Assembly: GCA_965261345.1 (NCBI GenBank)
Contig: OZ253449.1
Location: 1,280,001 to 1,344,000, forward strand
DNA length: 64,000 bases
Direction: 5' to 3'
From: Chloroflexota bacterium
GTDB lineage: Bacteria; Chloroflexota; UBA11872; VXNJ01
Under the pieces are notes generated by a model, which saw only the letters and a list, made by a program, of their open reading frames with translations, did no database searches and had not been told where the DNA came from. Both the position numbers and the translations under genes were made by a program. Each line of letters opens with the position of its first letter. The first letter of the stretch is position 1. Shown in pieces: positions 1-64,000 of this stretch.

Positions 1-2
1 TT

Positions 3-161
3 CCCGGCGGCAATGGCGGGCAAATCTGCAAAGAATTGGCCGAGCAAAAGATCTATCTCTCGGGCACCCAGGATGGCGGTATCAGGATCTCGCCGCACAT
101 TTACAACACCGAAGACGAAATCGCGCGATCGCTCGACGCCGTCGCGGTGGCGCTGGGCTAA
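3..161 (+). CDS. 3' end of a class V PLP aminotransferase / cysteine desulfurase-like protein (truncated by the window edge)
   Basis: Frame from position 3 reads ...GGIRISPHIYNTEDEIARSLDAVAVALG*; R-x-S-x-H-x-YNT-x-x-E is the typical C-terminal motif of this family. Confidence 0.75.
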   Translation, partial: PGGNGGQICKELAEQKIYLSGTQDGGIRISPHIYNTEDEIARSLDAVAVALG

Positions 162-174
162 CCGCACCGGACCC

Positions 175-591
175 GTGCAACCGGGCAAATCGGCATCGGC
201 CACGATCACCGAACTGGCGCTTGCCCTAATCGTCATCACGGTGCTGCTGCTGGCGCTCTGGTATCTGCTGCTCCGAGACCGCGCGTCCGAGCTACCCAAC
301 CAGACACTCCAGGACAGCGTCGGGATGGTCAATGCCGAACAGGATACAGCCCAAAACGCGCTGCGCCAGCTGAACCTCACCGGCACCCCCACCGCGGTGC
401 CCACGCCCAGCCCGCTGCCAACGGTCGAGCCAACCGCCACGCTCCCGCGCTTCCATTCGGTGATCGCCGGGGAGACCTTAAGCGCGATCGCTGACCTCTA
501 TGGTGTGCCGTGGGAGGAACTGGCCGCATTCAACGGGATCACCGACCCGCGCTCGCTCCAAATCGGCCAAGAGCTCAAGATTCCCAGCTAG
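175..591 (+). CDS. Membrane-anchored LysM domain protein
   Basis: GTG start inferred; N-terminal hydrophobic helix, PT-rich linker, C-terminal HSVIAGETLSAIADLYGV...NGITDPRSLQIGQELKIP (LysM). Confidence 0.85.
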   Translation: MQPGKSASATITELALALIVITVLLLALWYLLLRDRASELPNQTLQDSVGMVNAEQDTAQNALRQLNLTGTPTAVPTPSPLPTVEPTATLPRFHSVIAGETLSAIADLYGVPWEELAAFNGITDPRSLQIGQELKIPS

Positions 592-691
592 GCCGGGCTC
601 CATTCGCTTGACCGCCAGGTCCTAGGGGTCTAGGATCCACGCCCGCCCGCCGCCGCTTCGCTACGGCGCGTTCCTGGTTTCGGTCGTTGCG

Positions 692-1801
692 ATGTGGGCC
701 AGCCTCTATCTGTATGTGCCGGCTTTTGCAGTGTTTGCCGAACAGCAGGGCGCCTCGCTGGCGATGGTCGGGGTGATCTGGTCGTCCTACGGCGTCGTGC
801 AGGGGATCCTGCGGATCCCCACCGGCTATTTCTCCGACCGGTTGGGGCGCCGCCTGCCGTTTATCGTCATCGGGGTCGGGGTCACCGCGCTCGGTTCGCT
901 GCTCATGGCCCTGTTTCCGAACCCGCTGGTGCTGACCATCGGCCGGGGCCTGCACGGCTTCGGGGCGACCGCCTTTGTTGTGCAGGCGGTCTACTTTGCC
1001 AGCTTCTTCCCGCCCGAACGGGTCACCGGGGCGCTGTTGAAGATGAACGCAATGACCGCGCTAACCCAGCTTTCGGTCTCACTGATCGGTGGGCAGATGG
1101 CGATGCACTTCGGCCAACTGTCCACGTTCTGGGGGTCGGCAGTGCTGGGGGCGATCTCGGTTGCCGCGATGTTCGTTGCCGGCGAACAGCACATCGCCCG
1201 GCGCGCCAATTTCGACTTTTCAAGCTTCAAATCGATTTTTGCCAACCGCACCCTGCTGCTGGCCTCTGGCACCGCGGCGCTGCTGGTCTTTGGCGAATTC
1301 GGCATCACCCAGACTTACATGTTGCTGCTGGCCGACCGCCTGGGGGCCGATTCAGGGTTCCTGGGGCTGCTCACGGCGCTCAATTACCTCGCAGTCGGCG
1401 TGGTGGCGCTGGTTTTGGCCCAATTTGCAAATTATTCGGAACGAACGGTGGTCATATATGGCCTCATCGTCTCGGGCATCGCGCTGACATTGATGCCGTT
1501 GGTGGGTGGACTGGTCGGGCTGACCGTGCTTGCACTGATTAAGGGCACGGCCCGCGGGGCGATGATGCCGTCGCTGATGGGGCTCTCGCTCAAGTCGGTC
1601 GAGCCGGACTCTCGGGCATCGGCGATGGGCATCTTCCAAGCAACCTACGCGATCGGGATGTTCGGCGGTCCGCTGACCACTGGAATAATCGGCCAGATCG
1701 CCGGATTGACGGCTCCTTTCTATGTTGTGGGGATCGCGACAGGGCTCTCGACGATTGCAGCGGTCGTGCTTTTTCCGCGCCCAAAAACCCGCATGATTTG
1801 A
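692..1801 (+). CDS. MFS transporter
   Basis: About 12 hydrophobic segments; motif A GYFSDRLGRR; true start may lie slightly upstream. Confidence 0.85.
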   Translation: MWASLYLYVPAFAVFAEQQGASLAMVGVIWSSYGVVQGILRIPTGYFSDRLGRRLPFIVIGVGVTALGSLLMALFPNPLVLTIGRGLHGFGATAFVVQAVYFASFFPPERVTGALLKMNAMTALTQLSVSLIGGQMAMHFGQLSTFWGSAVLGAISVAAMFVAGEQHIARRANFDFSSFKSIFANRTLLLASGTAALLVFGEFGITQTYMLLLADRLGADSGFLGLLTALNYLAVGVVALVLAQFANYSERTVVIYGLIVSGIALTLMPLVGGLVGLTVLALIKGTARGAMMPSLMGLSLKSVEPDSRASAMGIFQATYAIGMFGGPLTTGIIGQIAGLTAPFYVVGIATGLSTIAAVVLFPRPKTRMI

Positions 1802-1844
1802 GCTGGCGACCGGCCGGCAAATTAGACTGGTCTTCGCTTTTCAG

Positions 1845-2354
1845 ATGGTCGCCCCAGCGGCCGATTCATGTTGTCCGGAACTGAGATTGGTGCGTCGCAA
1901 GCAAAAAAAACGAGGCTACTCCGAGATCGATCGCGGCCCTTTGGGGGCAGCGATTTTTCAGACCCGCAAACAGCGCCGGCTGACACAGATGGAGCTGGCC
2001 AACCGCCTGGGCCGCAATCGGCCCTGGGTCTCCAACGTGGAAACCGGCAAGGTCAAGATCCTCAACGAAGAGGATCTGGTCGGCCTATCGGCGGTCTTGA
2101 GAATTAGCATCTCATCGCTGCGGGCCGCCCACGATTTGACCGCCGCCACCCAGGTTGTGAGCGCCCCGGGCTATACGATCCTGCAATCGAACCGAAATTG
2201 CACGAACTGTCACCACGTGGTGGAACCGGATGCAGGCTTTTGCACTCATTGCGGTTCCGGCCAGCCGATGCAGATCAACTGCCCAGCCTGCGCCAGGCCG
2301 AACAACCCGGGCGCCCGTTTCTGCGCGCGCTGCGGGTCGCAGCTACAGGGCTAA
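1845..2354 (+). CDS. XRE-family HTH protein with C-terminal double zinc ribbon
   Basis: LTQMELANRLGRNRPWVSNVETG (HTH_3) plus four CxxC pairs (CTNC, CTHC, CPAC, CARC). Confidence 0.8.
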   Translation: MVAPAADSCCPELRLVRRKQKKRGYSEIDRGPLGAAIFQTRKQRRLTQMELANRLGRNRPWVSNVETGKVKILNEEDLVGLSAVLRISISSLRAAHDLTAATQVVSAPGYTILQSNRNCTNCHHVVEPDAGFCTHCGSGQPMQINCPACARPNNPGARFCARCGSQLQG

Positions 2355-2588
2355 CCACCGGGTCCCAACCCGGGCAGCCGGCGGTCGCGCGACCGGTCCG
2401 AACTTTAAGGCTCAATGCCGCCGTAGCGGGGTGATTTTGGCGGAACGCGAAGCCGGCCGTCTTTCGGCCCGATCTATCCGATCGCCAATCCGGTTTCGGC
2501 CTGGTGGTCAAGACCGGGGCCGGCCAGCGCGTAACTGGATCGGCCGCCGATCCAATCTAGAGGGGCGTTGGCTCCAGATTCTTAAGGG

Positions 2589-2912
2589 TTAGGCGACCCG
2601 GTCCAGGCTGGATTTGATCTTGGCTTCGGGCACGTAGCCGACGATTCGGTCGACCTCGACACCACCCTTGATAAACAACAGAGTCGGTATCCCGCGCACG
2701 CCGAAGTGGGTTGCGTATTGAGTGTTTTGGTCGGTATCGACCTTGACGAACTTGACCCGATCGGAGTACTCGCCGGCCAGCTTTTCAAAGACTGGCGCCA
2801 TCATCTTGCAGGGCCCACACCACTCGGCCCAAAAATCGATGATCACCGGGTTTTCCGATTCGATCACTTGGGATTGAAATTCTGCGTCGGCGACGTGGAA
2901 ATAAGCAGCCAT
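2589..2912 (-). CDS. trxA: Thioredoxin
   Basis: DFWAEWCGPCK active site, 107 aa. Confidence 0.95.
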   Translation of the reverse strand: MAAYFHVADAEFQSQVIESENPVIIDFWAEWCGPCKMMAPVFEKLAGEYSDRVKFVKVDTDQNTQYATHFGVRGIPTLLFIKGGVEVDRIVGYVPEAKIKSSLDRVA

Positions 2913-2962
2913 CGGCCTATCGTCCTTTGGGTTTTGGGTTGGCTCAGATTACCTGCGCGATG

Positions 2963-5635
2963 TTAGCCGACGACGATATTGAGCAAGCGTCCGGGAACAT
3001 GGATCACCTTGCGCACGGTTTTGGCATCGATGTGGGCTTGCACATTGGGCAGCGCCAGGGCGGCCTCCAGGACGTCCGCCTCCTCCAAGTCGACCGCAAC
3101 TTGCAGGCGCTCTCGGACCCGGCCATTGACCTGAACCGCCACGGTGATTGATTCCCGAACGAGCAGCTTGGGATCGGCCTGCGGCCACTCGACCCGGACG
3201 ATGCTGTCGCAGTTGCCCAACCGGTGCCAGAGCTCCTCGGCCAGGTGCGGCGCCACCGGCGCGATCAGGCGCACCAGGATGTCCTTGATCTCCGCCCCAA
3301 CCGCCGATTGGTCCAGCTCGGTAGACCAGATCTGGGTCAGCTCGTTTACCGGCTCCATCAGCCCGTTGGCCAGCATGGTGTTAAAGCGCAGCCGCTCGAT
3401 ATCGTCCGAACACTTGGCAATCGCCCGGTGGGCGATCTGCCTGGCCTTTTCCTGCGCCTGCGCCAACGGCAATCGAGGGGTCTTGGGCGTCTCCAGAGTA
3501 TTGGTGACCAATCGCCAGAACCGGCGATAGAAGCGGGTTATGCCGTTGAGCCCGCTCTCACTCCAGGGCAGTGTGCCTTCCAGCGGAGCCATAAATAGCT
3601 CATAGCCGCGCAGCGCGTCGGCGCCGTAGCGTTCCACCACGCTATCGGGCGATACCACGTTGCCCATCGACTTGGACATCTTGCCCGATCGAATCGGCGC
3701 CCAGTCATCGACCGGGTCGCCGAGCAGCTCGAACTCGGCCTTGCTGGGGGCGTGGTAGAGAAAGTCGCGCGAATCGCCAGACGGGCTCGAGTACACATCG
3801 AATCCGTCGGGGTTGCGGGCCGAAACCCGCCCACCGGCCAATCGCGCCTGTTCCAGATTGACCCAACCGTCCTCGGCCAACATCATTCCCTGGTGGCGCA
3901 GCGCCTTGAACGGCTCCGAGCTCGGAACATATCCGGCATCGTAGAGGACCTTGTTCCAAAAGCGGGCGTAGAGCAGGTGCATCACCGAGTGCTCGGCCCC
4001 ACCGACATATAGATCGACCGGCATCCAGCGCTTGCCGGCTTCGGCCTCGACCGGCCCGCCGTCGTAGTCGGGGGTGATAAATCGCAGGAAGTACCAGGAG
4101 GAACAGGCAAATCCACCCAGCGTGTCGGTCTCGCGGCGCGCCGGACCCGAGCATTGCGGACACTCCGTCTCCACCCAGTCGCGGGCTCGCTCCAGCGGTG
4201 ACCCCAACTCCGGATCGGGCTTAAAGTCGGCCAGTGGCGGCAGGGTGACCGGGAGCTCGCCCTCGGGTATTGGAACCTGGCCGCAATCCCGGCAGTGGAC
4301 GATCGGGATCGGGCAGCCCCAGTACCGCTGCCTGGAAATGAGCCAGTCGCGCAGGCGGTAATTTACCTCGGCCTGGCCGCGCCCCTGTTCGGATAGGAAA
4401 TTGGTAACGATCGCGATCGCCTCAAGCGAATCCAATCCGTTATGGATCCCCGAATTGATCAGCCGGCCCTCGCCGATGTAGGCCTCATCCAGCGGTTCCC
4501 CGTCCCAGTCGGGCGGCTCGATGACCACCACGATCTGCAGGCCGAATTTCGTGGCGAAGTCAAAATCCCGCTGATCGTGGGCCGGCACCGCCATGATCGC
4601 TCCCGATCCATAACCGGCCAAAACGTAGTCGGCCACCCAGATCGGGATGCGCTGTTGGTTGACCGGATTGATCGCGTAGCTGCCGGTAAAGACGCCGGTC
4701 TTTTCGCGATCGGTGGCTGAGCGTTCGATCTCCGAACTTCGCAGCGCCTGATCCACATAGGCTGCGACCTCGGCTTGCTGAGCAGGCGTTGTCAACGTTG
4801 CAAGTTCTGGGTGTTCGGGTGCCAGGACCATGAAGGTGGCCCCGTAAAGCGTGTCCGGCCGCGTCGTGTAGACGCTAAGTTCCGGCCCTGATTCGGTTCG
4901 AAAATCCACGTTGGCGCCGGTCGAGCGGCCGATCCAGTTGACCTGCATCCGCTTGGTTGATTCGGGCCAGTCGACCTGGTCCAGGTCGGAAAGTAAGCGA
5001 TCGGCATAGGCGCGTATCCGGAAGAACCACTGCCGCAGCGGTTTGCGGTAGACGTTGGAGTGTCCGCGCCAGTCGCGCCCGTCGGCCAGAACTTCCTCGT
5101 CGGCTAGGGCTCCACAGGTGTCACACCACCATTGCCGCTTTTCGGCTCGGTACGCTAGGCCGCGCTCAAACAGTTTTAGGAAGATCCACTGGGTCCAGCG
5201 ATAGTAGTCAGGATGCGATGAATTGATCTCCCGGTCCCAGTCGTAGCCGCACCCCACCAATTTGAGTTGCCGCTTGTAATTTGCGGCGTACTCGACTATC
5301 GATTCAGCCGGATGGCGACCCTTGTCGATCGCGTCCTGTTCAGCCGGCAGCCCGAACGCGTCCCAGCCCATCGGGTGGAGGACCTCAAACCCGCGCATCC
5401 GTTTGTAGCGCGCGAACGCGTCAACTGGAATGTAGTTGCGAAAGTGCCCGACCGAGAGGCCATCACCTGATGGGTATGGAAAAAATTCAAGCGCGTAATA
5501 CGGCGGTTTGTCCGAATAGGTGTCGGTACGGTAAACGCCGCCGGCTTCCCAGTCGCGTTGCCACTTCGACTCGATCTTGGCAAATTGATATTCGTCGAAA
5601 TCGGATTGGCCGGAGGCCTGGATTTGAGTGGGCAT
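2963..5635 (-). CDS. leuS: Leucine--tRNA ligase
   Basis: FPYPSGDGLSVGH, GWDAFGLPAE, editing-domain TTRPDT, DWLISRQRYWG, KMSKS, C-terminal VQVNGRVR; ATG at 5635 preferred over the longer ORF-track start. Confidence 0.95.
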   Translation of the reverse strand: MPTQIQASGQSDFDEYQFAKIESKWQRDWEAGGVYRTDTYSDKPPYYALEFFPYPSGDGLSVGHFRNYIPVDAFARYKRMRGFEVLHPMGWDAFGLPAEQDAIDKGRHPAESIVEYAANYKRQLKLVGCGYDWDREINSSHPDYYRWTQWIFLKLFERGLAYRAEKRQWWCDTCGALADEEVLADGRDWRGHSNVYRKPLRQWFFRIRAYADRLLSDLDQVDWPESTKRMQVNWIGRSTGANVDFRTESGPELSVYTTRPDTLYGATFMVLAPEHPELATLTTPAQQAEVAAYVDQALRSSEIERSATDREKTGVFTGSYAINPVNQQRIPIWVADYVLAGYGSGAIMAVPAHDQRDFDFATKFGLQIVVVIEPPDWDGEPLDEAYIGEGRLINSGIHNGLDSLEAIAIVTNFLSEQGRGQAEVNYRLRDWLISRQRYWGCPIPIVHCRDCGQVPIPEGELPVTLPPLADFKPDPELGSPLERARDWVETECPQCSGPARRETDTLGGFACSSWYFLRFITPDYDGGPVEAEAGKRWMPVDLYVGGAEHSVMHLLYARFWNKVLYDAGYVPSSEPFKALRHQGMMLAEDGWVNLEQARLAGGRVSARNPDGFDVYSSPSGDSRDFLYHAPSKAEFELLGDPVDDWAPIRSGKMSKSMGNVVSPDSVVERYGADALRGYELFMAPLEGTLPWSESGLNGITRFYRRFWRLVTNTLETPKTPRLPLAQAQEKARQIAHRAIAKCSDDIERLRFNTMLANGLMEPVNELTQIWSTELDQSAVGAEIKDILVRLIAPVAPHLAEELWHRLGNCDSIVRVEWPQADPKLLVRESITVAVQVNGRVRERLQVAVDLEEADVLEAALALPNVQAHIDAKTVRKVIHVPGRLLNIVVG

Positions 5636-6390
5636 TAAGGAAATACGGTAGATATCTAGTGGCGGCGACGCTTCGGCCGGGCGCTTGCAAATATCAACGA
5701 TGATTTTTCGATGAAATCGGCAATTTGCGTTGATATTGGGGATTTCGATTCGGCACTGCAATTGTCCAATCTCCGCCGACGCGCTCGAACAAGGCCAGTA
5801 ACGCCCACCCCGGCGCCGGCGGGGCCATCGGGCTCGGACGGCCGGTGGCGCAATCTCGCCGCGGTCGGTGGGTCTGCCGGGCGGGCAGCCGGGTATCCGG
5901 TTCGCAGCAGAAGACCGCCAACCGCGATCCCGGCCCCGCAACAATGTCGAATTTGGTCGCGAGACGGGTTTCGTCGCCGACCACGACCAGCCTGTGCAAC
6001 CGAGGGTTCATCTCCCGCAATCTGTCCCTTGCGCCCTCGGGTCAACGGTTGGGCGCCGATGTTCGTCCTGCTGGCGACCAACTCGGTGCCCGCTGGTCGA
6101 GCAGCCAAACCTGCAGCGAATGTGAAACTTGATACCGTTTGGCACCGCCGGTGATCGAGATCAGATGCGACCAATTGTTGAGGCGATGAGTGTGGGTGGG
6201 ATTAGCCGCTTGCCCGGGTTGTACCAAACACATCCATCAATTCGGAGTCAACCGGGACGACGTAGGCCCGCAATTTCCCTTTCACCCTGGCAATTTGTGA
6301 CTTTGAGCACTCCCCCGTGTCGTGATAACCGGGTAGAAACTCATTGTTTGCGTGGTCCAATACTGCAGATTTGTGCCGAGGAGGACAGCG

Positions 6391-6855
6391 ATGGCAAAGA
6401 CCGTATATCTCGCAAACCCGTACGGATTTTCAGCCCAGCAGAAGAGGGCGCTGCTTCCGCCGATAGTTTCGGCGCTGGAGGAGCTGGGACTGGAGGTATG
6501 GGAGCCATTCGCTCGAAATAACCAGGGAGATTTCCTCGAGAGCGGATGGGCACACCAAGTCGGGCAGCGAGATTTTGAGGACGTGAAGAATTCGGACGCC
6601 ATCTTTGCCGTGGTCAACGGCGTTCCTCCCGACGAGGGCGTAATGGTGGAGCTGGGCATGGCAATTGCATCGGGTAAGCCGACGTTCCTGTTCCGGGACG
6701 ATATCCGCCGTGTTGCCGACAGCGACTCGTACCCGCTAAACCTCATGCTGTTCACCGGCTTGCCGCTCGAAGGTTGGGAGGAGTACTACTACACCTCAAT
6801 AGAGGAAATCTCCTCGCCCGAAAAAGCGCTGGCTCGCTGGGCCACCCAACCGTAA
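6391..6855 (+). CDS. Nucleoside 2-deoxyribosyltransferase-like protein
   Basis: VYLANPYGFS...DEGVMVELGMAIASGKP; GAGGA ribosome-binding site before ATG 6391. Confidence 0.85.
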   Translation: MAKTVYLANPYGFSAQQKRALLPPIVSALEELGLEVWEPFARNNQGDFLESGWAHQVGQRDFEDVKNSDAIFAVVNGVPPDEGVMVELGMAIASGKPTFLFRDDIRRVADSDSYPLNLMLFTGLPLEGWEEYYYTSIEEISSPEKALARWATQP

Positions 6856-7268
6856 CCGCTCCTGGTTGGGGCCGAATCGGGAGCGACCTCCGTATTTAGC
6901 AGTTAAGGGATGGCGCTGTCGGTCACGCCCTTCTGCCTTCCTTGCGGTGCGACTCAACAAGCCCTCTCGGGCCAGGATCTTGAATTTTTCCGGCCGAGTT
7001 GCAGCGCGAAATCCTGGTGCTGTGAGGTCAATCCCCACTTAGACGGTCAATATCCAGCCCGGTCGGTCGTACTCACCTTCAGCGGCCTGAATTCGGGCCG
7101 GTCCGGTCTGACAGAATTTTCAAAGTTGCTGGGCAGCGGCAATTGCTCCGCGTCGGTCGCAATAAGCCTCAGCAATTCGACTAACCACCCCATCTCGGTC
7201 GACATCGCCGGCGCGACCGCCAGCCACGGGAGCAAGGCGCAATCGCAACCCAACGGGGTTCGGGCCGT

Positions 7269-8435
7269 TTGCGCGACCGCCCATTCGTCACCTTCAACGC
7301 CTGCCTCATGCTCTCAATGGGCGGGTGGATACCAGTATTGACGCTGCTGGCGATATACATGCGCGAGCATCTGGGCGCCAGCGTGATCGCGGCGATGACC
7401 ACCATATTGATAATCCAGGTTATTTCCACCGGGATGAGCCTGTTTGCCGGTTCATTCGCGGACCGCTGGGGCGGACGCCGGACCTACCTGGTTGGCGTCG
7501 CCGGGATGACGCTCTTTGCGGGGTTGTTGGGCGCAGTCAAGGAGAGCTGGCAGGTTATCGCACTGGCGCCGCTGGCGGGTCTGGTCGTTCCGTTCTACTG
7601 GACCGGAGTTAGCACCTATCTGTTGCAGGCGGTCTCCCCCGGGCGACGCGGCGCCGGGGCGGGCACCCTTGCCTTCATCACGTTCCTGGCGCCGGGCATT
7701 ACCGGTCCCATCTTGACCTTCTTTGGCCAGTCCATCGGGATATGGTTTACGGTGCTGGGCGGGGCCTTTTTGCTGGCTCTGGCCGGGCTGACGGCGGCGC
7801 GACTCTTGCCAGATCTAACCAAAGCCAACGCACGCCCGACGGGCGGGACCCAATTTGCATATTCCGACTATCCACGTTTTCTAACCGACCGCCACAACCT
7901 GGTAGCGGCCCTGGCCCGTTTGATGTCGGGGGCATCCTTTGGGCTGTTCCAACTGCTCTCGGCCCTGGTGCTGTTGGACCTGACCGGAGAGCTCTCGTCG
8001 GTGGGCCTGTTTCTGACCGCCGGCGCTCTCGGCGGCGGCGCCTCGCAGATCCTCATCGGCGCGCTGTCGGATCGGATCGGGCGCCGCAACCTGTTAATTG
8101 CCACCAAATTGGTCGGGGCTACAGCGGCCTTGCTCTTCTGGCGCGGAGATGTCCTGCCGGCGCTGCTGCTCGGGTCGGCGATGCAGTTTTTCGCGCAAGC
8201 CGCTTTCCAGACGCTGATTACGGCTGTCGCTGGCGATTTGGTCAAACCCCGCGACATCCCTGCCATATCAGGGTTGCATACAAGCATGTTTGCGTTCGGC
8301 ATGGTCATCGGGGCCCTGACCGGAGGACTGGTCTGGCAGGTGGACGGGCGGCTCCCGTTTCTATTTATCGGCCTGGGTTTTCTACCTGTGGCGGCCAGCC
8401 TTTTCGTGCTACCGCGCAAGACTCTAAACGTTTAA
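7269..8435 (+). CDS. MFS transporter
   Basis: Multi-TM protein; GSFADRWGGRR and GALSDRIGRR motifs. Confidence 0.85.
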   Translation: MRDRPFVTFNACLMLSMGGWIPVLTLLAIYMREHLGASVIAAMTTILIIQVISTGMSLFAGSFADRWGGRRTYLVGVAGMTLFAGLLGAVKESWQVIALAPLAGLVVPFYWTGVSTYLLQAVSPGRRGAGAGTLAFITFLAPGITGPILTFFGQSIGIWFTVLGGAFLLALAGLTAARLLPDLTKANARPTGGTQFAYSDYPRFLTDRHNLVAALARLMSGASFGLFQLLSALVLLDLTGELSSVGLFLTAGALGGGASQILIGALSDRIGRRNLLIATKLVGATAALLFWRGDVLPALLLGSAMQFFAQAAFQTLITAVAGDLVKPRDIPAISGLHTSMFAFGMVIGALTGGLVWQVDGRLPFLFIGLGFLPVAASLFVLPRKTLNV

Positions 8436-8619
8436 TGCCGGTAGCTAACTGCTTCATTCGGCGCGAAAGACTTCCTTACCGCGACTGACCGCCCGGACGG
8501 ATGTTGACGATCATGGCGGTCGCCAAACCAGGCCCGGTAGGGCCGGATGGGGATGACACTTTGGAACTGGGGGCTGGAGTCCAGGCGGTTGGATTCCTCC
8601 AACTCAAGGATTACAGCAG

Positions 8620-9864
8620 GTGACCGAACCCCGCGACCCCTCGCCCGCAACGGAGTCGACTCCAATTCCGCCGCGGGTATCGGATCTGGCAAGCGGACTG
8701 CGTGGCCGCCCGTTCATCGTTCTAAATCTTTGCTTTTCGCTCTCGGTTGGCGGCTGGACGCCGATGTATGCCCTGCTGGCGATCATCATGCGCGATCATC
8801 TGGGCGCCGGGGTCTTGGCGGCCATGACCGCATTCGTGGTCAGCCACACCATTGCGACTGGTGTGAGCCTGTATGCCGGCTCCTTTGCCTCCACTTGGGG
8901 TAGCCGCCGCGCTTATCTGGTGGGGGTTGGCGGCTTGGTACTGTTTGCCGCTCTCCTGAGCGTGGCAAACGAGGGCTGGCAGGTAATCGCGCTGGCGCCC
9001 TTGATCGGATTGATGATGCCGTTCCACTGGACCGGCGTCAACACCTACCTTTTGCAGGCAGTAAATGCCCGACGGCGTGGCACTGCGACCGGTATTTCGG
9101 CTTTTGTGATGGTGCTCGCCCCTGGCGTGTTTGGCCCGATACTGACGAACCTGGGCGAAGCGGTTGGAATCTGGGCGACGATATTGGCCGCGGCCGCGAT
9201 AATGGCCCTGGCTGGCCTGGGCGCGTGGCGCTTCCTGCCCGATCTGGGTCCGGCCGAACCGATCTCGGGGAAGGCACTGCGTCCGTCGTTCGCGGCCTAT
9301 CCGCGCCTCCTGGCCGGGTATGCGAATCGAATCATCGCCGGCGCGCGCTTGGTCGCCGGGATTTCGTTTGGTCTCTTCCAGTTGCTGTCGGCATTGGTGC
9401 TATTGGACTTAACCGGCGAGCTATCGTCGGTCGGCTTCTACCTGGCCGCCGGCGCAATCGGAGGCGGAGCGTCACAGGTGATCATCGGAGCTGCCTCGGA
9501 CCGCTTCGGGCGTCGCAACCTGTTGGTACTTGCAATGTTGGTCGGCGCCGGCGCGGCGTTCCTCTTCTGGGGTGGCGGCACCCTTGGCTTGCTGCTGGTC
9601 GCCGCCACCATGCAATGGTTTGCCCAGAGCGCATTCCAGACCCTGATAACGGCAATCAACGGTGATCTGGTTGCCGCTCGCGACGTGCCCGCGGTCTCCG
9701 GCTTGCACGTGGGCATTTTTTCGTTCGGATTGATGCTTGGCTCGCTGCTCGGCGGGACGCTTTGGCAATTTGGATCGGGACTGCCGTTCATGATCGCCGG
9801 GTTGTGTTTCATTCCCGTGATCGTCAGCCTATTTTTCCTGCCGCAGCGAACCCTGGCTCGTTAG
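8620..9864 (+). CDS. MFS transporter, tandem paralog of 7269-8435
   Basis: Shares long stretches with the upstream gene (SFGLFQLLSALVLLDLTGELSSVG); ASDRFGRR motif. Confidence 0.85.
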   Translation: MTEPRDPSPATESTPIPPRVSDLASGLRGRPFIVLNLCFSLSVGGWTPMYALLAIIMRDHLGAGVLAAMTAFVVSHTIATGVSLYAGSFASTWGSRRAYLVGVGGLVLFAALLSVANEGWQVIALAPLIGLMMPFHWTGVNTYLLQAVNARRRGTATGISAFVMVLAPGVFGPILTNLGEAVGIWATILAAAAIMALAGLGAWRFLPDLGPAEPISGKALRPSFAAYPRLLAGYANRIIAGARLVAGISFGLFQLLSALVLLDLTGELSSVGFYLAAGAIGGGASQVIIGAASDRFGRRNLLVLAMLVGAGAAFLFWGGGTLGLLLVAATMQWFAQSAFQTLITAINGDLVAARDVPAVSGLHVGIFSFGLMLGSLLGGTLWQFGSGLPFMIAGLCFIPVIVSLFFLPQRTLAR

Positions 9865-10496
9865 CTCCGGACCGCGGCTGGAGATCGCCGGCGAATTTTG
9901 TGGGGAACGCCGAGCAGGCCACCGACTCAATCTGACGACCGTGATTGAATCTTGGCAGCGGATGGCGCCAAACGCTGACTTGGCTCCGCATCAGATGCTC
10001 CTCGGTCGAATTGAGAAGCATCAGGGGTTACAGGTTTCGGCAAGGGTCCGGCGGGCAACGCAGTTGCCCGCCGGGAAAACCTCGAGCTACTTCGCGTTTA
10101 CCGTGATCCGAACTCGCGCGAAGATCAGGTCGTCCACGTGAACCACCCCTCTAGCCAGTGGCGGCCCACCACAACTCGAATATGCTTGTCCTCAAGGAGC
10201 AACCCAGTGGACTGGAGCCGGTGGTTACGGTCGAAATCAGCGAAGAAGACCGAATTGTTTTGTTCTGGCCACGCGGAATGTTTTACCCGACCTTGCTCCA
10301 ATCAACCCGCCGGGTGGTTCGCATCAGCATGCTTTAGCACCATCTGGATCGACGCCAATCAATAACATGAACGCCGAGCGCAGCGGCGTTTGCGCTGCCC
10401 GATTTCCATCCGCGCGACGCGGCGATTTCCAGGGGTTGGAAAAAGATCCAAGTTGGCGCTGTCGCCCGGTGCAGATTCGCTCTCAGGAGGGCAGCG

Positions 10497-10979
10497 GTGG
10501 CAAAAACCGTCTATCTTGCAAACCCATACGGCATGTCCGCCCAGCAAAAGTAATTACTCTTGCGGCCGATCGTTGCGCAATTGGAGGCGCTCGGATTGGG
10601 GGTGTAGGAGCCGTTTAAACGAAACAATCAATTTGAATTCATTGATTTCCATGACGAGGGATGGGCGTACCAGGTTGGCCAGCGTGACTTTGCGGACGTG
10701 CAAAACGCGAACGCAACGTTCGCTGTGGTGAACGGGTGCCCGCCTGCCGAAGGCGTCATGATCGAGGTGGGGATGGCGATCGCGCTAAGGAAGCCGATAT
10801 TCCTATTTCGGGATGATATTCGGCGTGTTTCCGACACCGCCAAGTACCCGATCAACCTCATGATTTTCATCGGGTTGCCCGAGCACGGTTGCGAGGAACA
10901 TTACTACACTGCAGTCGAAGAAATTTCCTCACCGCATAAAACGTTGGCTCTCTGGGCCGCTGATATGTCGTCGGATTGA
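10497..10979 (+). pseudogene. Degraded paralog of the nucleoside 2-deoxyribosyltransferase-like gene
   Basis: VAKTVYLANPYG... is collinear with 6391-6855 but has in-frame TAA at 10551 and TAG at 10605 (TGG in the paralog). Confidence 0.85.
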
Positions 10980-11328
10980 CTGCAGATTTAGTCGCTCGAA
11001 TCCGGTTTACCTAGCTTTAATAGCAAAAGCAATTCCCCGGCCGAACCCGATGTGAGATGATTCACGTGCGCCTGCGACAACCAGGCGATGGTATTGGGCT
11101 ATTTTTTCGAATTGGCCCTTATTCGATTGGGCGCCAATGCCCGAACGGTGCATGCCCGCAGTTCAAAATTGGGCCTGAGCCCACGGTGGCGCATACGAAC
11201 GGTTGAGAATAAACATCGACGACATGCGGCCTCACCGCGTTGGCCAAGAACCCAGGCTGCTGTGGTGGGCAAATGCCTAAGTTGAGTTCCACCCAGCCCT
11301 GCCAACGCATCCGACAGGGATCGATCTC

Positions 11329-12429
11329 GTGAAAATCACAAATGTCAAGGTCGAAATGTTCACTTGGCGATCGGAACCGTGGAAAACCGGCGTCGGAACG
11401 AACTTTGGGAATGCGCGGCAACTCGGGGTCGTGTGCATTGAAACCGACGCAGGAATCACCGGCAATTCATTTCTAGGCTCCTCGAACGTGGGTGCTGACC
11501 ACTACGTCCCCGGACTGATCAGTTACCTCAAACCGCTCCTGATTGGCCGTAATCCACAGGACATTGGGGCCATCTGGTGGGACATGTGGAAGCAGGTTCG
11601 CTCGGTGTCCAGCCACGCGATCGGCGCCATCGACATCTGTTTGTGGGACATCAACGGCAAGATTGCCGGCCTGCCGATCCATCGGCTGCTCGGCACCTGC
11701 AAGGATTCCGTGCCTGTGTACTCCTCGACCGCCTACTGGGAGGCCATTCCGGAATACGTTGAGGAAGCGCTACGTTTCAAGGCGATGGGCTGGACTGCCC
11801 ACAAGATCCACCCTCATGGAAACGCCAAGGCCGACATCGCGATTTGTCGGGCGGTCCGCGCTGCGGTCGGTAGCGAGATGAAGCTGATGCTCGACTCGAT
11901 GTGGGCGTACCAGTATGAGGACGCCTTGCGCGTTGGCCGAGTTCTTGAGGAACTCGACTTTTACTGGTACGAGGATCCCCTAGTTGAAGAGGACGTTTAC
12001 AACTACGTCAAACTGCACCAGAAGTTAGACATTCCGATCATGTCAACCGAATTTGCGCCCGGAAAGTTTTACGGGATGGCCAACTGGATTACCCAGTACG
12101 CGACCGATTTCTTGCGCGGCGATGTCGCAGTCATTGGCGGGATAACGCCGATGGTTCGGCTTTGCCATCTGGCCGAGGGTTTCAACATGAAGTGCGAAAT
12201 ACATCACGGTGGCAACTCCCTCAACAATGTCGCAAACCTACACATTACGATGGCCGTGCCCAACTGCGAGTTCTTCGAATTCTTTCCCTGCAGCGGCGCG
12301 AATATGTACGGATTAGTCGAAGACATCGACATGGCCGGTGGGAGGGTTTCCGCTCCAACTGAACCCGGTCTCGGCTACCAGATCGATTGGGATTTTGTCC
12401 AACGGGAGTACATCGCAACCATCGAGTGA
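11329..12429 (+). CDS. Mandelate racemase/muconate-lactonizing enzyme family (enolase superfamily)
   Basis: AIGAIDICLWDINGK, LMLD, WYEDP, GGITP motifs; substrate unknown. Confidence 0.9.
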   Translation: MKITNVKVEMFTWRSEPWKTGVGTNFGNARQLGVVCIETDAGITGNSFLGSSNVGADHYVPGLISYLKPLLIGRNPQDIGAIWWDMWKQVRSVSSHAIGAIDICLWDINGKIAGLPIHRLLGTCKDSVPVYSSTAYWEAIPEYVEEALRFKAMGWTAHKIHPHGNAKADIAICRAVRAAVGSEMKLMLDSMWAYQYEDALRVGRVLEELDFYWYEDPLVEEDVYNYVKLHQKLDIPIMSTEFAPGKFYGMANWITQYATDFLRGDVAVIGGITPMVRLCHLAEGFNMKCEIHHGGNSLNNVANLHITMAVPNCEFFEFFPCSGANMYGLVEDIDMAGGRVSAPTEPGLGYQIDWDFVQREYIATIE

Positions 12430-12850
12430 ATTCGTAGATTGATGCGGTCGGGTCGGCGCCCTCGTGAGAGCATGGGGAATTCGCGACCGGAAAAAGATTG
12501 CGTATTCTGTGGTTTCAACAGCCTGGACAGACAGGTCTGCGGTCGGCTCAAGGCGATGTCGAAAAGGCGAGCCAACCAACGTCCAAAACACTGGCGTTTA
12601 TATACGTAACTAGACCTACGCCGACTGCATCTCAAAATGCCCGGCGGATCTCATACACATGATTTTCGGCGCCGAGTCGCAGCCGATCGGCCAGACTCGC
12701 TCCCAGCGGAAATTGACGCCGAGATCGTAACGGGTCCTCCATATAAGGAAGGGGGCTGCCGATTTCTGTTCAATCGCGCAGCCGACAGCGTTGCTGTGCG
12801 CACGTATCGCCTGGCGACAACTGCTCTCCTAAAAGTAGTCTGAAAGGCGG

Positions 12851-14761
12851 TTGTCCGGCGGAGTCAAGTCAAGCAGTGCGAACCGAGAAGGAAGGAAGGC
12901 CATTGTGAGTGTGGTGACAGCAGTGGCGGCCCTTGCCGCCATCAGCTTGCTTTTCGCGATGGACCCAGGCGGGGCAATCGCCGAAAGCGGCTTTCCCGAC
13001 TTCCGGGAGATGGACTGGAAGCAGCTGGCGGTCTGGGGCTTCCGCACGATAGGCGTAGTCGTAGCGCAGCTGCTCTTCATCGTGCTGTGGTTGTGGCCCA
13101 AGTTCCGGCCCCCGCAGGCGTCCGAGGAGCATCGACGCCCGTGGGACTCGGGGCCCCCACAGCCCGGTTCAATGCCCGCGGCGGCGGTATCTGCGCTGGA
13201 AGGCCACATGATATGGAGTCCGACGCTGCTGGCCTCCATCATCGAGATGTGCCAGCGCGGCACGCTGCGAATCGAAGCCGTCGGAACAAGGGTCGGCTTC
13301 CTGTACCGGCTGTCTAGGCAGGCTCCCGTACAGCATGACTGGGAGCGGACGATATGCGAAAGCATGCCGTCGCGCGCCACAACTGTTGATGCGCTCCATG
13401 AAGCGGTAAAGAAGCGCGAGGATGCCATCGGCGACCAGATAGGGGACTACCTGCAGCATCGCGGCCTTTTCCATGACAATCCGTTGCGAGTCAGGAGGGA
13501 AAACGACGACGATGCAATCGGATGGGGGATGCTGGCCGGCGCCTTGATGGGCGTTGGCAGCGGGCTTTGGGCGGCTCTGTGGCTGGACCAGTGGTGGGCG
13601 AACGCCCTGATCGGCGCGTTCACAGGTTTCGCATATTTGATGATGGCGCCGTCGATACGAACCGGCATGGTGCCGACAACGCAGAGGGGAGCGCATGAGA
13701 TAAGTCAGTGGCTGGGCTGGAAAAAGACTCTGGCCGGATCTGCCCCGCCCTATGCCCAGCACCAAGCTGCTTCCATGTTGCCCTATGCCGTGGCGCTGAA
13801 TGTGGCCCAGCCATGGCTTGACGTGGCAGGCTCGGCTCCGCCGTGGTTCGGATCAGGCAGCGCATCCTCCCTGCAGGGCGCCGACCTGGACGCGGCCTAT
13901 CACGGTTTCATGCACGCGCCGGAGTGGTACCTGAGCGGAAGGTCGGGCGATGCGGCGAAAGCGGCCGCCGGGATTGGTCATGAGCTCGAGCTACTCGAAT
14001 TGGAGTCGCCGGATACCGGGAAGACCGTGCACAGGGAGACCGCCGACGAAATCCAGGACATAGCCCGTGATCCGGATTCACAGCACAGTTCTTGGGAAGG
14101 TGCGCGACCGCCACCATCGGGCGGGTTTCAACAGTACAAGGGAGAAAGACTGATTGAGGAACCGAAGAGCGGCGGGGGCCTGCGCGGGTGCTTCATATGG
14201 GTGGTAAGCCTGGTAGGCGTAGGGGTGGTGGTCTTGGTCGTCCTGTTCAGCCTCGATGTGGTCTCGCCTCGCGACAAACCGTGTCCCTTGGACTCTCCCG
14301 CGATCCCGACGCCCGTGCAGATTGCGGTGGTCGGCGACCTGTTCCGCGATAAGTGCGTGAGGGTCGGTGGCACGGTCGTGTTCCAGGACACCTACGAGCT
14401 GGTGGTGGAGATGAATCGGGGCGAGTACGTGCAGCGGGTGAACGTACGCGACCCGTCGCAGGTTCTCGAAGCGATCCCTTTTGGCCGCGTGGTGACTCTG
14501 GCTGGGCGGCTCATGGTGGAGGAGGACGGAGCATACGCAGTCCACTTCGTACCGGACCATAGATCGGACCGGGAGTGGTGGCGGAACCTCCGGGACAACC
14601 TTGAAGAGTTGTTCCAGGTTGCTGTGGGTGCGACAGGCTTTGGTGATGCAACGGGCCCGGCAAAACTGGGTGTCGCTGTTCAACCGGTCAATTCACGCAC
14701 CACCCGCGCGGTTCTGATTGGATATAACGACGACCGGCAAATTCTCGTCGGGCGACGCTAG
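12851..14761 (+). CDS. Membrane protein, DUF2207-like region plus unrelated C-terminal extension
   Basis: ASIIEMCQRGTLRI and MLPYAVALNVAQPW..PPWF resemble DUF2207; start uncertain. Confidence 0.55.
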   Translation: MSGGVKSSSANREGRKAIVSVVTAVAALAAISLLFAMDPGGAIAESGFPDFREMDWKQLAVWGFRTIGVVVAQLLFIVLWLWPKFRPPQASEEHRRPWDSGPPQPGSMPAAAVSALEGHMIWSPTLLASIIEMCQRGTLRIEAVGTRVGFLYRLSRQAPVQHDWERTICESMPSRATTVDALHEAVKKREDAIGDQIGDYLQHRGLFHDNPLRVRRENDDDAIGWGMLAGALMGVGSGLWAALWLDQWWANALIGAFTGFAYLMMAPSIRTGMVPTTQRGAHEISQWLGWKKTLAGSAPPYAQHQAASMLPYAVALNVAQPWLDVAGSAPPWFGSGSASSLQGADLDAAYHGFMHAPEWYLSGRSGDAAKAAAGIGHELELLELESPDTGKTVHRETADEIQDIARDPDSQHSSWEGARPPPSGGFQQYKGERLIEEPKSGGGLRGCFIWVVSLVGVGVVVLVVLFSLDVVSPRDKPCPLDSPAIPTPVQIAVVGDLFRDKCVRVGGTVVFQDTYELVVEMNRGEYVQRVNVRDPSQVLEAIPFGRVVTLAGRLMVEEDGAYAVHFVPDHRSDREWWRNLRDNLEELFQVAVGATGFGDATGPAKLGVAVQPVNSRTTRAVLIGYNDDRQILVGRR

Positions 14762-14784
14762 CGGAAAAGGGGCCCGCCAAGTTG

Positions 14785-14949
14785 CTAACTGTCTGAGCTG
14801 CGTTTCGGCTTCCTTCGCCGCTTCCGGTCCGCATCGCGAAAGATCGCCCGCGCCAATTCCTTGGCGCTGCTAAGAAACTTAGCCGAAGGTTTGCCGCTGC
14901 TGCGTGCGCGGCGCGACTGCTTCTTGGCGTCGCCTGACGAATCCTGCAT
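14785..14949 (-). CDS. Small basic hypothetical protein (54 aa)
   Basis: MQDSSG...AKELARAIFRDADRKRRRK; G-rich RBS-like run upstream. Confidence 0.35.
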   Translation of the reverse strand: MQDSSGDAKKQSRRARSSGKPSAKFLSSAKELARAIFRDADRKRRRKPKRSSDS

Positions 14950-15235
14950 TTGCCCGCCCCCTGTATACCACATATGGTAAAGGGGGTTAAGCCCTAGTAA
15001 CAACTATCGCAGGGCCGAGCAAAGTGTCTAGGAAAGTAGATAATCCCCAAAACACTGGACATAATGCAGTTTATGTCTTGTCGGACGCCAATTCATTGCT
15101 TCGCCCAATCAGTTTTTTCGAATTCCCGCGTCAGCTACCTGCATCTGCTAGCCTGCATCTGCTAAAACTCCACTTCGCCGGGTCAGCATCAAAATGGCCA
15201 TTGTTGTGGCGTTTTAACGTCCCGTAGCAGACTAG

Positions 15236-16018
15236 CTACGAAGGGTTGACCACCGAGGTAATCTCATCAGCGATTTCTTCAATCGTGTGCGTTGCGGTGC
15301 TCCGAGCCAGTTTGGCGGCGAGCGATGGACTGCGTTTGAGTAATTCTGCTTTGGTTAGGTTGTGCCAAATGGGCAGCAAAGCTTGGTCATCGTCTGAACT
15401 CAAGTCTCGGGAAACCAGCCCATCCAATTCGTACTGCGGCCACTCTTTATCGAAGAATTCCGGCGAAAGGACAACTACGCCGAAACGACTATTGGCCAAT
15501 CCCGCGTCAATCTTCCTTCGGAGGTTTCCGCCAATTCGCAATTCGAATTCGTCGAACCAAACTCGCAAGTCTCGATCCTCGAGAGCCTGTGCCAGTGGCC
15601 GCACAATATCGTCCTTGTTTTCGCTGGCGTAAGAAATGAATACATCGAAAACTTGACTGGGTCCACCATTTTTTCCATTTGACTGGATTGACTGGTCGCG
15701 GACCAAAGAAGGGACTGATGAAAGCGGGCGCTCTCGAATTTCGGGTAGCGGACGAGGCAATATCCGAATGGAAGCGTTTGTACGCCCTTTTAGGCCCTGC
15801 ATATCGACCGCCACATGCCAATTCCCAGAGTGCGGTATTGCCAGGTGCACGGGTGATCGCCTAGCCATCCCACCTACATATTGGTGCTTGCGCCCGCTTT
15901 TGTATGCAGTGAAATTCGAGCTGTCCAATAGTTGGACGTTTGCCGCGTTCCCAGTGAGGGTGACTTCGACGACTTCGCCGCGTTCGCGGTATCCAATGTT
16001 GCTGTGAATGAAATTCAA
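15236..16018 (-). CDS. DUF1883-like N-terminal domain fused to a TIR domain (probable defence protein)
   Basis: FDVFISYASENK, VWFDEFELRIG, SRFGVVVLSPEFFDKEWPQYELDGL (TIR box motifs, catalytic Glu); N-terminal ANVQLLDSSNF..Y..GR. Confidence 0.85.
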   Translation of the reverse strand: MNFIHSNIGYRERGEVVEVTLTGNAANVQLLDSSNFTAYKSGRKHQYVGGMARRSPVHLAIPHSGNWHVAVDMQGLKGRTNASIRILPRPLPEIRERPLSSVPSLVRDQSIQSNGKNGGPSQVFDVFISYASENKDDIVRPLAQALEDRDLRVWFDEFELRIGGNLRRKIDAGLANSRFGVVVLSPEFFDKEWPQYELDGLVSRDLSSDDDQALLPIWHNLTKAELLKRSPSLAAKLARSTATHTIEEIADEITSVVNPS

Positions 16019-16698
16019 TTCGCCGGTGCCCCGCGATACAAATGTGGGAACAAACTTAGCAATTGGACTTTGTGATTCGCCTGTCTTCCGGAGCCTTTGC
16101 GAACCGCCGAATTAATCACTGCGCTCGCGGCACTGCACAGTCGTTCGGCTTGATTGGCGTTGCCTGTTTCGCTCGAGCGGTCGAGGCCTTGAATCGGGAT
16201 TGTTCAAGAGAAAGTCAATCGTCATTCGGCATTAATCACGTTATGGCTAATCTGGTTTTTCTGGCAGCAGAGGTCGATGATAGGTAATTCTCCATTGAGT
16301 TCAAGCTTAGTCGGGGTGGAGACCATCCCGGACCCGAGCAAATCTGCCGATTTGAATAATACCGGCCTCAATGAACTGCCGGCCACGCTTGTGTGCGAAT
16401 TGCACGCGGAGCGATTTGAGCAAATGTGACTGATCGCACCGAATTGAAATTTCTATAGCGAATATATATCCGTGCGGTAATTGATCGTCTGCGCGGCAAT
16501 TGGCGCTCGGGCGATCAGGAGTCTGCGAGAAAGCCTCACACGTTGGATTTCTGGTCCAAAATTGATCCCGAATTGACGGGGTTTCGACCAAGAGTTTGAC
16601 CCTTTGTTGCCAATGATGGATCCACTCTGGCAATCCAGCGTCTTGACACCCATTAATCGAAACTCACCCAGGATTAGGTTCGGATTATTTGAGGCCCT

Positions 16699-18204
16699 AT
16701 GAGCAAACTTGATGGCCCTTGCGATCTATTGGAACTTTCGGCCAATTCGGCTCGCGAGGAATTGTTGCGATCGGAAAACTATTGCACTTTTGATTTGCCC
16801 GATTACTTCACGTTTTCCGCATTGATTGCAGACGCACACTCTGCTGTGACTGGAAAGACTCGACGGGAGGTAGGCAGCAGCAAAGCGCGTGATTATGAAG
16901 ACGTCAATTTTTTGGTCGCACACAACAAAGATGGGCGACTGGCGTGGCGCCCTTGGGCACTCGTCCATCCAGTCCTGTACGCGGCCTTGGTGGACGTGAT
17001 AACCATAGATGCGAATTGGGAGTTGATTCAACGGCGATTTTTCAAATTGAATTGCGAGCCCGATATTCGATGCTCCAGTCGTCCAGTTGTCGGAATGACT
17101 TCCAAAATGCGGAAGGATTTGGAAATCCACCGGTGGTGGGAGGGGGCAGAGCAGGCTTCAATCGAATTGGCGCTGCAATATTCTTACGTCGTGCATACCG
17201 ACGTCACCAACTGTTATCAATCTATTTACACGCATTCGATCGCCTGGGCAATTCACACAAAGGAAGTTGCTAGAGCGAATAAAGACGATCAACAATTGAT
17301 TGGAAATGTCATTGACAAATATTTGCAGGACATGTCCCTTGGGCAAACGAATGGAATTTGCCAAGGCTCGATATTGATGGATTTGATTGCCGAATGCGTT
17401 CTGGCTTACGCGGACGAGCAATTGGCATCGAATCTAAAGGGTAGCTACGATGGGAAATACAAGATCTTGCGACACCGCGATGATTACAGGATTTTTGTCA
17501 ATGATCCTAAATTGGGCGAAGAGATATTGAAAGCGCTTTCCGATGTGTTGAGAGCATTGGGAATGTCCCTAAACTCCGGCAAGACGGAAACCAGTGACGA
17601 CGTGATCGGGGCAGCGATTAAGCGTGACAAACTTGCGTGGCTTTGGCGCAATAAACCAGAGGGCGATCTGCAGAAAAAACTGTTGGCGTTACGGGCGCAT
17701 GGACTCGAGTATCCAAATGGCGGATCCGTAGAGACCGGGCTGCATGAATGCTACGAGAATTTCAATGGCGGGGTAATGGAGGGGGCAATTCTCCCGACGA
17801 TTGCCATCGTGGCGGATATCGCGGTTAGGAATCCGCGCGCCTATCCGATTGCGGCATCGCTAATCAGCTTGTTGATTGGGCAATTGGAGGAAGGGAGTGC
17901 TAAACAGGACGCAATGAGAGCCGTTGAGGATCGTTTTCGTCGCGTTCCGAAAGCGGAATTGATGCACGTTTGGGTAAATAGGGTCGGAATAAAGCTTGGA
18001 TATGACGCGTTCGCCGAATCTTCATTGTGCAAATCTGTCAGCAATGGGTCGGCGGAGATTTGGGCACACGATTGGATTTGCGATGCCCAACTGAAATCAA
18101 AAATGTTGAGTGGAACCATCGTTGACAAAATGCGGATTGCCGAGTTGCCAGAGATGGTGTCAAAAGAAGAGGTAGAGGAACTCACCTTTGTTTATGACGG
18201 ATAA
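16699..18204 (+). CDS. Reverse transcriptase, Abi/UG (defence-associated) class
   Basis: TDVTNCYQSIYTHSIAWA, NGICQGSILMDLIAE, ILRHRDDYRIF, GMSLNSGKT; helical C-terminal domain; no intron maturase/endonuclease domain and no retron VTG motif. Confidence 0.88.
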   Translation: MSKLDGPCDLLELSANSAREELLRSENYCTFDLPDYFTFSALIADAHSAVTGKTRREVGSSKARDYEDVNFLVAHNKDGRLAWRPWALVHPVLYAALVDVITIDANWELIQRRFFKLNCEPDIRCSSRPVVGMTSKMRKDLEIHRWWEGAEQASIELALQYSYVVHTDVTNCYQSIYTHSIAWAIHTKEVARANKDDQQLIGNVIDKYLQDMSLGQTNGICQGSILMDLIAECVLAYADEQLASNLKGSYDGKYKILRHRDDYRIFVNDPKLGEEILKALSDVLRALGMSLNSGKTETSDDVIGAAIKRDKLAWLWRNKPEGDLQKKLLALRAHGLEYPNGGSVETGLHECYENFNGGVMEGAILPTIAIVADIAVRNPRAYPIAASLISLLIGQLEEGSAKQDAMRAVEDRFRRVPKAELMHVWVNRVGIKLGYDAFAESSLCKSVSNGSAEIWAHDWICDAQLKSKMLSGTIVDKMRIAELPEMVSKEEVEELTFVYDG

Positions 18205-18390
18205 ATTATTCGAAAAATCCGGGTTGTGACGTTTAAGTGATTGTCAGATGCAGATAGCGGTAGTGAATGCAACGAACCGTCGATTGGAAGTAAACATAAT
18301 CACGTTTATCTCTAATGCCTATCGACTCCGAATGAAGGACTGTCGATAGAGGGCCAGGCGGCCTTGCCGCTAAACGTTTAAGCCGTTACT

Positions 18391-18549
18391 GATCACGTCC
18401 CCTGGAGTGGTGTAAGAGCACCAGCTTGATCAACTAAGCCAACGCGATGACAAAGGGCCATCGTGTAAACCTCTACGGAGTCACTTCACTTACTTCGTCG
18501 AGGAACCATCGATGGCCCAACTTGATTATCAGACTTTGCTTGCCATTAT
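18391..18549 (+). mobile_element. IS256-family left-end fragment
   Basis: Near-identical to 45209-45367 (GATCACGTCCCCTGGAGTGGTGTAAG...ATGGCCCAACTTGATTATCAG). Confidence 0.85.
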
Positions 18550-18583
18550 TGGCCGGCTCCCCCTCATTGGTACCAGAGGGAAG
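18550..18583 (+). mobile_element. Isolated IS3-family left terminal inverted repeat
   Basis: TGGCCGGCTCCCCCTCATTGGTACCAGAGGGAA, identical to the IS end at 53663. Confidence 0.85.
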
Positions 18584-19110
18584 GGAAGAGAGCGCCGGTA
18601 TGGCTGGGGTGCGCGGGGCGACCAGATCAGCAACGTCCTGACAATCAAAGCGCTTCCCCTGGTCTAAGAGATTGGACAGGGCCTCATCGACATCGGCCTC
18701 CATGGTAGTGGCCGCCAATTGCAGGATGCGCAGGTAATTGACGTCGGCGCTGTGCTGACCGCGCCACTGGCAAAGCGCATCGTAGGCGCGGCGGAAGGTA
18801 AGGGTGGGGAAGAGCTGCTCGCGCCAGCGGTAGCGGGCAAAGGCGCCGGGCTCCAAGCACCAGCGATCCGATCACGTGGCGGTAATTGACGCGGGCCCGC
18901 AATGCTCCCGTGGCGCGCTCTAGGCGCTCGACCAATCGGCCCTTGTAGTACACGTCCAGGTGATCGGCATAGAGACGGACTTCCACCTTCTGTCCGATCA
19001 GGCGTGGTGGTACCGTGTAGGTGCGGCCCGAGATTTGGATGGTGCTCCATTTGCGCACCACCGCGCATTGACTCACTGTTTTTGTAACCCAAACAGGGCC
19101 GTTGCCTCAC
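18584..19110 (-). pseudogene. istA: IS21-family istA 3' fragment, frameshifted
   Basis: VRKWSTIQISGRTYTVPPRLIGQKVEVRLYADHL and PGAFARYRWREQLFPTLTFRRAYDAL in two frames. Confidence 0.75.
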
Positions 19111-19111
19111 T

Positions 19112-19450
19112 AGCAACCGTGTCAAAAGTCAAACCCGCCGGGGTGGGATCAGAGAGGGTCCGGGAGATAAGGGAGGAGTGAAATCAGCTCCCTTTGTCAG
19201 GCGCATACCCTGCAAAGACCCATGCGCTGGGTACGGCTTCGCCAGGGACCTTGCCGGGCGCCTTGCCCGGCGTTGACAAAAAGCAGATTGGCTTCAGACC
19301 ACCGGGTGCTCCCCGCGCCGGGGTCGCTCCGGATATCGCGGCCGGCTACGCGGGCGCCTGCTCCCGCCAGGGCTCACCGCGGCCGGCCACCGAGTTAAGG
19401 GCGATCAACAGCTTGCGCATGCAGGCGGTCAACGCCACCTTTTTTGGCTT
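19112..19450 (-). mobile_element. IS110-family 3' fragment (transposase tail plus right end)
   Basis: Minus strand encodes [20 protein letters not shown]; non-coding tail resembles 22570-22795 and ends TTGACTTTTGACACGGTTGCT. Confidence 0.8.
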
Positions 19451-19574
19451 ACGAACGGCCAGTCTAACTGGCATTGGACAGCGGGTGAAAGTCCCGCATG
19501 CTGAAAGGAAAGGAGCCAATCCGCAGCACTCCGCGAGTCATGCGTGACCGGTCGCGAGGCCGGGCATGAAGCGT
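19451..19574 (+). mobile_element. Probable group II intron 5' (domain I) fragment
   Basis: GCGGGTGAAAGTCCCGC hairpin and CGAGTCATGCGTGACCGGTCGCGAGGCCGGGCATGAAGCGT resemble bacterial group II intron domain I; truncated by IS256. Confidence 0.45.
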
Positions 19575-21326
19575 GGACGTGTCCCACGGTGTGGTGTAAC
19601 TAAGCCGTCCTCTACGTTTAGGGGTTCGGCAGCTGCAACTCTACAGAGTTGCAGCTGCCGGCAGGGCCGGCAGATGGTTGCTGGGGCTTGCTGGGGGAGT
19701 TTCGAGTCCTTGGCTGTGACGGCGACTGCCGGTAAGGCGTCCATCATTTTGCCAGTTGCGACCATGGCGCGGTCGTGGTCATATGGGCTTCCATGGGTCC
19801 GAAGGCCGGCCCCGGCCCGTAACGGCTCGCATTCGGGCTCACCGGGCCGGGTTTGTTGGGAAAGTCGGCCCAATTCGACGCTAGTGATCCTTATTTAGGC
19901 CCAGCTAGCGCCAAGCCGGGCGCACGACCTTCCATTTCCCTGGAGGGCGCTACGGCCCCCGGCGGCGGTTGCTACCCCGCCGGCAATGCCAGCGGGGACT
20001 GCCTCTCTCCCGGAGATGGGGGTTGGCCGATTAAGGCCATCGAGTGCCTGGACATATAGCGGCGCTCGGATGCGAGCCATTCGTCGTTCTGCTCAATTAG
20101 GACCGCTCCGATAAGGCGCAGGACCGAGTCATCGTCGGGGAAGAGCTGTACTACCCGGGTGCGGCGCTTTAGCTCGCCCATAACGCGCTCTAGGGGATTG
20201 GTGGACCAGATCTTGCGCCAGTGCGAAGGCGGGAAGGCGGTGTAGGCAGTCAGGGCGATCTCGGAGTCCTCGAGGATCGTGGACAGTTCCGGATACTTGC
20301 GCTCTAAGCGATCGGCGAAATCTCCGAAGGCGTCCATGGCGCTCTGCTTGTCAGCCTGCCCAAACAGCGACGCCAGTCCGGCTGCCACCAGCCCGCGGTC
20401 GCCGCTTCTGACCCTTGGTAGAAGATTGCGCCCAAAGTGTGTCCTGCACGTCTGCCAGGCGGCCTCGGGAATAAGCTTTGTCACCGCGTTGCCGATGGCT
20501 TGGTTCCCATCGGAGATCACCAGCCGCACGCCGGATAGACCGCGCGTTACCAGGGAGGCGAGCAAGTCCTCCCCGAAGCCCTGCGCTTCGCTGTGGCCGA
20601 TTGCAAGCCCCAGCAGCTCGCGATGGCCGTTCTCGTTTACGGCCATTGCTATGCCCACCGCCCGCGACCTTACCGCATGCGCGTTTCGGGCTTTTACGTA
20701 GGTGGCGTCGAGATAGAGGTACGGGAAGGTCGTATGCGAGAGATCGCGTTCGCGGAAGGCATTGACCAGCTCGTCGATGCCTTTGCAGATCCTTGACACC
20801 TCGGACCTGGAGATCCCGGCGTTTACTCCCATCGCCTCCACCAGCTTGTCGACCTTGCGGGTGGAGACGCCCTTGCTGTAGGCGGTCATGATGACGCCGT
20901 AGAGGGCCTGGTCGATGCGGCGCCGCCGCTCCAAGAACTCGGGGTAGTAGCTGCCTTGGCGCAGCTTGGGCAGGGCAATCTCGATGTCGCCCGCCCGGGT
21001 GGAGAGGGTGCGCTTGCGCGAGCCGCCAAAGCCGATTGCGACGCTCGCCGTTGCGCTCGTGCGGTTGGGCGCCGATGTTTTCGGCCAGGCCGGCGTCAAT
21101 AAGTTCCTGGTAGGCGTGCCGTACGGCGCTGCGGACGAATTCGCTGCTGTCAAACCCTTGCTTGGCGATAAGGGCAAGCAAGGTCTGATAATCAAGTTGG
21201 GCCATCGATGGTTCCTCGACGAAGTAAGTGAAGTGACTCCGTAGAGGTTTACACGATGGCCCTTTGTCATCGCGTTGGCTTAGTTGATCAAGCTGGTGCT
21301 CTTACACCACTCTAGGGGACGTGATC
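19575..21326 (-). mobile_element. IS256-family element, copy 1 (transposase with internal frameshift)
   Basis: 25-bp imperfect terminal IRs; YLYLDATY, VISDG, WQTCRTHF, STNPLER motifs; near-identical to 45209-46960; no matching target duplication. Confidence 0.92.
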
Positions 21327-21382
21327 CCGCCGCACCCAGCGCTACGTCCCAAAACCCGATCCGAAAGAGGACAACCTCGTAG

Positions 21383-22570
<1,188 letters not shown>

Positions 22571-22774
22571 ACGCCTTGTAGGTCCCGACCGCTCTGCGAG
22601 CAAGGTCCCGGGCGAAGCCCTTGTCCGGGATCGGGCTCTCGCGGCGATTCCGCATCCGGTTACCGCTTCTCGATCGAGCCCGATCGGGGCTGCGTTCGCT
22701 ATGAACCGCGGTCGGGGCGCTGGATATCTCCTCCCCTATCTCCCCCGGACCCCTCTCATCCCACCTCTACGCAT

Positions 22775-22780
22775 TTGACA
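22775..22780 (+). promoter_or_regulatory. Outward-facing -35 hexamer (TTGACA) of the IS110 circle-junction promoter
   Basis: On circularisation it lies 17 bp from TATCTT (21421-21426). Confidence 0.7.
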
Positions 22781-23554
22781 TTCAAGACGATTGCTATGGC
22801 TACAAGCGCATCACCGCCCTGCTTAAACGCTCGGGCTGGAAACTGAACCGCAAGCGGGTCCTGCGCATCTGGCGCCGGGAGGGACTATAAAGTCCCGATC
22901 CGGAGCGCCAAGCAGTCGCGCCGCTGGCTCGAGGGCGGGAGATCAACCCGCCTTATCTCCGAGCGTCCCAACCACGTCTGGGCCTACGACTTCGCCTACG
23001 CGCGCACCGAGGACGGCCGGCCCCTGCGGATCCTGACCGTAGTCGACGAGTTCACCCGCCAATCCTTAGCGGTAAGGGTCGAGCATACGTTCCCTGCCCG
23101 CGGCGTGATCGAGACAATCGCCGACCTCATGCTCGCCCACGGGGTCCCCGGGCACATCCGCTCTGGCAACGGTCCCGAATTTACTGCCCACAGCGATACG
23201 GAAATGTCTATCGGCAAATCAGGTCAAGACCGTCTACATCAAGCCCGGCGCCCCCTGGGAGAACGCCTATGCGGAATCGTTCATCTCCAGGCTCCGGGAC
23301 GAGCTCCCGACCGCGAGATCTTCTACACGCTCGTAGAAGCCAGGGTGATGCTGGAACGCTTCCGGATCGACTACAGCACCGTGCGTCCACACTCAGCGCT
23401 CGGTTACCTATCGCCCCTGGAAGCCATCGAGGCGGCGGCGTGAGGGATCAACTGCCGGTCGCAATCCGGCTGCTGCTGGCCGGCCCAAAAATCAGCCTCG
23501 CCGCCAACAAGACAATGTCTCAAACCAACTGGTACCAAAACCGGGGACCTGCCA

Positions 23555-23934
23555 ATCGACGAATTTGGCATGTGGAATTACGACCGCGATGCCCTTCTTC
23601 TCGCTGATCTCAGAACGTTACCTAAGGAGCGGCACCATCCTTACATCCAACAAAGGCATCGCCGATTGGGGTGATGTCCTGGGAGATCACGCCGTAGCCT
23701 CCGCGATCGTCGATCGCATGCTCCACCACTGCCATACCATCACCATAAAGGGAAGCAGCTACCGACTAAAAGAAAAGCGCCGGGCCGGTTTGATTGCACC
23801 GGTTTCTGCTCCAGTCGTGGACAAAGACCAGATCCTGGCCGACGATTCCTAACTCAAACCAAAACTAGACTGGCGAAAGCGAGGTGACAACTACAAGTGA
23901 GACCGCGTGGGTCAAGTTGAAACAGCCCCTGACA
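23555..23934 (+). pseudogene. istB: IS21-family istB 3' fragment and element end
   Basis: GTILTSNKGIADWGDVLGDHAVASAIVDRMLHHCHTITIKGSSYRLKE; ends ...CCTGACA. Confidence 0.85.
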
Positions 23935-24260
23935 ATTTTGCCGAGTCCAATGGCGACAACAGAGGCATTTGTGAGTAGATCCGCAGCTTCACCCAAGGGC
24001 AAACTGAGGGCTAAAAACGCCTAACAATTCCACTCGAAAGTTCCGGAATTTCCACAGCTATGCGGGTGCAATTTCGATCGCCTTCAATTGTTTTGCGGCC
24101 AGTTGCCGACGTGGATGGAAGTCCGCATTCCAGTTAAGCCAAATGTCGATTGTGGATAAGGCGGTCATGGACCGACTCCAATCGGCCTTAATGGTTCAAT
24201 GACCGGCATTGCAATTGGAACGTGGGTGCGAACTGACAATTCGGTAACTACAATATCGTA

Positions 24261-24569
24261 ATGGCTTTTTGTGATCTATTGCGGTGGGAATGGGACCTTG
24301 CAAAAGAACAGGTCAACATTCGCAGACATGGAATCGGGTTCGGGACCGCAATCAAAGTCTTTCAAGACCCCTTAGCTGCAACTCGCTCGGATCCGCATAA
24401 AGAGGAACGGCGATTGCGAACAATTGGGGTCATTGGGAATGTGACCGTCTTAGTCGTCCACACAGTTCCCGAATACGACGAAATCACTGCAACAGCGGTG
24501 GGTTGGATCATCAGTGCCAGGAAAGCAACAGCCGGAGAGAGGAATGCATGTGAAACAGAAGCGAACTAA
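24261..24569 (+). CDS. brnT: BrnT-family toxin
   Basis: WEWDLAKEQVNIRRHGIGF...EERRLRTIG...VVHT...IISARKAT. Confidence 0.85.
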   Translation: MAFCDLLRWEWDLAKEQVNIRRHGIGFGTAIKVFQDPLAATRSDPHKEERRLRTIGVIGNVTVLVVHTVPEYDEITATAVGWIISARKATAGERNACETEAN

Positions 24570-24828
24570 GCCCGTGGAGCAATGCGAAAGCGAAATTGCG
24601 CGATTGGCGAACTTGCCGGACGACCAGATCGATACGACGGATATTCCAGAAATACTCGATTGGTCGGACGCTCGTAGAGGCGTGTTTTATCGGCCTTTAA
24701 AGCAACAGATAACACTGCGATTGGATGCGGACGTCATCGCGTGGTTCAAAGCGCATGCGCCGAACGGCCGCGGATATCAAACGCACATTAATCGCGCGTT
24801 ACGAGAGCATGTTATGCGATCGCGCTAG
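24544..24828 (+). CDS. brnA: BrnA-family antitoxin
   Basis: KQQITLRLDADVIAWFK...GYQTHINRALRE; overlaps the toxin gene. Confidence 0.88.
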   Translation: MHVKQKRTKPVEQCESEIARLANLPDDQIDTTDIPEILDWSDARRGVFYRPLKQQITLRLDADVIAWFKAHAPNGRGYQTHINRALREHVMRSR

Positions 24829-24998
24829 CTTAATGTCCAAGCCGCGATCGTGAAACCAAAACAATCGTTTCAATTTATCGATTTGTCCGGCACCACGATC
24901 ACGATAGTTCAGCCATTGAATTCGCGGAAGGGAAGACCGTCACCGATCCCTCCGCACAGATCCGGAAGTGCCCGTTAGCGAATCCGAACTTACCTAAT

Positions 24999-25220
24999 GT
25001 GGTTGACGGCAAAGCGCGCGGCGCGCCATGTGTGGAAGATGGGGGATTGGGGCAAGAACTGATCAAACGGCGCTTGGAACGGGACGGGTGGTACTTGGAT
25101 CGTCACGGGTCAAATCACGACATATATTGCCATCCAACGATTGCGGGGATCATCACTTTGCCTCGCCACCAGGCCTTGTCAATTGGTTTCGCCGGGACAA
25201 TCGCGTCTAAAGCACGTTAG
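24999..25220 (+). CDS. hicA: HicA-family toxin (start unclear, possibly degraded)
   Basis: LERDGWYLDRHGSNHDIYCHP...ITLPRH. Confidence 0.7.
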   Translation: MVDGKARGAPCVEDGGLGQELIKRRLERDGWYLDRHGSNHDIYCHPTIAGIITLPRHQALSIGFAGTIASKAR

Positions 25221-25238
25221 GAGAACTAGGCTGCAAAC

Positions 25239-25646
25239 ATGAATCGGTATCCTGCCCTAATTGATGGCAGTGCTGGAGCTTACGGAGTCGTATTCCCCGA
25301 CGTACCGGGCAATTGCGCCATGGGAAACACGATTGACGAAGCGCTATTGGATGGCGAAGACGCGCTTCACGATTACGCAGTTGAAACCAGGCGCGACGGT
25401 GTTTCGCTTACTGAACCGACTCCATTGGAATCAATTGAAACTTCAACGGGTACCAAATTGGTGTCCATTCCTCCAATTGAGCCTTCCGCGAAGAGTGTTC
25501 GGGCCAGCCTAACGTTAGACGCAAGCGTAGCTGAATTCATCGACAACGAAGCTCGGCGCCGAGGGATGACTAGGAAGTCGTACATAACCTGGATGGCCCG
25601 GCGTTTCGCAGCAAAAAAGGGGGATGAATTATTGGGTCAGTCTTGA
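25239..25646 (+). CDS. hicB: HicB-family antitoxin
   Basis: YGVVFPDVPGNCAMGNTIDEAL plus C-terminal ribbon-helix-helix-like segment. Confidence 0.85.
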   Translation: MNRYPALIDGSAGAYGVVFPDVPGNCAMGNTIDEALLDGEDALHDYAVETRRDGVSLTEPTPLESIETSTGTKLVSIPPIEPSAKSVRASLTLDASVAEFIDNEARRRGMTRKSYITWMARRFAAKKGDELLGQS

Positions 25647-25888
25647 TCCCAAAAGTGCCCAATTTCGACTGAGACTCTGAACCCGTCGATCAGTTAGACA
25701 AAGATCTCCCGGATGTGGCGCTGATAGAAGATTTACCAGCGCAGGCTAATCGTTATGCAGTTTGTCTCTCGTAGATCGGCCGGCGCGTTGCTTCCGTAAC
25801 CCTGCTGAGAGGGCCCGGTCGTTTGCCAGGTTTGCCGCAAAGGCTATCCTGACCCATGGCCCGAACGCGACCTCTCTCCGATTTCGGC

Positions 25889-27181
25889 ATGCGTGGCATG
25901 TTTGACGACGCATCCGATGTGGACCGCACCGCGCCGTTGGCCGCACGGATGCGGCCTCGCACCCTGGACGAGATCGTCGGGCAGGTCCATCTGGTCGGAC
26001 CGGACGCCCCGCTCCGACGGGCGATTGAGGCCGATTCGCTCCCCTCTTGCATCCTCTGGGGACCGCCGGGCAGCGGGAAGACCTCAATGGCCCAGGTCAT
26101 TGCCCGCCTCACCGAAGCCCGATTCGCAACCGTTTCAGCCGTATCCAGCGGCGTTGCCCAATTGCGCAAGGTCATCGCCGCCGCCGAGATCCACCGCCGC
26201 GATCGGCGCGTCCCTACAACCCTCTTTATAGACGAGATACATCGTTTCAATAAGGCCCAGCAGGACGCCGTTCTGCCCGCCGTCGAGGACGGCACTATCA
26301 CCCTGATTGGCGCGACCACCGAAAACCCGTCCTTTGAAGTTGTGGCTCCGCTGCTCAGCCGGGCGCGCGTTTTCAAACTCGAACTGCTCGAGCGTGACGA
26401 CATCAAAGTTCTGCTGCGCCGCGCCATCGTGGATGACCAGCGTGGACTGGGCGCGGACAGGCCGCAGATCGAAGACGATGCAATCGATGCTCTGGCGACG
26501 CTCGGCGCCGGCGACGCGCGGGTCGCGCTTAACACGCTTGAGGCTGCAGCCCGCGATGCCGCGGCCCAGGGACAAGCGGTCACTGTCGAGACCATCATCG
26601 CGGTTGCCCAGAGAGCCCTGCCCTACGACAAGGGCGGGGATGCCCACTTCGACACCATCTCCGCCTTCATCAAGTCAGTTCGCGGCTCTGATCCGCACGC
26701 CGCGGTCTACTGGCTCGCGAGGATGCTTGAGGCGGGCGAGGACCCCATGTTCGTTGCTCGACGCATCGTCATCCTCGCTTCCGAGGACGTCGGTCTTGCC
26801 GATCCCCGGGCACTATCCGTGGCCGTCGCCGCGCAACAAGCTACGCATTTGATCGGCATGCCTGAGTGTTCGCTTGTCCTCTCCGAAGCCGCCATTTACC
26901 TGGCCCGCGCGCCCAAGAGCAACTCTGCGACGAAGGCCTACGCCGCCGCCGCCGCCGCGGTTCGTGAGCTTGGTGCATTGCCGGTCCCGCTCCACCTGCG
27001 CAACGCTGCCACCAGCCTAATGGCCAACCATGGTTATGGCCGCGGTTACCAGTACGCACATGACTACGAGGGCGCGGTTGCCCCCAACCAGCAGCATTTG
27101 CCGGACGCTCTGCGCGACTCAAAGTTTTACGAGCCAACTGAACGCGACACGAGTTCCGGCACCCGGGATTTAGACCGCTAA
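25889..27181 (+). CDS. rarA: Replication-associated recombination protein A (RarA/MgsA)
   Basis: PLAARMRP, WGPPGSGKT, FIDEIHRFNKAQQD, GATTENP, ISAFIKSVRGSD, SEDVGLAD; start approximate. Confidence 0.95.
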   Translation: MRGMFDDASDVDRTAPLAARMRPRTLDEIVGQVHLVGPDAPLRRAIEADSLPSCILWGPPGSGKTSMAQVIARLTEARFATVSAVSSGVAQLRKVIAAAEIHRRDRRVPTTLFIDEIHRFNKAQQDAVLPAVEDGTITLIGATTENPSFEVVAPLLSRARVFKLELLERDDIKVLLRRAIVDDQRGLGADRPQIEDDAIDALATLGAGDARVALNTLEAAARDAAAQGQAVTVETIIAVAQRALPYDKGGDAHFDTISAFIKSVRGSDPHAAVYWLARMLEAGEDPMFVARRIVILASEDVGLADPRALSVAVAAQQATHLIGMPECSLVLSEAAIYLARAPKSNSATKAYAAAAAAVRELGALPVPLHLRNAATSLMANHGYGRGYQYAHDYEGAVAPNQQHLPDALRDSKFYEPTERDTSSGTRDLDR

Positions 27182-27394
27182 GGCACGGGCGATCCTTCGG
27201 GGGCCACTCCGCCGATGTCACCCACGCGATTGCGGTAACGCTTCAATGATTGGCACCGGTGCCACGGGTTCAGGTGCCTGCTGGCGCACGCGACCGGTCT
27301 ACTTGGCCGAAGAATTCGGTGAGATAGGCGTACGCTTGGCCACTGCCATTGCCCACCGGTCATACGGTCGGCAATCCCCCCGCCCCGCAGCTTG

Positions 27395-28759
27395 TGGCAG
27401 GTCCCCGGTTTTGGTACCAGGTGGTTTGAGACATTGTCTTGTGGGAGGGTGCCGCCAGCTCTCCTGCAGGAGAGCTGGCGGCGAAGCTGATATTGCGGCC
27501 GCCCGTAGCACCCACGAAGACGGACGCCAGGCCGTCGATGAGGCCGGCCAGCAGCAGCCGGATTGCAACCGGAAGTTGATCCATCACGCCGCCGCCTCGA
27601 TCGCTTCCAGGGGCGCCAGGTAGCCGAGCGCCGAGTGCGGGCGCACGGTGTTGTAGTCGATCCGGAAGCGCTCCAGCATCACCCTGGCTTCTTCGAGGGT
27701 GAAGAATATCTCGCGGTCCAGGAGCTCGTCGCGGAGCTTGGATATGAACGATTCCGCATAGGCGTTCTCCCAGGGCGCTCCGGGCTTTATGTAGACGGTC
27801 TTGACGCTGTTGCCAGATAGCCATTGCCTTATCGCTTTGGCGGTAAATTCGGGGCCGTTGTCAGAGCGGATGTGCTCGGGGACCCCGTGGATGAGCATGA
27901 GGTCGGCGATTGTCTCGATCACGTCCCGGGCAGGGAAGGATCGGGCCGCCCGGGCCGCTAAGGCCACGCGGGTGAACTCATCGACCACGGTAAGGATCCG
28001 CAGTGGTCTGCCGTCCTCGGTGCGCTGGTTAAGCAAAGTCGTAGGCCCAGACGTGATTCGGGCGCTCGGCCATAAGCCGCGTAGAGCGTCCGTTCTCCAG
28101 CCAGAGGCGCGACTTCTTGACCTTTCGGATCGGGACCTTAAGGCCCTGCGCGCGCCAGATGCGCAATACCCGTTTGCGGTTCAGTTTCCAGCCCGAGTGT
28201 TTAAGCAGGGCGGTGATGCGCTTGTAGCCATAGCGGGGGTGCTTGAGGGAAAGCATCCTGATCTCGGCTACGAGGTTGTCCTGCTCCGGATCGGGTTTTG
28301 GGATGTAGCGCTGGGTGCGGCGCGATTGGCCCAGCACCCGGCAGGCTCTTCGTTCAGACACCGGGAACTTGGCCCGGACGTGGTCGACGCACTTGCGCCG
28401 CCGCTCCGGGCTTAGAAGTTTCCTTAAGGCCTCTCATTGAAGGATCTGGTTGTCGAGCGTTAGATCGGCCACCGCGTGTTTTAAGCGCTTGTTCTCCTCG
28501 CGCAGGCGCTTGTTCTCCTTGGCCTCGGCGAGCGTCATCCCGCCGTAGCGGGAGCGCCAGCGGTAATAGGTCTGGACGTTGATCGCCGCCTTGCGGCAGC
28601 TCTGCTCGACGGTGTCGCCCTGGGCGACACCAAGCTCTATGGCCCGGAGCTTGTTGATGATCTGTTCGGGCGAGTACTTTCGCTTCGCCATTGCAGTCCC
28701 CTTTCGTTGGAACCAGATTATTCACATTCCCTCTGGTACCAATGAGGGGGAGCCGGCCA
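27395..28759 (-). mobile_element. IS3-family element, inactivated copy
   Basis: TG...CA inverted repeats; 4-bp target duplication CTTG (27391-27394, 28760-28763); premature stops in orfA and orfB relative to 53663-55020. Confidence 0.92.
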
Positions 28760-29013
28760 CTTGGACGCGGCAATATTGATTGGTCCGCAATGTATTCAAC
28801 CAGGGCTTGGCCACTACACAAAGGCTGGCTTCCGGGCGCGCTGGAGTGTGCGACCGCCCCTCCTGATGCCGCGGCCGGGACGCTGGTAACATAGGCGCGC
28901 GCTCTTCAATAATGTATTTCGGTTAAGAAAAGCGATGTGTCAGGCCGAAGCATCCAGATCGGCCGATCTGGGATTGTGTCGTCAACAAGCCTGCCAAGCA
29001 AGGAATCTGAACT

Positions 29014-29961
29014 ATGGGAATCGACCCGGCGTTGTTTCGTCCCGAGGCGATCAGTGCGGAAATGCGGGCCTTTAATGCCCGCCTGGGGGAATTGATGGCC
29101 CAGGACCCGGGTGAGGAAATCACACCCGAGTACATGCGGCGGCGGCGGCGCGAGGGCAGCCCCTAGCAGATACCACAGCGCAGGCTCGATGTTGGAATCG
29201 ATGACAGTTGCCCCGGACCCGACGGGCCGGTTCCGCTGCGAATTTTTGTGCCCGAGCGCTGCGAGGGCGTTTACCTTCACATCCACGGTGGAGGATGGGT
29301 GTTCGGTGGCGCCGATCTTGAGGACGAAAGTCACTGGCGTAGGGCCCAGGAGTGCAACGTAGCGGTGGTAAGCGTGGAGTACCGACTTGCGCCCGAGCAC
29401 CCGTACCCGGCCGCACCTGACGACTGCGAGGCGGCCGCGATCTGGCTGGTCGAAAACGCGTCCAAACGTTTTGGGTCAGATCGGCTTCTCATCGGGGGTG
29501 AATCAGCTGGAGGGAATCTTTCGGCGGTCACCCTGCTGCGGATGCGCGATAAGCACGGGTTCACCGGCTGGTCGGGCGCCGACCTGATGTACGGCGCCTA
29601 CGAATTCGCCGGCGGCACTCCGGCGCGAGAGATAGTCGGACGCAACAGCCTGGTGCTGCGAGCAGAAACGATGGAACGCACGTTGCGGAGCTACTTTGGT
29701 TCCGTCGATCTCACTGATCCGGACGTTTCGCCGCTACGGGCCTGCCTGCACGACATGCCGCCGGCGCTGTTTAGCTGCGGTACCGCCGATCCGCTAATCG
29801 ACGACACCCTTTTCATGCACGCGCGCTGGATCGCAGCGGGCATCCGGGCCAAGATCGCGATCTACGCGGGGGCCACCCACGCCTTCGATGATTTCAAGGC
29901 ACCGCCGACGGAGTCGTCCCACCAGCGTCGATTCGAGTTCATCCGCAGCGTCCTGGCGTGA
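29014..29961 (+). pseudogene. HSL-family alpha/beta hydrolase with one in-frame amber stop
   Basis: HGGGW, VEYRLAPEHPYPAA, GESAGG; ATG 29014 has an RBS and is in frame, interrupted by TAG at 29164. Confidence 0.75.
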
Positions 29962-30162
29962 TCTGACGGGAACTGATCCGAACCCTTTAAGAGACCCCAT
30001 CCTCGTGGCGGTTGCAAAATCAGCCGCCCAGATGCGCGAGTTCCGCCGGGACCTGATCGTGCCGCGGCATCGGCGCAAACGCTGGACAATTGCCCCGACC
30101 GAGGGCGGATGCAGCCCGGTGCCGCGCTTGAATCTGCAGGCGTTACTAGTGTCGACGGCGTC

Positions 30163-30570
30163 CTAGGCCAGATTCACCTGCCAGCTCACTCCGAAACGGT
30201 CGTTGATCCAACCAAATTTTCGGCTGAATCCGTAGGTATCAGCCGGCATTAGCAGCTTGCCCGCTTCCGCCAACCCGCCAAAGATGCGTTCGAATTCGGG
30301 CTCGCTTTCAACCTCAATAAATAGCGAAAGCGACGGCGTAAACGAGAACTGGTGCGCGACGGCGCTGTCGATTGCCATTACTTCGAGCCCGTCAATTGAG
30401 AACCGAACCAGCCGAACCGTCCCCGCATCGCCATTTTCATCTCCGGGGCCGTAACGGTCGATTTCAATCACGCGCGAACGCGGAATAAGCTCCACGTAAA
30501 AATTGATCGCTTCTTCGGCTCGACTGTGCTGTTCACCAGCAAACATTAGGAATGGCGCAATTTTTTGCAT
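30163..30570 (-). CDS. VOC-family protein (PhnB / 3-dmu-9 3-methyltransferase-like)
   Basis: QKIAPFLMF..AEEAINFY...FSFTPSLSLF...FGWINDRFGVSWQ. Confidence 0.88.
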   Translation of the reverse strand: MQKIAPFLMFAGEQHSRAEEAINFYVELIPRSRVIEIDRYGPGDENGDAGTVRLVRFSIDGLEVMAIDSAVAHQFSFTPSLSLFIEVESEPEFERIFGGLAEAGKLLMPADTYGFSRKFGWINDRFGVSWQVNLA

Positions 30571-31164
30571 TGTTCCTGCAGCTTCATTTGCCCGCGGGGT
30601 CCGGCGGGATTATTGCTGGCCGGACGGGTCGATCGGGATCCGAGCCAGAAAACGCCCAATTCTTGAATTGTTCCCGAGGACAGCAGATCCGATACCGTGT
30701 GGATGCGGGAGCGGCCTTCGATACCGAAATCAGGCCTGGTTGCCGCGGCAGGACTTGCCCGCTGTCGCCCGGCTCGGTGCTTGGGGCGGTCTGATCCGGA
30801 GTTAGCTCGATCGCCTTTTTTTGATAGATCTGGATCCTGAACGCGCCAAGGTCGGCGACGAACAGTCTTATCTGCTCGTCCACCAATACCGAATCGGACC
30901 CGCATCGCGGCCGGTCCATGCTATTCGGGCGCGGTCCGGCCAGGTTTGGACCCGCGCACTCAAGACGCTGTACCCGGGTCTGTCCCGCCCGTTTGTCTTT
31001 CGATCGCGCAACACCTCGAAGGTTTTCCACCAACGCTTGCCGCGAAACCAAAGTTACCTACTTGCAAACCGGCGCAAAACGGGAATTGGCCAAATCGATA
31101 TTGCCTACCATCGATTCGGGAATATCTTCATTTGACTTGAGAACTGGACTGTTTGCCGATGCGG

Positions 31165-31536
31165 ATGCAACTTGGCGCTTTTTCGATCAGCCTCGCGGTT
31201 GCCGACATCGATGCTTCCTGCGCCTTCTACCAAAGATTCGGGTTCGAAGTCGTTGGCGGAGATCGCGAGCAGAACTGGTTCATCCTGCGCAACGGCGATC
31301 ACACCATCGGTCTTTTTCAGGGAATGTTTGAGAAGAACATCCTCACGTTCAATCCGGGTTGGGATAAATTCGCAAACCCGCTCGATTCGTTCACCGAAGT
31401 GCGGGACCTGCAGCGACGGCTCAAATCCGAGGGCCTAACACTTGCGAGTGAAGCCGACGAGAACGGTTCTGGCCCGGCCAGTTTTGTGGCCGTAGACCCC
31501 GACGGCAATCCAATCCTGGTCGATCAGCATGTATAG
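31165..31536 (+). CDS. VOC/glyoxalase-family protein
   Basis: [15 protein letters not shown]...[19 protein letters not shown]...[12 protein letters not shown]. Confidence 0.88.
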
Positions 31537-31711
31537 GGAATCGCGGTCTGCATAGATTGAGTAACCGCCTCAATCGCTATCGGTATTGACCAATTGCGGC
31601 TACCAAGGCGGGAACAATGGGATTTCCTTGTGTGGTAATCTGGCCGCCGTCGAAGGCGATTAATCCTGCCTCCGGCCGCAGTCATTCCATGCTGAACCAC
31701 CGAGGCAGGCT

Positions 31712-32836
31712 TTAGCGCCGGTCTTGCGCCTCCACCCAAGCGGTTACCCGCTCGTTGGCGGCTTTGATCAGGGGGACGTTGTCGGGATCCTCGCGTTCCA
31801 TCTCGTCGAGGAGTCCGCGCCTGCGGGCCTTGTTGCGCTGGTAGGCCCCGCAAAGGTGGAAGCCCACGCAACCAGGGTTCTGCTGCAGCTCGCCCAAAAC
31901 CGAGGCATACCAAGCGCCGTCGTTGGGCACGAATCCATCGGGGCCGACACTCCCTACGCGGGCGGCATCTGCCAGCAGAACTGGTTTGGCGGTGTTGCGG
32001 TGCCAATGGTCCAGGTGGGCGCCCGGTTGGAAAAAGTCCTGGAATGAGAGCACGTCCACGTACGGCATCGCCACTGTAACTATTTCATTAGCGAGCGGCG
32101 CATTGGCCTCATAGCGGTCGCCGAGGATGAGGTGATGCGGATCGTAGCGCCGGATGGCATCGTGCGTGGTCTTGTAATAGCGTCGCGCCAATTCGGCCAG
32201 TTCGCGGCGGCCGCTCTCACTGCCAAGAAGTTCTGGGTCAAAGATCGGTCCGCGCCACTTGTTTGGTTCTTGAACGTGCGTCCACGTTGGGCAGTCGCTG
32301 TAGAAGTAGCCAATCAGGTTGCTGTCTTCGCGCAATTCGGCGCAATGCGACCTGGCAACGTAGTCGGCCCATTCGCCCCACTGCGAGCTGCGGAAGTCAA
32401 AGTGGCGCGTGTGCTGTTCCCACTGGTGGGATTCGCTAAAAGGAAGCAGATGGCAGTACGGCATCGCCAGGGCGCGGTACTCGTCATTGGTAAATGGCCG
32501 CGAGTGCTGCCAATGCCGCACCGTCACTTCCTGCACCCATCCCACCGTATTGAAACCCCAACGGGTGAGGTTGGGAACCACCGATTCGCGGATCCAACGG
32601 GTGGTGCTGCCCCCGTAGCGGGTCTGCCAGATATGGACGTTTTCCGGATAGCGAAGACTGGCCGGATCAATGTGGTTGAGACCGAGCGAAAAGAATGGCT
32701 CGCCGTCGGGGGCAATGAACCACCAGCGGCCGTGCCGGCGGCCGAGGCTGAAGTATCCGGTGGGATCGGTCTGCGTGGTTCCAGCTGCGTGCTCGCCGAC
32801 TGGATCGGGTGCCGCAAGGTTTCGGAATGAAGTCAT
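31712..32836 (-). CDS. Agarase-like (GH50-related) glycoside hydrolase
   Basis: GRWWFIAPDGEPFFSLGLNHI, WGFNTVG, LIGYFYSD, AIRRYDPHHLILGDRY. Confidence 0.6.
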   Translation of the reverse strand: MTSFRNLAAPDPVGEHAAGTTQTDPTGYFSLGRRHGRWWFIAPDGEPFFSLGLNHIDPASLRYPENVHIWQTRYGGSTTRWIRESVVPNLTRWGFNTVGWVQEVTVRHWQHSRPFTNDEYRALAMPYCHLLPFSESHQWEQHTRHFDFRSSQWGEWADYVARSHCAELREDSNLIGYFYSDCPTWTHVQEPNKWRGPIFDPELLGSESGRRELAELARRYYKTTHDAIRRYDPHHLILGDRYEANAPLANEIVTVAMPYVDVLSFQDFFQPGAHLDHWHRNTAKPVLLADAARVGSVGPDGFVPNDGAWYASVLGELQQNPGCVGFHLCGAYQRNKARRRGLLDEMEREDPDNVPLIKAANERVTAWVEAQDRR

Positions 32837-33180
32837 CGCCCTCGCTCAGTGTGCGAAAAAGCCAAAGTGGCGGCGCGCTCCAGTGCCACCTGCGCGATCG
32901 GCGGGCATGGGGCGGAGCGTTCCGTTGCCGCACTAGCCAGCGTAAACCGCTCGCACGATGATTTGGGCGCAGCGATTCGACTCAGCGTAAATGGTATACG
33001 TAGATCAGGGCGGCGGCGCCAAGGCCTTGGCGCCGGGCAATCCGGGCGCGCTCCTGCGCCACTCCGGGAATGCTCAGTCGCAGGCGTCGATCCAGCGGGT
33101 GGGCGGTGAGACCGTGGGCCTTCGACGATTGGGGCTCGACGAACGATTCGGCGGACCAGGCTGCCCGAAGAAAGCCAAAT

Positions 33181-33873
33181 TTACGAAGCTATTCGTCCGA
33201 TTTCGGGCCACCCGCGCCATGTTCCCTCGAACCCTGCCACGCGATAGTCGGCGTCGGCATACCAAAGCTCGCCCGCGCGAATGGAGAGGCCGTGCGGAAA
33301 CGGGTCGTCGGGACCGAAGGTGATGCGGTCGATTTCCCGCCCGGATTCGGCGTCGTACTTCACTACCAATTTCTCGCCGGTATGCGCGCACCAGAGGCCG
33401 TCGCCTACGCGGGCCAGCCCATGCAATCGTGGCAGTTCGATCGGAAAACTCGCCAGCACGGCGTAACTGTCCCCGTCCACCAGGGTGATTGCTTGGGGAT
33501 TAAACGCCGTCAACCAGATATTCCCGTCATCCCATTCGAGGCCGTGGACGCCGCCGCCGTCAGGGGTCCTGAATCGGTCTACCATTTCGCCGGTCTGGGG
33601 GTCGAGCTTGAGCACCCAACCCAGCCCGGTGTCGGTGGGACGCGGGTCCCGCACCGCAGTCTTGCCGTTAGACGCCGTCCAGATAGAACCGCCGCCCGCG
33701 GTGATTCCGGAGCCGTTCTCAGTGGGCGATCCGATGGTGCGAACGGTTTCCCCGCGCTCGTTCAATACAAAGATGTCATCGGATTTCTGGTCCAACACGT
33801 ACAGTTCGTCACCCGCCCACTGCAGTCCGTTTGGGTGCACACAAGGCGAGTCGAATTTCTTGACCGGTTTCAT
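33181..33873 (-). CDS. Beta-propeller protein (glutamine cyclotransferase/YncE-like)
   Basis: Five repeats of the pattern [PH]xGL.W.G..LW..D. Confidence 0.6.
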   Translation of the reverse strand: MKPVKKFDSPCVHPNGLQWAGDELYVLDQKSDDIFVLNERGETVRTIGSPTENGSGITAGGGSIWTASNGKTAVRDPRPTDTGLGWVLKLDPQTGEMVDRFRTPDGGGVHGLEWDDGNIWLTAFNPQAITLVDGDSYAVLASFPIELPRLHGLARVGDGLWCAHTGEKLVVKYDAESGREIDRITFGPDDPFPHGLSIRAGELWYADADYRVAGFEGTWRGWPEIGRIAS

Positions 33874-34554
33874 GGTCGGCAGCTCGCTTTTCTGCGGTGG
33901 TGGCTATGGTCGCCGGGCGATCGCGGCAATTGGATTGCGGGGGTGTTTGACTGCCCCGGTTCGGCCAATTCTTGCCTACTCGCGATACGGCGCTGCTATT
34001 GCCGGGCGTGGCCGTGAGTTTCCCTCACCGGCGCACCGTGGCGAAATCTTTGGGCACGATTCGGTCTCCATACTTAGTTGGAACCCGGTCACGCCCGGGA
34101 ATGGGCGAATTCCGGATTGCGCCTCCGCTGTAATGCGATCCTCCGCCCAATTTCTCCAAAGGTTGCAACGCTGAGGTAAAGGTCGGAGGTCCGCTGTGAA
34201 GCAACCGAAAAAATTTAGGCACGGTTTATACCCAGCCGGCACAGCCTCGAAAGCACATCGGAGTCAAACAAGAACGCGTAGACGCCAGGAGGCCTAGGCG
34301 ACCATTGGAGGCGATCAAATCCCCGATCATCCCGCGGGTTCTGAATTGACAGTTCATCCAAAGTTGGGGGAGTCAGCTTTCTTAAGACTTCGCAGTTCGA
34401 TCGTTGTCGCACATGATTGAAGGTGGCCCGAAAAATTCGGTGAAGAGGCTTTGTGCCCGCAAAATTGCGGGTTTTCCATCGGTCCGCATGGGGCGGTCCT
34501 TACGCTGGGCGCGTCAATATCCAGTGATCCAAAAATCGTTCGAAAGTCGCATCC

Positions 34555-35538
34555 ATGCCGGACAGATCCATTTCAAGCCTTGAAACCGTAGATCTGCGGA
34601 CCGTCTGGGCGGACGAATCCCAGCATTTCACTCCTTGGCTGGCGAAACCCGAGAACCTGGCGCGCTTAGGGGAGGCTCTGGGGCTCACGCTTGAACCGCA
34701 CCGCACCGAGCAGCAGGTCGGTAGCTTTAGCGCGGACATTTTGTGCCGGCGGCCCTCCGGTGGCGACGACGACGAGTCGTGGGTCGTGATCGAGAACCAG
34801 TACGGTCGAACGAATCATGATCATCTGGGAAAGCTGCTTACCTATACGGCTGGATTAGATGCACGGACCGTGGTTTGGGTCGCTGAGAAATTCCGCGACG
34901 AGCATAGAGCTGCTCTAGACCTTCTAAACGACAGCACCACGCAGGACTACGCGTACTTTGGCATTGAAATTGAGTTGTTAAAGATTGACAACTCGCGGCC
35001 GGCGCCTCGGTTCAACGTTGTCGTCCAGCCGAACGACTGGGCGCAAACGGTCAAGCGCACTGGCTTCGACAGTGAGCTTAGCGAGACCAAGCGCCATCAA
35101 CTCGATTTTTGGACGGGGTTCCAAGGGGTTCTCGAAACGGAAGGAGGTATTCCCGCCACACGACCAACGCCAACTGCGTACATGACGCACCAAGTTCCAG
35201 TAGCAGGAGTCAGGGTCGTTTCGTTCTTTACGGCGTGGAACTCCGCCAGGGAAACCTTCTCGATCGGCGAACTGCGGGTGGCGCTAGAGTTCTATGGCTC
35301 GGATCGTAAGACGAACTTCGACAAGTTTTCACAGTCAAAGGAATTGATTGAGCACGACGCCGGCCAGTCTTACCTTTGGCAACCATTGGAATCCGAGTCG
35401 ACGCACCGGATCCTAGTCCGGAAAGATGCGGAAATTAAGGCACGCCAATATTGGCCTGGCTACCAGGCGTGGCTAAAAGCCGAGGTCAAACGCATGTTCG
35501 ACGTAGTCGTTCCGAAGGCGCTCGAAGCTGCCACGTAG
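34555..35538 (+). CDS. DUF4268-family protein with N-terminal PD-(D/E)xK-like nuclease domain
   Basis: VWADESQHFTPWLA, ADILC, VVIENQYGRTNHDHLGKLLTY. Confidence 0.8.
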   Translation: MPDRSISSLETVDLRTVWADESQHFTPWLAKPENLARLGEALGLTLEPHRTEQQVGSFSADILCRRPSGGDDDESWVVIENQYGRTNHDHLGKLLTYTAGLDARTVVWVAEKFRDEHRAALDLLNDSTTQDYAYFGIEIELLKIDNSRPAPRFNVVVQPNDWAQTVKRTGFDSELSETKRHQLDFWTGFQGVLETEGGIPATRPTPTAYMTHQVPVAGVRVVSFFTAWNSARETFSIGELRVALEFYGSDRKTNFDKFSQSKELIEHDAGQSYLWQPLESESTHRILVRKDAEIKARQYWPGYQAWLKAEVKRMFDVVVPKALEAAT

Positions 35539-36520
35539 CCGGCCGCTGAGACAACCTGCCCTGCCGGCTTATAGCTGCTTTGCGCACCGCCACTGAAGGC
35601 CTGCCCACGCTTGACCCAAATGCAATGGCCAAGGATCTGCCAATGGACCGAGCCTGGTTAATTCCATCGCTTCGGACGGAATTTAGTTTGCCGGCGCTTT
35701 TTTGCGATTACCATGTGGGCCAACGGTATTCCAACTTTGAAATGCCCGGACCAGAAGTGCTACGGCGCACTCGGCGGCTGGTACATGTCTCGCTGACCTG
35801 GGCGCAATTTGCAAGGCTGCTTGACGACGCGGAGCAGATTGCCAACGCTACCGAGTCGGACATGCCTGACGGTGCAAAGTTGATCGCGTCGGTGCGGGAC
35901 GCTTTACGCCGCGCCAATCGAGTTATGCGGTGAGATTGGCGTGACGCTTCCGCCTCCTGCAATCCATCAATGGCCAAGGACGCTATTTAGAGGTTCTCCG
36001 CCCCAGCCGAATCAATCAAGATCCTTCGGTGCGCAAAAGATCGCATTCGGTGACGCCCCAGAGCCATTAGGATAGGTTATTTCCAGCGCTTAAAGGGTCA
36101 ATTCCTCACGCTTGCTCCGCCTGCGGGCGGAGCAGTGAATCGGCCTTAATTTGGACTTTTGACGCTAAGCCGTTCGCCGCGCTGCGATCTTTTGCGCAAT
36201 CCGGGCGGCAGGATCCACATTTCGGATCCAAAGCCGGTCATCGCACCGTCAAACACCAAAGAATTAGGTTCCCCTTCCCGAAGTTCGTTTTGGGCGAGGG
36301 TGAATTCAATTCCGTGCATCGAAAGATTGACAAGGCGACGTTAAGGTCGCGATTGGTGGCCTTGCTAGCAGCAAGGGCCGAGTGAGTGGGGAGCCAATTA
36401 GCAAATTTGAATCCACTCTACTCGCCAAAATGGGGTGGAGTTTCCGCCGTCCGATCGCAGCGCCAAGCCCGTGAACGGGTCCCCGGCAGCACCCCTCCAT
36501 CCGCGCCCCTGGAGGGCACC

Positions 36521-38284
36521 ATGGCTTCTCAAAGAGCACCAACCGGAGTCGTCCGCGAGCGAAACGTCATGATCCCCATGCGAGACGGGGTGCGTTTGGC
36601 GTGTGACGTGGTCCGCCCTGATGCTCCGGGCAAGTTTCCGGTTCTTGTCACCCGGAACCCCTACGGGCAAGGTACATACGTCGATGACCCGAACCATTCC
36701 GTCTGGTTCTTCTCCAGCCGGGGCTACGTGGTTGTGAGCCAAGACTGTCGTGCTCGCTTCGAGTCCGAAGGCGAGGAGTACAACCCGCTATTCCAGGAAG
36801 TCCAAGACGGTTTCGACACCGTGGAATGGGCCGCCCGACAACCCTGGTCCAATGGCCGGATCGGGACCACCGGGCAGTCCTATATGGGCGCAACCCAGTA
36901 CACCCTGGCCACCAACAACCCCCTGCCCCCGCACCTCCAGACGATGGCCCCGGTCTCAGCCTCTTCCGATTTCCACCAGAGCTGGGTGTACCACACCGGC
37001 GGAGCAATGGAATGGGGCTGGATGGTGCCCTACGCCATCCACAAAGGTCGCAACACATTGGAGCGATTGGGCCGCACCGACCTGTTGGAAAAGGTCGAAG
37101 AGTATCTTCTGCCGGCAGACAATTTCGCCCAGCCGCTGACCGACGAATGGTACCGCCACTTGCCCCTGAGCGACTGGGTGGATCTGCTGAAAGAAACAGC
37201 GCCCTACTTTAAGGAGTACCTGGCCAACGAACAGGACGGCCCGTACTGGTGGCGCGTCAATCTGAACCGCCACCTGGCGGGCATTACCATCCCCATGCTC
37301 CATGTCAGTTCCTGGTACGACATCTTCTTGGAAGGTGCGCTCAACGCTTATAGCGGCATCCGGGAGAACGGCGGCAGCCAGCTGGCGCGGGAGAACCAGA
37401 AGCTGCTGGTCGGTCCCTGGGCGCACATCCGCCCCTACACCGCGCCGACCTCCGGCGGAACCGGCGATATTGATTTCGGCGAGGATGCCCGGATCGAGCT
37501 GCACGAATACCTGCTGCGTTGGTTTGACCAGTGGCTTAAGGACCGAGACACGGGCATCATGGACGACCCGCCGGTCAACCTGTTTGTGATGGGCGAGAAC
37601 CGCTGGCGCTCCGAGAACGAGTGGCCTCTGGCCCGCACCGAATATACCCAGTACTATTTCCACTCCGACGGCTCGGCCAACACTCGCTTCGGCACCGGGG
37701 TCCTTTCCACCGCTCTTCCTGGCGATGAGCCGCCGGACTCCTACGTCTACGACCCCCACGACCCGGTGCCAACGCGCGGCGGCAACACGCTGATCATTCC
37801 CTTCGGTGTCGCCGACCAGAAGGAGTTGGGCGAGCGGCAGGACCTGCTGGTCTATACATCTGAACCACTGGACCGGGACTTAGAGATCACCGGACCCATC
37901 AGCGTCCGCCTTTTCGCCTCCTCCAGTGCGGTGGACACTGACTTTACCGCCAAGCTGGTGGACGTGCGGCCGGACGGCTATGCTCACAATCTCCAAGACG
38001 GGATCATCCGCGCCCGTTACCGGAATTCGGCTTCGCAGCCCTCACCCATCACTCCGGGCAAAGTCCACTCCTACATCATTGACCTGTGGGCCACGAGCCA
38101 CGTCATCCGGGCGGGTCACCGGCTGCGCGTTGGGATCTCAAGCAGCAATTTCCCGCGATTTGACCGCAACCCCAATACCGGCGCGCCCATCGGCCAGGAC
38201 GCGCGCCTTATGACCGCCCGACAGATAGTCCACCACTCGCCAGCCCACCCTTCGCACATCGTTCTGCCGGTAATACCCAGGTAG
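36521..38284 (+). CDS. CocE/NonD-family (peptidase S15) hydrolase
   Basis: IPMRDGVRLACD, RNPYG, QPWSNGRIG..GQSYMG, SWYDIF, VGPWAH, SSNFPRFDRN. Confidence 0.92.
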   Translation: MASQRAPTGVVRERNVMIPMRDGVRLACDVVRPDAPGKFPVLVTRNPYGQGTYVDDPNHSVWFFSSRGYVVVSQDCRARFESEGEEYNPLFQEVQDGFDTVEWAARQPWSNGRIGTTGQSYMGATQYTLATNNPLPPHLQTMAPVSASSDFHQSWVYHTGGAMEWGWMVPYAIHKGRNTLERLGRTDLLEKVEEYLLPADNFAQPLTDEWYRHLPLSDWVDLLKETAPYFKEYLANEQDGPYWWRVNLNRHLAGITIPMLHVSSWYDIFLEGALNAYSGIRENGGSQLARENQKLLVGPWAHIRPYTAPTSGGTGDIDFGEDARIELHEYLLRWFDQWLKDRDTGIMDDPPVNLFVMGENRWRSENEWPLARTEYTQYYFHSDGSANTRFGTGVLSTALPGDEPPDSYVYDPHDPVPTRGGNTLIIPFGVADQKELGERQDLLVYTSEPLDRDLEITGPISVRLFASSSAVDTDFTAKLVDVRPDGYAHNLQDGIIRARYRNSASQPSPITPGKVHSYIIDLWATSHVIRAGHRLRVGISSSNFPRFDRNPNTGAPIGQDARLMTARQIVHHSPAHPSHIVLPVIPR

Positions 38285-38689
38285 GCCGCCGCGGGAACGT
38301 CCTCCACGGACCGGGAAATTGGTTACGTCATCGAACCAGCGCGGCCGCGAATTGATCGGGACGCATTCGCGGCGCGAGATTCTTAAGAACGCAAGTAGAT
38401 TTTTCCGGTAACTGGCAAAAATTGCGTTTCTTGATGCCTGCGAACAAACGCTCCAGCGAGGCTGCCGGGCCGCGCTGGATCGCAAAGTCGTCTCAAGTCG
38501 TCTCAAGAATTGCGCTGACAGCCAATTCGTGGTCTGCATGTTGCATCCCACGAGTTCGAACACCACCCCAATCGGGCAAGCCCGCGCTTTAATCGGCGCG
38601 ATTCAAACTCCCGGACGGTGGCGGATCCCCTGCTTCGGGTCGACTTTGCGACGCGATGCCGATTTGCCCCGGCGCCAACATGGAACCGA

Positions 38690-39469
38690 TTACTGCGCGG
38701 TGTAGCCGCCGTCCACCATCATCGGTGCGCCAGTGACGAACGATGACTCATCGGAGGCCAGATAAAGGGCGGCATAGGCAATGTCTTCGGGGCGGCCGAG
38801 TCTCCCCAACGGATGCTTGCCGAGCAAGATATCGCGGGTCTCTGAGTTTTCGGTGAGTCCGGTTATCAAGTTGGTATCGACATAACCCGGGCAGATACAG
38901 TTGACCCGGATGTTGTCGCCGGCGCAAGCGAGGGCCAAATTGCGGGTTAATTGAAGCACCCCGCCCTTCGACGGAGGGTAGGGGTTGAAACCACCCATGA
39001 TGCTTGGAATGTCCGACGAGTAGCCCACGACGGCGATGATTGACGCCAGATTGATGATCGAGCCACCACCGTTGCGCTGCATCTCCGGAACCGCGTGCCA
39101 GCTAACCAGGTAGGTGCCTTTTAGGTTGATATCGAGAACGCGGTCCCAAATCTCTTCCGGGCTGGCATCAGGCCCGGTGGCGTTGCGCGGGGATACACCG
39201 GCGCTGTTGACCAACACGTCGAGCTTTCCGAATGCATCCAGCGCTGCGTTGACCATCGCCTTGGCGTCATCAGTTCGGGAAACGTCCCCGATTACAGTGG
39301 CGACGTTGCCACCGGCGGCCGCAACTGCGTCTGCAGTCTGCTGGGCGGTGGTCTCGGAAATGTCGGAGACGACTATCCTTGCGCCCTCACGGGCGAACAG
39401 CACGGATGTGGCGCGGCCTATCCCTGAACCCGCGCCGGTCACCAGGGCAACCTTGTCCTTGAGCCTCAT
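38690..39469 (-). CDS. SDR-family oxidoreductase
   Basis: TGAGSGIG, NSAG, YPPSK, IRVNCICPG. Confidence 0.92.
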   Translation of the reverse strand: MRLKDKVALVTGAGSGIGRATSVLFAREGARIVVSDISETTAQQTADAVAAAGGNVATVIGDVSRTDDAKAMVNAALDAFGKLDVLVNSAGVSPRNATGPDASPEEIWDRVLDINLKGTYLVSWHAVPEMQRNGGGSIINLASIIAVVGYSSDIPSIMGGFNPYPPSKGGVLQLTRNLALACAGDNIRVNCICPGYVDTNLITGLTENSETRDILLGKHPLGRLGRPEDIAYAALYLASDESSFVTGAPMMVDGGYTAQ

Positions 39470-39941
39470 GTCATCCTCCGGGGAAAAGTTGCATGGTGTC
39501 AACATCGATGCAAATCGTAGCGTGCCGATAAACGCGGCCGGTAAACCACCTTATCGCCACGGGACCACGACCGCCAGGATCAGACTTTTAAACACCATCG
39601 TTGCGATTTTCAACACATCATCTTTAATCGGCGCGGTCCTGTTGCCTCGATCACCTGTCTAGTTCACAAATAATGTGAGGCAACGTCCTGGTTTGGATGG
39701 CAAGGACAGTAAGTTAATTCGCCGGCAACAGAGTTCGTCGTTGCCAACTTACGTTTTCCGGTTGGGGCAGATGACCCGGGATCTCCATTGATCTGGGAAC
39801 CTCGACCGCCGAGAGTTCGTTTTGCCTTGCGGTCCGAATTGCGCAGGCGTGCGGAAGCCGTCGGTGGGCAAACACGTAGGCCCACAATGTTGTGCGTGGC
39901 CGGGCAAAATCGATCCAGGCCCCATCTGGTTGGAATTGAAC

Positions 39942-40826
39942 ATGGAATTTGCAAACCCCCAGCATCTGGTTTCGACTGATTGGCTGGCAGAACATTTAAC
40001 TGATAAGAATGTCCGCGTCTTCGAGACCACCGTCTTGCTTGGATTCCGCGACGATGGCGGTGGATACATTGTCGATTCAGGGCGGCCGGGGTACGAATCG
40101 GGACACATTCCCGGCGCGGGATTCCTGGACTTGCAGGCGGATTTCTCCGACAACGATCAGAAATTGCGCTTCATGATGCCCTCGGCCGACTCCTTCGCCG
40201 AGGCTGCCGGGCGGCATGGAATTTCAGAGTCGTCGCAGCTGATCCTCTACGACCGCGCGGGTTCGATGTGGGCTGCGCGGTTTTGGTGGATGTTTCAGTC
40301 GATGGGTTGCAAGGGCGCTGTGGTCCTTAACGGCGGCTGGGATCGCTGGATATCCGAGGGTCGTAACGTAACGACCGACGCTGCCAAGTACGAGTCGACC
40401 GCCTTCGCCCCGAATCCCGATCTCGACAGGTTTGCCGCCCTGGATGAAATCACGGCGTTCATCGAGTCCGACCGGGCTGGCGGAAGCTGCCTTATCAACG
40501 CTTTGGGACGAGAACAACACTCCGGCGCCGATGGCGGAATCAGGTACGGCCGCGCGGGGCACATTCCCGGGTCGACCAATGTTCCTTCTATGGAGCTAAA
40601 CGATCCCGATACCGGACTCTACCGGCCACCGCAGGATCTGGCGGAACTTTTCGTGCAAGCGGGTGCGGACAAGTCAAAGCGCGTGATCACATATTGTGGT
40701 GGCGGCATTGCGGCATCCAATGACGCCCTCGTACTCACGCTGCTTGGGTACGGAAACATCGCAGTCTATGACGCCTCGATGTCCGAATACGCCGCCGATT
40801 TATCTTTGCCGTTAGTGGTCGACTGA
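39942..40826 (+). CDS. Tandem rhodanese sulfurtransferase
   Basis: LVSTDWL, GHIPGA, GHIPGS, YCGGGIAA. Confidence 0.9.
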   Translation: MEFANPQHLVSTDWLAEHLTDKNVRVFETTVLLGFRDDGGGYIVDSGRPGYESGHIPGAGFLDLQADFSDNDQKLRFMMPSADSFAEAAGRHGISESSQLILYDRAGSMWAARFWWMFQSMGCKGAVVLNGGWDRWISEGRNVTTDAAKYESTAFAPNPDLDRFAALDEITAFIESDRAGGSCLINALGREQHSGADGGIRYGRAGHIPGSTNVPSMELNDPDTGLYRPPQDLAELFVQAGADKSKRVITYCGGGIAASNDALVLTLLGYGNIAVYDASMSEYAADLSLPLVVD

Positions 40827-41257
40827 GCATCGACGCACGACAGGGTCCTGACTTTGCCGGAAGTTCCAACCGAAATCATTTAAGGGGCGGCTGAACGCAG
40901 CGGCCAGCCGGGCCTTTTTAGTGGTGGCGGCTCCATCCTGCGCCCGGCGTAGCGAATCGCGTCCCGTTACCGACGTGACGAAGCGGCCGCAACAAAAATC
41001 GGGCCGCGTTTCGATGGGCCCGGCCAGTGGCGCTAAACGAGCGTGCGGCAGCGCAATGGCGTGGAACTGAACCCGCCGCAGAACTGGCGCTGGATCCGCG
41101 GGCTGCCAAGTACGTGGCAACCAACACTGTTCCTTCATCGACGCCACCTATATCGGTCCCTCGACTCCCGAACGCATCAAAAGAAGGCCCATCTGGCAAT
41201 TGAGGATTGCGAAGCCAAAATGGCGGACAGCAATAAAACGCAAGATGGGATCTTGGC

Positions 41258-42595
41258 ATGCTGGGCACGACTCAATCCTTGGCATCACGCAATGAGTGGT
41301 CGCAAAAGACCAAATCCGCGGGAGAACGGGCCTTGCTGGAACGGGATATGGCGTTTTCGATTGCGGGAAATAACAATTCCCCCTGCGTCATGTCCGTTCG
41401 AAGCGCCAATGGCATCTGGCTGGAAGATGCATCTGGCAGAAGGTGCGCGGACTTCTACGGCAACAACGCCCACCATATCGGTTACCGCCACCCAGTTCTG
41501 ATCGAAGCACTGCACAAGCAGTTGGATCAGCTCACGTTTACCCCCAGGGGGCTAACGTCAGAAACATCGATCGAGCTCGGCGAGACATTGCCTACGCTGT
41601 GGGGCGATCCTAAAGCCAAGGTTTCGCTCGCGCCCAGCGGCGGCGATGCGAACGACGCGGCGATTTGCGTTGCGAAAGCCAGCACCGGACGCTACAAAAC
41701 GGTCTCCTTCTACGATGCGTTTCACGGACGCAATAGCGGTGCGCTCAGCGTCGGTGGTGGCTATTTTGATCGCCGTACGCTTGGCCCGGTAATGCCGGGA
41801 ACCCTGAAGGTACCACCGCCCTACCGCCATGGAGGCGAGCACCTTGGCTTTAACGAGGAAGCTTATGCGCAGCACTCGCTGGACGCGATGCGGCACGTCT
41901 TCGAATATGAGCGTGATATAGCCGCGGTAGTTGCAGAGACGATACGCAATAACGCGCATCCTCCGCCCGACTGGTATTGGGGAGAAGTGCGCGAGCTATG
42001 TGATGCTTACGGCGCACTAATGGTGATGGACGAGGTCGCGACCGGCCTGGGCAAGTCCGGATGGTTGTTCAATCACGAACGATATGGCTTTCGCCCCGAC
42101 ATAACGACTGTGGGGAAGGCGCTTGGAGGCACCGTGATGCCGGTTGCGGGCATGATCATAAGTCCGGGCCTTGATTTGCCAGAAGATGCCGACCTGGGGT
42201 ATGTGACGCACGAGAAAAACACCATGTCAGCGCGGGCGGCCCTAACGACCCTGGAAATCTTGCGTGACGGTGAGCTCCCGGACCGGGCCAAATCCTTGGG
42301 CGAAAGGGCATACGCACGGCTCGAAGAGGTACGGGAAAAGCATTCCAGCATCCGCGAGGTTCGCTCTGCCGGACTGATGCTGGCGCTTGACCTTAAGAAT
42401 GCCTCGCCCGACCCGATTCAGGCGAAAGCGTTCACCGAGGTGGTCTTTAGGGCCTGCGTGGATGGGGGAGTCCTTCCGATGTTTCCGGAGGGGTCGTCGG
42501 TGACGTTTTCGATTCCCTTGGTGATCGACGAAAGTGACCTAGAAGATTCGATCGAGGTAATTGAAGCGGCCGTTCAAACTGCGGAAAATCTCTGA
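41258..42595 (+). CDS. Class III PLP aminotransferase
   Basis: AFHGR, DEVATGLGKSG, PDITTVGKALGG. Confidence 0.9.
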   Translation: MLGTTQSLASRNEWSQKTKSAGERALLERDMAFSIAGNNNSPCVMSVRSANGIWLEDASGRRCADFYGNNAHHIGYRHPVLIEALHKQLDQLTFTPRGLTSETSIELGETLPTLWGDPKAKVSLAPSGGDANDAAICVAKASTGRYKTVSFYDAFHGRNSGALSVGGGYFDRRTLGPVMPGTLKVPPPYRHGGEHLGFNEEAYAQHSLDAMRHVFEYERDIAAVVAETIRNNAHPPPDWYWGEVRELCDAYGALMVMDEVATGLGKSGWLFNHERYGFRPDITTVGKALGGTVMPVAGMIISPGLDLPEDADLGYVTHEKNTMSARAALTTLEILRDGELPDRAKSLGERAYARLEEVREKHSSIREVRSAGLMLALDLKNASPDPIQAKAFTEVVFRACVDGGVLPMFPEGSSVTFSIPLVIDESDLEDSIEVIEAAVQTAENL

Positions 42596-43229
42596 TCGCG
42601 CACCGGGCTTCCGCCTAGCAAGAGCCGACTTTTGCCTCAACTACCGGCCCAATCCATTCGCAACCGTCCTGCAACTGGAATCGATTGGTATTCGGCGACC
42701 GTTGATCCGACTCGGCGGTCGGTGCTTGCCTGGCTGCCACTAGCAACTCTAGGACCGACCATTAGAACTAATTTCATTTATCTCTAGTACCCAATCCCGC
42801 AGGGGAGGTCGGTACTCGGGCCGTGATTGACGGCACGAGAACGAATCAGCCGAGGATTCGACAGCGTTATTGTTTTGACCGCCAATGATTCGCCGTCGCA
42901 TGCACTTGTTACAAGCGGCACTGCAACAGGTCTGGCTCGGCCGGCAGCTCAAATTAATCCGGGGATGCGCATTGATCCAGACCCGCGTATCAAATCCCGG
43001 CAGGCGAGTTTGATCTGGGCGCAACATTACCGGTAGTTACGCAGCGGCGCAGGGCGGAAAACGATCACCCAATCAAACCTCTGGACAAACTTCGCCGTAT
43101 TTAGCCGGAAGTCGCGAATTTGAGATCAACGTCAAACAGAGTTGAGAGTCAGGTATTCTGCTCCATCCTGCTTCGCCCATCCGCATAATCCAAGCTTGGA
43201 ATGAACACGAGTGAGCGAGGAGTCCCTGA

Positions 43230-43427
43230 GTGGAGAATTTGCGCGAATACAACACCGTTCGATACCTTAGACATAAGGATGGCTTCTTCAAAAACCCCGG
43301 TACAAAGATGCAGGATTGCGTTGACGAATTGAATTACCGCGGCTACCGTGTTGTCTCGGTTGTTCCCTGCGGTAACGGGTACCTGGTAATTGCTGAACGG
43401 ATCTCGGTGAATTCCTTAGTGAGATAA
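43230..43427 (+). CDS. Small hypothetical protein
   Basis: 65-aa ORF with GAGGAG RBS; ELNYRGYRVVSVVP pattern (DUF4177-like). Confidence 0.4.
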   Translation: MENLREYNTVRYLRHKDGFFKNPGTKMQDCVDELNYRGYRVVSVVPCGNGYLVIAERISVNSLVR

Positions 43428-43538
43428 ACGAAGAATTGATGGCACAACCCCATAATTTTGAGGGTGGCCGAATGGGCCGCGATTGGGCAGTAACGGCATC
43501 ATTGTCTGCTGCCCCACGCTGATTTCTGGTTTCGTTAC

Positions 43539-44236
43539 GTGGAATATCGTCCTGGCTCGCTTGTCTCGGCCCGCGGCCGCAACTGGGTCGTCCTGCCACC
43601 AGAAGTTCGCGATGTAGTTCGGCTACGGTCGCTTGACGGGCTGGCGGGCGATGAAATCGGCATCCTGCCGGACCTGGAACCCGGTGCTGTAGCCAGCGCG
43701 AGGTTTCCCTACCCGGATCCTGATCGAACTGTCGATTCGGCAGGCCTCCGTCTCCTATTTGGCGCCGCCCGCCTGCAACTGCGCAGCGGTGCCGGCCCTT
43801 TTCGCTGCATGGGCCGGATCTCGGTTACGCCGCGCCCATACCAGCTTGTTCCCTTGCTGATGGCGCTGCGCCTCGATCCAGTGCAGTTGCTAATTGCCGA
43901 CGACGTCGGAGTCGGCAAAACGATCGAGGCCGGTCTGATCGCGCGCGAGTTATTGGAGCGTGGCCAAATAAGTCGAATCAGGGTCCTCTGCACTCTTCAT
44001 TTGCTTGACCATTGGGAGAGCGAACTATCCGAGAAGTTTGGAATTGACCTTGCGGTAGTTTCCTCCGCGCAGATGGCCCGCTTGGAACGCGAACTCCCCC
44101 GCCCCGACGTGAGCGTGTTTGCCTACCATCGGCACCTCGTCGCCAGCATTGGATTTGGTCAAATCCGACCGCTACCGTGGCTTCTTCCTCCAGTACGTGC
44201 CCGACCTTGTCATCGTGGATGAAGCTCACACCGCCC
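43539..44236 (+). pseudogene. SNF2-family helicase N-terminal fragment (DrmD-like), frameshifted and truncated
   Basis: PRPYQLVPL, LLIADDVGVGKTIEAG; VIVDEAH appears in a shifted frame just before the IS junction. Confidence 0.82.
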
Positions 44237-45119
44237 AGGCGCAGCTTAAGTGACCAGGCGGTCCTGGAAGGTGCCGGCGGCCCTTTCCACTCTTTCCTTG
44301 GCCTGGGCCGAGCCGGCAAACACCTGGCGTATCCCCAGTTCGCGCATTGCCCGCGCGAACTGGGTAGCGCCCTCGGCCAGCTTTGGCTGGCGCGGATCGG
44401 AGGGAGGGAACGAACACGCTGTGGCGGTCGCTGTAGAGGGCCAATGGGATACTGTGGTTCCTGGTCAGATCGCCGAGCAGTTCGAAGTAGCCATAGGCGT
44501 CTTCATCGGGTCTAAAGCATGCCGCCAGGACCTTGCCGGTGGCATCGTCCACCGCCAGGTGCAGGTCCAGCTGGGGATGCTCGTCGCCCAGCCAGCGATG
44601 GTGGCTGCCATCGATCTGGATCAGCATCCCCTCCCTGGGCATGCGCTCTCTTCTTACCCGGTGACGGGGTGGGCGGCGGCGGCGGGGGGCTCTTTATCCC
44701 CGCGGAGGCCAGGATCCGTCTTAAGGTCTGGCGGCTGATCTGTATCGCTTCGCGTTCCTCCAGTAGCTGGACAAGATGGGTGTGATTGGCGTCCGGGTAG
44801 CGATCCCGGGCCAGTTCGATTACTCGGGCGGCCACTGAGTCTGAAGTTGCATTGCCCGGTCGGCGGCCACGGTTGCCGTGGGCCAGGGATTTTTCTCCGG
44901 TCTCGCGATAGTCAGCCAGCAATCGCCAGAACTGGCGCCGGCTCAGGCCGAGCAGGGTTACCGCCTGCCGGGAATCGATCTGGCGGTGCAGGTAGCAATC
45001 AAGAATCTGGCGCCGCGCGTGGGGTAGTTGCTCAACCAATGCCATGTGTCCCAACCTGGAGAGGGGAGTGACATTTTTCCTGAGCAGTTAACTACTGACG
45101 GAATCGCTGAGCAATAACA
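44237..45119 (-). mobile_element. ISNCY/IS1202-like element, 5' part with frameshifted transposase
   Basis: HGNRGRRP, IQIDGSHHRW, AVDDATG, LYSDRHSVF; TGT end at 45119 with two ~20-bp repeats (TGAC..T..CTGAGCA.T.A). Confidence 0.78.
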
Positions 45120-45159
45120 AGTCAATCTCGACCACGTAAAGACCACATCGCCAACACCT

Positions 45160-47232
45160 TTCGTCCACCCATGTGCGCCGATTGCGATACTCTCCGTCAG
45201 CAATCGTGGATCACGTCCCCTGGAGTGGTGTAAGAGCACCAGCTTGATCAACTAAGCCAACGCGATGACAAAGGGCCATCGTGTAAACCTCTACGGAGTC
45301 ACTTCACTTACTTCGTCGAGGAACCATCGATGGCCCAACTTGATTATCAGACCTTGCTTGCCCTTATCGCCAAGCAAGGGTTTGACAGCAGCGAATTCGT
45401 CCGCAGCGCCGTACGGCACGCCTACCAGGAACTTATTGACGCCGGCCTGGCCGAAAACATCGGCGCCAAACCGCACGAGCGCAACGGCGAGCGTCGCAAT
45501 CGGCTTTGATGGCTCGCGCAAGCGCACCCTCTCCACCCGGGCGGGCGACATCGAGATTGCCCTGCCCAAGCTGCGCCAAGGCAGCTACTACCCCGAGTTC
45601 TTGGAGCGGCGGCGCCGCATCGACCAGGCCCTCTACGGCGTCATCATGACCGCCTACAGCAAGGGCGTCTCCACCCGCAAGGTCGACAAGCTGGTGGAGG
45701 CGATGGGAGTAAACGCCGGGATCTCCAGGTCCGAGGTGTCAAGGATCTGCAAAGGCATCGACGAGCTGGTCAATGCCTTCCGCGAACGCGATCTCGCGCA
45801 TACGACCTTCCCGTACCTCTATCTCGACGCCACCTACGTAAAAGCCCGAAACGCGCATGCGGTAAGGTCGCGGGCGGTGGGCATAGCAATGGCCATAAAC
45901 GAGGACGGCCATCGCGAGCTGCTGGGGCTTGCAATCGGCCACAGCGAAGCGCAGGGCTTCTGGGAGGACTTGATCGCCTCCCTGGTAACGCGCGGTCTAT
46001 CCGGCGTGCGGCTGGTGATCTCCGATGGGAACCAAGCCATCGGCAACGCGGTGACAAAGCTTATTCCCGAGGCCGCCTGGCAGACGTGCAGGACACACTT
46101 TGGGCGCAATCTTCTGCCAAGGGTCAGAAGCGGCGACCGCGGGCTGGTGGCAGCCGGACTGGCGTCGCTGTTTGGGCAGGCTGACAAGCAGAGCGCCATG
46201 GACGCCTTCGGAGATTTCGCCGATCGCTTAGAGCGCAAGTATCCGGAACTGTCCACGATCCTCGAGGACTCCGAGATCGCCCTGACTGCCTACACCGCCT
46301 TCCCGCCTTCGCACTGGCGCAAGATCTGGTCCACCAATCCCCTGGAGCGCGTTATGGGCGAGCTAAAGCGCCGCACCCGGGTAGTGCAGCTCTTCCCCGA
46401 CGATGACTCGGTCCTGCGCCTTATCGGAGCGGTCCTAATTGAGCAGAACGACGAATGGCTCGCATCCGAGCGCCGCTATATGTCCAGGCACTCGATGGCC
46501 TTAATCGGCCAACCCCCATCTCCGGGAGAGAGGCAGTCCCCGCTGGCATTGCCGGCGGGGTAGCAACCGCCGCCGGGGGCCGTAGCGCCCTCCAGGGAAA
46601 TGGAAGGTCGTGCGCCCGGCTGGGCGCTAGCTGGGCCTAAATAAGGATCACTAGCGTCGAATTGGGCCGACTTTCCCAACAAACCCGGCCCGGTGAGCCC
46701 GAATGCGAGCCGTTACGGGCCGGGGCCGGCCTTCGGACCCATGGAAGCCCATATGACCACGACCGCGCCATGGTCGCAACTGGCAAAATGATGGACGCCT
46801 TACCGGCAGTCGCCGTCACAGCCAAGGACTCGAAACTCCCCCAGCAAGCCCCAGCAACCATCTGCCGGCCCTGCCGGCAGCTGCAACTCTGTAGAGTTGC
46901 AGCTGCCGAACCCCTAAACGTAGAGGACGGCTTAGTTACACCACACCGTGGGACACGTCCCAATCGTGCGGTTTCGAGCCGATGTTTTCCGCCCAGGCCG
47001 GCGTCATAAGTTCCAGGTAGGCGTGCTGTACGGCGCTCCAGACGAATTCGCTGGTGTTAAAACCTTGCTTGGCGACAAGGGCGACCGAGGTTTGATAATC
47101 GCGTTGGATCATCGATGGTTCCTCGACGAAGTAAGTGAGGGAACTCCATAGAGGTTTCACGATGGCCCTTTGTGATCGCGTTGGTTTAGCTGATCAAGCT
47201 GGCGCTCTTTCGTCACTCCAGGGAACGTGATC
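45160..47232 (-). pseudogene. Diverged IS256 left-end relic, split by IS256 copy 2
   Basis: The flanks 45160-45208 and 46969-47232 join into a sequence similar to 21030-21326. Confidence 0.75.
45209..46960 (+). mobile_element. IS256-family element, copy 2
   Basis: Terminal IRs; 8-bp target duplication CAATCGTG (45201-45208, 46961-46968); transposase 45330-46563 with a +1 frameshift near 45505. Confidence 0.93.
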
Positions 47233-47536
47233 CATCGCCATGGCCCTACCGCCGAAATGTGCTTGAGACGGCAGGTTGCGGAAGATTAGAGGCATGATTT
47301 CTTAGCTGGCCGGCTTGCAATGGTCGCCAATGAACCGGAGAAGGCAGCATTCATCATCTGCGATTCGACGTCAAGCGAGATACTCGCTTCCAGTCGTCGG
47401 CTCGCAATGTGAATTTCCTTGTTGCCGGAAGCACTTGAGCATCGACGGGGCGCGATTAGTTCAATCCCGGAGAGATTAGTCAACACTCGAATTGTTCGCG
47501 GGCCAAGCTTGAATCGAATTAATCTATGTGAGATGA

Positions 47537-48478
47537 GTGAAACACGGGGCATTCGATTTGTATTTGGATGAGCTACACAGCCTTATCGGCACTCTCAAAG
47601 ACCGAATGTCGCAACACCGCGTCTTGTTGGGCAAGAACGAATCCGCAACGCGCTACTCGTTGATTGATCCACTACTCGGAGCGTTGGGCTGGGACTTATC
47701 CGATCCGACGCAGGTGGAACCTGAGTATCAAGCAGGACCTGGGCGCGCTGACTACGCTTTGATGGTCGATGGCGGAACTCCCAGCATCATCGTCGAGGCA
47801 AAAAATTTGGGTCGGCGCGTCGATGACGGTATCAGCCAATCAATCAGCTATTGCATTGAACGCGGGATCAAATACTTCGTTGTCACTAACGGTGACAGAT
47901 GGGAGGTTTACGAGACGCACAATCCGGTTCCAATTGCAGAAAAACTGGTTGTTGAATTCAGTGTTAGGAACGCGTCCCAGGGCACGATCATGAAAATGCT
48001 CTGGCTTTGGCGCGGAAATTTCAAATCCGACACACCGGCAGTCACAAACGTGCCGCAAAATAAACTCGCTGAACGTGGGCAGGCAGTTGCGACCAAACGA
48101 ATTCGTCAGAAATCAGTTCCTTTGGATCAATTCACTCCCTCAATTGGTCAAAAAGAGCCGAATTCAATACTTTTTCCAGATGGATCGAGTACGGCGCCCG
48201 GCACATGGATCGAGTTTCAAACGGCCATCGTAAGTTGGTTGATTGAAACAGGACACCTGTCCGCATCAGATTGTCCGATTACAGCCGGGGGCAAGGCCTA
48301 CTTAGTTCATTCACAACCAGTAACGCGATCGGGCGCTCGTTTTCGGAGGCCAAGATCTGTTAATGACTTGTGGATTGAGGCTAATCGAAGCGCGTCAGAT
48401 CATGTTAAAACCGCCAAGCGAGTTTTGGAAGATAGAGGCGTAACACTCCAGAGCGTTCGTGTGGTGGCGACCGATTGA
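47537..48478 (+). CDS. Type I restriction HsdR N-terminal-like nuclease domain protein
   Basis: NESATRYSLIDPLLGALGWD, RADYAL, IVEAKNL, VVTNGDRW. Confidence 0.75.
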   Translation: MKHGAFDLYLDELHSLIGTLKDRMSQHRVLLGKNESATRYSLIDPLLGALGWDLSDPTQVEPEYQAGPGRADYALMVDGGTPSIIVEAKNLGRRVDDGISQSISYCIERGIKYFVVTNGDRWEVYETHNPVPIAEKLVVEFSVRNASQGTIMKMLWLWRGNFKSDTPAVTNVPQNKLAERGQAVATKRIRQKSVPLDQFTPSIGQKEPNSILFPDGSSTAPGTWIEFQTAIVSWLIETGHLSASDCPITAGGKAYLVHSQPVTRSGARFRRPRSVNDLWIEANRSASDHVKTAKRVLEDRGVTLQSVRVVATD

Positions 48479-48684
48479 CGCCGATGTTCTTCGCGAATGT
48501 TGGCGGATCAACAACCGCCAATCTGGCCACGGAAAATTTATCGCATTAGTCCGCACCGGGTAAGTGCGAACATATCGCCTTCAGCAATTTGATCCATACC
48601 GACATCGAGCGTTAGCAGCTCAGGATCAACGACCACAACACTAAATCGCACTAATTGCCAGGAAAACTGAGGGATCCCATCTCC

Positions 48685-51600
48685 ATGACAGCGCTCAATT
48701 CCGAACCGCGTCGGCATGATTTTGCAGAGGTATTAGCCGAATTGAGGAGCGTTGCGCGGTCCAAAATGGCCAGGGGCAGGCTGTTTGAGCGCTTAATGTG
48801 CGAGTACTTGCGGAAAGACCCAATTTGGGGTCCACGATTTGCGTCGGTGCAGTTGATTGACGGCAAAGACTTTGGAGTTGACCTAGAGGCGATATCCGCC
48901 GACGGCAAATCGGTTTGGGCAATTCAGTGCAAATTTCACGGGCCAAGCACACGAATTAATAAGAAGGCGGTTTCCAGCTTTTTAGCGGAGCTGGGTAAAA
49001 CCAAGTACACGCACGGCCTAATCATTGACACCGGTGCCGAATGGGGTGCGACCGCCTCCAGGGCAATACGCGGACTCGATAAACCAGTTCACTTGCTCAA
49101 ATTCCTCGATTTAGAGGGTAGTGATGTCGATTGGCCCGATTTGGCTGGCGACCTTAAGGACTTGCAGGTAAGGCGAGGCAGTTACGAATTGCGGCCCCAC
49201 CAAAAAAGCGCAATCGAGGACGTATTACTGGGGCTTAGTAAATCCGGCCGTGGCAAGTTGATCATGGCATGTGGGACAGGGAAAACCCTGACCGCGTTAC
49301 GGCTGGCCGAAGAGTACGTTGGTCAGGGCAACACGTGCCTCTACTTGGTCCCTTCGATCGCGTTAATGCAACAAACTTTGCGCGAGTGGGCCAGCCAACA
49401 GAGGATTCCACAAAGCTATGTTGGCATTTGTTCTGATGTGCGCGCTGGGCGCATTGCCGAAGATATCGATCTCTTTGAACTTGAGCTCCCCGTCACGACT
49501 GATCCGCGCCAGATTAGGTCGGTTCTCAAGTCCGACCCAGGGGGCCAATTGCGCGTAGTTTTTTGCACGTACCAAAGCATCGAATTAGTTATCGAAGCGC
49601 AGCGTGATGAGTGCGTAAAAGAATTCGACTTGATCATTTGTGACGAGGCTCACAGAACTACTGGGGTGGAAAAACCGGGCGACAAACAATCACCATTCGT
49701 TCGTGTACACGACGATTCAATGGTCAGGGGGAGGAAGCGGCTCTACATGACCGCGACGCCGCGCCTCTATGCTTCCTCGTCAAAAAAGAGGGCAAACGAC
49801 CAAAACTTCGACATTTATTCCATGGACGATGAAGCTACATACGGGCCGGAATTTCACCGATTGGACTTTGGTGAAGCGGTAAACAAAGGCTTATTGACTG
49901 ACTACAAGGTGCTTGTACTTCACATGCACCAGCGTTACGCTGCGCGGTTGTTGGCAAAAACGTTGGACAAGCATGCTGATGGCCCCGGTGTCGGGAGCAA
50001 AACGTTGAGCGAATTGATGACGGTAGATGATGCCGCAAGGATTGCCGGTTGCTGGACGGGATTGCTAGATCCAGAATTGGCCGCTCCGGCCGCCGAATAT
50101 AAGCATTTGCCAAGTCCGAAATTAAAAAGGGCTATCGCATTCAGCAGCAGGATTAATGCATCGAAACTGATCGAGTCAAGTTTTGAAGTCGTCGCCAACA
50201 CGATTACTCCAGATCGTGTTGGCCAGATGCAGGTGAAACATGTAGATGGCACCAACAACGCGCTGAATCGCAGCAGAGATATAGCTTGGCTGCGCCACGG
50301 TGATGAATCTTCTTGCCGAATGTTGACCAACGCGCGCTGTTTGTCCGAGGGAATTGATGTTCCGGCGCTGGACGCCGTCCTGTTTATGAATCCGCGGCGT
50401 TCACATATTGATATTGTCCAAGCCGTCGGGCGTGTCATGCGAAAAAGCCCCGGCAAGCAATACGGATACATCATTTTGCCGGTAATCGTCGGTGCCAGAT
50501 CAAATGTTGGCGAAATGATGTTGCATTCAGACTATGACGTGGTATGGGATGTACTACGCGCGTTGCGATCCCACGACGGTCGTCTCGACATTGAAATAAA
50601 TCAAATTGACTTGAACAATAAGCTCCCAGACCGGATCTCATTTGTCGGATTGGACGTAGGGGAGGATGATGAATTCGTCGTTGAGCCACTTGTAACCAAA
50701 AACGCGACTCAACTCGAATTGGGATTGTTGCCAGAGGCTATGTACGCGGCAATCGTAGACAAGGTTGGGGATCGCCAATATTGGGACCGCTGGGCACGCG
50801 ACATCGGAGAAATTGCGAGTCGCTGCACGGCCAGAATTCGAGCTTTGCGAGAAGGGAATTCGGAAATCGCTACCGAGTTTTCTGACTTTCACAATGGCAT
50901 CAAATCGATTACCAATGACTCGGTCCAGGCAAGTGAAGTCGAATCCATGCTCGCGCAGCATCTCATCACTAGGCCCGTATTCGAAGCGCTGTTTGCTGAG
51001 AGCAAATTTGTCGAAGAGAACCCGGTATCAAAGGCGATGCAGCGGATGGTTGAAATTCTGCAGCGCCGCGGATTGGATGCGGAGATTGAGAAGTTCCAAA
51101 GTTTCTACGACAGCGTTAGGAATCGCGTTTTTGGAGTAAGCGACGCTGCAGGAAAACAGGTAGTCCTGAAAGAGCTGTACGAAAAATTCTTCAAGACTGC
51201 GTTTGCGCAAACGACCGATCGACTCGGAATCGTATATACACCTAACGAAATTGTCGATTTCATACTCCGATCAGCAGACGACATTGTGCGTGAGCAATTT
51301 GGCGCTTCCGGGTTGTCCGCGGATGGTGTCCACGTGCTAGAGCCATTTGCCGGCACCGGAACTTTCCTTGTCAATCTGATCCAAGATAAGTCGTTGCTCG
51401 GCGAATCTGACGTGGCCAGAAAATTTGATCGCGAGTTACACGCAAACGAGATATTGCCCCTTGCGTACTACATTGGCGCGTTGAATATCGAGCGAGCCTT
51501 CCAAGGCCGGTGCCCTGGAATCGACTACAGATCATTCACCGGCATGGTGTTAGCGGATACGTTCAATCTCAGTGAAGGCGCAAGATCTCAGCGCCAGTTT

Positions 51601-53457
51601 CCACGCAAGTACTTTGGCGAAAACAACGAAAGAGCTGAATCTCAAGAGAATGAAGATATTCGGGTTTTTCTGTCGAATCCGCCGTGGTCGGCTTGGCAAT
51701 CCGATGCCCGTGACGAAAACCGGAACGTTAGCTACCCAGCTCTAGACGCCCGGATCAGAGAGACTTATGTCGCCAACAGCAACGCAACTCAACGCGCTAG
51801 CCTGTACGACTCTTACATTCGGGCCATTCGCTGGGCCTCCGACCGAATGGGCGATCGTGGACTGATCGCATTCGTCACGAACAACGGTTGGCTCGACGGG
51901 AGGGCAGCAGCCGGATTGCGGCATTGCCTGGCCAGTGAATTTAATGAGATTTATGTCTTAGACCTGCGGGGCAACGCAAGAACTAGGGGATTGTTTCGTC
52001 AAAAGGAGGGAGGAGGCGTATTCGACCAAGGATCGCGCGCCGGAGTATGCATCGTAATTCTTATTAGGTCTAATCCGGTCAACGGTCATGCCAAGGCTCG
52101 CATCAATTACCAAGCGGTTGACGACTACCTGACGACTGCCCAAAAGCTTGCGGCGGTCGAGGTTGCAGCGTCAATCAATGGAATTGACAAATGGCAGGAG
52201 ATTCACCCCGACGACCACGGCGATTGGCTAAACCAGCGTGACCCGCGATTCTTAGCATACGTGCCGATTGGTAGCAAAGCGGCCAAGCGTAGGTTGGCGA
52301 GTCGATCAGTCTTTCGACTTTTTGGCCGCGGTTTGGCGACCAGCCGCGACGAATACGCATACAGCTTCGATGAAGAAGCGCTGGCAGCACGTTCTATAAG
52401 AATGATTATGTTCTACAACCAGTTTTTGGGCGCGGAGGCGCCCCCGGCAAACGACGAATTGATCAAGTGGCACCACGACGTTCTCTCAAATGCCTCCCGG
52501 AAGATTCCTGCCCGATGGGAGAGTGACTCAATCCGAACTGTTGCCTACCGACCGTTCGTCAATCAATTTGCTCATTTCGACATTATTTTTAACGCGCGTC
52601 ACTACCAACTCGGAGCGATGTATCCAACGGCATCAACCATAAACAGAGTTATATCTGTAACCGGCAAAGCTAGCGGTGCAGGATTCAGCGCACTCGTGTC
52701 CAATTTATTACCGGATTTGCACGTTTTGGGTGCGACGCAAGTTTTCCCACGTTGGAGGTTTGAAAGGAGACAGCTCGGTGTTGGCACCTTGCCGCTGGAC
52801 GCAGGGACAACTGATACTGCCGATGGCAACGGCGAATTCGTCCGAATCGACAACATCACTGATTGGGCGTTGAGCGAGTTTCGACTCAAATATGGCGATT
52901 CGTCGATATCCAAAGACGACATTTTTTCGTATGTCTACGGGATCCTCCATCACCCTGTCTTCCGCGAGAGGTTCGCCAACGACTTGTTCAAGGATCTTCC
53001 GCGCATTCCGTTTGCGCCCGACTTCCGCGCGTTTTCAGAAGCCGGGATGAAACTTGAAGCGCTGCACTGTGACTATGAGTCCCTTAGCGGGTACCCATTA
53101 AAGATTGAGACTGCAAGTGGGTTTGATCCAGGGTCTGACTCCCACTTCTCGATTGAGAAGATGACTTGGGAGAAGGGGGCAGGCAAAAGGAAATTGCGGA
53201 TTAACGATTACTTGACAGTTTCCGGAATACCTGACTCAGCCCACGAGTACGTAGTGAACGGCCGCTCTCCGCTGGAGTGGCTGGTCGAGCGCTGGTGTTT
53301 GAAATTGCACGAACGATCCGGGATCGTCAACGATCCGAATCGGTGGTTCGACGATCCCCGTAGCGTCGTCAAGCTGGTCAAGCAAGCAACCCAAGTCGCC
53401 GTCGAATCAGTCAAATTGATCAACGAGCTCCCGGATCAATTCGACTTAGGGAGCTAG
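48685..53457 (+). CDS. Type ISP restriction-modification enzyme (Mrr-like nuclease, SF2 helicase, N6-adenine MTase, target recognition domain), ~1590 aa
   Basis: GVDL..IQCK; MACGTGKT, DEAHR, MTATPR, QAVGRVMRK; GIVYTP, EPFAGTGTF, NPPW; DLRGNAR; LlaGI/LlaBIII domain order. Confidence 0.95.
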   Translation: MTALNSEPRRHDFAEVLAELRSVARSKMARGRLFERLMCEYLRKDPIWGPRFASVQLIDGKDFGVDLEAISADGKSVWAIQCKFHGPSTRINKKAVSSFLAELGKTKYTHGLIIDTGAEWGATASRAIRGLDKPVHLLKFLDLEGSDVDWPDLAGDLKDLQVRRGSYELRPHQKSAIEDVLLGLSKSGRGKLIMACGTGKTLTALRLAEEYVGQGNTCLYLVPSIALMQQTLREWASQQRIPQSYVGICSDVRAGRIAEDIDLFELELPVTTDPRQIRSVLKSDPGGQLRVVFCTYQSIELVIEAQRDECVKEFDLIICDEAHRTTGVEKPGDKQSPFVRVHDDSMVRGRKRLYMTATPRLYASSSKKRANDQNFDIYSMDDEATYGPEFHRLDFGEAVNKGLLTDYKVLVLHMHQRYAARLLAKTLDKHADGPGVGSKTLSELMTVDDAARIAGCWTGLLDPELAAPAAEYKHLPSPKLKRAIAFSSRINASKLIESSFEVVANTITPDRVGQMQVKHVDGTNNALNRSRDIAWLRHGDESSCRMLTNARCLSEGIDVPALDAVLFMNPRRSHIDIVQAVGRVMRKSPGKQYGYIILPVIVGARSNVGEMMLHSDYDVVWDVLRALRSHDGRLDIEINQIDLNNKLPDRISFVGLDVGEDDEFVVEPLVTKNATQLELGLLPEAMYAAIVDKVGDRQYWDRWARDIGEIASRCTARIRALREGNSEIATEFSDFHNGIKSITNDSVQASEVESMLAQHLITRPVFEALFAESKFVEENPVSKAMQRMVEILQRRGLDAEIEKFQSFYDSVRNRVFGVSDAAGKQVVLKELYEKFFKTAFAQTTDRLGIVYTPNEIVDFILRSADDIVREQFGASGLSADGVHVLEPFAGTGTFLVNLIQDKSLLGESDVARKFDRELHANEILPLAYYIGALNIERAFQGRCPGIDYRSFTGMVLADTFNLSEGARSQRQFPRKYFGENNERAESQENEDIRVFLSNPPWSAWQSDARDENRNVSYPALDARIRETYVANSNATQRASLYDSYIRAIRWASDRMGDRGLIAFVTNNGWLDGRAAAGLRHCLASEFNEIYVLDLRGNARTRGLFRQKEGGGVFDQGSRAGVCIVILIRSNPVNGHAKARINYQAVDDYLTTAQKLAAVEVAASINGIDKWQEIHPDDHGDWLNQRDPRFLAYVPIGSKAAKRRLASRSVFRLFGRGLATSRDEYAYSFDEEALAARSIRMIMFYNQFLGAEAPPANDELIKWHHDVLSNASRKIPARWESDSIRTVAYRPFVNQFAHFDIIFNARHYQLGAMYPTASTINRVISVTGKASGAGFSALVSNLLPDLHVLGATQVFPRWRFERRQLGVGTLPLDAGTTDTADGNGEFVRIDNITDWALSEFRLKYGDSSISKDDIFSYVYGILHHPVFRERFANDLFKDLPRIPFAPDFRAFSEAGMKLEALHCDYESLSGYPLKIETASGFDPGSDSHFSIEKMTWEKGAGKRKLRINDYLTVSGIPDSAHEYVVNGRSPLEWLVERWCLKLHERSGIVNDPNRWFDDPRSVVKLVKQATQVAVESVKLINELPDQFDLGS

Positions 53458-56211
53458 GAATTGCAAGCGCGAATTGGAGCCGACCCAATCTGACAGATGA
53501 AATCCACCTTCATTGAGCCCAGCATCAAGACTCGAGTTAAATTTTTTTGACAATTTACGCGTCCAAGCGCGCATGTTACGAGTAAAGGCAACGTTTTTGC
53601 GGCAACCGGGGCGCATTCAAGCCGCCGCAACGCTAATGATGGAAGATTTCGCCACCCGGCTCTGGCCGGCTCCCCCTCATTGGTACCAGAGGGAATGTGA
53701 ATAATCTGGTTCCAACGAAAGGGGACTGCAATGGCGAAGCGAAAGTACTCGCCCGAACAGATCATCAACAAGCTCCGGGCCATAGAGCTTGGTGTCGCCC
53801 AGGGCGACACCGTCGAGCAGAGCTGCCGCAAGGCGGCGATCAACGTCCAGACCTATTACCGCTGGCGCTCCCGCTACGGCGGGATGACGCTCGCCGAGGC
53901 CAAGGAGAACAAGCGCCTGCGCGAGGAGAACAAGCGCTTAAAACACGCGGTGGCCGATCTAACGCTCGACAACCAGATCCTGAAAGAGACGGCCTCGGGA
54001 AACTTCTAAGCCCGGAGCGGCGGCGCAAGTGCGTCGACCACGTCCGGGCCAAGTTCCCGGTGTCTGAACGAAGAGCCTGCCGGGTGCTGGGCCAATCGCG
54101 CCGCACCCAGCGCTACATCCCAAAACCCGATCCGGAAGAGGACAACCTCACCGCCGAGATCAGGATGCTTTCCCTCAAGCACCCCCGCTATGGCTACAAG
54201 CGCATCACCGCCCTGCTTAAACACTCGGGCTGGAAACTGAACCGCAAACGGGTATTGCGCATCTGGCGCGCGCAGGGCCTTAAGGTCCCGATCCGAAAGG
54301 TCAAGAAGTCGCGCCTCTGGCTGGAGAACGGACGCTCTACGCGGCTTATGGCCGAGCGCCCGAATCACGTCTGGGCCTACGACTTTACCTACGAGCGCAC
54401 CGAGGACGGCAGACCACTGCGGATCCTTACCGTGGTCGATGAGTTCACCCGCGTGGCCTTAGCGGCCCGGGCGGCCCGATCCTTCCCTGCCCGGGACGTG
54501 ATCGAGACAATCGCCGACCTCATGCTCATCCACGGGGTCCCCGAGCACATCCGCTCTGACAACGGCCCCGAATTTACCGCCAAAGCGATAAGGCAATGGC
54601 TATCTGGCAACAGCGTCAAGACCGTCTACATAAAGCCCGGAGCGCCCTGGGAGAACGCCTATGCGGAATCGTTCATATCCAAGCTCCGCGACGAGCTCCT
54701 GGACCGCGAGATATTCTTCACCCTCGAAGAAGCCAGGGTGATGCTGGAGCGCTTCCGGATCGACTACAACACCGTGCGCCCGCACTCGGCGCTCGGCTAC
54801 CTGGCGCCCCTGGAAGCGATCGAGGCGGCGGCGTGATGGATCAACTTCCGGTTGCAATCCGGCTGCTGCTGGCCGGCCTCATCGACGGCCCGGCGTCCGT
54901 CTTCGTGGGTGCTACGGGCGGCCGCAATATCAGCTTCGCCGCCAGCTCTCCTGCAGGAGAGCTGGCGGCACCCTCCCACAAGACAATGTCTCACCTGGTA
55001 CCAAAACCGGGGACCTGCCAGCTCGACGAGCGTGATGCAGGGTAGAGAGTGTTAGATGCCCTGAGTAGCCAACGAACCGCCGCAAATCCTACTTGGCACT
55101 GGTCGTTGGCGACGGTCTCCCAGAACATGGTCGATAGAGCGTCGTATAGCTGATCGCCTACAAGCCTTTAGAACTTTGTTCCGGTGATGACTATCAGGGT
55201 CATCAATCTCCTCCAGGCGACCGGACGGTGCTGCCAAAGCCCTACCCTACGCACCGCTTTTGCTGGCTATTAATTCGATTTACTCTTGATATTCAGCACG
55301 GTTCCAAACTCACTGCAATCGCGGAGTCGGTGGGCAAACTGGGGAGATTGAACCAAAATGGTGGGCGATTTACGCTTCGATAGTGCAGGAACCCAATGGA
55401 TTGGCACACTGTACGAGGACCATTTACGTTGGCAATGATTCCGGGTCTATTTCCGAGGTTTGACTAATAAGACTGGGAGTGCCTCGCCATCCTAGCTCCC
55501 TAAGTCGAATTGATCCGGGAGCTCGTTGATCAATTTGACTGATTCGACGGCGACTTGGGTTGCTTGCTTGACCAGCTTGACGACGCTACGGGGATCGTCG
55601 AACCACCGATTCGGATCGTTGACGATCCCGGATCGTTCGTGCAATTTCAAACACCAGCGCTCGACCAGCCACTCCAGCGGAGAGCGGCCGTTCACTACGT
55701 ACTCGTGGGCTGAGTCAGGTATTCCGGAAACTGTCAAGTAATCGTTAATCCGCAATTTCCTTTTGCCTGCCCCCTTCTCCCAAGTCATCTTCTCAATCGA
55801 GAAGTGGGAGTCAGACCCTGGATCAAACCCACTTGCAGTCTCAATCTTTAATGGGTACCCGCTAAGGGACTCATAGTCACAGTGCAGCGCTTCAAGTTTC
55901 ATCCCGGCTTCTGAAAACGCGCGGAAGTCGGGCGCAAACGGAATGCGCGGAAGATCCTTGAACAAGTCGTTGGCGAACCTCTCGCGGAAGACAGGGTGAT
56001 GGAGGATCCCGTAGACATACGAAAAAATGTCGTCTTTGGATATCGACGAATCGCCATATTTGAGTCGAAACTCGCTCAACGCCCAATCAGTGATGTTGTC
56101 GATTCGGACGAATTCGCCGTTGCCATCGGCAGTATCAGTTGTCCCTGCGTCCAGCGGCAAGGTGCCAACACCGAGCTGTCTCCTTTCAAACCTCCAACGT
56201 GGGAAAACTTG
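52738..56211. repeat. 722-bp inverted repeat (52738-53459 / 55490-56211)
   Basis: Reverse-complement comparison by eye; encoded C-terminal sequences are identical in the ORF track. Confidence 0.92.
53663..55020 (+). mobile_element. IS3-family element, apparently intact
   Basis: TG...CA IRs; target duplication GCTC (53659-53662, 55021-55024); orfA 53731-54009, GGGAAAC slippery site, orfB to 54836 with WAYDF, DEFTR, RSDNGPEF, NAYAESF. Confidence 0.95.
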
Positions 56212-57013
56212 GCAATGGTGAACGACCTCCAAATCTGGAACCATTTTTGACGCGAACGCGGAGAAGGCACGAGTTCCGCCGCCTCTACCCTGAATAGATA
56301 TAACTCTGTTTATGGTTGATGCCGTTGGATACATCGCTCCGAGTTGGTAGTGTTCGCCGTTAAATAGTGGATCAAAGTGGACGTCTTGCCTGACAAAGGG
56401 TCGGTGGAGCGCATGTCGAAGTGAGGCGCCAGGTTCAAAAGAAGCTTCCATGCCCCTCCTGACATTTGACAACGATTTCCGGTGCCACTTGATCAGTTCG
56501 TCGTTCGCCGGGGGCGCCTCCGCGCCCAAAAACTGGTTGTAGAACATAATCATTCTTATAGAACGTGCTGCCAGCGCTTCTTCATCGAAGCTGTATGCGT
56601 ATTCGTCGCGGCTGGTTTTCAGTCCGCCGCCGTACAACCCAAAGATTGCTTGTTCAGCAAAGGCGCCCTTGTTCCTTGGATCACCAATAGCCGAATAGGT
56701 TTGAAATCGCAGGTCACGCTGGTTTAGCCAATCGCCATGGTCGTCGGGGTGAATCTCCTGCCATTTGTCAATTCCATTGATTGACGCTGCAACCTCGACC
56801 GCCGCAAGCTTTTGGGCAGTCGTCAGGTAGTCGTCAACCGCTCGGTAATTGATGCGAGCCTTGGCATGACCGTTGACCGGATTAGACCTAATAAGAATTA
56901 CGATGCATACTCCGGCACGAGAAGATTGCCCGAACACCTTCCCGCCTTCGCGTTTCCACGTTTCGCCGGAAGTCCTCGCGTTTCCTCTCAAGTCATAGAT
57001 ATAAATCTCATTA
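55490..57013 (-). other. Silent inverted alternative 3' cassette (MTase C-terminus plus TRD) of the Type ISP gene
   Basis: Open ~500 codons; no ATG at its 5' boundary and an in-frame TAA 12 codons upstream; mosaic of blocks near-identical to 52039-53459 and divergent patches. Confidence 0.9.
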
Positions 57014-57171
57014 TGTTGAATCTGCGAGAAGATCGGGATCGATACTTATCAGTCAAAGTGGAAATGTGACGCGATCAAGCGCCTTGAAGAATTTCACATT
57101 CCGTATGGATAATCCGCCTGAAGGCGTTTCGGTTAAGGTTCCACAGCGGCAACGTTGGGGACTCGACAACA

Positions 57172-58050
57172 TCAATCGTTGTGCGATTGAGCGCGCACGA
57201 ATTGCTCAGCCAACTTACATTGCCCGATGTCCAGGATGACCATGCCCAATTGCATTTGGCTATGCCCTCCTTCGATCTGGGCCAAGATGGGCGTTCCTTC
57301 GAAAGAATCAAAATCTCCGACATATTCCTTGAAGACCTCGACGCTCGCTGCCAAGTCAGGAACATCTTCTTCCAACAACGCGGTTGCGATTCGAGTTAAG
57401 CATTCCATTCCAACGTGGATTTGCTCCGCTAGGTCTATATCGGTTTGCAGACCTTCAATCTCCTCGCGAAGCTTCGCCCATTCTTTGTACTCTTTGAGGA
57501 GCCGCTCCGGCGATTCACCCAGGAAGACACTGCCAACTACCTCGTCTTCATCACCGAGCCCGGAATTCACTACTACGCGCGATAGCGGCGGGCCGACGTG
57601 CTGTATGTAATTCCTGAATTTGTATAGAAATCGGTAAGCAAAGTAGTCGTCGAATTCTGCGCTGCATGCGGCTTCCCAGGTAGTCAACCGGTCTCCGCCG
57701 TCGCGGTCGTCGCGTCGTTTGAGATCGGTGGCTGCGTGATCCAGAAACATTCGCATGCTGGTCAGGAAATTGACAATCGCTGTTGTCAATTGAGAGGTCA
57801 ATAGCGGGAATTCAGATTGCTGAACGGATTGTTGACTAGAAGCCCTAGTTACAAGACTCGTTTCCAAATTGACAAACGTCCGGTAGTTTTCAGCCAGCAC
57901 TGCAAACGCGACTCGTCTGAATACTCTCCAAATGCAACTGTTTGCTTCCGCCAATCGCTCACGTTCGCCGGTCGAAAGACTTCGAACCTGTTTGATTCCG
58001 ATTTGGTCGCCCTCTTGAGAGACCATGTCCGCGACTATGTATTGGACCAA
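57172..58050 (-). CDS. Hypothetical protein with HEPN-like RxxxxH motif
   Basis: Helical; IVNFLTSMRMFLDH and FLYKFRNYIQH. Confidence 0.6.
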   Translation of the reverse strand: MVQYIVADMVSQEGDQIGIKQVRSLSTGERERLAEANSCIWRVFRRVAFAVLAENYRTFVNLETSLVTRASSQQSVQQSEFPLLTSQLTTAIVNFLTSMRMFLDHAATDLKRRDDRDGGDRLTTWEAACSAEFDDYFAYRFLYKFRNYIQHVGPPLSRVVVNSGLGDEDEVVGSVFLGESPERLLKEYKEWAKLREEIEGLQTDIDLAEQIHVGMECLTRIATALLEEDVPDLAASVEVFKEYVGDFDSFEGTPILAQIEGGHSQMQLGMVILDIGQCKLAEQFVRAQSHND

Positions 58051-58061
58051 TGCGCGACCTC

Positions 58062-59078
58062 CTATTCGACCAATGATTCATATGCCGATAACCTGTTGAT
58101 CGACAGACGCGTTTCAAATCCTTTTTCCGAGTCGAACTCCAAATGACTGCCATGGGAAATTCCAATCCCCGAGAATTCACTCCCATCCAATACCCGGAAA
58201 GTGGAGAGCATTTTCGTGTACCACAATTCGAAATGTTCAAGAATCGTGATCTGGAATCCATCGGGCAAATCACCCTCAAATGGCCGGGTTTCGCACCCAG
58301 CGACTATTCTTGCATCGATTTCGTGACCCCAAATCGCAATGGAAATCATCGAGCACACGCACGCTGTTACCAATTGATTGAGCCCCAGCAATGGCTTAGG
58401 AGCTGTTGACCTCGCGGCGTTGAGGTTGTTCGAAACGCGTTGGTACCAACCTTCCAGGGTTTCCCCGTCAAGAGGTTGCCTTTGCCGGAAGAATTCGTTC
58501 TTCACGCTCAAAAGCTCGCTGACAGAATTGTCGTCCTGTGCCGAAGCGCATTCGGACGCAGATTTCCAAGATTGAGTTTGCTCAATAGCGGATTTAATCG
58601 GGGCGATCGCGTTTGCAAGCTGGCGCGGCATCCTACGGGCCCGATTTGATATCGCATCGCGTGAATCCGGATATGCGGGACAAAGAGGAATAGGGATGTT
58701 GTCTCGGTCAACAAAAGCTCGCGCGATTTCGGGTCGTTGACCTTCCCAGAACGTGGCGATGATCTCGGAAGTGGAATTCAACGACGTTGGTAGCACACTA
58801 AACAAATTCCGATCATTCGTGGTAATCGTGGCATTGCTCCACTTCTCGTCGTCCAGCTGCGCTAAGTACAACGCATTTGCGTGCCGCACGATGTCCGGGC
58901 CGGCCGCGATCCTTGAATCGTATTCGCGCAACGCTGTCTGTTCACCGGCCGCGGCATTACGTTTAAGTGCACCCCGAATCCTCTGTCCGAAGGCGCTAAC
59001 GCGGATGTCGCTTGCGGCCTGCGCGACCGAGCTTTCCAATTCGGAAGGAGGCGACGCATAAGAAGGATCTGAAGTCAT
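58062..59078 (-). CDS. Hypothetical protein (338 aa)
   Basis: Long ORF with AAGGT RBS-like sequence; 11 bp from the next gene; no family recognised. Confidence 0.6.
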   Translation of the reverse strand: MTSDPSYASPPSELESSVAQAASDIRVSAFGQRIRGALKRNAAAGEQTALREYDSRIAAGPDIVRHANALYLAQLDDEKWSNATITTNDRNLFSVLPTSLNSTSEIIATFWEGQRPEIARAFVDRDNIPIPLCPAYPDSRDAISNRARRMPRQLANAIAPIKSAIEQTQSWKSASECASAQDDNSVSELLSVKNEFFRQRQPLDGETLEGWYQRVSNNLNAARSTAPKPLLGLNQLVTACVCSMISIAIWGHEIDARIVAGCETRPFEGDLPDGFQITILEHFELWYTKMLSTFRVLDGSEFSGIGISHGSHLEFDSEKGFETRLSINRLSAYESLVE

Positions 59079-59439
59079 CGACTACCTTTGGCTTTTCCAA
59101 AAACCAGCGCAAATAATGAAGTCCGTCTAGTATCGCTTATTGCACGGTATCGATGGGGCGGCTCGCTCCATCCGAACATTCCTGCCTGAGTCGGAAATGG
59201 GCCGAGTGGGATTTACAAACTTTTACAAGAACTGTTCATTTGACGACTAGATATAACCGTGCTTATATCTAGTTGCCCCAAGTAATGGGTGTTCGCAGTT
59301 AGTGTGATCGGCGGGTAATCCACGGCCAGCAATCGCCAGATTGCGGTCGAGCCACCAAAGTCATTCAATTGGTCGCGTTGCTGCCGTCCGATGATGGCTC
59401 GATCCATTGGTGCGCGGTAGATAGTTCCGACTGTATTCG

Positions 59440-59660
59440 ATCCTGCTGCGCCACCAGCAGGTGATGTTCGGTTGAGGGGAAATTCAGGATATTGCTGCGG
59501 TTGAGCAGGCGGTCCGGGATGCCAGTTGCAACCCTCTTGTCCCTGAAAATCGCCCCGATCGGCAAGCAGCAGTAAAGGTGACGCTGCCGATTTCCTTGGC
59601 CAGAGCCAGGTTTTTAAGGCGATAGCGGTATATGGATTCTTCGGGCGCCACAATGGCATC
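59440..59660 (-). pseudogene. Heavily degraded IS21 istB remnant
   Basis: IFRDKRVATGIPDRLLNRSNILNF resembles the IstB C-terminus. Confidence 0.5.
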
Positions 59661-59752
59661 CTTTGCTGGGTTTGGACACACTGCAGGAAGTCTTGTGTGG
59701 TCCCTACTTCAAAAGGCGCTCACCTGTCGCACCTACTCGGAAATAGGACTCA

Positions 59753-61702
59753 CTAGCTGGTGAGCGGCTGAGTCGAAAGAATCTGGGCGCACACGTAGTG
59801 TCTGAATGATTCGACATCAGTGTAGAACCGGAATCCGGCCTGACTGGCGATGCTCTCGATCTCAGGGTCCTCGTCGATCAGTAGCGCGACCGGCTGGCTA
59901 TAGCCCTCCTGCAGGCCATTGGGCCAAGCAAGATCGAGCACCGCCAGCAGTTCCCCGGTCTCTCCGTCAACCAATTGATATAGCAATTCGCCTTCGGGTA
60001 AACCTTGGTCAATTACCCAGATATTGGTATCCAACAGCGCTTTTTCTTCATCCTCTTCTTGGATTGCCCCCAAGGAGATTTCTACCCGGTCCAATACGGA
60101 TCCGATTGACTTGGATTCAGGGACTTTGCCCTGCCACAGTTCGTCGAGGAACAGATTTGCGGCCGAGGCGAGCAATTCGCGCCGCGCCGCGAGAAATTGA
60201 CGGTAATTTTCAATCTTCCAAAGTTCCGGGTCCATCGGAATCCAATGTGATTCCATGACACCGGGGTGCTTTGCGGCAAATTCGGGGATGTACTCTGCCG
60301 GGTTCCGATTCGAGACCTTGAGATTGGTGTCCTGGGTGAGGAATGTGAAATTGGCCAGCGCGTTGACTTCCGGGCGCTCGTACCCGAACTTGTACAGGAG
60401 TGATTTGGGGAATATGTGGTGTAGTTGCAGGCTACTTAAACTGCCCAGAATGTGGCTGGACAATTCGAAATCCGTATCCCAATCCCGGGACCGGTTGACC
60501 CTGGTAAGCATGTAGAGCAGCGGATAGAAACGCGACCCGCGACTCCAAGTGGCAAAGTCATTTGGAGTGAGCTTGAGATCGCCACGATTCCGGCGCAAAC
60601 CCGCGATCAATTGTTCTAATCCCTCGCCCGCTCCTTCGATCGCTGCCAAGTCTTGGTTGAGAACCGATTCAGTCGACCCTGAATAGCGTCCCCACAGCAG
60701 TGTGTGGACGTACCAGTACAAAAGCTGGTCGCGTTCGGCCGGGTCAGAAATCGTCCCGCCTCGGTCTTCAAGGTACCTAACCATGAGCGCAAACGAATAG
60801 ACGCTCCCCAAAACCCGGTCATGATCGAGCCCAAGTCGCGACGAAATCGCGTTAAGCAGATAATCTATACGTTTTTCTGCTAGGTTCAATCCATTTTGGA
60901 AATCGCCAGGCCGCACGTTGGCGAGCGCCAGAAATAGCGCTTCGCCGGTCACCAAGCTATTGACGCACCGGAGTAGCCATTCGAGCTTGAAATTGAATCC
61001 GGCCGCCCGCCAGCGATCCAGCCGGGCAATCATTTCACGTCGAGCATCCGGCCAGGCAGCGCAGATCTTGGCCAGCGCGAGATCACCCTTCGACAGCTTT
61101 GTCCCGCCGCTGTTTACGCGGTTGAAAATTTCCACAACGACGTCGACGGTTTTGTCCTCGCCAGTAATCTCCTCGACCAATAAATTAACTTCTCTTGTCG
61201 TGGCAATCCGAGAAAGTCGGTCGTTGTAAATCTCGAAATTGTCCCGCAGCTCCGCGTCATTAAATATCCGGATCATGAACGGCCCGATCCCCTTCTTCAT
61301 GACTTCGGTAACGCTGACCCAACATGGATCCTGGTCCATCCTCATCGGCGCATAAAACTCAAACGCTTCAGTGCGCATGTTGAAGTACAAGCCGGTAAAC
61401 GTTTCGACCTTGCCCTCGAAGAATGGTGGCGCCTGACCACGGAGGATTCCATAGAGTGACGTGATTCGCTGCTGGCCATCCAGGAGCAATGTAACGAAGC
61501 CCGGCTGAAGCGTCTTGTCGCCTCGTGTGTCGACCGCTTCAGTTTTGGCAAGCCATGTCAGCAAGCTACCAACGGGGTGCCGTCGATAAAGCGAATCCAT
61601 CAGCCCCCTCACTTGGTCCCGGTTCCATACGTATCCGCGCTGGAATACAGGGAGTGCCATGGCCCCGGTGTCGATATGGTTGAGAACTGTTTCGATCTTC
61701 AA
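59753..61702 (-). CDS. GmrSD-like protein (DUF262 plus HNH-type C-terminal domain), putative modification-dependent restriction enzyme
   Basis: LPVFQRGYVW, LLDGQQRITSL, IFNRVNSGGTKL, LHHIFP, NALANFTFLTQDTN. Confidence 0.85.
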   Translation of the reverse strand: MKIETVLNHIDTGAMALPVFQRGYVWNRDQVRGLMDSLYRRHPVGSLLTWLAKTEAVDTRGDKTLQPGFVTLLLDGQQRITSLYGILRGQAPPFFEGKVETFTGLYFNMRTEAFEFYAPMRMDQDPCWVSVTEVMKKGIGPFMIRIFNDAELRDNFEIYNDRLSRIATTREVNLLVEEITGEDKTVDVVVEIFNRVNSGGTKLSKGDLALAKICAAWPDARREMIARLDRWRAAGFNFKLEWLLRCVNSLVTGEALFLALANVRPGDFQNGLNLAEKRIDYLLNAISSRLGLDHDRVLGSVYSFALMVRYLEDRGGTISDPAERDQLLYWYVHTLLWGRYSGSTESVLNQDLAAIEGAGEGLEQLIAGLRRNRGDLKLTPNDFATWSRGSRFYPLLYMLTRVNRSRDWDTDFELSSHILGSLSSLQLHHIFPKSLLYKFGYERPEVNALANFTFLTQDTNLKVSNRNPAEYIPEFAAKHPGVMESHWIPMDPELWKIENYRQFLAARRELLASAANLFLDELWQGKVPESKSIGSVLDRVEISLGAIQEEDEEKALLDTNIWVIDQGLPEGELLYQLVDGETGELLAVLDLAWPNGLQEGYSQPVALLIDEDPEIESIASQAGFRFYTDVESFRHYVCAQILSTQPLTS

Positions 61703-62060
61703 TTCGACTCACTTAAATAGGGTGCAGCTCGGTCGCTGATTGTGTGAACGTTTGTCGCTCTATTCGCGCGCCGCGGATTATTGCCCGCGGCCGCCCCTCA
61801 ATTGTCATTCGCCGCCAGCATTGAACCACTTCGCCAAGATCTTTTAGCCACCAGGGGTGCTCGCCACCGCAGCGTTTCGGCATCTTGTATTGGACCAGAC
61901 AGCAATGGCCTATTAGGAGCTTTTTCGAAATGGACACCTCCGGCTACATCGGTAACTGGCGAGAGGGCCTTGATTATTCTCGAATGCGTGAGCGTCCAAG
62001 CCAATTGGTTGGCAGGTTCAAATCTGCAAACTTGAGTTAAGGCATCGTAAGCGATCGAGA

Positions 62061-62700
62061 TCACCGTCCGGCGATTGCCCGCTTGGTGGTGTTTGCGACG
62101 AATTCGTAGTAGTCGGTATTTGCTCGCTCATCAATAGCGGTGCTGTCGCCTAATTTTCTCGAAGCCGAAATCCAAGCCATTGGATCTGGCAATGGTCTTG
62201 CGGCCGCGGCCAGCTCCCAGAAACCGAGGTTGCGGACAGGCCCGAAATCGGCTTCGTAACGGTGCAGAAAATGATCCGCGGCCTGCTTGATGCCGCGGAG
62301 GTACATGTTTATCCGGAAGTAGCCAATATCTATGGGCGGTTCCCCATAGGATGCGGCATCCCAGTCAAGTACTGCCGAAATGTGGCCTGCTTGCCACAAG
62401 GCGTTTCCTGGCCAATAGTCCATGTGAAGGTTGTTGGCGGGGCGCTGCTGATAACGGCCCTCAGTTCCCGCACAGTGGCATATATGGAGTCTGAAAGCGG
62501 GTGCCCCGACATCGACTCGGGCCAATGGCCAGAAAGACAGTAAAGGCCAAGTTCCTTGCCGTCGTACAGATTCTGGGTTTCGGCGGCCATAGGGCTGATG
62601 TCGTGAATTCGGAGGAGGACCTCGGCCTGGGCGTTAGCCCATTCGATGACGTTCTGTGGACTTGCGATCTGGATTCCGGGTACAAACGTCTCAATCCAAG
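62061..62700 (-). pseudogene. Aminoglycoside phosphotransferase/kinase-like fragment, frameshifted and 5'-truncated
   Basis: LHMDYWPGN...AVLDWD...GEP; upstream part lies in another frame. Confidence 0.7.
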
Positions 62701-62792
62701 GAATTCACGCGCGTACTGCCGGGCATAGGTTCGCTCATTCGGGCTTGGAGTCCGCAGCGCCACTGTGTTTGTCGCACAACAGTGACTATCAC

Positions 62793-64000
62793 CTAGAAAC
62801 CAGGCCGAAAAGCCCAAAACGCGCGTCGGGGCTCAAACAGATTAGCAATGACCTCGAAGACCTCCCTGAGGCCGCCAAACCGATTTAGGACACTCTGGAT
62901 CGATATTTCGTGGGAATTCTGGGCCCATGCAACGATCGCGCCGGCGGCAACCGCATTTTTAAGACCCCGCGCCAAATCCCGATTCGCAGGTCCTTCCATT
63001 ACCGGCGCAGAAGCTACTTCCCGGCCTTCGGCGACCCCGTTCCGATTGCCCTCCATCGCCATCTGCGCCGCCTCCCGGCCGTTTGCGGCGGCCGCGGTCA
63101 GCCCGGCTTCCCGGCCCGGGTCGGTTCCCGAGGGTTTCCTTTTCCACGACTCCCCTTCGGCAAGCGTTAGGTTGGCCACCGTGGCCGCCATCAGCAGCTG
63201 GAACCCGGCAAGTTGCCTGCCAAAGAACCGCGACTGGCGCACGCCCAGCTGGCAGAGCCTGGCCAGGCGGTGCTCGACGCGGGTTCTAAGGCGCGCGATC
63301 TTTAAGCCTTCCTTACTGCGCTGGCGGATGCGGGCCTGCTGCAGCAGGCGTTCCTGGGGATGGACGCTGATGCGGCGGTTGGGTTTGGTCGCAGAGCGTA
63401 TGCAGGATCTCTTGAGCGGACAGGCCGAGCACTGCTCTTTAGCGAAGTGGAAGAGGCCGGCGCGTGTCTTGGCGCTGCGCCGGGAGCGCGAGCGGCGGTA
63501 ATCGGAAGTTATCTGCCCGGCCGGGCAGGTGCAGGTTCCCTTTTCCAGATCGATGGCAAAGTCCTGCTTTACAAAGTAGCGGCTGGCTGGTTTACCCGGC
63601 GCCCTGGCGAAGAGGTCGTACCCGGCGTCGGCGAAGTCCTTGCGGGTGTCGCCAGCCTCGTAGGCGCAGTCGCCGATGACGATCTCGACTTTGGCGGCGG
63701 CGTTCTCTTCGGCCTCCCGCACCAGCGCCAGGGCGCCGCAGTTGTCGGGGGCGTTGCCCGGGATCACGTCCACCGCGGTTACCAGGCCGGTTGACAAATC
63801 TACGGCGATGGCGGCCTTGTGGCCGGCAAAGCGGTTGGTCGAGCTCTTGCGTCCATGGCGCATCTGCGGATCGTGCGCCGATATGATCCGGTCGCGTCCG
63901 CCCCGGACGATCTCCACTTCCTCGCCATCTGCGCCGTCGGCCGAATCCCTGGCCGCGACACCCCTGTCTCTGACCGCCACCGGGGCGGGATCGACCTCGC
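62793..64000 (-). mobile_element. IS1182-family transposase (runs off the window)
   Basis: DRIISAHDPQMRHGRKS, GHKA, GDCAY, CTCPAG, CSACPLKRSC, RTRVEH. Confidence 0.85.

What the first reader, a model, noticed from the sequence alone, without database searches (positions are those of the whole stretch)
48685..57013. Type ISP restriction-modification gene with a silent, inverted, mosaic target-recognition cassette: candidate combinatorial specificity shufflon
SEEN: 55490-57013 is a reverse-oriented second copy of the last ~500 codons of the Type ISP gene, with no ATG at its 5' boundary. Four near-identical DNA blocks: A 52039-52250/56705-56916 (212 bp, ~3 mismatches), B 52339-52474/56481-56616 (136 bp), C 52600-52656/56296-56352 (57 bp), D 52738-53459/55490-56211 (722 bp). 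They alternate with four divergent but in-frame, stop-free patches: V1 RGLFRQKEGGGVFDQGS vs SGETWKREGGKVFGQSS; V2 LAYVPIGSKAAK..FGRGLAT vs QTYSAIGDPRNK..YGGGLKT; V3 HDVLSNASRK..FNAR vs RKSLSNVRRG..FNGE; V4 VTGKASGAG..DLHVLGAT vs IQGRGGGTRA..DLEVVHHC. KNOWN: in Type ISP enzymes (LlaGI, LlaBIII), specificity is set by a few discrete loops in the MTase-TRD region; hsdS inversion shufflons switch Type I specificity. INFERENCE: a crossover in any shared block inverts the intervening DNA and swaps all patches downstream of it. Successive inversions or gene conversion could give up to 2^3-2^4 loop combinations from two alleles, changing the methylome and the restriction target. An ordinary decaying duplicate would not keep identical spacers, divergent loops and an open frame. 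I do not recall this loop-level shuffling being described for Type ISP, but could not check the literature.
Basis: partly seen in the sequence, partly recalled or inferred. Interest (0 to 1): 0.9.

Follow-up and report, generated by a model that had tools for sequence, protein, structure and literature searches.

The report
Restriction enzyme gene with spare recognition-loop cassette
A complete single-chain restriction-modification gene is followed by a silent, back-to-front copy of its DNA-reading end whose four differing patches match the enzyme's DNA-reading loops, and related strains carry mixed versions, so recombination between the two copies probably changes which DNA sequence the enzyme marks and cuts.

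Summary
A 1600-codon Type ISP gene (48655-53457, +) is followed tail-to-tail by a startless inverted copy of its last ~506 codons (55490-57013, -). Blocks A-D are 98.5-100% identical. Patches V1-V4 are 49-56% identical and stay in frame.

New here: V1-V4 align to LlaGI recognition elements Loop III, Loop IV, helix H plus Loop V, and Loop VI. Nine of 12 base-reading positions differ between the copies, against 75 of 506 overall (P=3e-6).

Contigs from other runs and one protein from another assembly carry chimeras: gene body joined to V1', V2'-B-V3, and V3-C-V4'. So patches have been exchanged at three homology blocks in nature.

Against a dedicated switch:
- No invertase lies within 270 kb.
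- The layout was not found at 80 other ISP loci or in about 500 related genomes.
- Only contigs, not reads, were available, so switching within a clone is unproven.

Best reading (0.55): a RecA-driven inversion or gene-conversion reservoir that re-assorts recognition loops. It is a new variant of the known gene-altering inversions (Type I hsdS, Type IIG, BREX PglX, DISARM DrmMI). My paper searches found no Type ISP case.

The parts
48655..53457 (+). Full-length Type ISP restriction-modification gene (1600 codons from the TTG at 48655; probable ATG start at 48685)
   Evidence: ORF. Pfam Mrr_cat_2, ResIII/DEAD, Helicase_C, ISP_coupler, N6_Mtase and Type_ISP_C. Full-length match to LlaBIII 4xqk (E 0) and to LlaGI 5ffj.
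51942..51984 (+). I5: outermost, imperfect homology (43 nt, 79%, first 13 nt identical) with 56971-57013. It is the only block upstream of V1.
   Evidence: The body-to-cassette joints in runs X6 and X7 lie here.
51985..52038 (+). V1 (expressed copy); aligns to MTase Loop III of LlaGI (1115-1138)
   Evidence: 56% nt identity to V1'. Alignment plus PMC4872093 section 16.
52039..52250 (+). Block A, shared scaffold (209/212 identical to 56705-56916)
52251..52338 (+). V2; its end overlaps TRD Loop IV (LlaGI 1223-1230)
52339..52474 (+). Block B, shared scaffold (134/136 identical to 56481-56616)
52475..52599 (+). V3; runs from helix H (LlaGI 1286-1294) into the first half of Loop V (1324-1331)
52600..52656 (+). 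Block C, shared scaffold (57/57 identical to 56296-56352)
   Evidence: The chimeric X6 contig joins here.
52657..52737 (+). V4; its end aligns to Loop VI (LlaGI 1365-1374)
52738..53459 (+). Block D, 722-nt perfect inverted repeat with 55490-56211 (the TRD 'guide' part, the stop codon and 2 nt beyond)
53460..53662 (.). Left part of the spacer between the two copies; unique in the genome
53663..55020 (+). IS3-family insertion sequence (1358 bp, 4-bp target duplication). It is polymorphic: the empty site is seen in three runs.
   Evidence: Pfam rve/rve_3/HTH_21. Full-length copies elsewhere in the genome. Joint 53658 to 55021 in runs X2, X5 and X7.
55021..55489 (.). Right part of the spacer; unique in the genome
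55490..57013 (-). Silent inverted cassette: D' 55490-56211, V4' 56212-56295, C' 56296-56352, V3' 56353-56480, B' 56481-56616, V2' 56617-56704, A' 56705-56916, V1' 56917-56970, I5' 56971-57013
   Evidence: Open frame without ATG, with stops upstream. Pfam Type_ISP_C only. No promoter-like site upstream on the minus strand. The junction with the right flank is confirmed by an X2 contig covering 56984-58500.

Best explanation
The locus is an intact Type ISP restriction-modification gene plus a promoterless, inverted spare copy of the part that reads DNA (from MTase Loop III to the stop codon). The two copies share near-identical scaffold blocks (I5, A, B, C, D). These are nested inverted repeats around four divergent patches. 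Each patch carries one of the enzyme's base-reading elements: V1 carries Loop III (target position -1), V2 Loop IV (+4), V3 helix H plus Loop V (+5/+6), and V4 Loop VI (+3).

General (RecA-type) homologous recombination between a pair of blocks inverts the DNA between them. That puts every cassette patch distal to the crossover into the expressed gene. Successive events, or gene conversion, give mixed sets. One polypeptide both methylates and restricts through the same reading head, so each new set would change both activities together.

Shown here: the anatomy, the loop mapping, the difference at base-reading residues, and the existence of recombinant patch sets in other samples. Inferred: that exchange is intragenomic and recurrent, that it is RecA-driven, and that chimeras are active with new specificities.
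For: (1) Bimodal identity: scaffold blocks 98.5-100%, patches 49-56%, both indels in frame, and homology ending 2 nt after the stop codon.

(2) Mapping. HMMER alignments to LlaGI 5ffj and LlaBIII 4xqk were registered to the numbering of PMC4872093 (sections 15, 16 and 18) by landmark residues: N1018, Y1021, T1055, S1056, R1115, R1119, F1133, R1138, N1228, R1286, N1327, R1329, H1368, G1372 and Q1373. V1-V4 fall on Loop III, Loop IV, helix H plus Loop V, and Loop VI. Nine of 12 base-reading positions differ between the copies, against 75 of 506 overall (hypergeometric P=3.4e-6). The substitutions are ones the paper ties to specific bases. The cassette has K at 1131 (C:G at -1), K at 1226 (G:C at +4) and R at 1286 (G:C at +6). 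The expressed copy has R at 1327 (C:G at +6) and H at 1368 (as in LlaGI, G at +3).

(3) Natural recombinants:
- X6 contig 19 joins 52656 to 56295 on opposite strands, giving B-V3-C-V4'-D'-right spacer.
- X6 contig 18 and X7 contig 30 join the gene body to V1'-A'-V2'.
- Protein P0004 plus P0242, from another assembly, reads body-V1'-A'-V2'-B-V3-C-V4-D. It shares the 51530 G>A change with X6.
- X7 also holds A-V2-B, B-V3, C-V4-D and C'-V3'-B' contigs and the D-spacer-D' joint. It therefore has two copies, with the body on V1'.

(4) X2 contigs stop exactly at 51954 and start at 56984. I infer that these are the points where a 31-mer graph would branch if the body is joined to both V1 and V1'.

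(5) RecA is present.

(6) The layout (long gene plus a short inverted 3' pseudogene fragment downstream) matches the attributes of gene-altering programmed inversions in PMC9881135 (abstract and passages).
Against: - No tyrosine or serine recombinase lies near the locus. The genome's two Phage_integrase and four Resolvase matches are all more than 270 kb away. The neighbouring ORFs have no family.
- The layout is not recurrent. It was absent from 80 of 80 ISP loci of other species and from 12 of 12 short TRD frames inspected. By my reading of the match tables, it was also absent from the 97 other genomes of the class and the 400 other genomes of the phylum sample.
- All read evidence is assembled contigs. 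X6 is at depth 2, and a contig can cross the 57-nt block C wrongly. Recombination between strains would give the same chimeras.
- V1 has only 13 identical bases of upstream homology.
- Family-wide variability is not higher in V1, V2 or V4 than in the scaffolds.
- The P0004 gene carries a frameshift in V4, so the gene may be decaying in one relative, or that assembly has an error.
- The genome is IS-rich, so rearrangement by accident is plausible.
- A switch would leave the chromosome unmethylated at the new sites (an inferred hazard).
Confidence: 0.55

Rival explanations
1. Evolutionary accident without a switching role. The cassette is the remnant of a second ISP allele, from duplication or acquired DNA that was truncated by rearrangement in an IS-rich genome. 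Rare homologous recombination and gene conversion over evolutionary time, partly between strains, homogenised the scaffolds and produced the chimeras. Nothing is selected for switching.
For: No linked recombinase. The layout was absent from 80 of 80 other loci and from about 500 related genomes. The cassette's 5' edge is a sharp breakpoint. IS elements lie in and around the locus. Truncated TRD-only remnants exist in other genomes (L096 and L097). The chimeras come from strains with other SNPs. P0004 is frameshifted.
Against: An uninterrupted 506-codon frame, including about 126 highly divergent codons. Homology is trimmed to run from just before the first swappable loop to 2 nt past the stop. 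The differences are concentrated on base-reading residues (P=3e-6). Three different block junctions are recombinant, using only these two patch sets; no third allele was seen. The two-copy structure is kept in a second strain type (X7).
Confidence: 0.3
2. Assembly artefact: two strain variants of one gene were folded back into a false inverted repeat.
For: The samples are heterogeneous: IS-occupied and empty spacers co-exist, and there are branch points at 51954 and 56984.
Against: Independent contigs of public runs join D-end, left spacer, right spacer and inverted D-start (joint 53658 to 55021 in X2, X5 and X7). They also join the cassette start to the unique right flank (X2 contig covering 56984-58500), all. 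X2 may be the sample the genome came from, but X7 is a different strain type.
Confidence: 0.03
3. The 499-aa ORF (56991-55492, TTG start) is expressed as a free recognition-domain protein, read through from the two upstream minus-strand ORFs, and acts on its own or competes with the enzyme.
For: The ORF exists. The upstream ORFs 58062-59078 and 57172-58050 point the same way. TRD-only proteins of 500-650 aa are common in databases.
Against: The ORF begins inside the MTase domain, at Loop III, so it lacks the rest of that fold. The TRD-only frames inspected elsewhere are split, interrupted or truncated genes. No promoter-like site was found upstream on the minus strand.
Confidence: 0.05

Closest known systems
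Type I hsdS inversion systems (for example pneumococcal SpnD39III and the Bacteroides fragilis phase-variable Type I R-M; PMC7672463, PMC7641763 and PMC7394358, seen as search listings and abstracts only)
   Same: An expressed specificity gene plus silent inverted partial copies. Nested inverted repeats sit in conserved sequence. Recombination re-assorts recognition modules and changes the methylation and restriction target.
   Different: There, the shuffled units are whole TRDs of a separate S subunit, usually with a dedicated invertase. Here they are four loops inside one MTase-TRD head of a single-chain enzyme, and no invertase is linked.
Gene-altering programmed inversions of single-chain or Type II R-M genes: Cj0031-like Type IIG, BREX PglX and DISARM DrmMI (Milman et al. 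2023, PMC9881135; abstract and passages read)
   Same: A long gene with a shorter inverted pseudogene fragment of its 3' part nearby. The target is a fused methyltransferase-recognition protein.
   Different: Recombinases are enriched next to those loci. Loop-by-loop mosaic structure is not described in the passages I read.
LlaGI and LlaBIII, the solved Type ISP pair (PMC4872093 sections 15, 16 and 18 read; PMC3553950 abstract)
   Same: The same domain order. The same set of recognition elements. Two enzymes that are nearly identical outside the reading head but read different targets.
   Different: Those are two alleles on different plasmids. Here both allele heads sit in one chromosome, one of them silent and inverted.
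Silent-cassette gene conversion (pilE/pilS, vlsE; PMC2632889 and PMC13321361, search listings only)
   Same: A promoterless donor copy with conserved framework and variable patches.
   Different: Those systems vary surface antigens by non-reciprocal conversion from many cassettes. Here there is one cassette, in inverted orientation, in a DNA-recognition enzyme.

Membership tests
Type ISP restriction-modification enzyme | A single polypeptide with Mrr-family nuclease, SF2 helicase-like ATPase, coupler, gamma-class N6-adenine MTase and TRD, in that order | tested here: met
   Pfam domains in order. End-to-end alignment to LlaBIII 4xqk covering residues 21-1594.
Type ISP restriction-modification enzyme | Catalytic and landmark motifs present (DEAH-type helicase motif, NPPY-type MTase motif, intercalating Arg and Phe of Loop III) | tested here: met
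   Read from the translation against the alignments. NPPW aligns to LlaGI NPPY. The R1119, F1133 and R1138 equivalents are kept in both copies.
Type ISP restriction-modification enzyme | ATP-dependent translocation, collision cleavage and site-specific m6A methylation | not testable with these tools
   Needs enzyme assays or methylome data.
Gene-altering programmed inversion locus (sense of PMC9881135) | A long gene plus a shorter inverted pseudogene fragment sharing inverted repeats inside coding sequence | tested here: met
Gene-altering programmed inversion locus (sense of PMC9881135) | Alternative arrangements co-existing within one population (long reads) | tested here: inconclusive
   Recombinant junctions occur in contigs of other runs, and there are branch-point contig ends in X2. 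No reads were available, and strain mixtures are not excluded.
Gene-altering programmed inversion locus (sense of PMC9881135) | A neighbouring recombinase (enriched in that paper, not obligatory) | tested here: not met
Type I hsdS shufflon / epigenetic inverton | Shuffled gene is a separate HsdS subunit with two TRDs, alongside HsdM and HsdR | tested here: not met
   The shuffled part is the C-terminus of a single-chain ISP enzyme. The upstream 313-aa ORF has only an HSDR_N-like stretch.

The most novel reading that the evidence does not exclude
This is a recombinase-independent, loop-level shufflon. Four nested inverted repeats let the cell re-assort four DNA-reading modules independently, and each module reads a different position of the target (-1, +3, +4, +5/+6). 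Two alleles could therefore yield up to 16 working specificities of a single-chain restriction-modification enzyme. That would be a natural demonstration that the Type ISP recognition code is modular.
Probability: 0.3. Interest if true: 0.8.

Novelty: new variant of a known kind. Interest (0 to 1): 0.62.

Why it matters
Specificity switching by DNA inversion is established for Type I S subunits and was recently shown for some Type IIG, BREX and DISARM methyltransferases. My searches found no Type ISP case.

Here the exchanged units are not whole domains. They are the individual loops that the LlaGI and LlaBIII structures identify as readers of single target positions. If the chimeras are active, the locus gives ready-made natural swaps for testing the partial recognition code proposed for Type ISP enzymes, and for engineering specificity, which that paper calls an unaccomplished challenge. 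It would also show that plain homologous recombination, without an invertase, can run a specificity switch in a defence island.

Tried and rejected
- Other examples of the layout. I looked in 80 genome-contig loci (tblastn plus self-blastn), plasmids (220 records, 234 places; the one three-place record among the 60 listed rows, H46, showed one gene in the stretch fetched), match tables of 41, 98 and 401 genomes (read by eye for pairs within 10 kb) and 12 short TRD frames. None was found. The counts include the unpublished genomes G228 and G403, with one match each.
- TRD-only database proteins of 500-650 aa. I considered them as possible cassettes. Those I could place were split, interrupted or truncated genes.
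- Family-wide entropy over 98 homologues. It did not single out V1, V2 or V4, so I do not use it as support.
- Contig depths in X2 (V1-A-V2 about 19, V3 about 9, V3'/B' about 20, V2'/A' about 6). They tempted a gene-conversion reading. I rejected it because the tool states that contig depth cannot rank parts of a gene.
- Absence of V1, V2, V3' and V4 cover in X6, and of the right flank in X6 and X7. These are holes at depth 2, not evidence that X6 has only one copy.
- Near-identical DNA in JGI metagenome contigs: 0 matches.
- Neighbour ORFs 57172-58050 and 58062-59078: no family in Pfam, NCBIfam, PADLOC or the Atlas.
- Promoter and terminator scan: counts at or below the shuffled expectation.
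- Not done: a structure prediction (the sequence alignment to solved structures was unambiguous) and identification of the organism. Paper supplements were closed, so the supplementary tables of PMC9881135 and PMC4872093 may hold Type ISP cases or fuller residue-to-base tables that I could not see.
Full report
**What is there**

The region holds one long ORF, 48655-53457 on the + strand (1600 codons). Pfam finds Mrr_cat_2, ResIII/DEAD, Helicase_C, ISP_coupler, N6_Mtase and Type_ISP_C in that order. The protein aligns end to end with the solved Type ISP enzymes LlaBIII (4xqk, residues 21-1594) and LlaGI (5ffj). It is an intact Type ISP restriction-modification gene. The likely start is the ATG at 48685, where a near-identical relative begins.

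Downstream, tail to tail, lies a reverse-oriented copy of the last ~506 codons (55490-57013). Its frame is open to the stop at 55492. It has in-frame stops just upstream and no ATG at the boundary, and only the Type_ISP_C domain. The genome (2.39 Mb, one contig) has just these two copies.

**The mosaic**

The repeat finder and a base-by-base alignment give these identities:

| Segment | Identical / length |
|---|---|
| I5 | 34/43 |
| V1 | 30/54 |
| A | 209/212 |
| V2 | 48/88 |
| B | 134/136 |
| V3 | 67/125 |
| C | 57/57 |
| V4 | 40/81 |
| D | 722/722 |

Homology ends 2 nt past the stop codon, and both indels are 3 nt. This two-level pattern is not what uniform decay of a duplicate gives.

**The spacer**

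Between the copies are 2030 nt. Of these, 53663-55020 is an IS3-family element (rve, rve_3 and HTH_21 domains). It has several full-length copies elsewhere in the genome and a 4-bp target duplication. The remaining 203 + 469 nt are unique in the genome. Contigs of three public runs join 53658 to 55021, which is the empty site. The IS is therefore a recent, polymorphic insertion and not part of the design.

**The patches are the reading loops**

Kulkarni et al. (PMC4872093; sections 15, 16 and 18 read) list the recognition elements of LlaGI and LlaBIII:
- Loops I, II and III in the MTase domain;
- Loops IV, V and VI and helix H in the TRD.

I registered the HMMER alignments to their numbering (5ffj chain index + 164). 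I checked the register on N1018, Y1021, T1055, S1056, R1115, R1119, F1133, R1138, N1228, R1286, N1327, R1329, H1368, G1372 and Q1373.

The result is:
- V1 aligns to Loop III.
- The end of V2 aligns to Loop IV.
- V3 runs from helix H into Loop V.
- The end of V4 aligns to Loop VI.
- Loops I and II lie upstream, in the unduplicated body.

Of 12 positions that the paper names as base-reading or predicted to be, 9 differ between the copies. Overall, 75 of 506 residues differ (hypergeometric P=3.4e-6). The three unchanged positions are the equivalents of 1118, 1228 and 1329.

The changes are ones the paper links to particular bases:
- The cassette has Lys at 1131 (C:G at -1), Lys at 1226 (G:C at +4), Arg at 1286 (G:C at +6) and Glu at 1327.
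- The expressed copy has Arg at 1125, Arg at 1327 (C:G at +6, like LlaBIII R1319) and His at 1368 (like LlaGI, G at +3).

The two elements that read +5/+6 (helix H and Loop V) sit in one patch, so they always travel together. The motif predictions are my inference from that paper, not a result.

**Recombinants in nature**

Seven public runs in three studies hold the stretch or a part of it. I could lay only Logan contigs of four of them, once.
- Run X6, contig 19 (1404 nt, depth 2), lies on 52429-52656 (-) and 55120-56295 (+). It reads B-V3-C-V4'-D'-right spacer, which is the junction expected from a crossover in block C.
- X6 contig 18 and X7 contig 30 (depth 7) join the gene body at 51941/51954 to 57013/57000. 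They read body-V1'-A'-V2'. Only 13 bases are shared there, fewer than the assembler's word, so this junction cannot be a repeat-induced chimera (my inference).
- X7 also holds contigs identical to the window for A-V2-B, B-V3 and C-V4-D, and nearly identical for C'-V3'-B'. It also has the D-spacer-D' joint. It therefore has two copies, with the body on V1'. V2 then sits either in the silent position (a reciprocal exchange relative to the window) or in a co-existing subpopulation.
- Independently, protein P0004 (1329 aa, from a 773-kb contig of another assembly) is the same gene with two substitutions in the gene body. One of them (R959K) is the 51530 G>A change seen in X6. It reads V1'-A'-V2'-B-V3-C-V4 and then stops after a +1 frameshift. 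P0242, from the same contig, continues with the end of V4 and block D.

Three different junctions (I5, B, C) are thus recombinant relative to the window, and only these two patch sets are used.

In X2, whose listed contigs (table 8) match the window without a difference outside the multi-copy IS, one contig ends exactly at 51954 and another starts at 56984. These are the points where a 31-mer graph would branch if the body is joined to both V1 and V1'. This is my inference about the assembler, not a tool statement.

**Limits of that evidence**

- Contigs drop rare variants and cannot phase.
- X6 is at depth 2, and a contig could cross the 57-nt block C wrongly if the other paths were not sampled.
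- The chimeras come from strains that differ by SNPs, so recombination between strains fits as well as switching within a cell.
- The samples are heterogeneous, with IS-occupied and empty spacers together.

I therefore regard exchange between the two patch sets as shown, and recurrent intragenomic inversion as not shown.

**Mechanism**

No site-specific recombinase is linked to the locus.
- The ORFs within 10 kb are an HSDR_N-like protein, two proteins without any family, a GmrSD/HEC-05-like enzyme and IS transposases.
- The genome's two Phage_integrase and four Resolvase matches are more than 270 kb away.
- RecA is present.

The most likely engine is general homologous recombination between inverted repeats of 57-722 nt. 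Established knowledge says this is possible but slow for the short blocks.
- A crossover in D inverts only the spacer and is silent.
- A crossover in C swaps V4.
- A crossover in B swaps V3 and V4.
- A crossover in A swaps V2 to V4.
- V1 can move only through the 43-nt, 79% block I5.

Successive events or gene conversion give 8 combinations readily, and 16 if V1 moves as well.

**How common is it**

The layout was not found elsewhere:
- 0 of 80 ISP loci from other species have a second TRD copy.
- In the match tables, none of the 40 other relatives, the 97 other genomes of the class or the 400 other genomes of the phylum sample (90 of them with a match) shows two matches close together on opposite strands.
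- 12 short TRD-only frames proved to be split, interrupted or truncated genes.
- No same-genus genome has the domain at all (0 of 6), and the locus lies in a low-GC stretch (51-54% against about 60%). It is therefore acquired DNA in a defence island.

The rarity argues against a conserved, dedicated system. It fits either a young invention or an accident that happens to work.

**Comparison with the literature**

Inversion shuffling of Type I hsdS is well known (listings). Milman et al. (PMC9881135, passages read) showed gene-altering programmed inversions in Cj0031-like Type IIG genes, BREX PglX and DISARM DrmMI. They describe the signature of a long gene plus a short inverted pseudogene. 'ISP' does not occur in their main text. 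My other searches found no Type ISP inversion or cassette:
- 'Type ISP' with 'inversion';
- 'Type ISP', 'LlaGI', 'phase variation', 'shufflon', 'inverton' and 'truncated copy';
- 'Type IIG', 'inverted repeats', 'phase-variable' and 'target recognition domain';
- 'restriction-modification', 'silent cassette', 'gene conversion' and 'specificity'.

These are, plus passages of PMC11741434. Supplements were closed. The locus works like these systems. It is a Type ISP enzyme by every sequence test, and it is not an hsdS shufflon.

**Verdict**

The structure, the loop mapping and the natural chimeras are real. Switching within a clone, its rate and the activity of chimeras remain to be shown.
- It is a new variant of a known kind.
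- Interest is about 0.6. It would be higher if long reads show several combinations in one clone.

Noticed in passing
window 59753-61702 (-): A 649-aa GmrSD_N / HEC-05-like protein (a candidate Type IV restriction enzyme) lies 2.7 kb from the cassette. Together with the ISP gene it marks a small defence island of lower GC (51-54% against about 60%).
   Followed up: partly
window 47537-48478 (+): A 313-aa ORF directly upstream of the ISP gene has only an HSDR_N-like stretch (Type I R subunit N-terminus). Its role is unknown.
   Followed up: partly
window 57172-58050 (-) and 58062-59078 (-): Two ORFs without any Pfam, NCBIfam or PADLOC family point towards the cassette. The first resembles widespread 'hypothetical protein' clusters in the ESM Atlas (score 0.97). 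The second has no usable hit.
   Followed up: partly
window 19972-21270 (-), 45265-46563 (+), 53663-55020 (+), 62793-63980 (-): The genome is rich in insertion sequences. There are two 432-aa ORFs (one confirmed as Mutator-family transposase by Pfam, the other not scanned), a DDE_Tnp_1 transposase, and the IS3-family element with several full-length copies. The roughly 400-nt end next to 46560 recurs at least 10 times.
   Followed up: partly
window 50796-51433: One X6 contig (depth 3, side 41) skips 636 nt inside the ISP gene body. It may be an in-frame deletion variant or an artefact.
   Followed up: no
P0004 / P0242 (another assembly, 773-kb contig): The relative's ISP gene is split by a +1 frameshift inside V4. 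This is either real decay or a homopolymer error in that assembly.
   Followed up: partly
L060 and L071 (two contigs of one Thiomargarita MAG): Both contigs end inside a TRD at the same query position (residue 91). An assembly would break like this at a repeated TRD scaffold, so this may be a second case of duplicated ISP heads.
   Followed up: no
L096 and L097 (G278:C33, G254:C181): Isolated TRD-only remnants (equivalent to residues about 1200-1592), with no other ISP homology in the stretch fetched.
   Followed up: partly
window 43539-44222 (+): A short ORF has a weak SNF2-related match (E 3e-4, below the Pfam cut-off). It may be a gene fragment beside the IS.
   Followed up: no
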